This document shows positions 1 to 35,975 of a stretch of DNA of 35,975 bases, piece after piece. Below the pieces are notes generated by a model that was given only the letters and a program-made list of their open reading frames with translations, did not search any database and was not told the origin of the DNA. Both the position numbers and the translations under genes were made by a program. How positions within the stretch are numbered: position 1 is the stretch's first letter; every line of letters begins with the position of its first letter. Origin of the DNA: Chthoniobacterales bacterium (lineage in GTDB: Bacteria > Verrucomicrobiota > Verrucomicrobiia > Chthoniobacterales > JACTMZ01); NCBI GenBank assembly GCA_017853515.1, contig JAFMJK010000002.1:1-35975 (forward strand). The letters run 5' to 3'.

Positions 1-137
1 CCTTGCCCCTCTTCGTTTCCTTCGTTGGCTTCTGTGCAAATCCCTTCCGTCCGGCTTCGCGACCATCCCGCGCGAAAAAAGCATCCCGATCATTGCTTTC
101 AAGGGTGAAGGCGGAGAGATTCGCGGCGTTGAACGCC

Positions 138-1322
138 ATGCCATTCGTCCGCTTCGCCACGATCCTTCTGCTCCTTGCCTGCTGCGGCCAGGGGCAGAGG
201 TTGAGCCCGCTGGCCACGCGCCCCGACTGGTCCTCGCTGGAAAAATTCCAGGGCACGATCACCAAGGAGGAATTCACCCGCCTGCTCACCCAAGTCTACG
301 CCCCGCGCGAGGCGTGGCGGGAATACTTCACCGTGACCGATGACCACGTCACCGTCGTCACCGCCCCCGGCCAACCGCCCTTCCTCCTCGAATTCGCACC
401 CGACCAAGCGAGCGCCAAACCCGTCCCGCGTTATTGGCAACCCCGCCCCAGCCTGCGTGGACTGCGCATCGCGCTCGACCCGGGTCATCTCGGCGGCGAA
501 TGGGCCAAGACGGAGGAACGCTGGTTCCAAATCGGCAACCACAAACCCGTGACCGAAGGCGACATGGTGCTCCATGTGGCGAAGCTACTCAAAAGCGAAC
601 TCGAGCGCCGGGGAGCTTCCGTCTCGCTCACCCGCAGCAGTTCGAAACCAGCGACCAATCTTCGCCCGGAAAAACTCAAGGGCCCCGCGATCCAATCCCT
701 GCGCGACCAAGGCCGCGCAATCAATCCGGCCAGCCTCAAATCCGAAGCCGAGCGTCTCTTTTATCGCACCGCCGAAATCCGCGCGCGCGCCAGAAAAGTG
801 AACGGCCAGCTGAAACCCGATCTGGTCCTCGCGCTGCATTTCAACGCCGAAAGCTGGGGCAACCCCGCGCGCCCCACCCTCACCGGCCTCAACCACCTGC
901 ATCTTCTGGTCAGCGGATGCTACTCCGCGCGCGAGTTATCCTACGAGGACCAGCGCTACGACCTCATGGCCAAATTGCTCAATCGTTCCTACGACAAGGA
1001 AGTCGCCGTCTCGCGCGCCGTGGCCCAATCCATGGCCCGCGCCACGCGTCTGCCTCCCTACACCTACACGGGCGACTCCGCCATCAAGGTCGGTGGCTCA
1101 CCCTACGTTTGGGCGCGCAACCTTCTGGCCAACCGGCTTTTCGAATGCCCCGTGGTCTACCTCGAGCCCTACGTGATGAACAACAAGGAGGTCCACGACC
1201 GCGTCCAGCTGGGCGATTACACCGGGCGGCGCAACATCAACGGCACCCCGCGCGAAAGCATCTACCGCGAATACGTCCGCGGCGTGGTCGACGGGCTCGT
1301 CGCTTATTACGGAAGGAATTAG
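138..1322 (+). CDS. N-acetylmuramoyl-L-alanine amidase (Amidase_3 / AmiABC-like family), probable lipoprotein
   Basis: ORF 3..1322. The internal ATG at 138 gives a signal peptide MPFVRFATILLLLACCGQG with a lipobox-like LLAC. Amidase_3-type motifs GLRIALDPGHLGG and LVLALHFNAES are present. The first 45 codons of the tracked ORF start at a TTG at the window edge and look like read-through. Confidence 0.7.
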   Translation: MPFVRFATILLLLACCGQGQRLSPLATRPDWSSLEKFQGTITKEEFTRLLTQVYAPREAWREYFTVTDDHVTVVTAPGQPPFLLEFAPDQASAKPVPRYWQPRPSLRGLRIALDPGHLGGEWAKTEERWFQIGNHKPVTEGDMVLHVAKLLKSELERRGASVSLTRSSSKPATNLRPEKLKGPAIQSLRDQGRAINPASLKSEAERLFYRTAEIRARARKVNGQLKPDLVLALHFNAESWGNPARPTLTGLNHLHLLVSGCYSARELSYEDQRYDLMAKLLNRSYDKEVAVSRAVAQSMARATRLPPYTYTGDSAIKVGGSPYVWARNLLANRLFECPVVYLEPYVMNNKEVHDRVQLGDYTGRRNINGTPRESIYREYVRGVVDGLVAYYGRN

Positions 1323-1327
1323 ATCTG

Positions 1328-1354
1328 TAGCCGCGGCACAGAGTGCCGCGGCTA
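1328..1354 (+). terminator. Perfect 12-bp stem / 3-nt loop hairpin just after the amidase stop
   Basis: TAGCCGCGGCAC-aga-GTGCCGCGGCTA starts 6 nt after the stop at 1320-1322. It is followed by tatatcaaa, which is only weakly T-rich, so terminator function is uncertain. Confidence 0.35.
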
Positions 1355-1394
1355 TATCAAACGCCCATGTTGGGCTCACGAATGACGATCGGCG

Positions 1395-1460
1395 GGTAGG
1401 GACACGCGGCCCGCGTGTCCGTTTTTCAGAGAGCGGACGAGCGGGCCGCTCGTCCCTACC
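1395..1460. repeat. Nested double-hairpin palindromic element (closing stem GGTAGG/CCTACC around two related 9-bp hairpins)
   Basis: The layout is GGTAGG-[GGACACGCG gcc CGCGTGTCC]-gtttttcagagagc-[GGACGAGCG ggc CGCTCGTCC]-CTACC. The two hairpins are inverted copies. They differ only at two stem positions, and pairing is kept within each hairpin. Confidence 0.5.
1400..1426 (+). terminator. Rho-independent terminator candidate (hairpin A of the nested element)
   Basis: GGACACGCG-gcc-CGCGTGTCC (9-bp GC-rich stem) is immediately followed by GTTTTT (1421-1426). Confidence 0.55.
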
Positions 1461-1523
1461 TTAAGAGCTAAAGCCCACAATCTTTCGGGTTCGGTATTCT
1501 GCCGATCTCACCGATAGAAAAAT

Positions 1524-1550
1524 CCATCCGTGCCATCCGTGATATCCGTG
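1524..1550 (+). promoter_or_regulatory. Three tandem 9-bp direct repeats (CCATCCGTG CCATCCGTG ATATCCGTG) upstream of parA
   Basis: The repeats are read directly from the sequence. They end 18 nt before the parA ATG (1568) and sit just upstream of an AT-rich TAAAAT-like hexamer at 1553-1558. Operator or binding-site function is inferred. Confidence 0.45.
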
Positions 1551-1567
1551 GTTAAAAATTCCGCCTC

Positions 1568-2359
1568 ATGAAAGTCCTCGCGGTGGCCAACCAGAAAGGC
1601 GGTGTCGGCAAGACAACGACCTCGGTCAATCTGGCCGCCGGCCTTGCCGCCAAAGGCCAAAGCGTCCTCCTCGTCGATCTCGATCCGCAGGGCAACGCGA
1701 CCAGCGCGGTCGGGGCCGAGTTGGAAAACCCGCCGACCCTGTATGGTCCGCTCACCGGCGCCTCCGAAGTCGGAACGTGCCTCAGTCCCACGCGCATCCC
1801 GCACCTCACGCTCATCGCGGCCAACATCGACTTGGCCGGGCTCGAGATCGAAGTGGCCCGCATGGACGACCACCTTTTGCAGATCCGGCGCGCACTCCAG
1901 CCCCTGCGCGAGGCGGACGCCTTCGACTTCGCCATCCTCGATTGCCCGCCCTCCCTCGGCATCCTCATGACCAACGCCCTCGTGGCGGCCGACCAGCTCC
2001 TCGTTCCCGTGCAGTGCGAATACTATGCCCTCGAAGGCCTGGGCAAACTCATGTTCGTCATGGGCCAGATCCGCGAATCCGGCGCCAACCCCGATCTCAC
2101 GCTCTCCGGCCTCCTCATGACCATGTTCGACCGCCGCACGAATCTCGCCGAAGCCGTGGTCAAAGACGTGCGCGCGCATTTCCAGGAAGTGCTTTATGAC
2201 ACAGTCATCCCCCGCACCGTCCGCCTGAGCGAAGCGCCCAGCTTCGGCCGCACCATTTTCGAACACGACCCCCGCGGCCCCGGCGCCGAAGCCTACGGCA
2301 AACTGGCCCGAGAATTCCTCAAACGCCACGAAGACAAGCTCGCTTTTGTGAACGCTTGA
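1568..2359 (+). CDS. parA: ParA/Soj family chromosome-partitioning ATPase
   Basis: The N-terminus MKVLAVANQKGGVGKTTTSVNLAAGLA carries the deviant Walker A KGGVGKT. LLVDLDPQGN and DFAILDCPPSLG are typical Soj/ParA blocks. Length is 263 aa. Confidence 0.9.
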   Translation: MKVLAVANQKGGVGKTTTSVNLAAGLAAKGQSVLLVDLDPQGNATSAVGAELENPPTLYGPLTGASEVGTCLSPTRIPHLTLIAANIDLAGLEIEVARMDDHLLQIRRALQPLREADAFDFAILDCPPSLGILMTNALVAADQLLVPVQCEYYALEGLGKLMFVMGQIRESGANPDLTLSGLLMTMFDRRTNLAEAVVKDVRAHFQEVLYDTVIPRTVRLSEAPSFGRTIFEHDPRGPGAEAYGKLAREFLKRHEDKLAFVNA

Positions 2360-2455
2360 AGAGCGGACGCGCGGGGACCGGCTGCACCGTCGAAATACTT
2401 CGCATCCGCGCATTGACGCGATGGACGAATCCTTGTGCAATTCGCGCCGCCGACC

Positions 2456-3439
2456 ATGGACTGGGGACTCGCCATCGCCAATGTGCTCAATCCCGCCGCG
2501 CTCTTCTTCGCGCTGGGTTTCGCCGCCGTATTGTTCAAGACGGACCTGGAAATCCCCGCCCCGCTCCCGAAGCTTTTCTCGCTCTATCTCATCATCGCCA
2601 TCGGCTACACCGGCGGGACCAAACTCGCGGCGTCCGGCCTGAGCGGCACCGTGCTGCTTTACATCGCGGCGGCCGTATTCATGGCGTTGCTCGTGCCGGT
2701 CGCCGTCTTCTTCGCCCTGCGGAGACTCCTCTCCGTCTACGACGCCGCCGCCATGGCGGCGACATACGGTTCGATCAGCATCGTCACCTTCATCGTCGGC
2801 ACCGAGTTCCTCGACCGCAACGCACAGACTTACGGCGGCTACATGGTGGCCATCATGTCGCTCATGGAATCGCCCGCCATCGTCGCCGGCATTTTCCTTG
2901 TCCGCATGTTCGCCCCGCGCCGCACCCTCGCCGCGCCCAAGACCAACGCCGCTTCGCTCCTGCGCGAGTCGTTCCTCAACGCCTCGGTTTTCCTCCTTCT
3001 TGGAAGTTTGCTCATCGGCTGGGTCACCGGCCCGGCGCACGGCAAATCCCTCGAGACCTTCATGTCCGGGCTCTTCAAAGGCATGGTCATCTTCTTCCTC
3101 CTGGACACCGGCATGCATGCGGGGCGTCTCATCGGCATTTTCAAAAAAACCGGCGCACCGCTGGTGATCTTCGGGCTTGTCGCCCCGCTGGCCGGCGCCG
3201 CCCTCGGCCTCCTCGTGGCCAAGGGGATCGGCATGGCGCCCGGCGACGCGCTGCTCTTTGTCATCCTCTGCGCCAGCGCCAGCTACATCGTCGCCCCCGC
3301 CGCCATGCGACACGCCGTTCCCGAGTCGAATCCGGGACTGGTCGAACTCCTCTCCCTGGGCGTCACCTTCCCCTTCAACATCACCCTTGGCATCCCGCTC
3401 TACTGGATGGCCATCCGCTGGGTGTGGGGAGTGGACTGA
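2456..3439 (+). CDS. SbtA-family (sodium-dependent bicarbonate transport family) permease
   Basis: Polytopic membrane protein of 327 aa. Blocks LNPAALFFALGFAAVLFKTDLEIP...IIAIGYTGGTKL and DAAAMAATYGSISIVTF...LMESPAIVAGI resemble cyanobacterial SbtA. The ATG at 2456 is preferred to the GTG at 2435. No PII-like sbtB follows. Confidence 0.7.
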   Translation: MDWGLAIANVLNPAALFFALGFAAVLFKTDLEIPAPLPKLFSLYLIIAIGYTGGTKLAASGLSGTVLLYIAAAVFMALLVPVAVFFALRRLLSVYDAAAMAATYGSISIVTFIVGTEFLDRNAQTYGGYMVAIMSLMESPAIVAGIFLVRMFAPRRTLAAPKTNAASLLRESFLNASVFLLLGSLLIGWVTGPAHGKSLETFMSGLFKGMVIFFLLDTGMHAGRLIGIFKKTGAPLVIFGLVAPLAGAALGLLVAKGIGMAPGDALLFVILCASASYIVAPAAMRHAVPESNPGLVELLSLGVTFPFNITLGIPLYWMAIRWVWGVD

Positions 3440-3460
3440 GTCGCGGAACCTGGCCCCGCC

Positions 3461-4189
3461 TCAAAGCGCGAAGTCCGCGTCGGTCAAGCGGACATCGTGG
3501 CGGATGTTCGAACCGTCGATTTCGGTGGTGGCACCATCCGGCCGGGTTACGGTCATGCCCGCCGGTATGTTGCGCCCCGCGTCGTCCTTGGCCACTTGGG
3601 TCGTGGTAATGGTGCGGAGAAGTTGGCCCGAGACATCGTATTTTTCCACGCGCATGACAACGCGTTTGTCCGGGTCGATCCAGCTCCGCACTTTGCCGTG
3701 CGGCGAGTTGCCCGCGGGTCGCGATTCGAGAATGACGCAGTCCGCACGTCCAACGGATTCCTTTCCGGCCAATTCCTGCTTCGGCCAGAGGAAGAAATTC
3801 TCGATCACATCGGCGTAAGCGAGCCCGGTGCCGAACATGCCGCCGCTCCATTCCCCGCGGCCGATCCCGGAGCGCTCCCCCGCGGCGGAAATTTTCTCCC
3901 CGCGCGGCCATCCGCCTTTGCTCTGCGAAAGGACAACTTTCTCGCCCTTGCGTTGCTGAGGCCAGAGAACTTCGTAAACCGTCCGCGCGTTTCCGCCCGA
4001 GCGGAGTGATTTGATCTGCACCTGCAAGACTTGCCCGTCCGGTGCCTTCATTCGGACACGAGCCGAGGACTCGCCGTCCTCGACCAATGAGGCCATTTGT
4101 GACGCCAGCTGGCCGGCGTTCATACCCGGGTCCCCGGCGCGAAGGCTCGCCGCGGTCAGCAGAACGATCAGGAGGGGGAAAAGTTTCAT
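3461..4189 (-). CDS. Secreted LolA-like (outer-membrane lipoprotein-sorting family) protein
   Basis: This is the C-terminal 242 codons of the 614-aa tracked ORF, starting at ATG (complement of 4187-4189). The signal peptide MKLFPLLIVLLTAASLRAG has no Cys, so the protein is predicted to be soluble in the periplasm. The beta-rich body with RVVMRVEKYDVSGQLLRTITT resembles LolA_like family members that sit next to FtsX-type ABC transporters. Confidence 0.6.
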   Translation of the reverse strand: MKLFPLLIVLLTAASLRAGDPGMNAGQLASQMASLVEDGESSARVRMKAPDGQVLQVQIKSLRSGGNARTVYEVLWPQQRKGEKVVLSQSKGGWPRGEKISAAGERSGIGRGEWSGGMFGTGLAYADVIENFFLWPKQELAGKESVGRADCVILESRPAGNSPHGKVRSWIDPDKRVVMRVEKYDVSGQLLRTITTTQVAKDDAGRNIPAGMTVTRPDGATTEIDGSNIRHDVRLTDADFAL

Positions 4190-4221
4190 GCGCCCAACAT
4201 CCCTCGACGCGAACACCAGGG

Positions 4222-5337
4222 TCAACCCTGCAAGGCAGTGCTCGGCGAGAGGCGCGAGCTGCGCCATGCCGGATAAAGTCCGCTGACAATGCCGACCGCC
4301 ACCGCGATAAGCACGGCTTGGAGAGCCAAAGTCCAGCCGAGATCGGGCTCGAGAAATCCGCGCACGAAGGGCGTTTGCTCGAGAATGGCCAAGGTTACCG
4401 CGCCGAGCACCACCCCGACCACGCCGCCGAGAAATCCCATGACCGCGGATTCGCACAAAATAAGCGACATGATGCGCGCGCGGGACCAGCCGAGCGCGAG
4501 CAGGACGCCGATCTCGTGTTTGCGCTCGAACACGCTCATCAACATGGTGTTCATCACGCCGAGAACGCCGACGACCAGCGCGAGCAGGGAAGTGCTCCAG
4601 CTCATGGCTTGCGCCATGCGGAATCCCTGGCTGGTGCCGACCACCTCGCCCGCCTGGACGGCACGCAATCCCGGGTGCCTCGCCTCGATGTCGCGGCACA
4701 GCGATTCGATACCTTCGGGGGGAAGTCCGTCGGTCACGCGGATATTGATGAAGTTGGCGCGCCCTTCGTAGCCGGAGGCCGCCTGGAATCTGGGCAGGGC
4801 CATGTTGATCGCCCCGTTTTCCAGCACGGATTTGCCATCGACGATGCCGACCACGTCGAACTCCAGCGCTTCGACCTGCAATTTGTCGCCGGTCTTTTTG
4901 CCCAGCACCTCGGCGGCCAGCTTGCCGAGCACGACGGCGTTTTCCCGGGCGTCGCGCGGCATGCGCCCATCCACCACCTGCAGTTGTTCCCAGGTGAAAG
5001 ATTCCCACTCGCGCCCGTAGACGACCATCATGGGCGCGTCCTCCACACTGAGCATCTGCATGAGGGTGGCGTTCGCTTCCCCCACCCCGGGCATGGATGC
5101 GATCTCTTCGCGCACCGACTCCTCGAAGGCCTTGGGCATGATGCCGCCCTGCATGTTGCTCACCACGACATCGATTCCCACGGTGTCGAGCTGGTCCACC
5201 ACGCTTTTTTCGTAACCCGAGGCCATCCCGACGAGCGCCACCACGGCGGCGATGCCGATGGCGATGCCCAGGACGGTAAGGCCGGTCCGCACGGGACGGC
5301 GCCACAACCCGCGGAAGATGACCTGGAGAAAATTCAT
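4222..5337 (-). CDS. ABC transporter permease, MacB/FtsX type (N-terminal TM, large periplasmic domain, C-terminal FtsX 3-TM bundle)
   Basis: MNFLQVIFRGLWRRPVRTGLTVLGIAIGIAAVVALV is the typical MacB/LolCE/DevC N-terminus. The C-terminal FtsX region is ...RKHEIGVLLALGWSRARIMSLILCESAVMGFLGG.... Start ATG is at the complement of 5335-5337, 4 nt after the upstream stop. Confidence 0.85.
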   Translation of the reverse strand: MNFLQVIFRGLWRRPVRTGLTVLGIAIGIAAVVALVGMASGYEKSVVDQLDTVGIDVVVSNMQGGIMPKAFEESVREEIASMPGVGEANATLMQMLSVEDAPMMVVYGREWESFTWEQLQVVDGRMPRDARENAVVLGKLAAEVLGKKTGDKLQVEALEFDVVGIVDGKSVLENGAINMALPRFQAASGYEGRANFINIRVTDGLPPEGIESLCRDIEARHPGLRAVQAGEVVGTSQGFRMAQAMSWSTSLLALVVGVLGVMNTMLMSVFERKHEIGVLLALGWSRARIMSLILCESAVMGFLGGVVGVVLGAVTLAILEQTPFVRGFLEPDLGWTLALQAVLIAVAVGIVSGLYPAWRSSRLSPSTALQG

Positions 5338-5341
5338 GGAG

Positions 5342-6034
5342 TCAGCTTGCGGAGACGATTTGTCCGTCCTTGATGCGGACAATGCGCGTGCCGTGGCGCG
5401 CCAGTTCCTGGTCGTGGGTCACCATGACAAGGGTGACCCGGTGCTCTTCGCGCAAACGCAGGAGGATATCCATGACATGCGCGGAGTTTTTGCTGTCGAG
5501 ATTGCCGGTCGGTTCGTCGGCCAAGAGGATGGCCGGGCGGTTGGCCAGGCTCCGGGCGATGGCCGCGCGCTGGCGTTCTCCGCCGGACAGCTTCACCGGG
5601 AGATGATCGAGACGGTGGCCGAGCCCGACAGCCTCGAGCAGTTCGACGGCGCGGGCCCGCCGCTCGCGCGGCGAACCGGGCAGCCCGAACATGGGCATCT
5701 GCACGTTTTCCTCCACCGTGAAATTGGGAAGGAGATGGAAGGATTGGAAGATGAACCCGATCTCCCGCGCGCGGTAAGCCGCGGGGTCGCCGATCCCGGA
5801 CAAATCGCGGCCGCGGAAATGCAATTTCCCCGACGAGGGCCGGTCGAGCAAGCCGAGCATGTTGAGCAAGGTCGTCTTGCCGCAGCCGCTCGGACCCACG
5901 ATGGAAACGAATTCGCCTTGCCCGATGGTCAAATCGACCCCGCGCAACGCGGCGACGCGGCCGTCGTCGTATTCTTTGGTCAGACCCGCCGCCTCGTAGA
6001 CGATCTCGCCGGACGGAACTGCGGGCGCGGACAT
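5342..6034 (-). CDS. ABC transporter ATP-binding protein (MacB/LolD-like)
   Basis: Walker A GPSGCGKTT, signature LSGGERQRAAIARSL, Walker B ILLADEPTGNLD and the H-loop VTLVMVTHD are all present. The start at MSAPAV (6034) avoids overlap with the desaturase stop at 6043-6045. Confidence 0.9.
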   Translation of the reverse strand: MSAPAVPSGEIVYEAAGLTKEYDDGRVAALRGVDLTIGQGEFVSIVGPSGCGKTTLLNMLGLLDRPSSGKLHFRGRDLSGIGDPAAYRAREIGFIFQSFHLLPNFTVEENVQMPMFGLPGSPRERRARAVELLEAVGLGHRLDHLPVKLSGGERQRAAIARSLANRPAILLADEPTGNLDSKNSAHVMDILLRLREEHRVTLVMVTHDQELARHGTRIVRIKDGQIVSAS

Positions 6035-6042
6035 GGGCGGGA

Positions 6043-7008
6043 CTATTCCGCGGTGGCCCACTGCGCGCCGACGCGGGGATCGTGCAGGCGCTTGATCAAA
6101 TCAGCGAAGGCGGAGCGGTAATTCGGGAAGGGCGCGGTGTCGCCGCCGTCCTTCGGCTCGATCAGAGCGACATGCTCGACCAACTCGTCGCAGGGAATGG
6201 AACTCTTGGCGTGGTGCACGCCGTGGAGCGGCTGATGGAGCAAACTCAGCGCGACAAAGCGACCGGGGGTCGTTTCCACGATGATGCTACGGGTGGCGCT
6301 GCGCGCGCTGTTGCCGCTCAGTCCGACGTGCTCGATGTATTTGCGCCAGCTCTGCATGTTGCCGGCGATGAAAGCCGGGATGAAGTAAAGGACGAGGAAC
6401 CAGTTCCAGACGTTGAACCAAGCGACGAGGGCAAGTGCGGTGGTCCAGAGCAGGATCATGCCTGCGGTTTCGATCCAGATCCGTTTGCGCACCGTCTTGT
6501 TCGTCACGGGCGACGGATTTTCGAGGAAGACGCGCCAGAAAAGATACGGCGTGTAGAAAAAACCGAAATTGAGTTCGAGGAACGCGGCCGCGCGACGCCA
6601 CCAGAGCGGCTGTTGCGGATCGACGAAGGGCCAAAGCTCGAGATCTTTGACCGTGGCGAGATTGACGTGGTGCTTCTGGTGAAGGGCGCGGTAGAGCGTG
6701 AAAGGCGTGAGGCTGATCATGCCGACCAGCTGGCCGTCGAATTCGTTGAGCCATTTCCATTGGCGAAGGTTCCCGTGCGCCGCCTCGTGGTAGGCGATGA
6801 GCATGGCGTGCATGAAGTGGCTCGAGACGAGCATCAGCGGGACAATGAGCCACAGGAAGGCCGTGTGCCCGGAGACATATTTGTACATGCACCAGGCGAG
6901 CAGGGCGGCGCTGCCATAGGTGCCGACCATCACCCAAGTGAAAGATGTGCGGCACGGCCATGGTTCCTCGTGCGAGGCAAGGGCCGGGCTTTTTGCGGTC
7001 ATGTGCAT
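6043..7008 (-). CDS. Membrane fatty-acid desaturase family protein
   Basis: This is the last 321 codons of the 575-aa tracked ORF. Three histidine boxes are present: HEAAH (6775-6789), HQKHH (6667-6681) and HGVHH (6211-6225). There are several hydrophobic spans. The start is MHMTAK (7008 or 7002). Confidence 0.8.
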   Translation of the reverse strand: MHMTAKSPALASHEEPWPCRTSFTWVMVGTYGSAALLAWCMYKYVSGHTAFLWLIVPLMLVSSHFMHAMLIAYHEAAHGNLRQWKWLNEFDGQLVGMISLTPFTLYRALHQKHHVNLATVKDLELWPFVDPQQPLWWRRAAAFLELNFGFFYTPYLFWRVFLENPSPVTNKTVRKRIWIETAGMILLWTTALALVAWFNVWNWFLVLYFIPAFIAGNMQSWRKYIEHVGLSGNSARSATRSIIVETTPGRFVALSLLHQPLHGVHHAKSSIPCDELVEHVALIEPKDGGDTAPFPNYRSAFADLIKRLHDPRVGAQWATAE

Positions 7009-7036
7009 CGGAGCAGACTGGTCGAAACGGGACTTC

Positions 7037-8377
7037 TCATCCGGCCCCGGCCAGAACCTCGCGGAAAAGGGCGTCCAATTGCCGGACATCCGATTCCTCC
7101 ACGACGCTTTCACGGCGGAGCCAGACAATTTCCATTTGTCCGGTATCGCCGGTGATTTCGCAAGCCAAGTCGAAGCGCGATGTCCCGCTGGAAAGGTTGC
7201 GGAATGCGGCGGAAATACCCGGAACCGTGATGTCCGGGAACGGGTGATTCTGCACGGCGAAGCGGATGTCGTAGACGGCGTGGCGGCGCCGCGCAGCGCC
7301 GGCCTCCTCCACGGCGCGAACCAGCTCCGCGAAAGGCATGGCCCGGGCGAAATCCTCGAGCGTTTCCTCGTGGACCAGCGGGGCGAGATCAGAGAGCCCG
7401 AGGGACGGATCGATGCGGCAGCGCAGCGGAACGACTTCGGAGAAATAACCGATCGTCTCGCGGACGGAGGGTTTGGCCCGTCCCGCCACGGGGGTTCCCA
7501 GCACCACGTCGCTCTTGCCCTTCCAGCGATGCAAGGCGAGGCGGAACGCGGCGGACAGAGCGGTGAAGGGCGTGGTCCCCGCCTTTCGCGCCAGCGTGCG
7601 CACGGATTCCGCCGTGGCCGCCGGGATCTGCGTCTCCCACCGCCGCAAAGGCTCGCCCGCGACGGGATGCGCGGCATCGAAAAAAAGTTCCGCGTCCCGC
7701 AACCGCGAACGCCATCGCTCCGCGCGGACGGCCAACTCCTTTTCGGTCCATTGCGCGCGCTCCGCCGCACCCCACTGGCTGTAGGTCATGGGCGGCGGCG
7801 ACAACGTTTCGCTCAAGCCCTGCAAACGCGTCATGTCTTTACCCGAACGGCGCCAAGCCGCGATGCAACCGGTCATGAAATCTTCGACAAATGTGGTCAG
7901 GGCCCATCCGTCGGCGACCGAGTGATGGATAACCATGCCGAGAAAGCAATGGTCGGGCCCATCGGGCACCATGATGAGACGATGGAGCGGTCCGGCCACC
8001 AGGTCGAAGGGCCGGGCGAAGAGCGGGGCCAGGGCCGCGACAGCCGCTTCCGCACCGGAAGCACCGGTCGGAAGCGCGATCTGTTCCAGCACGGGTTCCG
8101 CCGAGGCGCGGACCAGTTGCACGGGGCGCGTCTTGCCCGGCAGGATCGTGGTGCGCAGCGCCTCCTGGCGGGCGAGAACCATGCCCAGCGCTTCGCGGCA
8201 AAGTTCCGGCGTGAGCGGACCGCGGATGTCGAGCAGCGCGCAGATATTGTTCGAGGGATCCCCCGGCGGGACGGGCGCGGTTTCCCACAGCTCGCGCTGC
8301 GGAAAAGTGAGGGGCACCAGCCGCGCCTGGCCGCTGGCCAGCAACTCCTCCAAACGGGCGCGCGCGTTGCCTGCCAT
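7037..8377 (-). CDS. Free-standing NRPS-type condensation (C) domain protein
   Basis: HHSVADG (HHxxxDG catalytic motif) lies at 7907-7927. The N-terminal C1-like block is LVPLTFPQRELWE. Length is 446 aa with no A or T domain. The ATG at 8377 is 4 nt downstream of the PKS stop. Confidence 0.8.
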   Translation of the reverse strand: MAGNARARLEELLASGQARLVPLTFPQRELWETAPVPPGDPSNNICALLDIRGPLTPELCREALGMVLARQEALRTTILPGKTRPVQLVRASAEPVLEQIALPTGASGAEAAVAALAPLFARPFDLVAGPLHRLIMVPDGPDHCFLGMVIHHSVADGWALTTFVEDFMTGCIAAWRRSGKDMTRLQGLSETLSPPPMTYSQWGAAERAQWTEKELAVRAERWRSRLRDAELFFDAAHPVAGEPLRRWETQIPAATAESVRTLARKAGTTPFTALSAAFRLALHRWKGKSDVVLGTPVAGRAKPSVRETIGYFSEVVPLRCRIDPSLGLSDLAPLVHEETLEDFARAMPFAELVRAVEEAGAARRRHAVYDIRFAVQNHPFPDITVPGISAAFRNLSSGTSRFDLACEITGDTGQMEIVWLRRESVVEESDVRQLDALFREVLAGAG

Positions 8378-8381
8378 CCGC

Positions 8382-11300
8382 CTAGCCGGCCGCCGCGCCG
8401 TTGCGGGCGCCGGCGGTTTTTTCCGCCCCACCCGCGACGAGTCGATCGAGTTCCTCGTCCGCGATCTCTGCGAAGTCGATTTCGTCCGCGGAAACCGCTT
8501 CAACTTCCGCGGCAACCCGGGCGACGGGTGCGGGAACCGCGGCACCACCGCCGAGGTGGCCGGTGAGCAGCGCGGCTATCTGCCCGATGGTGCGCGCGCG
8601 CATCAAACTGGTCGGCGGAAGAGTGACACCGATCGAGCTCTCGATCAGGTTTTCGATCTCCACGCCCATGAGCGAATCGAGACCGAGGTCGGTCAGCGGT
8701 TGGTCGGGGCGCAGCGACTCGGGCTTGACGCGCAGGACGGAGCCGATGATTTCCTGCAACGCCTGCACCACGACAGCCTCACGATCGTCCGGGGCGGCAG
8801 CTTCGATGCGAGCGCGCCAGTCGGCCGTTTTTCCGGCGGCCTCTTCCATTTCCACGCCTGCGGCGAAGATGCGCTCGAGCAGAGGGTTTTCCTGCAACCC
8901 GCGGAACGACTGGCGCCACTTGGCCCAGTCGACGCGCAGCGCGGCCATCTGCGTGGCCGATGAGTCGAGAAAGGTTTCCAGCAGCGATGTGACCTCGTCG
9001 GGCGAGAGCGCTTCGGTGCCTTGGCGCGAGAGATACTCGGCCACTTTTTCGTTGCGGGCGACGTAGCCTTCGCCGCCGAGCACGCCCCAGTTGACCGCGA
9101 GTGCGGGAAGCCCGAGAGCACGCCGGTGGTGGGCCAGCGCATCGAGGAAAGCGTTGGCCGCCGCGTAATTCCCCTGCCCCGGGTTGCCGAAAATGCTCGA
9201 GGCGGACGAGAACATGACGAATGCGTCGAGCGGCAAAGACTTGGTCTGTTCGTGCAGCAACCAACCGCCGGTCGCCTTGGGTTCGAGCACCGCGCGGAAG
9301 CGTTCGGGGGTCAGCGAAGCGAGGAGCGCGTCGTCGATGACCATGGCAAGATGGAAGACACCTTTGAGCGGCCGGCCCGCGCCGCGGATCTGCGCGAAAA
9401 GTTTTTCCACGTCGACGGGTGAACCGATGTCGGCGGCCACCGCATCAACCTTCGCCCCGGCCGCCGCCATTTCCTCGATGAACTCCCGCGCGCCCGGTGC
9501 CGCGGCGCCCCGGCGGCCGGTGAGGAACAAATGGCGCGCACCGCGGTCGGCCAGCCAACGCGCGATAACTTTCCCGAAACCGCCGAAACCGCCGGTCACG
9601 AGATAGACCGCCTCGGGATCGACGGCGAATGGTGTGCGCAAGGGCTCGCCTTCGGCGGGAACAAACGGGACGGCCATGTTGAGGAGAACTTTGCCGGTGT
9701 GCTTGCCCGCCGCCATGAGGCGGAACGCCGCGTCCGCGCGGTTGGCCGGGAAGGAACGGTAAGGAAGCGGACCGAGCTCATCCTTGGCCAGAAGCTCCGC
9801 GATTTCGCCGAGCAATTCGCGGGTGAGATTCTCATCGCCGGCGAACACCGCGTCCATGGCCACGACATGGAACGAGGCATTCTTGCGAAGATGCCACATG
9901 GGCAATTTGGAATTCTGGTAGATGTCGCGCTTGCCGATCTCGATGAACCGTCCGAACTCGGCAAGGCAGGACAGCCCCATGGGGATGGCTTCCGCGGCCA
10001 ACGCGTTGATCACCACATCGACGCCGCGGCGCCCGGTCAACTCCATGACGCGCTCGGCAAAATCGCCGCGGCGCGAGTCGATGACATGCTTCACCCCGAG
10101 AGCGGAAAGGAAAGAGCGTTTCGCCGGGCTACCAGCCGAGGCGACGACCTCCGCGCCGAGATGACGCGCGATCTGGATGGCAGCCATGCCGACGCCGCCC
10201 GCGCCCGCATGGACGAGCACGGTTTCGCCCGCGCGCAGCCGCGCCACGTTTTTCAGCGCATGCCACGCGGTCATGAAAACCACGGGCATGGTGGCCGCTT
10301 CCTCGAAGGTGATTCCGGGAGGCAGAGGCAAAACATCCGCACCGCGCGCGAGCGTGTGGGTGGCCAATCCGAAAACGGCCAGACCGAAAACACGGTCGCC
10401 GGGTTTGACGTGGGTCACGCCTTGGCCGACCGCCACCACCTCGCCGCCCACCTCGTCGCCATACATGCGTGCGTCGGCCGTTTCCGCGGGATAAAGGCCG
10501 AGCGCCTTGAGCACGTCGCGGAAATTGAGGCCCGCGGCATGCACGCGAATGAGCACTTCACCGGGCCCGCAGGCGGGCATGGCGAAGGGGACGAAACGCA
10601 GGCTGTCGATGATACCGCGCTCGCGCGACTCGAGACGGAGCGGGAGGACCGGATCGAAAAGTTTGCGCGGATTTTCCAGACCGCGGGAAATGCGTTGGAC
10701 GTGGCGCGCCTCGCCGCGCAGCGCGACCTCGCGCTCGACATCGGCGCGCAGCAACTCGCGCCAGAGCAAGTCGTCGACATCGGCGGCGGGACCCGAAGGA
10801 AGATCGATGCAGCGGAAAGAAAGATTCGGGTGCTCGCTGAGGAGGACGCGGAACAATCCCGCACACGCGCCCTGCACCGGATCGGGCGGAGCGGCTTCGC
10901 GACCGACCGCATGGGCACCCCGCGTAACGACGTCGATCCGCGGACGCGCGCCGGGAGGCAAAGCGTCGAGAGCATGGGAGAGCCGCAGCATTTCAGACGT
11001 GGCATCGTTCAGCGCGCCGGCACCGGCGTGATCGCAAGACCAGAGAAAAACGATGCGCTCCGGTGGGCTGTCGGCAAAATGCGCGGCGGAGAGCCTCGCC
11101 CAGTCTTCGGTTCCGGTGGAAGAAAGCGCGATTTTTTCCTCCGTGGCGCGGTAGGAATCACCGCGCGTTACCAAGCGGCATTGCGCGCCGGACGAACGGA
11201 GGCGGGCGGCCAGTTTTTGTCCCGAACCCGCATCGTCGGCGAACACCATCCAGGAGTTCCCGGCCAAAACCACCGGCTCTTCCGCAGCCGGAGCCTGCGG

Positions 11301-14300
11301 GGCAAAGGATTTGCGCGCGAGCACACCCATCTGGCCCTCCTCCCCGTTGGCCCTGCGCATGCCGGACAGACCCGCTGTCTCGGCGAATCCTGTCTCGCGC
11401 AGCAATTCCTCCCAACGCGCGCGCGGCAAGAGAGGACCGTCGGCACGCAGGTCATGATCGGTGAAGTTCCACCATCCGCTCGTCACGCCAAAAACCGACT
11501 CGGTCCACAGGCGCGGCGAAGCCACATCCATGAAGGCAAGCGTTCCGCCCGGCGCAAGCAACCGGTGCAATTGGCCGAGGCAGGCGCGCAGATCGGCGGC
11601 GGCGTGAAGGACATTCGTGCCGATGATGAAATCGAAAGTCTCCGCGAAATATCCCTGCGCCTCGGCGTCGCGATCGAGATCGAAGACGCGGTATTCGACC
11701 TCGGGATGCGCCGCCAGCTTTTGCTGGGCCGGCGGGAAAAACGCGGTCGACGCATCGGTGAAAACATAGCAGTGCGTCCCCCTCTCGAGGATCGGCAGGA
11801 CGTGCGCGGCAAGTCCGCCGGTGCCCGCGCCAACCTCGAGGATGCGCAGAGGCCGGCCCTCCGGCAGCGCTGCTGCCGCTTTCTGCACGGCTGCGGCGAT
11901 CGCCGCCATCCAATGGCCCGAAAAAAGCCCGTCTCCGTAAAATTGCTCGAGCCAATCGGTGCCCGCACCGGCAAAAAGAACCTGCACCGCGTCTTTTTCC
12001 CCGCGCAAAATCGCGGGCAACTCGGCGCAGTTCGCCGCGCAGAGGTTCGCCTCCTGCGTGTGGCCCGGATAGCGCCCGATAAATTCGCGCAATCGCGACG
12101 GCGCCGAATCGGCGAGGAGAGCGAAGGCATCGCCGGGGCGCCACGTACCATCGGCAGCTTGGAGCGCGCCCCGCGCGGCCAATGCCGCGGTGAATCTTCC
12201 GAAAATCGGCCGCATGGCCGGAGCCACGCCCAGCGAATCCGCGCTGAAAACTTCGCCCGGCCGCACGCCCATGGCACGCAGCCCGGCGGCAATCTGCGCG
12301 GCGGCCAGGTCATCCTCCTCGCCAATCACCTTTTCAAGGCGGTCTTGTCCGCGCAGGCCGAGCACTGCGTTGAGCGCGCCGGTTGCCGCACCGTGCAACT
12401 CTCCCAAAGACACGGGCGGCAGCGCGACGGCAGCCTGTCCCGAAGACTGCCTTTCCCAATCGACATGATAGACGAGATCGCGACCCTCGCCGGTGGATGA
12501 TCCCGTGCGCCGGGCGGAACCGAGCGCCACGGCGCGGAATCCGTCGACCAGCACGCAGGGCCGACCTTCGGAATCGAAGATCTCGATGCGTCCTTCGGTG
12601 ATTTCCTCGTTGCAGTGAAGCACCGCGGCGCGCGTGCGCACTGCGGCGCCGGGGGGACGTAGAAAAAGTATCCGGGCGAATCGGACGGGAAGTTTCAGCT
12701 TCACACCCCGCTCCTCCATGTTGCGCGCGGCCGCGGAAAAAACATGGAGCGCCCCGTCGAGGATCACGGGGTGCAGCGCGTAATCACCGACGCGCTTGGC
12801 CGCTTTCTCCGAGAGCGAAACCTCACCGGCCGAGCGTCCGGCGCGCGCGAAAAGACGACGCGCCGCGCGAAACTCGGGACCGTAGGGCAGACCCCGCGCG
12901 CGCTTGTGCTCGTAGTTCTCCCCGACATCGACTTCATCCAATTCCGCGAAGGGATCGGGCCAACGCGATGACTCGAATTCCGACTCGACGCGCTCCGCAC
13001 GCAACGATCCGACGGCATGGAGGGACCACGCCGCGGAATTTTCCGGGCGGCTTTGGATGGTCAAAGAGCGTTCCTGGGGATCGTAGGAAAGTTCGAGCGC
13101 GGGCGATTCGGAGTTTTCGGAGATGATGAGGGGCTTGCGGATTTCGAAATCCTCGAGCACGAACGGGCGCCCCTCGAAAAGCTGCGTGCCCGCTTCGAGG
13201 GCCATCTCGATGAAACCGGCGGCGGGAAAAACGATGCGGTTGTCCACGCGGTGATCGCGCAGGTAAGCGAGATGGCGTTCATCCAACCGCGTGACCCACG
13301 TGGGAATGGCGCGCGGCAACCGCGATTCGAGCAACCCCTTGCCGCCTGGCGTCAGGCGGCTTTCCCGCATCTCGGGCGATTCGTGCCACCAACGGCTTTT
13401 GTTCCAAGGATAGGCCGGCAGCGCGAGCATGCGCCGTGACGGCGTCATCGCGGAGAAGTCGATCGCCACACCGAGACGGTGGAGTTCGAGCGCGGCCTCG
13501 ATGAGCGACTCCTGCTCGCGTTCGCGCCGGGCGGAAGCGACCGACGGCGCTTTGACCCCGAGGGCACCGAGGCATTCCTGCAGCGAGACGACCAAGGCGG
13601 GATGCGCACCGATCTCCAGCCAGATATCGACGCCGTGTTCTGTCATGGCCGCCACCGAATCGGCGAAGCGGACCGGTTGGCGGATGCCGCGGGCCCAGTA
13701 ACCCGCGGTGCATTGCGCACCATCGAAACGCGCGCCGGTCACCGTGCTGAAAAAGGGCAATGTCTCCCCGCGCGGACGCACATCGGCCAGCACGCGTTCC
13801 ATGGCATCGGCGGCGGGCTGCATCATGGCATGGTGGAAAGGATGATTGACGCGGACGAAGCGCGCGAAAACGCCGGCTGCCTCGAGTTCCGTCGCCATCG
13901 GTTCGAGTGAGGCGGGTTTTCCCGACAGCGTGAGAGAACGCGGGCCGTTGAAGGCGGAAATGGTCACACCGTCGCCGTGGCGATCGATGAGTTGCTGGGC
14001 TTCGTCCTGCGACAGGCCGACGGCCAGCATGCGTCCCTCCCCGCGGGCGCAATCCTGCATTTCGCGCGCGCGGATGACGACGACCTTGGCCGCTTCCTCC
14101 AAAGTGAGGATTCCCGCGGCCCAAGCGGCGGCGATTTCGCCCACGCTGTGACCGGTGACGGCGCACGGCTCGACACCCCATGACCGCCACAGGCGGGTCA
14201 GGCCGACCTGCATGGCGAAGATGGCGGGTTGTCCGATCTTGGTATGGTGCAGCTGCGAGTCCTCTTCCCCGCGGGAAAGCTCCTCGAGCAGGGAGAAGTC

Positions 14301-16070
14301 GGCGTGCGGCGCCATGGCCGCCGCGCATTCCTCGATCGCTTCGCGGAAAACCGGTTCGGCGCGCATCAGTTCGCGTCCCATACCCCACCACTGCGGACCC
14401 TGCCCGCTCATGATGAACCCGATGCGCGGGGGTTTTTCCGGCCGCGGCGTGAAAGAAACGCGCGAGGCGGCGCCGGTTTCGCCCGAGGCGTGAGAGCGCA
14501 ATTCGGCAATGACGGCATCCGTGTCGCGCGCGACCGCAGTCAGGCGGTAGGGATGATGGTTGCGCCGCGCGCCGAGCGTGTAGACGAGATCGGGAACGAG
14601 GGGGGAAGTTCCGTTGCCGTGCGCGTGCGCCTCGAGCCAATCGGCCAAGCGTGCGGCGGCGGCGCGCAATGATTCCTCGGAGCGCGCGGACAACACCACC
14701 GGCCATGCGCGGTCCGCCCCTGCAGCCACCTTCTCCGCGGCACGGGCGGGAGCAGACGAAAGGATGACATGGGCGTTGGCGCCGCCGAAACCGAAGGAGT
14801 TCACGCCGGCCAACCGCGGCTTGTCGCCGTCGGCGGGGAACGGCTCCGTCACGACCGGAACGCGCAGTTTGCGCTCGGCGAAATCGATGTGCGGGCTCGG
14901 TTCGCTGAAATGGATGCTCGGCGGGATCTGTCCGCGGGAAACAACCAGCGCGGCTTTGACGATGCCGGCGATGCCGGCCGCGGTTTCGAGGTGACCGAGG
15001 TTGGTCTTCACCGATCCGATGGGAAGCGGGGCATCGGACGGACGCTCTTCGCACAGCGCGCGCGACAGAGCATGGGCTTCGATCGGATCACCCACCGCGG
15101 TGCCGGTGCCGTGCGCCTCGACATAACCGATCTCGGAGGGATCGACGCCGGCGTCGGCGCACGCATCGCGCACGAGACGGGTTTGCGCCTCTTCGCCGGG
15201 GAGCATGATGCCATTGGTGTGGCCGTCTTGGTTGGCCGAAGTGCCGCGAATGACGGCGTAAACATGATCGCCATCGGCCAGCGCGCGGGCGAGCGGCTTG
15301 AGCAAAACCATTCCGGCCCCCTCGCCGCGCACAAAACCATTGGCTGCGGCGTCGAAGGCACGGCAACGTCCGTCGGGCGAGAGCATCGAGGCCTGGGAAA
15401 ACCCGATGAATCCGTCCGGCGCGATCATCACGGTGACGCCGCCGGCCAGCGCGGCGTCGCAACGTCCGGAACGCAGCTGTTCCACGGCCACGTGCACTGC
15501 GGTAAGCGCGGACGAACACGCCGTATCCATGGCGATGCTCGGGCCGGTCAGGTTGAAGCAGTAGGAAATGCGGTTGGCCGCGATGCTGTGGGCGTTGCCG
15601 GTCGGCGAATGCGCGCTGATGCCGTGGCGGTCGCCCGAGCCGCCTTGGATACCCTGGTAGTCGGTGTGCGAAATACCGGCGTAAACGCCGATGTTCGTGC
15701 CGCGCTCGAGATCCAGAATGATGCCGCCGTCCTCCATCGCTTCCCACGCCGTCTCGAGGAGCAGGCGCTGCTGCGGATCGATGTAAGGCGCCTCGCGCGG
15801 CGAGATGCCGAAAAATTGCGGATCGAACTGGTCGATCCCGTCGATGAACCCTCCCCACTTGGCAACGCTCTTGCCGGGGATGCCGGGCTCGGGATCATAA
15901 TAGCGATCGATCTTCCATCGGTCGGGCGGGATCTCGACCACCGCGTCTTTTCCCTCCAGGAGAAATTTCCAGAAGGTCTCGACGTCATTGAGGCCTCCGG
16001 GAAATCGTATGCCCATGCCGACGATGGCAATGTCGTCTCTGTGTTGCTGCGCGGGGTCGGTCTTCCTCAT
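8382..16070 (-). CDS. Type I polyketide synthase, single fully reducing module with C-methyltransferase: KS-AT-DH-CMeT-ER-KR-ACP, no TE
   Basis: A 2562-aa ORF with all hallmark motifs in order (see domain features). No thioesterase, reductase or loading domain is present. KS begins at residue ~12. Confidence 0.95.
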   Translation of the reverse strand: MRKTDPAQQHRDDIAIVGMGIRFPGGLNDVETFWKFLLEGKDAVVEIPPDRWKIDRYYDPEPGIPGKSVAKWGGFIDGIDQFDPQFFGISPREAPYIDPQQRLLLETAWEAMEDGGIILDLERGTNIGVYAGISHTDYQGIQGGSGDRHGISAHSPTGNAHSIAANRISYCFNLTGPSIAMDTACSSALTAVHVAVEQLRSGRCDAALAGGVTVMIAPDGFIGFSQASMLSPDGRCRAFDAAANGFVRGEGAGMVLLKPLARALADGDHVYAVIRGTSANQDGHTNGIMLPGEEAQTRLVRDACADAGVDPSEIGYVEAHGTGTAVGDPIEAHALSRALCEERPSDAPLPIGSVKTNLGHLETAAGIAGIVKAALVVSRGQIPPSIHFSEPSPHIDFAERKLRVPVVTEPFPADGDKPRLAGVNSFGFGGANAHVILSSAPARAAEKVAAGADRAWPVVLSARSEESLRAAAARLADWLEAHAHGNGTSPLVPDLVYTLGARRNHHPYRLTAVARDTDAVIAELRSHASGETGAASRVSFTPRPEKPPRIGFIMSGQGPQWWGMGRELMRAEPVFREAIEECAAAMAPHADFSLLEELSRGEEDSQLHHTKIGQPAIFAMQVGLTRLWRSWGVEPCAVTGHSVGEIAAAWAAGILTLEEAAKVVVIRAREMQDCARGEGRMLAVGLSQDEAQQLIDRHGDGVTISAFNGPRSLTLSGKPASLEPMATELEAAGVFARFVRVNHPFHHAMMQPAADAMERVLADVRPRGETLPFFSTVTGARFDGAQCTAGYWARGIRQPVRFADSVAAMTEHGVDIWLEIGAHPALVVSLQECLGALGVKAPSVASARREREQESLIEAALELHRLGVAIDFSAMTPSRRMLALPAYPWNKSRWWHESPEMRESRLTPGGKGLLESRLPRAIPTWVTRLDERHLAYLRDHRVDNRIVFPAAGFIEMALEAGTQLFEGRPFVLEDFEIRKPLIISENSESPALELSYDPQERSLTIQSRPENSAAWSLHAVGSLRAERVESEFESSRWPDPFAELDEVDVGENYEHKRARGLPYGPEFRAARRLFARAGRSAGEVSLSEKAAKRVGDYALHPVILDGALHVFSAAARNMEERGVKLKLPVRFARILFLRPPGAAVRTRAAVLHCNEEITEGRIEIFDSEGRPCVLVDGFRAVALGSARRTGSSTGEGRDLVYHVDWERQSSGQAAVALPPVSLGELHGAATGALNAVLGLRGQDRLEKVIGEEDDLAAAQIAAGLRAMGVRPGEVFSADSLGVAPAMRPIFGRFTAALAARGALQAADGTWRPGDAFALLADSAPSRLREFIGRYPGHTQEANLCAANCAELPAILRGEKDAVQVLFAGAGTDWLEQFYGDGLFSGHWMAAIAAAVQKAAAALPEGRPLRILEVGAGTGGLAAHVLPILERGTHCYVFTDASTAFFPPAQQKLAAHPEVEYRVFDLDRDAEAQGYFAETFDFIIGTNVLHAAADLRACLGQLHRLLAPGGTLAFMDVASPRLWTESVFGVTSGWWNFTDHDLRADGPLLPRARWEELLRETGFAETAGLSGMRRANGEEGQMGVLARKSFAPQAPAAEEPVVLAGNSWMVFADDAGSGQKLAARLRSSGAQCRLVTRGDSYRATEEKIALSSTGTEDWARLSAAHFADSPPERIVFLWSCDHAGAGALNDATSEMLRLSHALDALPPGARPRIDVVTRGAHAVGREAAPPDPVQGACAGLFRVLLSEHPNLSFRCIDLPSGPAADVDDLLWRELLRADVEREVALRGEARHVQRISRGLENPRKLFDPVLPLRLESRERGIIDSLRFVPFAMPACGPGEVLIRVHAAGLNFRDVLKALGLYPAETADARMYGDEVGGEVVAVGQGVTHVKPGDRVFGLAVFGLATHTLARGADVLPLPPGITFEEAATMPVVFMTAWHALKNVARLRAGETVLVHAGAGGVGMAAIQIARHLGAEVVASAGSPAKRSFLSALGVKHVIDSRRGDFAERVMELTGRRGVDVVINALAAEAIPMGLSCLAEFGRFIEIGKRDIYQNSKLPMWHLRKNASFHVVAMDAVFAGDENLTRELLGEIAELLAKDELGPLPYRSFPANRADAAFRLMAAGKHTGKVLLNMAVPFVPAEGEPLRTPFAVDPEAVYLVTGGFGGFGKVIARWLADRGARHLFLTGRRGAAAPGAREFIEEMAAAGAKVDAVAADIGSPVDVEKLFAQIRGAGRPLKGVFHLAMVIDDALLASLTPERFRAVLEPKATGGWLLHEQTKSLPLDAFVMFSSASSIFGNPGQGNYAAANAFLDALAHHRRALGLPALAVNWGVLGGEGYVARNEKVAEYLSRQGTEALSPDEVTSLLETFLDSSATQMAALRVDWAKWRQSFRGLQENPLLERIFAAGVEMEEAAGKTADWRARIEAAAPDDREAVVVQALQEIIGSVLRVKPESLRPDQPLTDLGLDSLMGVEIENLIESSIGVTLPPTSLMRARTIGQIAALLTGHLGGGAAVPAPVARVAAEVEAVSADEIDFAEIADEELDRLVAGGAEKTAGARNGAAAG
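8556..8783 (-). other. PKS acyl carrier protein (ACP) domain (approximate bounds)
   Basis: LGLDSLMGVE, with the phosphopantetheine Ser2466 codon at 8673-8675. Confidence 0.9.
9066..9614 (-). other. PKS ketoreductase (KR) catalytic subdomain (approximate bounds)
   Basis: YLVTGGFGGFG Rossmann motif (9573-9596). VIDD sits at the LDD-motif position. The catalytic Tyr lies in GNYAAANAFLD. Confidence 0.85.
9666..10643 (-). other. PKS enoylreductase (ER, MDR family) domain (approximate bounds)
   Basis: GEVLIRVHAAGLNFRDVL is present. The NADPH-binding motif LVHAGAGGVGMAAIQ lies at 10188-10211. Confidence 0.85.
11391..12083 (-). other. PKS-embedded SAM-dependent C-methyltransferase domain (approximate bounds)
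   Basis: Motif I ILEVGAGTGG lies at 11814-11843. Downstream blocks FDFIIGTNVLHA and LLAPGGTLAF are present. The domain is placed between DH and ER, as in highly reducing PKSs. Confidence 0.8.
12516..13358 (-). other. PKS dehydratase (DH) domain (approximate bounds)
   Basis: LRDHRVDNRIVFPAAG is an HxxxGxxxxP motif with N in the G position. A downstream HPVILDGALH block is also present. Confidence 0.7.
13521..14426 (-). other. PKS acyltransferase (AT) domain (approximate bounds)
   Basis: GHSVGE with the Ser642 codon at 14145-14147. The HPFH motif (13833-13844) occupies the HAFH/YASH specificity position and is closer to the malonyl-type HAFH. Confidence 0.85.
14757..16037 (-). other. PKS ketosynthase (KS) domain (approximate bounds)
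   Basis: DIAIVGMGIRFPGG. DTACSS with the active-site Cys185 codon at 15516-15518. EAHGTGT. NLGHLETAAG. Confidence 0.9.
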
Positions 16071-16171
16071 GGATCGGGCGAACTGGAAATCTAGGGAAAA
16101 AGACCGCCCCCCCTCCAGAGGAAAGAGTCCCTCTTGAGCGGAAGCGGAACCCGGTCTAGGCTGCCCGACCC

Positions 16172-16903
16172 ATGGGCAGACAGTGGTTATTGGCCAAACG
16201 CGAGGTCGCTTCGCTCCGCAAATCGCAGGCGACGGGTAAATTCATCCGCGAAATCACCATCGCGGCGCGCCACGGCGGGGCGGACCCGGCCACCAACTCG
16301 CGGCTGGCCGCGGCGCTGGAAAAAGCGCGCAAGGAAAGCGTGCCGAAGGACGCCATCGAACGGGCCATCGCCAAAGGCGCGGGTACGGGCGGCGACAAAA
16401 CATCGCTCGAGCACATCACTTTCGAAGGCTACGCGCCGCACAAGGTGCCGGTCATTGTCGAAACGTTCACCGACAACACCAACCGCACCACACCGGAGAT
16501 CCGCGTGCTCTTCAAAAAAGGCCAACTCGGCGCTTCAGGAAGCAACAAGTTCCTTTTCGACAATGTCGGCTTGGTCGAAGCGCACACCGCGAAGTCCGGC
16601 ACGGACCTCGAGGAAGCCGCCATCGAAGCGGGCGCGAACGAAGTCGAACCCCTCACCCACGAGCAGAACGACGACATCCCGAAAGAGGCGAGCGGCGCGC
16701 GGTTCATCACCGACCGCGCCAACACGCACGGAGTGTCGAAGTGGCTTTCGGAAAACGGATGGACCGTCGTGACGAGCGAGCTCGGCTTCGTGCCGAAGCA
16801 ATGTCCGGATCTCAGCGAGGAACAACGGGCGGAAGTCGGCGCATTCCTTCAGGCGCTCGACGATCACGACGACGTGCACCGCGTCTGGGCTGCGGTGAAG
16901 TAG
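16172..16903 (+). CDS. yebC: YebC/PmpR family DNA-binding regulator / translation-associated protein
   Basis: MGRQWLLAKREVASLRKSQATGKFIREITIAARHGGADPATNSRLAAALEKARKESVPKDAIERAI is the canonical YebC/TACO1 N-terminus. Length is 243 aa. Confidence 0.9.
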   Translation: MGRQWLLAKREVASLRKSQATGKFIREITIAARHGGADPATNSRLAAALEKARKESVPKDAIERAIAKGAGTGGDKTSLEHITFEGYAPHKVPVIVETFTDNTNRTTPEIRVLFKKGQLGASGSNKFLFDNVGLVEAHTAKSGTDLEEAAIEAGANEVEPLTHEQNDDIPKEASGARFITDRANTHGVSKWLSENGWTVVTSELGFVPKQCPDLSEEQRAEVGAFLQALDDHDDVHRVWAAVK

Positions 16904-16932
16904 TCGCCCGAAATGTTCCCCTAAAAATCGTC

Positions 16933-16993
16933 GCGGCGGTCTGTGACCGCCGGAACAGGATGGGAAAAGGCACCGGCGGTCACAGACCGCCGC
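16933..16993. terminator. 21-bp perfect inverted repeat (two self-complementary hairpins) between convergent genes
   Basis: GCGGCGGTCTGTGACCGCCGG (16933-16953) and CCGGCGGTCACAGACCGCCGC (16973-16993). Each arm is itself CGGCGGTC-nnn-GACCGCCG. T-tracts flank the element on the minus-strand reading, so it best fits a terminator for the 17025-17591 gene. Confidence 0.5.
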
Positions 16994-17024
16994 TACAAAA
17001 ACGCGAACAATCCGGAGGTGATGA

Positions 17025-17591
17025 TCACCACCGTCCACCGGCCGGCGCGAGACCGCGGGGAGTGCCGAGAATTTCGGCGAGGACGATCGCGTGGCGTTTG
17101 GAGGTGCGGTCGGAAAGCATGGCGCGCACGGACGAAGGCAGGGGTTTTGCCGTCGCGGTCGCTTTTTCTTTCGCGGCGAAAGCGGAGGCGAGCCGCGCCA
17201 TTTTCTCGTCCGGTCGCCGGATCGACGGCGGTTGCCAGCGCGGTTTCTCCGCGACGGGCGCCGACCTCGGGATCGGCGGAGGCGCCTCCTCGAGCGAGGC
17301 GAATTCCTCCTCTGCTTCGGGCGCGGAACGTTGCGCGACGGGCGGAGGAAGAATCGTTTCGGCGGGAAGACCGAGCGCTTCCATCAACTCCTTGAGCGGA
17401 TCTTGGGCGGGAGCGGATGCGCGGCGCGCGGCGGCCGGGCGCTGCGTTTTTTGCGTGTAGATGTTGCGCCCGGTCTCGCGCTTGGCCCCGCGCTCCAGTT
17501 TGGCCTGTTCGCGCTTTTCGGCGGCTCTTTGCATCACCCAGTTGATCAAGCTGATCAACCCGATGACGACGAGGAGGACTAATTGCTCCAT
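17025..17591 (-). CDS. Hypothetical single-pass membrane protein with a long Pro/Ala-rich disordered region
   Basis: 188-aa ORF starting 15 nt after the floA stop. N-terminal TM MEQLVLLVVIGLISLINWV. The middle is low-complexity. The C-terminal block is RHAIVLAEILGTPRGL. I recognise no family. Confidence 0.5.
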   Translation of the reverse strand: MEQLVLLVVIGLISLINWVMQRAAEKREQAKLERGAKRETGRNIYTQKTQRPAAARRASAPAQDPLKELMEALGLPAETILPPPVAQRSAPEAEEEFASLEEAPPPIPRSAPVAEKPRWQPPSIRRPDEKMARLASAFAAKEKATATAKPLPSSVRAMLSDRTSKRHAIVLAEILGTPRGLAPAGGRW

Positions 17592-17606
17592 GGACCGCGG
17601 AAAAAA

Positions 17607-18626
17607 TTACCGTGCTTCCGCGCTGCCGCGCTCGGAGCCGGCGATGGATTCGCGCATCTGCGAGTCGGCCTGGATATTTTTCATCTTCATGTAGTCCATG
17701 ATGCCGAGGTTGCCGTTGCGGAAGGCCTCGGCCATGGCCATGGGCACCTGCGATTCGGCGTCGACCACTTTGGCCCGCATTTCCTGCGTCTTGGCGCGCA
17801 TCTCGCCCTCAAGAGCCACCGCGGCGGCGCGGCGAACTTCGGCTTTGGCTTGCGCGACGACTTTGTCCGCCTCGGCCTGCTCGGCCTGCAACTTTGCGCC
17901 GACGTTTTCCCCCACGTCGACATCGGCGATATCGACCGAAAGGATTTCGAAGGCCGTGCCGCTATCGAGACCCTTCTGCAGGACAACTTTGGAAATATTG
18001 TCCGGGTTTTCGAGGACGTCCTTGTAGGACGCGGACGAACCGATGGACGTGACGATACCCTCGCCCACGCGGGCGATGATCGTTTCCTCGGTCGCGCCGC
18101 CGACGAATCGATCGAGGTTGGAACGCACAGTGACGCGGGCTTTCACTTTCACGCCGATGCCGTCGCGGGCCACGGCATCGATGGTCGAGCGCCCCGAGGA
18201 CGAGTCGGGACAGTCGATCACTTTGGGGTTGATGCTGGTGCGCACCGCTTCCAAGACGGTTTTGGTCGTGCCTTTGATGGCCAGATCGATGGCGCAGGCA
18301 CGGTTGAAGTCGAGTTTGATCCCGGCTTTGTCCGCCGCAATGAGGGCGAGGACAACGTGATCGACGTTGCCGCCGGCGAGGTAGTGGGCTTCGAGTTCGT
18401 CCGTGTCCAGCGGGATACCGGCTTTCACCGCGGTGATGCGGCTGTCGACGATCATGCCGACCGGCACGCGCCGCAGGCGCATGCCGACGAGGCGGGCGAA
18501 AGAAACCGGCGCATCGGCGATTTTGGCGCGCAGCCAGATTCCGAAGAAATTGAAGAGAACAACGAGGATGACGAGGCCGACGACAAAGGCCAACCCGATG
18601 GCTGCGGTGACAATGATGGAACTCAT
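17607..18626 (-). CDS. floA: Flotillin-like protein FloA (YqfA/UPF0365 family)
   Basis: N-terminal TM followed by [46 protein letters not shown] and AIDLAIKG.... These are typical of FloA. It lies directly downstream of an NfeD gene. Confidence 0.85.
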
Positions 18627-18635
18627 GCCCGGAGA

Positions 18636-19133
18636 CTACGCGGACGATGCCGCGGGCTCCAACCTGTCTTTTCGCCGCACCGCCACGCGCATTCCGTCGG
18701 CCGCCACCACGACCAGCTGGGCCCCCTCCTCCAAAAAATCCCCAACTGCCGTGACATCAACGCGTTTGCCCGCGATGCGGGCGGTGCCCGACGGACGCAA
18801 GGCGGTCACGGCGACACCGGTCTCGCCGACAAGTCCCTCTCCGCGCGGGGGCGCCGAAACTTGCCGCCGGCTCAGCACGATGCGCCGGCCGATGAAAGTT
18901 TTGGGAAAAATGTTCAGCCAAACAATCAGCCCGCCGATGCTCAGGGTCCCGACGACAAGGGCGGCGATCGAGCCGGCCATGGTGCCGTAATGGTAAAAAA
19001 CCAAACCGACCGACGCGGCCAGGCAAAGGAAACCGAACGTGCCCGCGATCAGGCCCGGAACAAAAACTTCCGCCGCGATGAGAAGAAAGCCCGCGACGAA
19101 AAGGACGATGATGAGGGCCGGGCCGTCGAACAT
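18636..19133 (-). CDS. nfeD: NfeD family membrane protein
   Basis: Three or four TM helices, then a C-terminal OB-fold-like block GETGVAVTALRPSGTARIAGKRVDVTAVGDFLEEGAQLVVV. Its position immediately upstream of floA is typical. Confidence 0.8.
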   Translation of the reverse strand: MFDGPALIIVLFVAGFLLIAAEVFVPGLIAGTFGFLCLAASVGLVFYHYGTMAGSIAALVVGTLSIGGLIVWLNIFPKTFIGRRIVLSRRQVSAPPRGEGLVGETGVAVTALRPSGTARIAGKRVDVTAVGDFLEEGAQLVVVAADGMRVAVRRKDRLEPAASSA

Positions 19134-19136
19134 GGA

Positions 19137-19871
19137 TCAATCCCGCTTGACCGGCGCATTGGTCGGCTTGCCCACGAAGAACGTCTCCACGCTGCGGCCC
19201 ACGTTCCCGGCCGTGTTCGTCGTCGCGTCCCAAGTGCGCTCGCTCCATCGTGTCATATGCCCGACCAACCCGCCGCCCTCGGTCCATCGTTCGCCGATCG
19301 GACGGTCGTCCGCGGACGCCGCGGCGGTCGGCGCCGGACCGGAGCCCTTGGCCAGCGGAGAAATCACCGCGCTCGTTTGGGCCGAAAGAGCCAGAGAACC
19401 GACTTCGCGGCGTCCGGTATCGAGCAAGCGCAGAGTCCACACCGGCGCTCCGTTTGCCGAATGCAAACGGTAGCTTACCGAGTCGAAGCCCAACTTGGCC
19501 TGCGTCGCCAACTTGTTGGCCTCGGCGAAGGCGCCCTTCGAATCGAGCTTGAGCTGGGCATGCGGAATGGTCGGCGCGACGAGCAGTGCATCGTCCGCGC
19601 GAAGCGGCGTGCGCTCGGAAGCGATGCCTTTGGCCGTGACCACGAACTCGCGCATGCCACCGCGCGCCGCGGCATCGCGGAAGAGCGCGGTCCACACTTC
19701 GGGTTGCGGCGCACCCTCGACCGCGCGCATCTCGACCAAGTTGTCGAGGTACGCGTTGCCCTTTTGCCGTCCCACGGAAATGAGGGCTTCGTAGGCACCA
19801 ACCGGAGCGGCCTGAAGAACGCCGGGCGCGGCGACCGCCAAAATGAGCAGAGATCGGGGCAGAATTCGCAT
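19137..19871 (-). CDS. Hypothetical secreted protein
   Basis: Signal peptide MRILPRSLLILAVAAPGVLQA. There are two internally similar segments (...PEVWTALFRD...REFVV... and ...APVWTLRLLD...REVGS...). Its stop is 3 nt before the nfeD start. I recognise no confident family; a PepSY-like fold is only a guess. Confidence 0.55.
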   Translation of the reverse strand: MRILPRSLLILAVAAPGVLQAAPVGAYEALISVGRQKGNAYLDNLVEMRAVEGAPQPEVWTALFRDAAARGGMREFVVTAKGIASERTPLRADDALLVAPTIPHAQLKLDSKGAFAEANKLATQAKLGFDSVSYRLHSANGAPVWTLRLLDTGRREVGSLALSAQTSAVISPLAKGSGPAPTAAASADDRPIGERWTEGGGLVGHMTRWSERTWDATTNTAGNVGRSVETFFVGKPTNAPVKRD

Positions 19872-19916
19872 GCGCTATTTAAGACCGGGTCGCGATTTGA
19901 TTTCCAGCACGGAGGA

Positions 19917-20906
19917 TCAGGCGGCCGCGAGCAAGCGGCCCTTGTCCCGCGCGGCGAGAAAAGCAATCTCCCAAGCATTGCGGAGAGCCCGGCAGACTTC
20001 ATCCTCGCCCAGTCCCGCCGCCGGCGCAGCCACATCCAATTCATAGGCAAGATCGATCCCGCTGATCCCCGGATCGTCCGTGTTGATCGTGGCAAGGAGG
20101 CCGGCCTCGAGAAATTTTTTCAGGGGGTGGCTGGCGTAGTCGGGCACCGTGCTGGTCTGCACATTGCTGGTCAGGTTGGCCTCGATGCCGATGCGGCGTT
20201 CGCGCAGCAAATCCATGACCGCATCGTCTTCGGTCGCGCGCACGGCGTGACCGATGCGCGTGGCGCCGAGTTTTTCGATCGCCGTGACGATGCTCTGCGC
20301 CCCGGCCGCCTCGCCGGCGTGCACGGTCACGGCCCATCCGGCATCGCGGCCCTCGTTGAAATGCTCGATGAACAATTCGGCCGGCCAGTTGCCCTCGTCA
20401 CCCGCCAGGTCGAGCGCGGCGATTTCGTTTTTGTGGTCGAGCAGCGCACGCAATTCACGCCGCGCGCGCACCGGACCGTAGGTGCGGGTGAGGATGCCGA
20501 TGAGGTTGGCCTTCACCCCCGTGGCCGCTTCGCCTTCCCGGACGCCTTCGATCACCGCGGCCGTGACGCGCGAAGGGTCAAGGTTGTGCGCGTCGGCCAT
20601 GAAGGCCGGACTGAACCGCAATTCGATGTAACGGATTCCCTCCCGCTTCGCGTCTTCCACATTTTCCCTTGCGATGCGCCGGCAAGCGTCGTAGTCGGCG
20701 AGCACCGCGGTCATCCATTTGAACTTGGCGAGGAACTCGATGAGCCCCGGTTGCGGTGTGGTCACCACGACGTGCGGCCGCAAACCCCCGAGCGTGTCCG
20801 CGGGAAGCGGGATACCGTGCTTCTTGCCCAGATCCAGGATGGTCTCCAGCCGCACGCTGCCATCCAAATGGCGGTGGAGATCAATCAGCGGCGGTCGGAC
20901 GGACAT
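19917..20906 (-). CDS. add: Adenosine deaminase
   Basis: LIDLHRHLDGSVRLETILDL (HxHxDG metal site), VTVHAGE, and NTDDPGISGIDL. Confidence 0.9.
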   Translation of the reverse strand: MSVRPPLIDLHRHLDGSVRLETILDLGKKHGIPLPADTLGGLRPHVVVTTPQPGLIEFLAKFKWMTAVLADYDACRRIARENVEDAKREGIRYIELRFSPAFMADAHNLDPSRVTAAVIEGVREGEAATGVKANLIGILTRTYGPVRARRELRALLDHKNEIAALDLAGDEGNWPAELFIEHFNEGRDAGWAVTVHAGEAAGAQSIVTAIEKLGATRIGHAVRATEDDAVMDLLRERRIGIEANLTSNVQTSTVPDYASHPLKKFLEAGLLATINTDDPGISGIDLAYELDVAAPAAGLGEDEVCRALRNAWEIAFLAARDKGRLLAAA

Positions 20907-20954
20907 ATGAATCCAAGAATTCGTCCTGCGCGCGAAGGCGACAAGCGGATTTGT

Positions 20955-21821
20955 TCAGCGGACGATTCGGTCCAACGCAGCCGTGATGTCCTTGAACTCG
21001 TAGCGGTATCCGCTGTTTTCCGCCACGGCGGGACGGACACGCAAACTGGAGAGGAGCATCGACGCCATGCGGCCGAGGACGAGGCGGAGCACGAAAGACG
21101 GCACGGGGAAGATGGCGGGGCGATGGACGGCACGGGCCAGGGTGCGGGTGAAATCGGCGTTGGTCACGGGGTGCGGCAGGACGGAATTGACCGGGCCGCG
21201 GAGGGATTCGTTTTCGACCGCCCAAAGGGCCATGCCGGCGACATCGTCGACATGGACACAGGACATCCATTGCTTTCCGCTGCCGAGGCGTCCGCCGAGT
21301 CCGGCGCGGAAGACGGGCAGAACCAGCTTCATGGCGCCGTCGCCGCGCCCGAGAACGAACCCGATACGCAGAAGGACAACGCGCGCATCGCGCACTTTTT
21401 CCGCTTCCGTTTCCCATGCGCGGCAGACCTCGGCGAGGAAACCCGCGCCCGGCGGCGAACTCTCGTCAACTTCGCGGTCGCCGGTGTCGCCGTAATAGCC
21501 GATGGCGGATCCGCTGACCAGCACGCGCGGCGGGTGCTTGGCGCGGGCGAAGCCGTCCACGATGGAACGCGTGCCGAGCACGCGGCTGTCCATGATGCGT
21601 GCGCGTTTTTTCGCGGTCCAGAGACCGAGCACCGATTCCCCCGCGAGATGGAGGACGGCATCGAGACCGTCGACGTCGGCGGGTTCGCCGGGGACAAACT
21701 TGCGCGTGGCGGCGTCGCGCGGGGTCCGGCTGAAGGGTACGATCTCCCATCCGCGCGCCCGCGCCATTTCCGCGGCGCGTCGGCCGATGAATCCCGAGGC
21801 ACCGGTGATCCCGAGGCGCAT
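20955..21821 (-). CDS. TIGR01777 (YfcH/SDR39U1-like) epimerase-family protein with DUF1731 C-terminus
   Basis: This is the last 288 codons of the 782-aa tracked ORF. MRLGITGASGFIGRR is the Rossmann motif. The C-terminal block is RPAIFPVPSFVLRLVLGRMASMLLSSLRVRPAVAENSGYRYEF. The start ATG (21819-21821) overlaps the upstream stop (21821-23) as TGATG. Confidence 0.85.
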   Translation of the reverse strand: MRLGITGASGFIGRRAAEMARARGWEIVPFSRTPRDAATRKFVPGEPADVDGLDAVLHLAGESVLGLWTAKKRARIMDSRVLGTRSIVDGFARAKHPPRVLVSGSAIGYYGDTGDREVDESSPPGAGFLAEVCRAWETEAEKVRDARVVLLRIGFVLGRGDGAMKLVLPVFRAGLGGRLGSGKQWMSCVHVDDVAGMALWAVENESLRGPVNSVLPHPVTNADFTRTLARAVHRPAIFPVPSFVLRLVLGRMASMLLSSLRVRPAVAENSGYRYEFKDITAALDRIVR

Positions 21822-22921
21822 CAGTCGAATTTCCGGTGCAGCCAGCGGTAGGGAAAACGGTTGCCGGGGCAGTCGGTTGGCTTGGGGTTGATTTCGCGGT
21901 GGGCTTTGACGATGGAAACGCGTCCTTTGCTCTTGCCGACCCGGCCGCGCAGATAGCGGATCAATTCGTCGAGAGCCGCGAGTTGCGCCTCGGTCGGGCT
22001 GTCGCGGTTGTAGTCGCCGACGAAGCAGATGCCGATCGAGATGTTGTTGAGGTAATCGCTGGCCACGTGGCCGCCGTTGATCTGGCGCGTCCAGCGCGAA
22101 CCGATCTCGATCTCGCCGTTGCCGGAGGACGTTCCGTTTCCTATGACAAAGTGGTAAGCGAGCCCGTTCTGCATGCGCCGGACTTTGCGATGATAGTTTT
22201 CGAAGACGCGCGCGTTGCCCTGGCGGGTGCCGCTGTTGTGCACGATGATGTATTGCCAGCGGCCGCGTTTGACCGGGGCGCGGTCGATGGCCGCGCGCAC
22301 GCTGCGCGTAAGGTAGCGGTAACGCGGTCCGCCGAGACCGAAGAGTCCGCGCCGCTCGGGTTTCGGCGTGGGCATGAGGCCCTGTTCTTCTTCCAAACCG
22401 GACTTCTCGATGGTGATCGGAGCCGCCGGTATGTCCTGCGGCGTGACCGAGGGTTCGGGTGTTGGCCGCGGGGTTTTCTCCGTGACGGAAGATGGTGTCC
22501 GCTCCTGTTCGCGCGGCACGGGAAAGGGATCCTCGCGCTCGCGCGGCGGCGGGAGTTTTTCCACCGGTTCCTCTTCGCGTTCCGGCGGCGCGGAACGCGG
22601 GCTTTCGGGCGGCTCCGGGCGGCGCGGAAGCTCGGGTTCCGGGGGGCGCGGCGTGGACTTCGGTTTCGGCGGCGGTTCGGGTTCGCGCTCGGGAGCAGGA
22701 CGCGGCGTCTGCACCGGGCGGGGCTTGGGCTTCGGCTTGGCCGGCGCGGGAGGCGGCGTGGAGGCGGGGACCGGCACGATGGATTCGCGCGCGCGGAGGA
22801 AAAGTTCGCGCTTCCGCTGTTCGTCGGCCGAGAGCTGGGCGCGCACGGATCCGGCGGCGAGCGCGGCGAGAAGAACAAGCAGCGGGGCGAGACGGAGGGC
22901 GGAAGTGCGCGCGGAAGGCAC
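21821..22921 (-). CDS. Secreted N-acetylmuramoyl-L-alanine amidase (Amidase_2 / PGRP-AmpD fold) with a long Pro-rich linker
   Basis: Signal peptide MPSARTSALRLAPLLVLLAALAAGSVRA, followed by a ~150-aa P/E/K/R-rich region. The C-terminal Amidase_2 blocks are IIVHNSGT, AYHFVIGNG, IGICFVGDY and AHREINPKPTDCPG. Confidence 0.8.
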   Translation of the reverse strand: MPSARTSALRLAPLLVLLAALAAGSVRAQLSADEQRKRELFLRARESIVPVPASTPPPAPAKPKPKPRPVQTPRPAPEREPEPPPKPKSTPRPPEPELPRRPEPPESPRSAPPEREEEPVEKLPPPREREDPFPVPREQERTPSSVTEKTPRPTPEPSVTPQDIPAAPITIEKSGLEEEQGLMPTPKPERRGLFGLGGPRYRYLTRSVRAAIDRAPVKRGRWQYIIVHNSGTRQGNARVFENYHRKVRRMQNGLAYHFVIGNGTSSGNGEIEIGSRWTRQINGGHVASDYLNNISIGICFVGDYNRDSPTEAQLAALDELIRYLRGRVGKSKGRVSIVKAHREINPKPTDCPGNRFPYRWLHRKFD

Positions 22922-22953
22922 GGGACGAAACTATGTTCCCGCGCGCCGGAAGT

Positions 22954-23709
22954 TCAATCCGATTGCGGCCGCCCGTAGCGGACGCGGACAAGGTAGAGTC
23001 CGTCAGGCGGAGCGACCTCGCGGCGCGATACCGAGGCTTTCCCGGCCAAACGCGCTTGCAGATCCGCCACGGATGCCTTGCCTTGGGCCACGCGGACCAT
23101 GGCGGCGACAAGCATGCGGACCATCTTGTAAAGGAACCCGTCGCCCTCGAAACGCAGACGGACAAGCGGGCCTTCGGACGAGACCGTGGCGCGGCGCAGA
23201 TGGCGGCGCGTGTCGTCGACCGGCGTTCCGCGGTTGGCCGAAAATCCCCGGAAATCGTGGCGGCCGGTGAAAATTTTGGCCGCACGGCGCAATGCGGCAA
23301 CATCGACGCCCCGCACGTGCCAACAACGCCCCGCCCAATGCGGAGGAAGAATCGGAGCAGTCCAAAGAAGATACTCGTAAGTTTTTCCGGTGGCCGAGTA
23401 ACGCGCGTGGAAGCTTTTGTCGGCCCGCGCGCAATTCAAGATGCGGATCTGCGGCCGCAGCACGCTGTTCAGCGCCTGCACCCAGAAGCGCGGTTCTCCC
23501 CTCTCCTCCGGCACATCGGCGTGCGCGACCTGCCCGAGGGCGTGGACACCGGCATCGGTCCGGCCGGAGCCCTGCACGGAAACTTTTTTCCCGCCGGCCA
23601 GACGGGTCATCGCTTCCTGCAGAATATCCTGCACGGCACCACCGCCGGTTTGGCTCTGCCAGCCGCGGAAACCGGCGCCGTCGTAAGCCAGCGTGAGCTT
23701 CAGGCGCAT
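22954..23709 (-). CDS. truA: tRNA pseudouridine(38-40) synthase
   Basis: MRLKLTLAYDGAGFRGWQSQ, and GSGRTDAGVHALGQVAH containing the catalytic Asp. Confidence 0.9.
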   Translation of the reverse strand: MRLKLTLAYDGAGFRGWQSQTGGGAVQDILQEAMTRLAGGKKVSVQGSGRTDAGVHALGQVAHADVPEERGEPRFWVQALNSVLRPQIRILNCARADKSFHARYSATGKTYEYLLWTAPILPPHWAGRCWHVRGVDVAALRRAAKIFTGRHDFRGFSANRGTPVDDTRRHLRRATVSSEGPLVRLRFEGDGFLYKMVRMLVAAMVRVAQGKASVADLQARLAGKASVSRREVAPPDGLYLVRVRYGRPQSD

Positions 23710-24113
23710 GCCGAACGGTCGAGCCAGCTCTGCAAAAGAAATTGCGCGGCCACCTGGTCGACCACACCGCGCTGGTCACGCGCTTTGCGGCCGCTCTCGC
23801 GCAGCGCGCGCTGCGCGGAGACAGTCGTCAGCCTCTCGTCCCAAAGATCGACCGGGCACTGCACGCGCGATTTGAGTTGTTCCGCGAAGGCGCGCGCGCC
23901 CTCGGCGGCCGGACCGTAGGTGCCGTCCATGTTGCGCGGGAGACCGACAAGGACGCGCACCGGTTTCACTTCGCCGACCGCGGACACGACCGCCTCGAGC
24001 GCGGCGTCGCCGCCCGGAAGCGTTTTCCACGGTTGCGCGAGCATGCCGAGTTCGTCGCTCACCGCCACGCCGGTGCGCACGGTGCCGAGATCGACGGCCA
24101 TGATGCGGCTCAT
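23700..24113 (-). CDS. ruvX: Holliday-junction resolvase-like nuclease RuvX (YqgF)
   Basis: The start at MSRIMAVDLGTVRTGVAVSD (24113) is preferred over the upstream extension. VGLPRNMDGTYGP and VDLWDERLTTV are present. Its 3' end overlaps the truA start by 10 nt. Confidence 0.85.
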   Translation of the reverse strand: MSRIMAVDLGTVRTGVAVSDELGMLAQPWKTLPGGDAALEAVVSAVGEVKPVRVLVGLPRNMDGTYGPAAEGARAFAEQLKSRVQCPVDLWDERLTTVSAQRALRESGRKARDQRGVVDQVAAQFLLQSWLDRSACA

Positions 24114-24116
24114 GGG

Positions 24117-24227
24117 AGGAGATGAGGGTTGAGGGTTGAGAGTTGAGGGAAAGGCGAGCTGAGGACGGCGTGAAGATGCATGGTGTTTTGCTTTTCTCTC
24201 ATCTCCCAACCCTCAACCCTCAACTTC
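24117..24227. repeat. Imperfect ~33-bp inverted repeat built from GAGGGTT/AACCCTC heptamers, with a 45-nt spacer
   Basis: Left arm: GGAGATGAGGGTTGAGGGTTGAGAGTTGAGGGA (24118-24150). Right arm: TCTCTCATCTCCCAACCCTCAACCCTCAACTTC (24196-24228). The arms share a perfect 16-nt complementary core TGAGGGTTGAGGGTTG. The element fills the gap between the manC-type stop (24226) and the ruvX start (24113). Confidence 0.6.
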
Positions 24228-25281
24228 ACTGCAGTTCCTCCGGCACGCGCGGAACGAGTTTTTTGATGTTCTCGGCTTCGCGGCGGTGACAGACGAGCAA
24301 CGCGTCGCCCGTGTCGATGACGATGAGATCCTGCACCCCGGCAAGGGCCACATGACGGCGGCCGCTGGAGAAAACAATGTTGTGCGAGGCATCTTGCGCG
24401 ACGACGGGGCAATTGGCCGCGTTGCCGTCGGTGTCGTCGAGGTATTTGGCCACGGCGAGCCAGCTGCCGACATCGTCCCAATCGAAGGTGGCCTCGAGTT
24501 CGAGCACGCGCGCGGCCTTTTCCATGATGGCGTAGTCGACGGAAATTTTCGGCAGCTTGGGGAAATCGCTCTCGAGCAAAGCGGCAAGATCTTTGGTCGT
24601 GCGCATACGCGCAACGAACGCGGCGAGCTCGGGCGCGTGCTTGGTCAGCTCGCCCATGATCGCGGGGATCGACCAGATGAACATGCCGGCATTCCAGCGG
24701 AAGTTGCCCTGCTTGAGGAAAGACTCCGCCATTTCGGGATTCGGTTTTTCGCGGAAGCGTTTGACCTCGTAGATGGCGGGATTCTCCGCAACGAGTTTGC
24801 CCTGCTCGATGTAGCCGAAACCGGGGCAGGCCCAGGTCGGCTTGATGCCGATGGTGAGCAAAGCTCCCGAATCCGCCGCGGCTTGGGCACCCGCGAGCAG
24901 ATCGCGGCGAAAGGCGGCGTCATCTTCGATCAGGTGATCGGCGGGCAGCACGGCCATGACCGCCTGCGGGTCGCGCCGCAGGATCAAGCCGACCCCGAGC
25001 GCCACGGCGGGCGCGGTGTCTCGTTTGGCCGGCTCGGCCACGATGTTTTCCGCGGGCAGACCGGAACAAGCGGCTCGCACCGCGGTTTCCTGCTCGCGGT
25101 TGGTCAGGACAAAAATGCGGTCGGGCGGAACGTCTTTGCCCAGCCGCTCGATGGTTTCCTCCAGCATGGTGCGCTCGGAAAAAAGTTTGAGCAGCTGCTT
25201 GGGGCGAGCGCGGCGGCTATAGGGCCAGAAACGCTCGCCGCTTCCGCCGGCGAGAATGAGGACATGGAGCTGCGCGGACAT
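24226..25281 (-). CDS. Mannose-1-phosphate guanylyltransferase (nucleotidyltransferase domain only, no PMI cupin)
   Basis: LHVLILAGGSGERFWPYSRRARPKQLL, EPAKRDTAPAV, and GYIE.... The start is at MSAQLHV (ATG at the complement of 25279-25281). Confidence 0.8.
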   Translation of the reverse strand: MSAQLHVLILAGGSGERFWPYSRRARPKQLLKLFSERTMLEETIERLGKDVPPDRIFVLTNREQETAVRAACSGLPAENIVAEPAKRDTAPAVALGVGLILRRDPQAVMAVLPADHLIEDDAAFRRDLLAGAQAAADSGALLTIGIKPTWACPGFGYIEQGKLVAENPAIYEVKRFREKPNPEMAESFLKQGNFRWNAGMFIWSIPAIMGELTKHAPELAAFVARMRTTKDLAALLESDFPKLPKISVDYAIMEKAARVLELEATFDWDDVGSWLAVAKYLDDTDGNAANCPVVAQDASHNIVFSSGRRHVALAGVQDLIVIDTGDALLVCHRREAENIKKLVPRVPEELQ

Positions 25282-25357
25282 GGCCGCATGAGACGATTTT
25301 CCGGTCCGCCCTGCAATCCCTCTCGGTGTTCGGCGACGAATGCGGGTTGCGCCCGCC

Positions 25358-25681
25358 ATGAAAACAAGCTATGGGTTCCGAATCATGGCTCCCCTTCTGG
25401 AAAGATTCACACAGAACCTGTCCGCCACTTCCGTCGCGGCCGCGGCCGAGATGGCTGTGGGCGTCGGCGCCGGTCTGCTTCTTGCCGACCAACTGGGCAA
25501 AGATTCGCGCCAACGGCTCGGTCTCGTCGCGCTCGTCGCGGGTCTGGCCGCGACCGTTCCGTTGCTCATCGGCGCGGGCGTGCGCGTCAACCGCGAGTTG
25601 GGCGAAGGCCGCCGCACGCGGCGCCGGTTGGAGACGATCCGTCACGATCACGGCTTCCCGGACGACGGCGACTTCTATTGA
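25358..25681 (+). CDS. Hypothetical small membrane protein
   Basis: The ORF has two hydrophobic helices (AAAEMAVGVGAGLLLA and LVALVAGLAATVPLLIGAGV). Its TGA stop (25679-25681) overlaps the TTG start proposed for maf (25678-25680). The start codon is uncertain (25340, 25358 or 25385). Confidence 0.4.
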   Translation: MKTSYGFRIMAPLLERFTQNLSATSVAAAAEMAVGVGAGLLLADQLGKDSRQRLGLVALVAGLAATVPLLIGAGVRVNRELGEGRRTRRRLETIRHDHGFPDDGDFY

Positions 25682-26256
25682 TCCCGCCGCTGGTCCTCGC
25701 CTCGCGTTCGCCGCGCAGACGCGAACTTCTCCTCGCCGCCGGCATCGGTGACGTCACCATCGCGCCGTCCGCGGCGGAGGAAAGCAACGACGCCTCCGCC
25801 GGACTCGCCGCGCTGGTGCTTTCCAACGCGCGCCTCAAAGCAAACGAGGTGGCCGCGCGGCATCCGCGGTCCGTCGTGCTCGGGGCCGATACGCTCGTCT
25901 GGCTGGAAGGCGAACCGCTGGGCAAACCGGAGAACATCGCGGCGGCGGGCAGGATGCTCGCGCGTCTCTCCGGTCGCGTGCACGAGGTTTGCACCGGCGT
26001 GAGTCTTCTGCGGCTCGAGCCGCATTTGCAGATCGAGTTCCACGAGACGACGCGCGTGCGTTTCCGCCCGCTGGATGAAACCGCCATCGCGCGTTATCTC
26101 GCCAAAGTCGATGTGCTCGACAAAGCGGGAGCCTATGCGTTGCAGGAACACGGCGAGATGCTTGTCGAATCGGTGGAGGGCAGCCGCACGAACGTGGTCG
26201 GGCTGCCGGTCGCGAGAACCCTGGCGGCCTTGCGGCGCTTCTCGGAGCAGGCCTAG
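25678..26256 (+). CDS. maf: Maf-like nucleoside triphosphate pyrophosphatase / septum formation protein
   Basis: This is the C-terminal 192 codons of the 656-aa tracked ORF. LVLASRSPRRRELL, VLGADTLV, and KAGAYALQE...VEGSRTNVVGLP are present. There is no in-frame ATG near the conserved N-terminus, so I propose the TTG at 25678. Confidence 0.8.
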   Translation: MIPPLVLASRSPRRRELLLAAGIGDVTIAPSAAEESNDASAGLAALVLSNARLKANEVAARHPRSVVLGADTLVWLEGEPLGKPENIAAAGRMLARLSGRVHEVCTGVSLLRLEPHLQIEFHETTRVRFRPLDETAIARYLAKVDVLDKAGAYALQEHGEMLVESVEGSRTNVVGLPVARTLAALRRFSEQA

Positions 26257-26265
26257 ACTGCGCCT

Positions 26266-27930
26266 ATGACCCCTCCCGGCACAAGCAAGCACCGCGGCAA
26301 AATCGTCGATCTGGAGAAGCGCAAGATTTACCCCGGCTACATCGAGGTAAAGGGCGGGAAAATTGTCACTGTGCGCGAAGACCACAGCATCACGGAACAA
26401 GGCTATCTCTGCCCCGGCTTCGTCGATGCCCACGTGCACATCGAGAGTTCGATGCTCACCCCGCCGGAATTCGCCCGCATCGCGGTGATCCACGGCACGG
26501 TGGCCACGGTGTCCGACCCGCACGAGATCGCCAACGTGCTCGGCATCGAGGGCGTCCGTTACATGCAGAAGCTCGCCGCCCAGACGCCGTGCAAAATCCA
26601 CTTCGGCATCCCTTCGTGCGTCCCCGCGACGAACTTCGAGACGGCCGGCGCGACATTGGGGCCGGAGGCGATCGAGGAACTCTGCGCCGACCCGTCTCTC
26701 TTGTATCTCTCCGAAATGATGAACTTCCCAGGCGTGATCCATCGCGACCCGGAGGTGATGAAAAAAATCGAGATCGCGAAAAAGCACGGCAAGCACATCG
26801 ACGGGCACGCGCCGGGACTGCGAGGCGAGGATTTGAAGTCTTATGTCTCCGCGGGCATCGAGACGGACCACGAGTGCTTCCAGATCGACGAGGCGCGGGA
26901 AAAGATCGGCCTCGGTCAGAAAATCCTCATCCGCGAGGGGTCGGCGGCGAAAAATTTCAAAGAGCTCTGGCCTTTGCTCAACGAGCATCCCGGGAAGTGC
27001 ATGTTCTGCAGCGACGACAAGCACCCCGACGAACTTCTCGAGGGGCACATCAACAACCTTTGCGCCCGCGCCGTGGCCAAAGGGGTGACGGCCTTCGACG
27101 CCCTGCGGGCCGCTTGCTTGAATCCCGTGCAGCACTACGGCCTGCGCAGCGGACTGATGCGGCCCGGTGATCCGGCCGACTTCATCCGCTTGCACGACCT
27201 GACCGGTTTCAAGGTCGAGGAAACATGGATCGACGGGAAATGCGTGGCCAAAGGAGGCAAGTCGCTTCTGCCCCGCAGCAAATCGCCGCGGGCCAACAAA
27301 TTCCACACCTCGCCGAAGAAGCCGGAGGATTTTGCCGTGCCGGCGGCCGGGGGAAAGATCCGCATCATCGAAGCAATCGACGGGCAGATTGTGACGGGTG
27401 CCGCCGAGGCGGAAGCGACGGTGCGCGACGGGACGGCCGTGGCCGATCCCGCACACGACATCTTGAAAATCGCGGTGGTCAACCGCTATGCGGACAAACC
27501 GCCGGCCGTCGCCTTCGTGCGCGGCGTGGGGCTGAAGCGCGGCGCGATCGCTTCCAGCGTGGCGCACGATTGCCACAACATCGTGGCGGTCGGCGCCTCC
27601 GACGCGGAACTGGCGCGCGCGGTCAATCTTCTCGTCGCCAACGAGGGCGGAATCGCCGTGGCGGCCGACGGCAGGGAGGACAAAGTGCTTCCCCTCCCCG
27701 TGGCCGGGCTGATGAGCGACGGCTATGCCGAGGACGTGGCCGATGGCTACGCCGATTTGACGCGCGAGGCGAAAGAGCTGGGCAGCAAACTGCACGCGCC
27801 GTTCATGACGCTTTCATTTCTCGCGCTGCTCGTCATTCCCGCGCTGAAGCTGAGCGATCTCGGATTGTTCGACGGAACCAAGTTCGCTTTCGTGCCGGTC
27901 TTTACCGGAGGTGCCGGGGGAGATTCCTGA
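26266..27930 (+). CDS. ade: Adenine deaminase
   Basis: The 554-aa protein has GFVDAHVHIESSML, VSDPHEIANV, IDGHAPG and TDHE blocks typical of Ade. Confidence 0.85.
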   Translation: MTPPGTSKHRGKIVDLEKRKIYPGYIEVKGGKIVTVREDHSITEQGYLCPGFVDAHVHIESSMLTPPEFARIAVIHGTVATVSDPHEIANVLGIEGVRYMQKLAAQTPCKIHFGIPSCVPATNFETAGATLGPEAIEELCADPSLLYLSEMMNFPGVIHRDPEVMKKIEIAKKHGKHIDGHAPGLRGEDLKSYVSAGIETDHECFQIDEAREKIGLGQKILIREGSAAKNFKELWPLLNEHPGKCMFCSDDKHPDELLEGHINNLCARAVAKGVTAFDALRAACLNPVQHYGLRSGLMRPGDPADFIRLHDLTGFKVEETWIDGKCVAKGGKSLLPRSKSPRANKFHTSPKKPEDFAVPAAGGKIRIIEAIDGQIVTGAAEAEATVRDGTAVADPAHDILKIAVVNRYADKPPAVAFVRGVGLKRGAIASSVAHDCHNIVAVGASDAELARAVNLLVANEGGIAVAADGREDKVLPLPVAGLMSDGYAEDVADGYADLTREAKELGSKLHAPFMTLSFLALLVIPALKLSDLGLFDGTKFAFVPVFTGGAGGDS

Positions 27931-27942
27931 AAGATCAGGCGG

Positions 27943-27967
27943 ATCGCGCCGTCCCGGCGCGATTTTC
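27943..27967 (+). terminator. Hairpin terminator candidate after ade
   Basis: ATCGCGCCG-tcc-CGGCGCGAT (9-bp stem) is followed by TTTCCCC. It begins 13 nt after the ade stop. Confidence 0.45.
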
Positions 27968-28025
27968 CCCGAGCAATCGCGATGGGCACATCGCGATCCA
28001 CCTGGAGCGTTTTAAAAAGCTGCGG

Positions 28026-28070
28026 TTTTTGTGTTGTCTTCGGCGCCGGAGACGGCGCCGCCACACAAAA
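28026..28070. repeat. Interrupted inverted repeat between convergent ade and dnaB
   Basis: TTTTGTGT-tgtcttc-GGCGCCG-gaga-CGGCGCC-gcc-ACACAAAA. There is no trailing U-tract on either strand beyond the outer arms, so terminator function is uncertain. Confidence 0.4.
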
Positions 28071-28088
28071 TACTAACCCGCGCTGAAA

Positions 28089-29612
28089 TCACTCGCCCTC
28101 GTAGGACGAAGGTTCGGAGCTGCGTTCGAAAGCGGCGTTCTCGAAGCGCGTGTATTCCTTGATGAAGGTGAGCGGAACTTCCCCGATCGGGCCGTTGCGC
28201 TGCTTGGCGATGATGAGTTCGGCTTTGCCGGCGAGGTCCGACTTCGCCTCCTCGTCCTCCTCGTAAACTTCGGGACGGACGAGCAGCCCGACCAGGTCCG
28301 CATCCTGCTCGAGCGACCCGGATTCACGCAGGTCGGACATGCGCGGTTTTCCGCCGCCGCGCTGTTCGGGCTGGCGGTTGAGCTGGGCGAGGACGATCAC
28401 GGGAATCTCCAGTTCCTTGGCCAAGGCCTTGATGCCGGCGGAGATTTCGGCGATTTCGATCTGGCGGTTGTCCTGCCCGCGTTTGGACGTCGAGCGGCAC
28501 AGCTGCAGATAGTCGATCGCAATGAGTTCGACGCGCTGCCGCTCGCGCATGCGGCGGGCCTTGGCGCGGAGATCGAGGATGGTGAGGCCGGGCGTGTCGT
28601 CGATGAAGATATTGCTTTCGCTCAGCGCGGCGGCGGCGTCGTTGAGCTTGCCGTGCTCGGCGCGGGCCAGCATGCCGGAGCGGATTTTTTTCATGTTCAC
28701 CCGCGCGCGCGAGCAAAGCATGCGCTGCACGAGTTGCTGCGTGCTCATCTCGAGACTGAAGACCCCGACCGGTTTCGGTTCTTCCAGATCCAGGGCGACG
28801 TGCTCGACGATGTTCATGGCCAGCGCGGTTTTGCCCATGGAGGGCCGCGCGGCGACGATGATCATCTCGCCGGGATGCAGGCCGTCGGTCATCTGGTCGA
28901 AAAGGGTGAAGCCCGTGGCCAGCCCGCTGATGCGACCGCGCTGCTGATACATCTTCTCGATGTTTTCCAGCGCGGTGAAAACCTCGTCGCGCATGAGGGG
29001 CGCGCCCTTGCGCAGGCGTTGCTCTCCGATGGTGAAAATTTCGCGTTCGACGTCGTCGAGCAACTGCGGGACATCGGCCTGCTCCTCGTAGCAGCGCGCG
29101 GCGGAGGTGGTGCAGGCCGCGATCATTTTGCGCAGGAGCGATTTTTCGCGGACGATTTCGAGATAGTGCGGCGCATTGGCCGCGGTCGGGACATAGCCGT
29201 AAAGTTCGGTCACGGCCCCGGGTCCGCCGACCGTATCGAGCTGCCCGAGATCGCGCAGGCGGTTGGTCAGCGTGATGACATCAACCTCGTGGTTGGCGTT
29301 CCACATTTCGAGGAGCACGCGGAAAATGGTTCCGTGGGCCGGCGAATAGAAAGCATCCTCGCCGATCTGGTCGGCGCAATCGTTGAGCACTTCGCGCGGC
29401 GAGAGCAGGATCGATCCGAGCAAACCTTTCTCCGCATCGATGGCCTGCGGCAACGGACGATGCGGGTCGGTGGACGCCGCGGCAGGCTTCGGTGCGCCGT
29501 TTCCGTTACGCCGCGGCGGCGACGTGCGCCGTGCGGCGGCACCGGTGAGATCGACGGGGGGTATCATGGGGATTCGGGACGGCACGCGGACTATTCCGCG
29601 CGCTGAAGACAA
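28089..29612 (-). CDS. dnaB: Replicative DNA helicase DnaB
   Basis: PQAIDAEKGLLGSILL, Walker A AARPSMGKTALAMNI, LELIAIDYLQL-type block VELIAIDYLQL, and RESGSLEQDAD. About 55 non-conserved N-terminal residues may indicate a later start (alternative at 29567). At 507 aa there is no room for an intein. Confidence 0.9.
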   Translation of the reverse strand: MSSARGIVRVPSRIPMIPPVDLTGAAARRTSPPRRNGNGAPKPAAASTDPHRPLPQAIDAEKGLLGSILLSPREVLNDCADQIGEDAFYSPAHGTIFRVLLEMWNANHEVDVITLTNRLRDLGQLDTVGGPGAVTELYGYVPTAANAPHYLEIVREKSLLRKMIAACTTSAARCYEEQADVPQLLDDVEREIFTIGEQRLRKGAPLMRDEVFTALENIEKMYQQRGRISGLATGFTLFDQMTDGLHPGEMIIVAARPSMGKTALAMNIVEHVALDLEEPKPVGVFSLEMSTQQLVQRMLCSRARVNMKKIRSGMLARAEHGKLNDAAAALSESNIFIDDTPGLTILDLRAKARRMRERQRVELIAIDYLQLCRSTSKRGQDNRQIEIAEISAGIKALAKELEIPVIVLAQLNRQPEQRGGGKPRMSDLRESGSLEQDADLVGLLVRPEVYEEDEEAKSDLAGKAELIIAKQRNGPIGEVPLTFIKEYTRFENAAFERSSEPSSYEGE

Positions 29613-29663
29613 GATTGTGCGCCCCCGGAGGCGGCGCGGTCAAATGCCGAGACGGAAAATGTC

Positions 29664-30218
29664 TCAGGCCGCGGAAGATTCGTCCGCTTCCTTCTTGGGA
29701 GCGCGGCGGGCGCGCGGCTTTCTGCCCTCTTCGTCTTCCTCTTCCCCGGCGGGGGCGGAGGGCGTCTTCGCCGTGACGGAGACCTTCAACTTGGCGTGGA
29801 CTTCGGAATGCAGGCGGACGTCGACGGTGAAATCCCCCGACTCCTTGAGCGGGCGCTCGAGGGAAATGCGGTGGCGGTCGATTTCGTGGCCGGTCTCGGC
29901 TTTGAGTTTCTCCGCGATGTCCTTGGCTGTGACGGCGCCGAAGGATTTGCCGCTTTCGCCGGTTTCGAGAACGAAGGAAAGTTTGGCTTTGGAAAGACGG
30001 CGGCCGAGTTCTTCGGCTTCGTTCAGTTCGCGCGCTTCGCGCTCGGCGCGGCGCGCCTTGAGGGAATTGGTCATGCGCAACGCGCCGGCAGTGACTTCAT
30101 GGGCCATCCCGCGGGGAATGAGAAAGTTGCGGGCGTGTCCGCGGCGGACTTTAACGATATCTGCCTCGGCTCCCAAGCCGGGCACGAGGGTGGTCAGAAT
30201 GACTTCGGTTTGTGACAT
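29664..30218 (-). CDS. rplI: 50S ribosomal protein L9 with a charged C-terminal extension
   Basis: This is the last 184 codons of the 492-aa tracked ORF. MSQTEVILTTLVPGLGAEADIVKVRRGHARNFLIPRGMA is the canonical L9 N-domain. A ~34-aa E/K/R-rich tail follows (29667-29768). Confidence 0.85.
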   Translation of the reverse strand: MSQTEVILTTLVPGLGAEADIVKVRRGHARNFLIPRGMAHEVTAGALRMTNSLKARRAEREARELNEAEELGRRLSKAKLSFVLETGESGKSFGAVTAKDIAEKLKAETGHEIDRHRISLERPLKESGDFTVDVRLHSEVHAKLKVSVTAKTPSAPAGEEEDEEGRKPRARRAPKKEADESSAA

Positions 30219-30282
30219 GATCGGAAAGAAATGGAACGGCCGGATAGAATGCCCGAAGCACAGGCGCGATGTCAATCTCCAC

Positions 30283-31233
30283 TCAACCCGCCGCCAGCCG
30301 GACGGGCTCGAATAACTCTGTCCGCAGCCGCGCCGAAAGCTCGTTTCCCCGGTCGAGAGGGGCCAGCGGTCCGGCCTCCTCCAACCAGTCGAGGCGCACG
30401 GGAGGGCGCCCGGCCAGACCGGCCGGGGCATCGCCCGCCCGGACGGGCCACCAGACAATGGTCGGAACACAAAGACGTTCCGTCTCGGGCATCGGGCCCA
30501 GACGAAAACGACCAGACATGATGCGCGCCAAAGCCCATTCGGCCCCGTATTGCCGGGCGAAGGACGCGTAAACCGAAACCGCCTCGGCAAGGTCGATCGG
30601 ATCGCCCGCGCTGCGACGCCTGGCCAGCCAGCGTTCGATGCATGCGGGCTTGGCCAAGTATCGCTCGTAAATCCAGCGGCGTCCGCGCGCCGACCAAGCC
30701 GTGGCCCGAAGCGGCGCGGGAACCCACGGGGCGAGCCAGTCGGCGGTGCCCGCCGGATGAAAAAGAAACAGACGCGAGGCGAGCTCGGGATGCTGCGCGG
30801 AAGCGAGGCAGGCCAGCGCCGCGCCGACGCCCGATCCGACGAGCACGGGTCGGCGTCCGCCGCAGGTCGCGCGGATAAATTCCTGCAAGCTCTGCGCGTA
30901 ATCCTCGGCGCGCAATGCGCGGTCGGGGCGTTCGCTCTCGCCGAAACCGATCCAATCCGGCGCGAGCACGCGATGCGTCCCGGCGAATTCCGGGTAAACT
31001 TTCGACCATTCGTAGGACGCCGCGCCGGGGAAAAAGTCGTGGAGAAAAACGATCGGTTCCCCCTCGCCGCTCGCGTGGTAGACGATCTGCCCTCGGGTGG
31101 TCCGCTGCACGCGACGGGCGAAGACGGCCGGCGAAATGACATCGGGGAGCGAGGGCTGCGGCGCCGGGCGCGCGCGCAAGCGCAAGGCGACGACGGCCGC
31201 GCCGAGGAGACCCGCTCCCAGGCCCATGCCCAT
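30283..31233 (-). CDS. Alpha/beta-hydrolase fold protein with an N-terminal membrane anchor or signal
   Basis: This is the last 316 codons of the 687-aa tracked ORF. IVFLHDFFPGAASYEW is an HG-like loop. RVLAPDWIGFGES is present. PVLVGSGVGAALA sits at the nucleophile elbow position. Confidence 0.65.
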   Translation of the reverse strand: MGMGLGAGLLGAAVVALRLRARPAPQPSLPDVISPAVFARRVQRTTRGQIVYHASGEGEPIVFLHDFFPGAASYEWSKVYPEFAGTHRVLAPDWIGFGESERPDRALRAEDYAQSLQEFIRATCGGRRPVLVGSGVGAALACLASAQHPELASRLFLFHPAGTADWLAPWVPAPLRATAWSARGRRWIYERYLAKPACIERWLARRRSAGDPIDLAEAVSVYASFARQYGAEWALARIMSGRFRLGPMPETERLCVPTIVWWPVRAGDAPAGLAGRPPVRLDWLEEAGPLAPLDRGNELSARLRTELFEPVRLAAG

Positions 31234-31262
31234 GCTTTTTTTCCAGAGTGCCGCCACGCCCG

Positions 31263-32278
31263 TCAGACAAATTGCACCCTGCGCGGTCCCTTGGCCACCT
31301 CGCCCACGATACGGCCGCCAAGTTTTTCCGCGGTGCGGGCCGCATCCTTGGCCGGGACGACCAGCACCATGCCGGTGCCCATGTTGAAGACGCGGAACAT
31401 CTCGTCTTCGGCCACACGCCCTTTTTCCGCGATGAGGCGGAAAATGTGCGGCACGCGCAACTTTTTGCGCTCGATGACCGCGCCGAGGCCCGCGGGCAAA
31501 GCGCGCGGCAAATTGTCCGGCAGACCGCCGCCGGTGATGTGCGCGGCGGCACGCACGAGACCCGCGGGCAGCGAGCGCAGCGCGGGTTCGTAGTTGCGGT
31601 GCACGCGGAGAAGTTCCGAGGCGACCGTGCAGCGCGAACCGGGAAGACGGTCGTTCACGCGCAATTTCATTTTTCCGAGCAGAACGCGACGCGCCAGCGT
31701 GTAACCGTTCGTGTGGAGCCCGTTGGAGGGAAGCGCGATCAATTTGTCGCCCGCACGCACGCGCGAGCCGTCGAGGATGCGCGCACGGTCGACGACGCCG
31801 ACGATGCATCCGACCAGGTCGTAGTCCTGACCGCGGTAAAGTCCGGGCATCTGCGCGGTTTCGCCGCCGAGCAACGCGCAACCGGCGCGGCGGCAGGCAC
31901 GGGCCAGGCCGGCCACGACGGAGGTGAAAACGCGCGGATCGAGTTTGCCCGCGCCGATGTAATCCAGAAAGAAAAGCGGGCGCGCGCCCATCACCGCGAT
32001 GTCGTTGACGCAGTGGTTGACCAGATCTTCGCCCACCGTGTCGTGCTTCCCGGCCAGAACGGCGATGTTCAACTTGGTGCCCACGCCGTCCATGCTCGCC
32101 ACCAACACCGGATCTTTCATCCCGGGAAAACTCGCGCGGAAAAGTCCGCCGAACGCGCCGATGCCCCCGAGGACGCGCGGGCCGTGCGTCGCGCGCACCA
32201 GCGCCGGCAACGTGTCCTTGAGCGCGTTGCCCAGGCCGATGTCGACGCCCGCTTTGGCGTAAGCCGAAGATTTCTTTT

Positions 32279-32282
<4 letters not shown>
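31263..32282 (-). CDS. purM: Phosphoribosylformylglycinamidine cyclo-ligase (AIR synthetase)
   Basis: YAKAGVDI, SMDGVGTKL, and DLVNHCVNDIAVMGARPLFFLDY. The start at MKKKSS (32282) overlaps the purF stop as ATGA. Confidence 0.9.
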
Positions 32283-33745
<1,463 letters not shown>

Positions 33746-33836
33746 GGAAAGAGCGTGCAGATTATCGTGCGGAGTTATTTTGGCAATTCACCGCTCGCTT
33801 GCCCCGCCGTCGACCGCGACGCAGCATGGCGGGTCA

Positions 33837-34295
33837 ATGGCGAAAAAATACCGCCCCAATGTCGCCGCCATCATCTGCCGCCCCGACGGCCGCGTGCTGA
33901 TTTGCCGTCGATCGGACTACCCGGAAAGCTGGCAATTTCCCCAAGGCGGATTGGATCGGGGCGAGGACCCGGCAGAGGCCCTGCACAGGGAGGTCGCAGA
34001 AGAAATCGCCCTCCCGCCCTCGGCCTACGATGTTGCCGGGTGCAAAGGTCCTTACCGTTATGATTTCCCGACCGGTCCCGACCGCCGGGGCTTCCGCGGA
34101 CAGGAGCAGACCTATTTTCTGTGCCGTTTGAGGGAGGGCGCCGAGGGCGCCGTGCAACCGGGCCGCGGCTGCGGGGAGTTCACCGAGGCTCGATGGGTCG
34201 AAGTCGACCGATTTCCCTACGAGTTGGTCCCTCCCATGAAAGAGGCGGTTTACCGACAGGTCATGCGGGACTTTTTCGCCGCGGGCGGTGAATGA
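33837..34295 (+). CDS. rppH: RNA pyrophosphohydrolase (Nudix)
   Basis: YRPNVAAIICRPDGRVLICRR...WQFPQGGLDRGEDPAEALHREVAEEIAL contains the Nudix box and is RppH-like overall. The start is at MAKKY (33837). Confidence 0.8.
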   Translation: MAKKYRPNVAAIICRPDGRVLICRRSDYPESWQFPQGGLDRGEDPAEALHREVAEEIALPPSAYDVAGCKGPYRYDFPTGPDRRGFRGQEQTYFLCRLREGAEGAVQPGRGCGEFTEARWVEVDRFPYELVPPMKEAVYRQVMRDFFAAGGE

Positions 34296-34446
34296 CATTG
34301 ACTGGCCGGGCGCAGATCCTATCCTGCGCCGAGTATGTTGAGTTTCGGATCTCTGGCGATTTTTGTGGCCGCTTTGTTCGGGACAGTGTGGTGGGTCAGC
34401 CGCGACGACAGCCGCGGTTCGGATTCTTGATAGATTCGACAAGCCG

Positions 34447-34992
34447 ATGGCCATCGAGACCAGACCAGTCGCCTTGACTCGTTTTGCCTGGGCGCTCAAG
34501 GAACTTCCTCCCGAATCGGGCGAAATTGCCGCGCCGTTCGTCCTTCGCACCGCGGGAGAGCAGGAAGCCGACGAGGCCGTGTCCATCGTGCAATCGAGTT
34601 ACAACCTCGACCCGGAGTGGAGCGGCTGCGCGCTGTACATCAAAGGAACAGTGCTCCCCCTGGTCATGAAGACTCTCGCCAAGGAGCCGACATGCCTCTT
34701 TGTGCAACACGGCAACCGCGTGATCGGTGCCTCCGTCTTCGATTGCGAGCCCGAAGAGGGAGGCGTGCATTTGATCAGCGGACCATGCGTGCTCATCGAA
34801 TACCGCAACCGCGGAATTGGCGGCGCGCTCCTCGCCGCGACCCTCGACGCCCTGCGCGGCCGCGGCGTGAACCAGGCTTTCGGGCAGACCCGGCCCAACA
34901 GTCCTTCGGCCAAGTATCTTTGCACCAAGTTCGGCGGGCGCGCCGTGAAGGAAGAACCGGCCGAACTCGTCACGCAGGCCGACGCGGCCTGA
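34447..34992 (+). CDS. GNAT family N-acetyltransferase
   Basis: The acetyl-CoA motif VLIEYRNRGIGGALLAATLDAL (R-x-x-G-x-G/A) is present. The start is uncertain (ATG at 34447, or an upstream non-ATG codon at 34363). Confidence 0.7.
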   Translation: MAIETRPVALTRFAWALKELPPESGEIAAPFVLRTAGEQEADEAVSIVQSSYNLDPEWSGCALYIKGTVLPLVMKTLAKEPTCLFVQHGNRVIGASVFDCEPEEGGVHLISGPCVLIEYRNRGIGGALLAATLDALRGRGVNQAFGQTRPNSPSAKYLCTKFGGRAVKEEPAELVTQADAA

Positions 34993-34996
34993 GTTT

Positions 34997-35812
34997 TCAG
35001 CTGCCGAGCGGTGGCACTGCCCGGATCGCGGCGGGCGCGGTGGCCAGTCCCAAAGCGCGACCAGCCACGCCGAGAAAACGGTCGGGCGGATCGGTGAAGC
35101 CGAGATCGAGCGATCCCTCTCCGTCACCGGCAAGAAGACCCTCCGAAGCAAGGCGCCGGGCCACCGCGCTGGCGCAATTCGCGGCGGAATCGACGAGAGC
35201 GAGCTCATATCCGAGCGCCTTTCCGATCGCTTCGGCAACCAGAGGATAGTGCGTGCAACCGAGCACGATCGTATCGGCATCGGTTTCGCGCAGCGGCGAG
35301 AGGTAGCGTCGCAAAACGGCATCGGTCACCTCGTCCTCGAACATTCCCTCCTCGATGAGCGGCACAAGCAGCGGACAGGCGATGCTGGTCACGCGGATAT
35401 CCGGGCACGCCGCCCGCAATCCTCTTTCGTAGGCACCGCTGCCGACGGTCGCCTTGGTCCCGATCACCGCAACGTGCCCCGATTTGGTGGCGGCGATGGC
35501 GGCGCGCACGCCGGGATCGATCACACCCTCGACGGGAACGGGAAGAACATCGCGCAAATGCGCCAAGGCAAGGGCGGATGCGGTGTTGCAGGCCACCACG
35601 ACCATTTTCGCGCCTTCCGAGACCATCATGGAGGCAATCTCCTCGCTGTAGCGTTCGATCGTTTTTTGCGACTTGCCGCCGTAAGGCACGCGCGCGGTGT
35701 CGCCGAGATAAACGATGGCTTCGGCCGGAAGTTCGCGCCGCAACGCGCCGACCACGGTCAAGCCACCGACTCCGGAATCAAAAACAGCGATCGGCGCTCT
35801 CATGTCAGGCAT
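34997..35812 (-). CDS. murI: Glutamate racemase
   Basis: IAVFDSGVGGLTV, VVACNTASA and LGCTHYPL contain both catalytic Cys motifs. The start is at MPDM (35812 or 35803). Confidence 0.9.
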   Translation of the reverse strand: MPDMRAPIAVFDSGVGGLTVVGALRRELPAEAIVYLGDTARVPYGGKSQKTIERYSEEIASMMVSEGAKMVVVACNTASALALAHLRDVLPVPVEGVIDPGVRAAIAATKSGHVAVIGTKATVGSGAYERGLRAACPDIRVTSIACPLLVPLIEEGMFEDEVTDAVLRRYLSPLRETDADTIVLGCTHYPLVAEAIGKALGYELALVDSAANCASAVARRLASEGLLAGDGEGSLDLGFTDPPDRFLGVAGRALGLATAPAAIRAVPPLGS

Positions 35813-35840
35813 CGCAGGCCGCGCCGGCGATGCTGGAAGA

Positions 35841-35975
35841 TCAGTAGTTCTGCTCGTTCTGCTGGGTTCCGAGCGCGTCGAACGCCAGCGGGATATTGAC
35901 CTGAGGGACATCCTTCAAGGTGATCATGAGCAGAACCCCGACGCCCACCTCCCCCCCCGACTGGCCGTTGAAAGT
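35841..35975 (-). CDS. 3' end of an unidentified gene running off the window edge
   Basis: Open minus-strand frame from the window end to the stop at 35841-35843, translating as ...TFNGQSGGEVGVGVLLMITLKDVPQVNIPLAFDALGTQQNEQNY. It is too short to identify and is absent from the ORF track, probably because of a length cutoff. Confidence 0.3.
   Translation of the reverse strand, partial: TFNGQSGGEVGVGVLLMITLKDVPQVNIPLAFDALGTQQNEQNY

Follow-up and report, generated by a model that had tools for sequence, protein, structure and literature searches.

The window analysed here, a 35,975-nucleotide stretch of contig JAFMJK010000002.1 from a Chthoniobacterales bacterium, contains six minus-strand genes spanning positions 3461–16070 that encode a polyketide synthase (PKS), a condensation (C) protein, a desaturase-family protein, an ABC ATPase, a MacB/FtsX permease and a LolA-fold protein. 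The features of this cassette are as follows:

16071–16171, no strand: divergent intergenic region, presumed promoter, between the PKS start and yebC (16172–16903, plus strand)
8382–16070, minus strand: type I PKS, 2562 aa, with Pfam domain order KS-AT-DH-CMeT-ER-KR-ACP
14907–16037, minus strand: KS domain, aa 12–388 (Pfam ketoacyl-synt, 8e-99), with Cys-His-His triad motifs DTACSSA, EAHGTGT and KTNLGH
13470–14417, minus strand: AT domain, aa 552–867 (Pfam Acyl_transf_1, 2e-72), with motifs GHSVGE and HPFHH
12510–13331, minus strand: DH domain, aa 914–1187 (Pfam PKS_DH_N/PS-DH), with the HxxxGxxxxP-type motif HRVDNRIVFPAA
11382–11903, minus strand: C-methyltransferase (CMeT) domain, aa 1390–1563 (Pfam Methyltransf_12, 5e-16), with SAM motif ILEVGAGTG and motif NVLHA
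9681–10568, minus strand: ER domain, aa 1835–2130 (Pfam ADH_N, 2e-11; ADH_zinc_N, 1e-23; ADH_zinc_N_2, 6.6e-22)
9078–9611, minus strand: KR domain, aa 2154–2331 (Pfam KR, 3e-67), with motifs GGFGGFG and YAAANA
8565–8765, minus strand: ACP domain, aa 2436–2502 (Pfam PP-binding, 4e-14), with phosphopantetheine attachment site LGLDSL
7037–8377, minus strand: free-standing NRPS-type condensation protein, 446 aa (Pfam Condensation, 2.4e-43), with motif HHSVADG
6043–7008, minus strand: membrane di-iron desaturase/hydroxylase family protein, 321 aa (Pfam FA_desaturase, 4.9e-31)
5342–6034, minus strand: ABC ATPase of LolD/MacB/DevA type, 230 aa (Pfam ABC_tran, 9e-35)
4222–5337, minus strand: type VII (MacB/LolC-like) ABC permease, 371 aa (Pfam MacB_PCD, 4e-20; FtsX, 1e-18)
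3461–4189, minus strand: secreted LolA-fold protein of the PF17131/LolA3 class, 242 aa (Pfam LolA_like PF17131, 2.8e-16)

All six ORFs start with ATG and are free of internal stops. The gaps between them, from the PKS to the LolA-like gene, measure 4, 28, 8, 4 and 32 nt, exactly as given in the initial annotation, whose domain and motif calls are likewise borne out by Pfam matches for all six proteins. The operon-like packing it described also holds, with short gaps in which a terminator scan detects no terminator-like sites; the overall count of such sites in the scan does not exceed the shuffled expectation. At orthologous loci the ABC and FtsX genes, as called, share a 4 nt overlap, and the PKS and C genes overlap in locus L002; both arrangements are consistent with translational coupling. 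Because positions 16071–16171 form the sole non-coding stretch upstream of the cassette, we presume that they hold the promoter; the promoter scan did not find a sigma-70 consensus. A 614-aa ORF at 3461–5305 and other long overlapping ORFs were rejected as high-GC artefacts, since third-position GC favours the six annotated frames, and Rfam and tRNA scans across the window detected nothing. The flanks of the cassette within the window are housekeeping genes, and other genomes have different flanks.

The PKS comprises a single fully reducing module that has neither a loading domain nor a thioesterase (TE). KS, AT, DH, ER, KR and ACP lie on one polypeptide with intact catalytic motifs, the hallmark of a type I fully reducing enzyme, and these motifs are kept in 37–49 of 49 orthologues, varying by motif. 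The ACP site LGLDSL is present in all 49, the CMeT motif NV[LIVF]HA in 48 and the SAM motif in 37 (strict regular expression). The AT motifs resemble the malonyl type, unlike the methylmalonyl signatures GHSQGE/YASH, which suggests a malonyl-type substrate by reference to published AT signatures. The only pointers to iterative use of the enzyme are its single module and the absence of a loading domain and of a TE. Its best PDB match is the M. tuberculosis mycocerosic acid synthase (Mas; 9d2y, 1054 bits), but Mas ranks highest for the whole-protein score only, as the KS-AT region alone scores about equally against CurL, DEBS and Mas-like PKS; we therefore reject a special affinity to Mas. The best NCBIfam matches, PKS_plus_SDR and Pks2, both fall below their cut-offs (1257.7 versus 2400 for Pks2), and this score, the AT motifs GHSVGE and HPFHH and the presence of a CMeT domain exclude the protein from the mycocerosic acid synthase family proper.

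The C protein matches the Condensation family (PF00668) at 148.9 bits (cut-off 30.6), and the match spans positions 3–431 of the 456 in the model. It is a cytoplasmic protein with no transmembrane segment, and its HHxxxDG motif is invariant in the C-protein alignment (A1). A PDB profile search retrieves Txo2 (5e-57), and the AF2 model (pLDDT 83.5) aligns in Foldseek with NRPS C domains, among them Txo2 and the fuscachelin PCP-C didomain, at TM-scores of 0.77–0.80; TycC, CmnI and SgcC5 complete the set of best sequence and fold matches. By sequence and model, the protein is a complete, canonical NRPS-type C domain with the full two-lobed fold. The initial annotation had envisaged a PapA-type unloading enzyme. 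The protein shares with PapA proteins the HHxxxDG motif and a position beside, or fused to, a Mas-like PKS, but PF00668 is its only Pfam match, with no match to PapA_C, and PapA5 is absent from its best 60 PDB sequence matches and best 50 Foldseek matches. With canonical NRPS C domains as its best matches, PapA membership is rejected.

The closest resemblance of the C protein is to NRPS domains of the elongation type, whose acceptors are normally PCP-bound. No A domain, PCP or TE is encoded in the cassette or its variable flanks, and hence no adjacent A-PCP module supplies such an acceptor there; an acceptor carrier could be encoded elsewhere. By analogy with the stand-alone C domain Zmn19, which off-loads an ACP-bound thioester onto a free amine (PMC5811116), we propose the C protein as the off-loading enzyme for the PKS ACP.

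The third protein matches FA_desaturase (PF00487) at 108.8 bits against a cut-off of 29.7, and its hydrophobic segments, seen in hydropathy analysis, agree with membership of that family. Its His boxes HEAAH, HQKHH and HGVHH are kept in 62–63 of 63 orthologues. NCBIfam offers no equivalog, only a weak DesA match (26.5 bits versus a cut-off of 500), and a PDB sequence search returned zero matches. Besides desaturases, PF00487 includes hydroxylases, ketolases and decarboxylases.

The ATPase finds its best NCBIfam match in LolD (236.5 bits versus a cut-off of 307.75) and scores comparably against MacB, a bacteriocin exporter family and DarD, the exporter of darobactin. The cassette has a single permease gene, and hydropathy places in its product a periplasmic domain of about 200 aa between the first transmembrane segment and segments two to four. 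Neither the cassette nor its conserved neighbourhood encodes a membrane-fusion protein or TolC-like protein, and the predicted arrangement is that of a type VII transporter with a soluble, periplasmic LolA-fold partner. Known type VII ABC transporters collect their substrates from the periplasmic side. Against the NCBIfam lolCE model the permease reaches 59.6 bits (cut-off 362.45), whereas a cassette-bearing genome (L064) holds a much better LolC/E candidate at 324.5 bits, which indicates that the cassette pump is a dedicated paralogue. On these grounds, with both LolD and lolCE scores below cut-off, a housekeeping Lol system is rejected. The description “Lol-like” in the initial annotation thus stands as an analogy of topology and partner, and fails as family membership. 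Its parallel with DevCA-type transporters fares similarly, given a DevA score of 189 bits against a cut-off of 295.8 and the absence of a membrane-fusion protein gene.

The last gene of the cassette encodes a protein that matches PF17131 at 60.2 bits (cut-off 30) and has no NCBIfam match. It bears a type I signal peptide (ending …SLRA, followed by GD) and no lipobox; among 35 aligned sequences, most have a type I signal peptide and 34 are without a lipobox. Its AF2 model (pLDDT 90.8) aligns in Foldseek with 4z48 (TM-score 0.80), 3bk5 (0.79) and P. gingivalis LolA3 (9tp6, 0.76), but with canonical LolA only at about 0.4–0.45. The model and the family match assign it a confident LolA-superfamily fold of the PF17131/LolA3 class, so the signal peptide and fold first noted for this protein are upheld, and it is not a canonical LolA. 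The cassette itself contains no LolB-like gene, no outer-membrane receptor and no flippase. Elsewhere, deletion of LolA3 in F. johnsoniae gave no phenotype (PMC11885536), P. gingivalis LolA3 bound LolB weakly (PMC13103446), and the function of LolA3/PF17131 proteins and of MacB-like plus LolA-like modules is stated as unknown (PMC11885536, PMC13103446, PMC13078400).

The same six genes recur throughout Verrucomicrobiota amid differing flanks. About 80% of the examined species genomes of Verrucomicrobiota keep them together, several orders of the phylum conserve them, and of roughly 100 informative loci at species level most carry the set, far beyond chance. Cultured bacteria with the cassette include Chthoniobacter flavus, a Prosthecobacter species and Verrucomicrobium sp. 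BvORR034. In loci anchored on the C gene, the desaturase, ABC, FtsX and LolA-like genes all lie downstream in that order in 41 of 50, and 57 of 60 have the PKS upstream. Reciprocally, all five upstream genes are present in 39 of 49 loci anchored on the LolA-like gene; five loci carry the carrier gene without a PKS. About 20% of loci have no adjacent transporter or carrier. Two loci (L162 and L122) retain the linkage in a permuted gene order, and in a Udaeobacter locus (L065) the PKS and C protein form one fused ORF. Distant C-domain loci from Corallococcus, Myxococcaceae and Thermoanaerobaculia (L083–L085) lack the cassette. Genes for PGAP1-like periplasmic hydrolases often lie nearby.

If relatives did not keep the transporter and LolA-like genes syntenic with the PKS, a functional link between them would, by the test set in the initial annotation, be undermined; the linkage instead holds at about 80% in both directions. 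This reciprocal synteny, its persistence through permutation and the PKS-C fusion make the functional link well supported, and the six-gene set is inherited together. In the literature searched, we found neither a characterised cluster of this composition nor its product, in agreement with the initial annotation; a taxonomic paper on an Opitutales isolate merely lists an orphan T1PKS. The cassette is real, conserved and orphan, and its sequences predict lipid synthesis and export.

The six genes probably make and deliver an envelope lipid. We infer a pathway in which iterative PKS use, an ester or amide product, its acceptor, the desaturase step and delivery to the outer membrane are all conditional. 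On its ACP the PKS would assemble a saturated acyl chain with methyl branches, drawing on malonyl units and SAM-dependent methylation and either working iteratively or extending a fatty-acyl primer. The C protein, acting as Zmn19, VibH or SgcC5 do, would transfer this chain to an acceptor encoded outside the cassette, and a free amine, an alcohol or a membrane lipid head group in that position would yield an amide- or ester-linked lipid. The desaturase-family enzyme may add a double bond or hydroxyl to the carrier-bound chain or to the membrane-embedded product. The ABC/FtsX complex would then pull the lipid out of the inner membrane by LolCDE-like mechanotransmission and pass it to the LolA-fold carrier, which would take it across to the outer membrane. 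With moderate confidence, we see in the locus a cassette, typical of Verrucomicrobiota and complete in itself, that makes and traffics a lipid by these steps. Counting against this reading are the absence of a flippase when known type VII pumps load from the periplasm, the absence of a LolB-like or receptor gene, the loci without an adjacent pump or carrier and those with a carrier but no PKS, the elongation-type character of the C domain and the catalytic breadth of the desaturase family. A tentative, more specific version is that a polyketide lipid, methyl-branched and amide- or ester-linked, reaches the outer membrane by way of the type VII ABC extractor and PF17131/LolA3-class carrier, in effect a dedicated Lol-like route for a non-protein cargo.

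The product could instead be a diffusible bioactive metabolite (an antibiotic, surfactant or signal, for example), with the MacB-type pump exporting it or protecting the producer and the LolA-fold protein serving as a periplasmic binding or immunity factor. MacB-family pumps do export antibiotics and peptides, the ATPase scores are comparable for MacB, DarD and the bacteriocin exporter family, and genome papers list PKS clusters of Verrucomicrobiota as orphan secondary-metabolite clusters. We nevertheless judge this unlikely: the cassette and its conserved neighbourhood lack a membrane-fusion protein and TolC-like gene, the partner protein has the fold of a lipid carrier, and conservation over several orders together with housekeeping flanks fits a core envelope trait better.

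We consider distinctly improbable a reading without an ester or amide conjugate, in which ordinary membrane lipids or lipid A receive from the cassette an unusual acyl chain or a hydrocarbon. Here one or a few methyl-branched units might be added to a fatty-acyl primer, with the C protein acting hydrolytically or loading a standard lipid precursor, or an UndB- or AlkB-like activity of the desaturase-family enzyme might give an alkene or hydroxylated hydrocarbon. A chain entering bulk phospholipid would need no dedicated extractor and carrier, and the HHxxxDG motif and full acceptor-side lobe of the C protein are strictly conserved, although hydrolytic C domains exist, the PKS lacks a loading domain and the cassette a FAAL, and the desaturase belongs to a family that covers hydroxylases and decarboxylases, with no equivalog beyond the weak DesA match (26.5 bits) and no PDB relative. 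That the ABC/FtsX/LolA-like trio serves the envelope in general, sorting lipoproteins or regulating periplasmic hydrolases in the manner of FtsEX, and merely adjoins an unrelated PKS operon, is very improbable. LolD as best ATPase match, the five loci with a LolA-like gene and no PKS, and the often adjoining PGAP1-like hydrolases would fit such a system; every Lol equivalog score is nonetheless below cut-off, the far better LolC/E candidate (324.5 versus 59.6 bits) lies elsewhere in a cassette-bearing genome, and the PKS linkage holds both ways amid differing flanks and survives rearrangement.

Read as a lipid cassette, the locus resembles the mycobacterial PDIM pathways (Mas/Pks2-5, PapA5/PapA1-3) in its single-module, fully reducing PKS without a TE, its methyl-branched chains (predicted here), its separate condensation-fold enzyme for off-loading, and its combination of an ABC transporter (DrrABC there) with a LolA-fold lipid carrier (LppX) for envelope delivery. 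Unlike in Mas, the source of the methyl groups would be the in-line SAM-dependent CMeT, working with a malonyl-type AT, rather than methylmalonyl-CoA. The cassette further differs from the PDIM pathways in its NRPS-type rather than PapA-type C protein, in lacking FAAL and MmpL/RND components (MmpL7 in PDIM), and in a carrier without a lipoprotein anchor; its pump is of the type VII, MacB-like kind, unlike DrrABC, and its host is a diderm of another phylum. With LolCDE-LolA it shares a LolD-like ATPase, a four-segment permease with a MacB-type periplasmic domain and a soluble LolA-superfamily partner, and likewise no membrane-fusion protein, but it has a single permease gene, sub-cut-off scores, a PF17131/LolA3 carrier and a co-inherited PKS. 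The heterocyst glycolipid system (HglE-type PKS with DevBCA-TolC) also couples a PKS-made envelope lipid, predicted in our case, to FtsX-family ABC export; the cassette has a LolA-fold carrier in place of the DevB membrane-fusion protein, TolC and glycosyltransferase.

LolA/LolB paralogues lie in flexirubin and aryl-polyene loci, and in the F. johnsoniae LolA2/LolB2 and ApeL/ApeN loci, as in the cassette, LolA-fold proteins sit inside a polyketide-lipid locus as proposed outer-membrane carriers (PMC11885536; bioRxiv 10.1101/2020.12.19.423268). The synthases of those loci are type II-like and are accompanied by an RND (ApeM) or other exporter and a LolB-like lipoprotein, and the carrier role there is itself only proposed; the cassette differs in its type I PKS, its type VII ABC pump and the absence of a LolB-like gene. 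MacB-like plus LolA-like modules have been proposed elsewhere as lipid or lipoprotein export systems, among them the predicted Borrelia BBJ26-28 trio, which, like the cassette, combines an ATPase, a homodimeric MacB-like permease and a LolA-like protein (PMC13078400). The cassette carrier is of the same kind as P. gingivalis LolA3, to judge from its Pfam and TM-scores. None of the PF17131/LolA3 and Borrelia-type modules has a linked biosynthetic enzyme or a known cargo, unlike the PKS-linked cassette. Like Zmn19, VibH, SgcC5 and CmnI, the free C domain is predicted to end a carrier-bound chain through an amide or ester (PMC5811116), and SgcC5 and CmnI are among its close fold matches. Fungal HR-PKS have the same domain order, KS-AT-DH-CMeT-ER-KR-ACP, and the Udaeobacter fusion extends it to ACP-C; the cassette is distinguished from these fungal enzymes and from stand-alone C-domain systems in being bacterial, without an NRPS partner and coupled to an envelope transporter.

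Little is known of the envelope lipids of Verrucomicrobiota, a phylum abundant in soil, freshwater and guts. From a phylum-wide cassette in which a PKS is joined with an extractor and carrier, one would predict an outer-membrane lipid, structural or protective, that has yet to be discovered and that, if the proposed pathway is right, would constitute a new outer-membrane lipid class for these bacteria. The cassette also offers a concrete cargo hypothesis for LolA3/PF17131 proteins and for MacB-like plus LolA-like modules; if correct, it would for the first time assign a cargo and function to the LolA3/TP_0789-like family and to the recurrent modules of this kind in spirochaetes and Bacteroidota. 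A compact bacterial highly reducing PKS with in-line CMeT and release by a C domain in trans would serve the engineering of branched lipids. The cassette as a whole would be a Gram-negative counterpart to the Mas/PapA5/LppX logic of mycobacteria, assembled from different parts.

The window has a GC content of about 65%, and its ORF listing abounds in long spurious frames; genuine frames were chosen by third-position GC. The cassette comprises six head-to-tail ORFs, all opening with ATG and free of internal stops:

8382-16070, minus strand: polyketide synthase (PKS), 2562 aa
7037-8377, minus strand: free-standing condensation (C) protein, 446 aa
6043-7008, minus strand: desaturase-family protein, 321 aa
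5342-6034, minus strand: ABC ATPase, 230 aa
4222-5337, minus strand: FtsX permease, 371 aa
3461-4189, minus strand: LolA-like carrier, 242 aa

Recounting gives gaps of 4, 28, 8, 4, and 32 nt, exactly as in the initial annotation, and a scan finds no terminator-like hairpin within any of the five. Its domain and motif calls for the six genes are all borne out by Pfam, which assigns KS, AT, DH, methyltransferase, ER, KR, and ACP domains to the PKS, a full-length Condensation match (2.4e-43, motif HHSVADG) to the C protein, FA_desaturase (4.9e-31) to the desaturase, ABC_tran to the ATPase, MacB_PCD and FtsX to the permease, and LolA_like (PF17131, 2.8e-16) to the carrier. Three other frames were rejected as high-GC artefacts: 3461-5305 (minus strand, 614 aa), in which the LolA-like frame runs on through the FtsX gene; a 1422-aa antisense ORF at 17583-21851 (plus strand), overlapping real genes; and 9531-12500 (plus strand), which overlaps real genes in another frame or strand.

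The catalytic motifs of the PKS are intact in KS (DTACSSA, EAHGTGT, KTNLGH), AT (GHSVGE, HPFHH), the C-methyltransferase domain CMeT (ILEVGAGTG, NVLHA), KR (GGFGGFG, YAAANA), and ACP (LGLDSL), and depending on the motif they are kept in 37-49 of 49 orthologues. Published AT signatures are HAFH for malonyl and GHSQGE/YASH for methylmalonyl units; judged by its motifs, the AT is nearer the malonyl signature, and SAM, through the in-line CMeT, would therefore be the source of any methyl branches. The best PDB match is the M. tuberculosis mycocerosic acid synthase (Mas; 1054 bits). When only the KS-AT part is compared, CurL, DEBS, and the Mas-like PKS score much the same, so this match reflects shared architecture; membership of the Mas family was tested and is not supported, and the PKS does not reach NCBIfam equivalog level. 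Iterative use of this lone, fully reducing module, which lacks a thioesterase and a loader, is plausible.

The C protein has no transmembrane segment by hydropathy, and HHxxxDG is invariant in the alignment of its family. Canonical NRPS C domains lead its PDB profile search (Txo2 at 5e-57, then DhbF, TycC, and the fuscachelin PCP-C didomain), and its AlphaFold model (pLDDT 83.5) superposes on NRPS C domains and on the stand-alone CmnI and SgcC5 with TM-scores of 0.74-0.80. PapA5 is absent from the top PDB sequence and fold matches, and Pfam PapA_C has no match in the protein. The PapA analogy of the initial annotation therefore describes a possible role rather than membership. As no A-PCP partner is conserved in the neighbourhood, the C protein most likely transfers the chain from the ACP to a nucleophile that the cell makes elsewhere. 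Zmn19 carries out free-amine release of a carrier-bound chain (PMC5811116), and by analogy the C protein would join the chain to an outside acceptor through an amide or ester bond.

The three His boxes of the desaturase (HEAAH, HQKHH, HGVHH) and its hydrophobic segments are kept in 62-63 of 63 orthologues. NCBIfam returns a weak DesA match and nothing else, and a PDB sequence search finds no relative; by these searches it is a predicted desaturase-family protein without a close characterised relative.

For the ATPase, LolD is the top NCBIfam match, followed by YbbA, MacB, DarD, FtsE, and DevA, with every score below cut-off. The permease has a type VII layout (TM1, a periplasmic domain of ~200 residues, and TM2-4) and scores only 59.6 bits against lolCE. 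A locus from another genome that also bears the cassette, L064, encodes a LolC/E-like permease (14252-15556, minus strand; TIGR02212, 324.5 bits) convergent to the cassette, in the usual position of the LolA-like gene; its similarity to the cassette permease is limited to a short 29%-identical stretch. The carrier starts with a type I signal peptide and lacks a lipobox, like most of 35 aligned sequences. Its AlphaFold model (pLDDT 90.8) best matches the structural-genomics entries 4z48 and 3bk5 (TM-scores 0.80 and 0.79) and P. gingivalis LolA3 (0.76), whereas canonical LolA, RseB, and LprG belong to the same superfamily but are more distant. The Lol-like export put forward in the initial annotation thus stands in its type VII layout and LolA fold, but not as a family assignment, given the sub-threshold Lol scores and the separate LolC/E-like gene in L064. 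Membership was tested and not found for either the Lol or the Dev family, and on sequence grounds the pump is a dedicated paralogue.

By exact-sequence look-up the window is a 35,975-bp metagenomic contig, and its closest relatives carry a Chthoniobacterales annotation. Nearly all homologues of the C protein (43-92% identity) are from Verrucomicrobiota. On three contigs with precomputed gene calls, the six genes keep identical order within wholly different flanks. Scanning one genome per GTDB species with the C-protein alignment confirmed 551 stretches, and the best 80 of these are nearly all from Verrucomicrobiota (Chthoniobacterales, Udaeobacter, Terrimicrobiaceae, Akkermansiaceae, Verrucomicrobiaceae/Prosthecobacter/Brevifollis/Luteolibacter, and an Opitutus). 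Among 50 C-anchored loci with at least 5 kb 3' of the C gene, 41 carry the desaturase, ABC, FtsX, and LolA-like genes in order, four lack the LolA-like gene alone, and four have only the desaturase downstream. The PKS lies upstream of the C gene in 57/60 loci, and a reciprocal scan anchored on the LolA-like protein recovers all five upstream genes in 39/49. By locus counts, no other gene is linked to PKS-C as tightly as the desaturase; an adjacent pump or carrier is absent in ~20% of loci. The order is PKS-C-desaturase-x-LolA-like-ABC-FtsX in Verrucomicrobium sp. BvORR034 (L162, 1-12729), and the LolA-like gene immediately follows the PKS in a Terrimicrobiaceae locus (L122, 2256-10678). In Candidatus Udaeobacter sp. 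(L065, DATARG010000251.1, 2279-11326), PKS and C protein form one 3016-aa ORF ending ACP-C, a candidate Rosetta-stone fusion. At most loci in relatives the pump and LolA-like genes stay with the PKS, the point on which the initial annotation had made their functional link depend. That linkage persists although flanks differ, genes are rearranged, and PKS and C protein are fused in one case strongly supports joint action of the six products.

Insertions of ~7 kb interrupt the cassette at two loci (L120, L131), with linkage kept. Three others (L012, 4202-10100, Terrimicrobiaceae; L010; L029) have the C, desaturase, ABC, and FtsX genes, with no PKS detected upstream of the C gene within 10 kb (L012) or ~3 kb (L010, L029); upstream genes in L012 include a 1041-aa protein without a Pfam match and one with a prepilin-type N-terminal methylation motif. 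Loci L007 and L008, compared with L004, show mosaic similarity to the window. Identities for desaturase, ABC, FtsX, LolA-like, PKS, and C are 89, 92, 91, 67, 65, and 49% in L008 and 80, 81, 83, 57, 76, and 76% in L004, a pattern suggestive of recombination at a point between the C and desaturase genes or of strongly unequal rates. Of all the parts, the C protein evolves fastest.

Several genes that recur beside the cassette elsewhere are missing from the window:

L021, 12255-13850: PGAP1-like alpha/beta hydrolase
L017, 12288-13895: PGAP1-like hydrolase
L001, 16098-17744: PGAP1-like hydrolase
L097, 13793-15433: PGAP1-like hydrolase
L001, 14987-16042, minus strand: cytoplasmic protein, 351 aa, weak methyltransferase-like match only
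L001, 17778-18281, minus strand: Chalcone_3 (PF16036) protein, 167 aa

The hydrolase (~530-548 aa) also occurs at L037, L004, L007, L008, L009, L045, L056, and L072. It lies between the desaturase and ABC genes in L017, L021, and L037, has a lipoprotein-like N-terminus in L017 and L021, and in L097 adjoins a LolA-like gene with no PKS nearby; its role may be to remodel the cassette product in the periplasm. The 351-aa and Chalcone_3 proteins recur in L001, L004, L007, L008, L009, and others.

Within the window, convergent or unrelated housekeeping genes lie 3' of the cassette, ParA and amidase genes among them. Neighbours on the two sides include:

2435-3439: SbtA-type transporter, downstream of the cassette
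16172-16903: yebC, divergent from the cassette on its upstream side
17607-18626, minus strand: FloA flotillin-like gene
18636-19133, minus strand: NfeD gene

Past yebC follow FloA/NfeD, adenosine deaminase, RuvX, nucleotidyl transferase, adenine deaminase, DnaB, L9, and others. FloA and NfeD are flanked by minus-strand ORFs without Pfam matches (17025-17591, 19137-19871); the whole (17025-19871, minus strand) resembles a membrane-microdomain operon ~1 kb from the cassette, with no sign of a tie to it. A 782-aa ORF (20955-23303, minus strand) has Epimerase and DUF1731 matches confined to residues 499-779; its ~490 N-terminal residues have no Pfam match, and third-position GC backs only part of the frame. 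The real start may lie further inside, or the ORF may cover a second gene. Rfam and tRNA scans of the window return no matches. Genes for an A domain, PCP, thioesterase, FAAL, membrane-fusion protein, TolC, and LolB-like protein are all lacking in the window, which makes the cassette self-contained.

We read the cassette as a probable PKS-lipid pathway equipped with its own machinery for envelope export. Gene content, intactness, co-inheritance, and the fusion are established, together with predicted folds and predicted localisation (signal peptides, hydropathy). In the proposed route, the PKS would iterate with malonyl units and SAM methylation, the C protein would move the acyl chain to an acceptor from outside the cassette, and the desaturase-family enzyme would desaturate or hydroxylate; the pump would then extract the product from the inner membrane, and the LolA-fold carrier would shuttle it to the outer membrane. 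The weak points are a flippase step and an outer-membrane receptor, both missing from the cassette, and the ~20% of loci with no pump or carrier alongside.

No description of this cassette was found in the literature searched. Functionally, it most closely resembles the mycobacterial Mas/PapA5/DrrABC-MmpL7/LppX system, and LolCDE-LolA is the closest mechanistic analogue of the export half. For LolA-fold genes located within polyketide-lipid loci, the nearest precedents are the flexirubin and aryl-polyene clusters. A Borrelia trio of MacB-like and LolA-like proteins is predicted to export a non-polar ligand (PMC13078400). The carrier's closest relatives are uncharacterised LolA3/PF17131 proteins, and LolA3 function is stated as unknown (PMC13103446, PMC11885536). 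The cassette is an orphan cluster, yet it is conserved across the phylum and self-contained, and it opens a direct experimental route to what LolA3-class carriers do.
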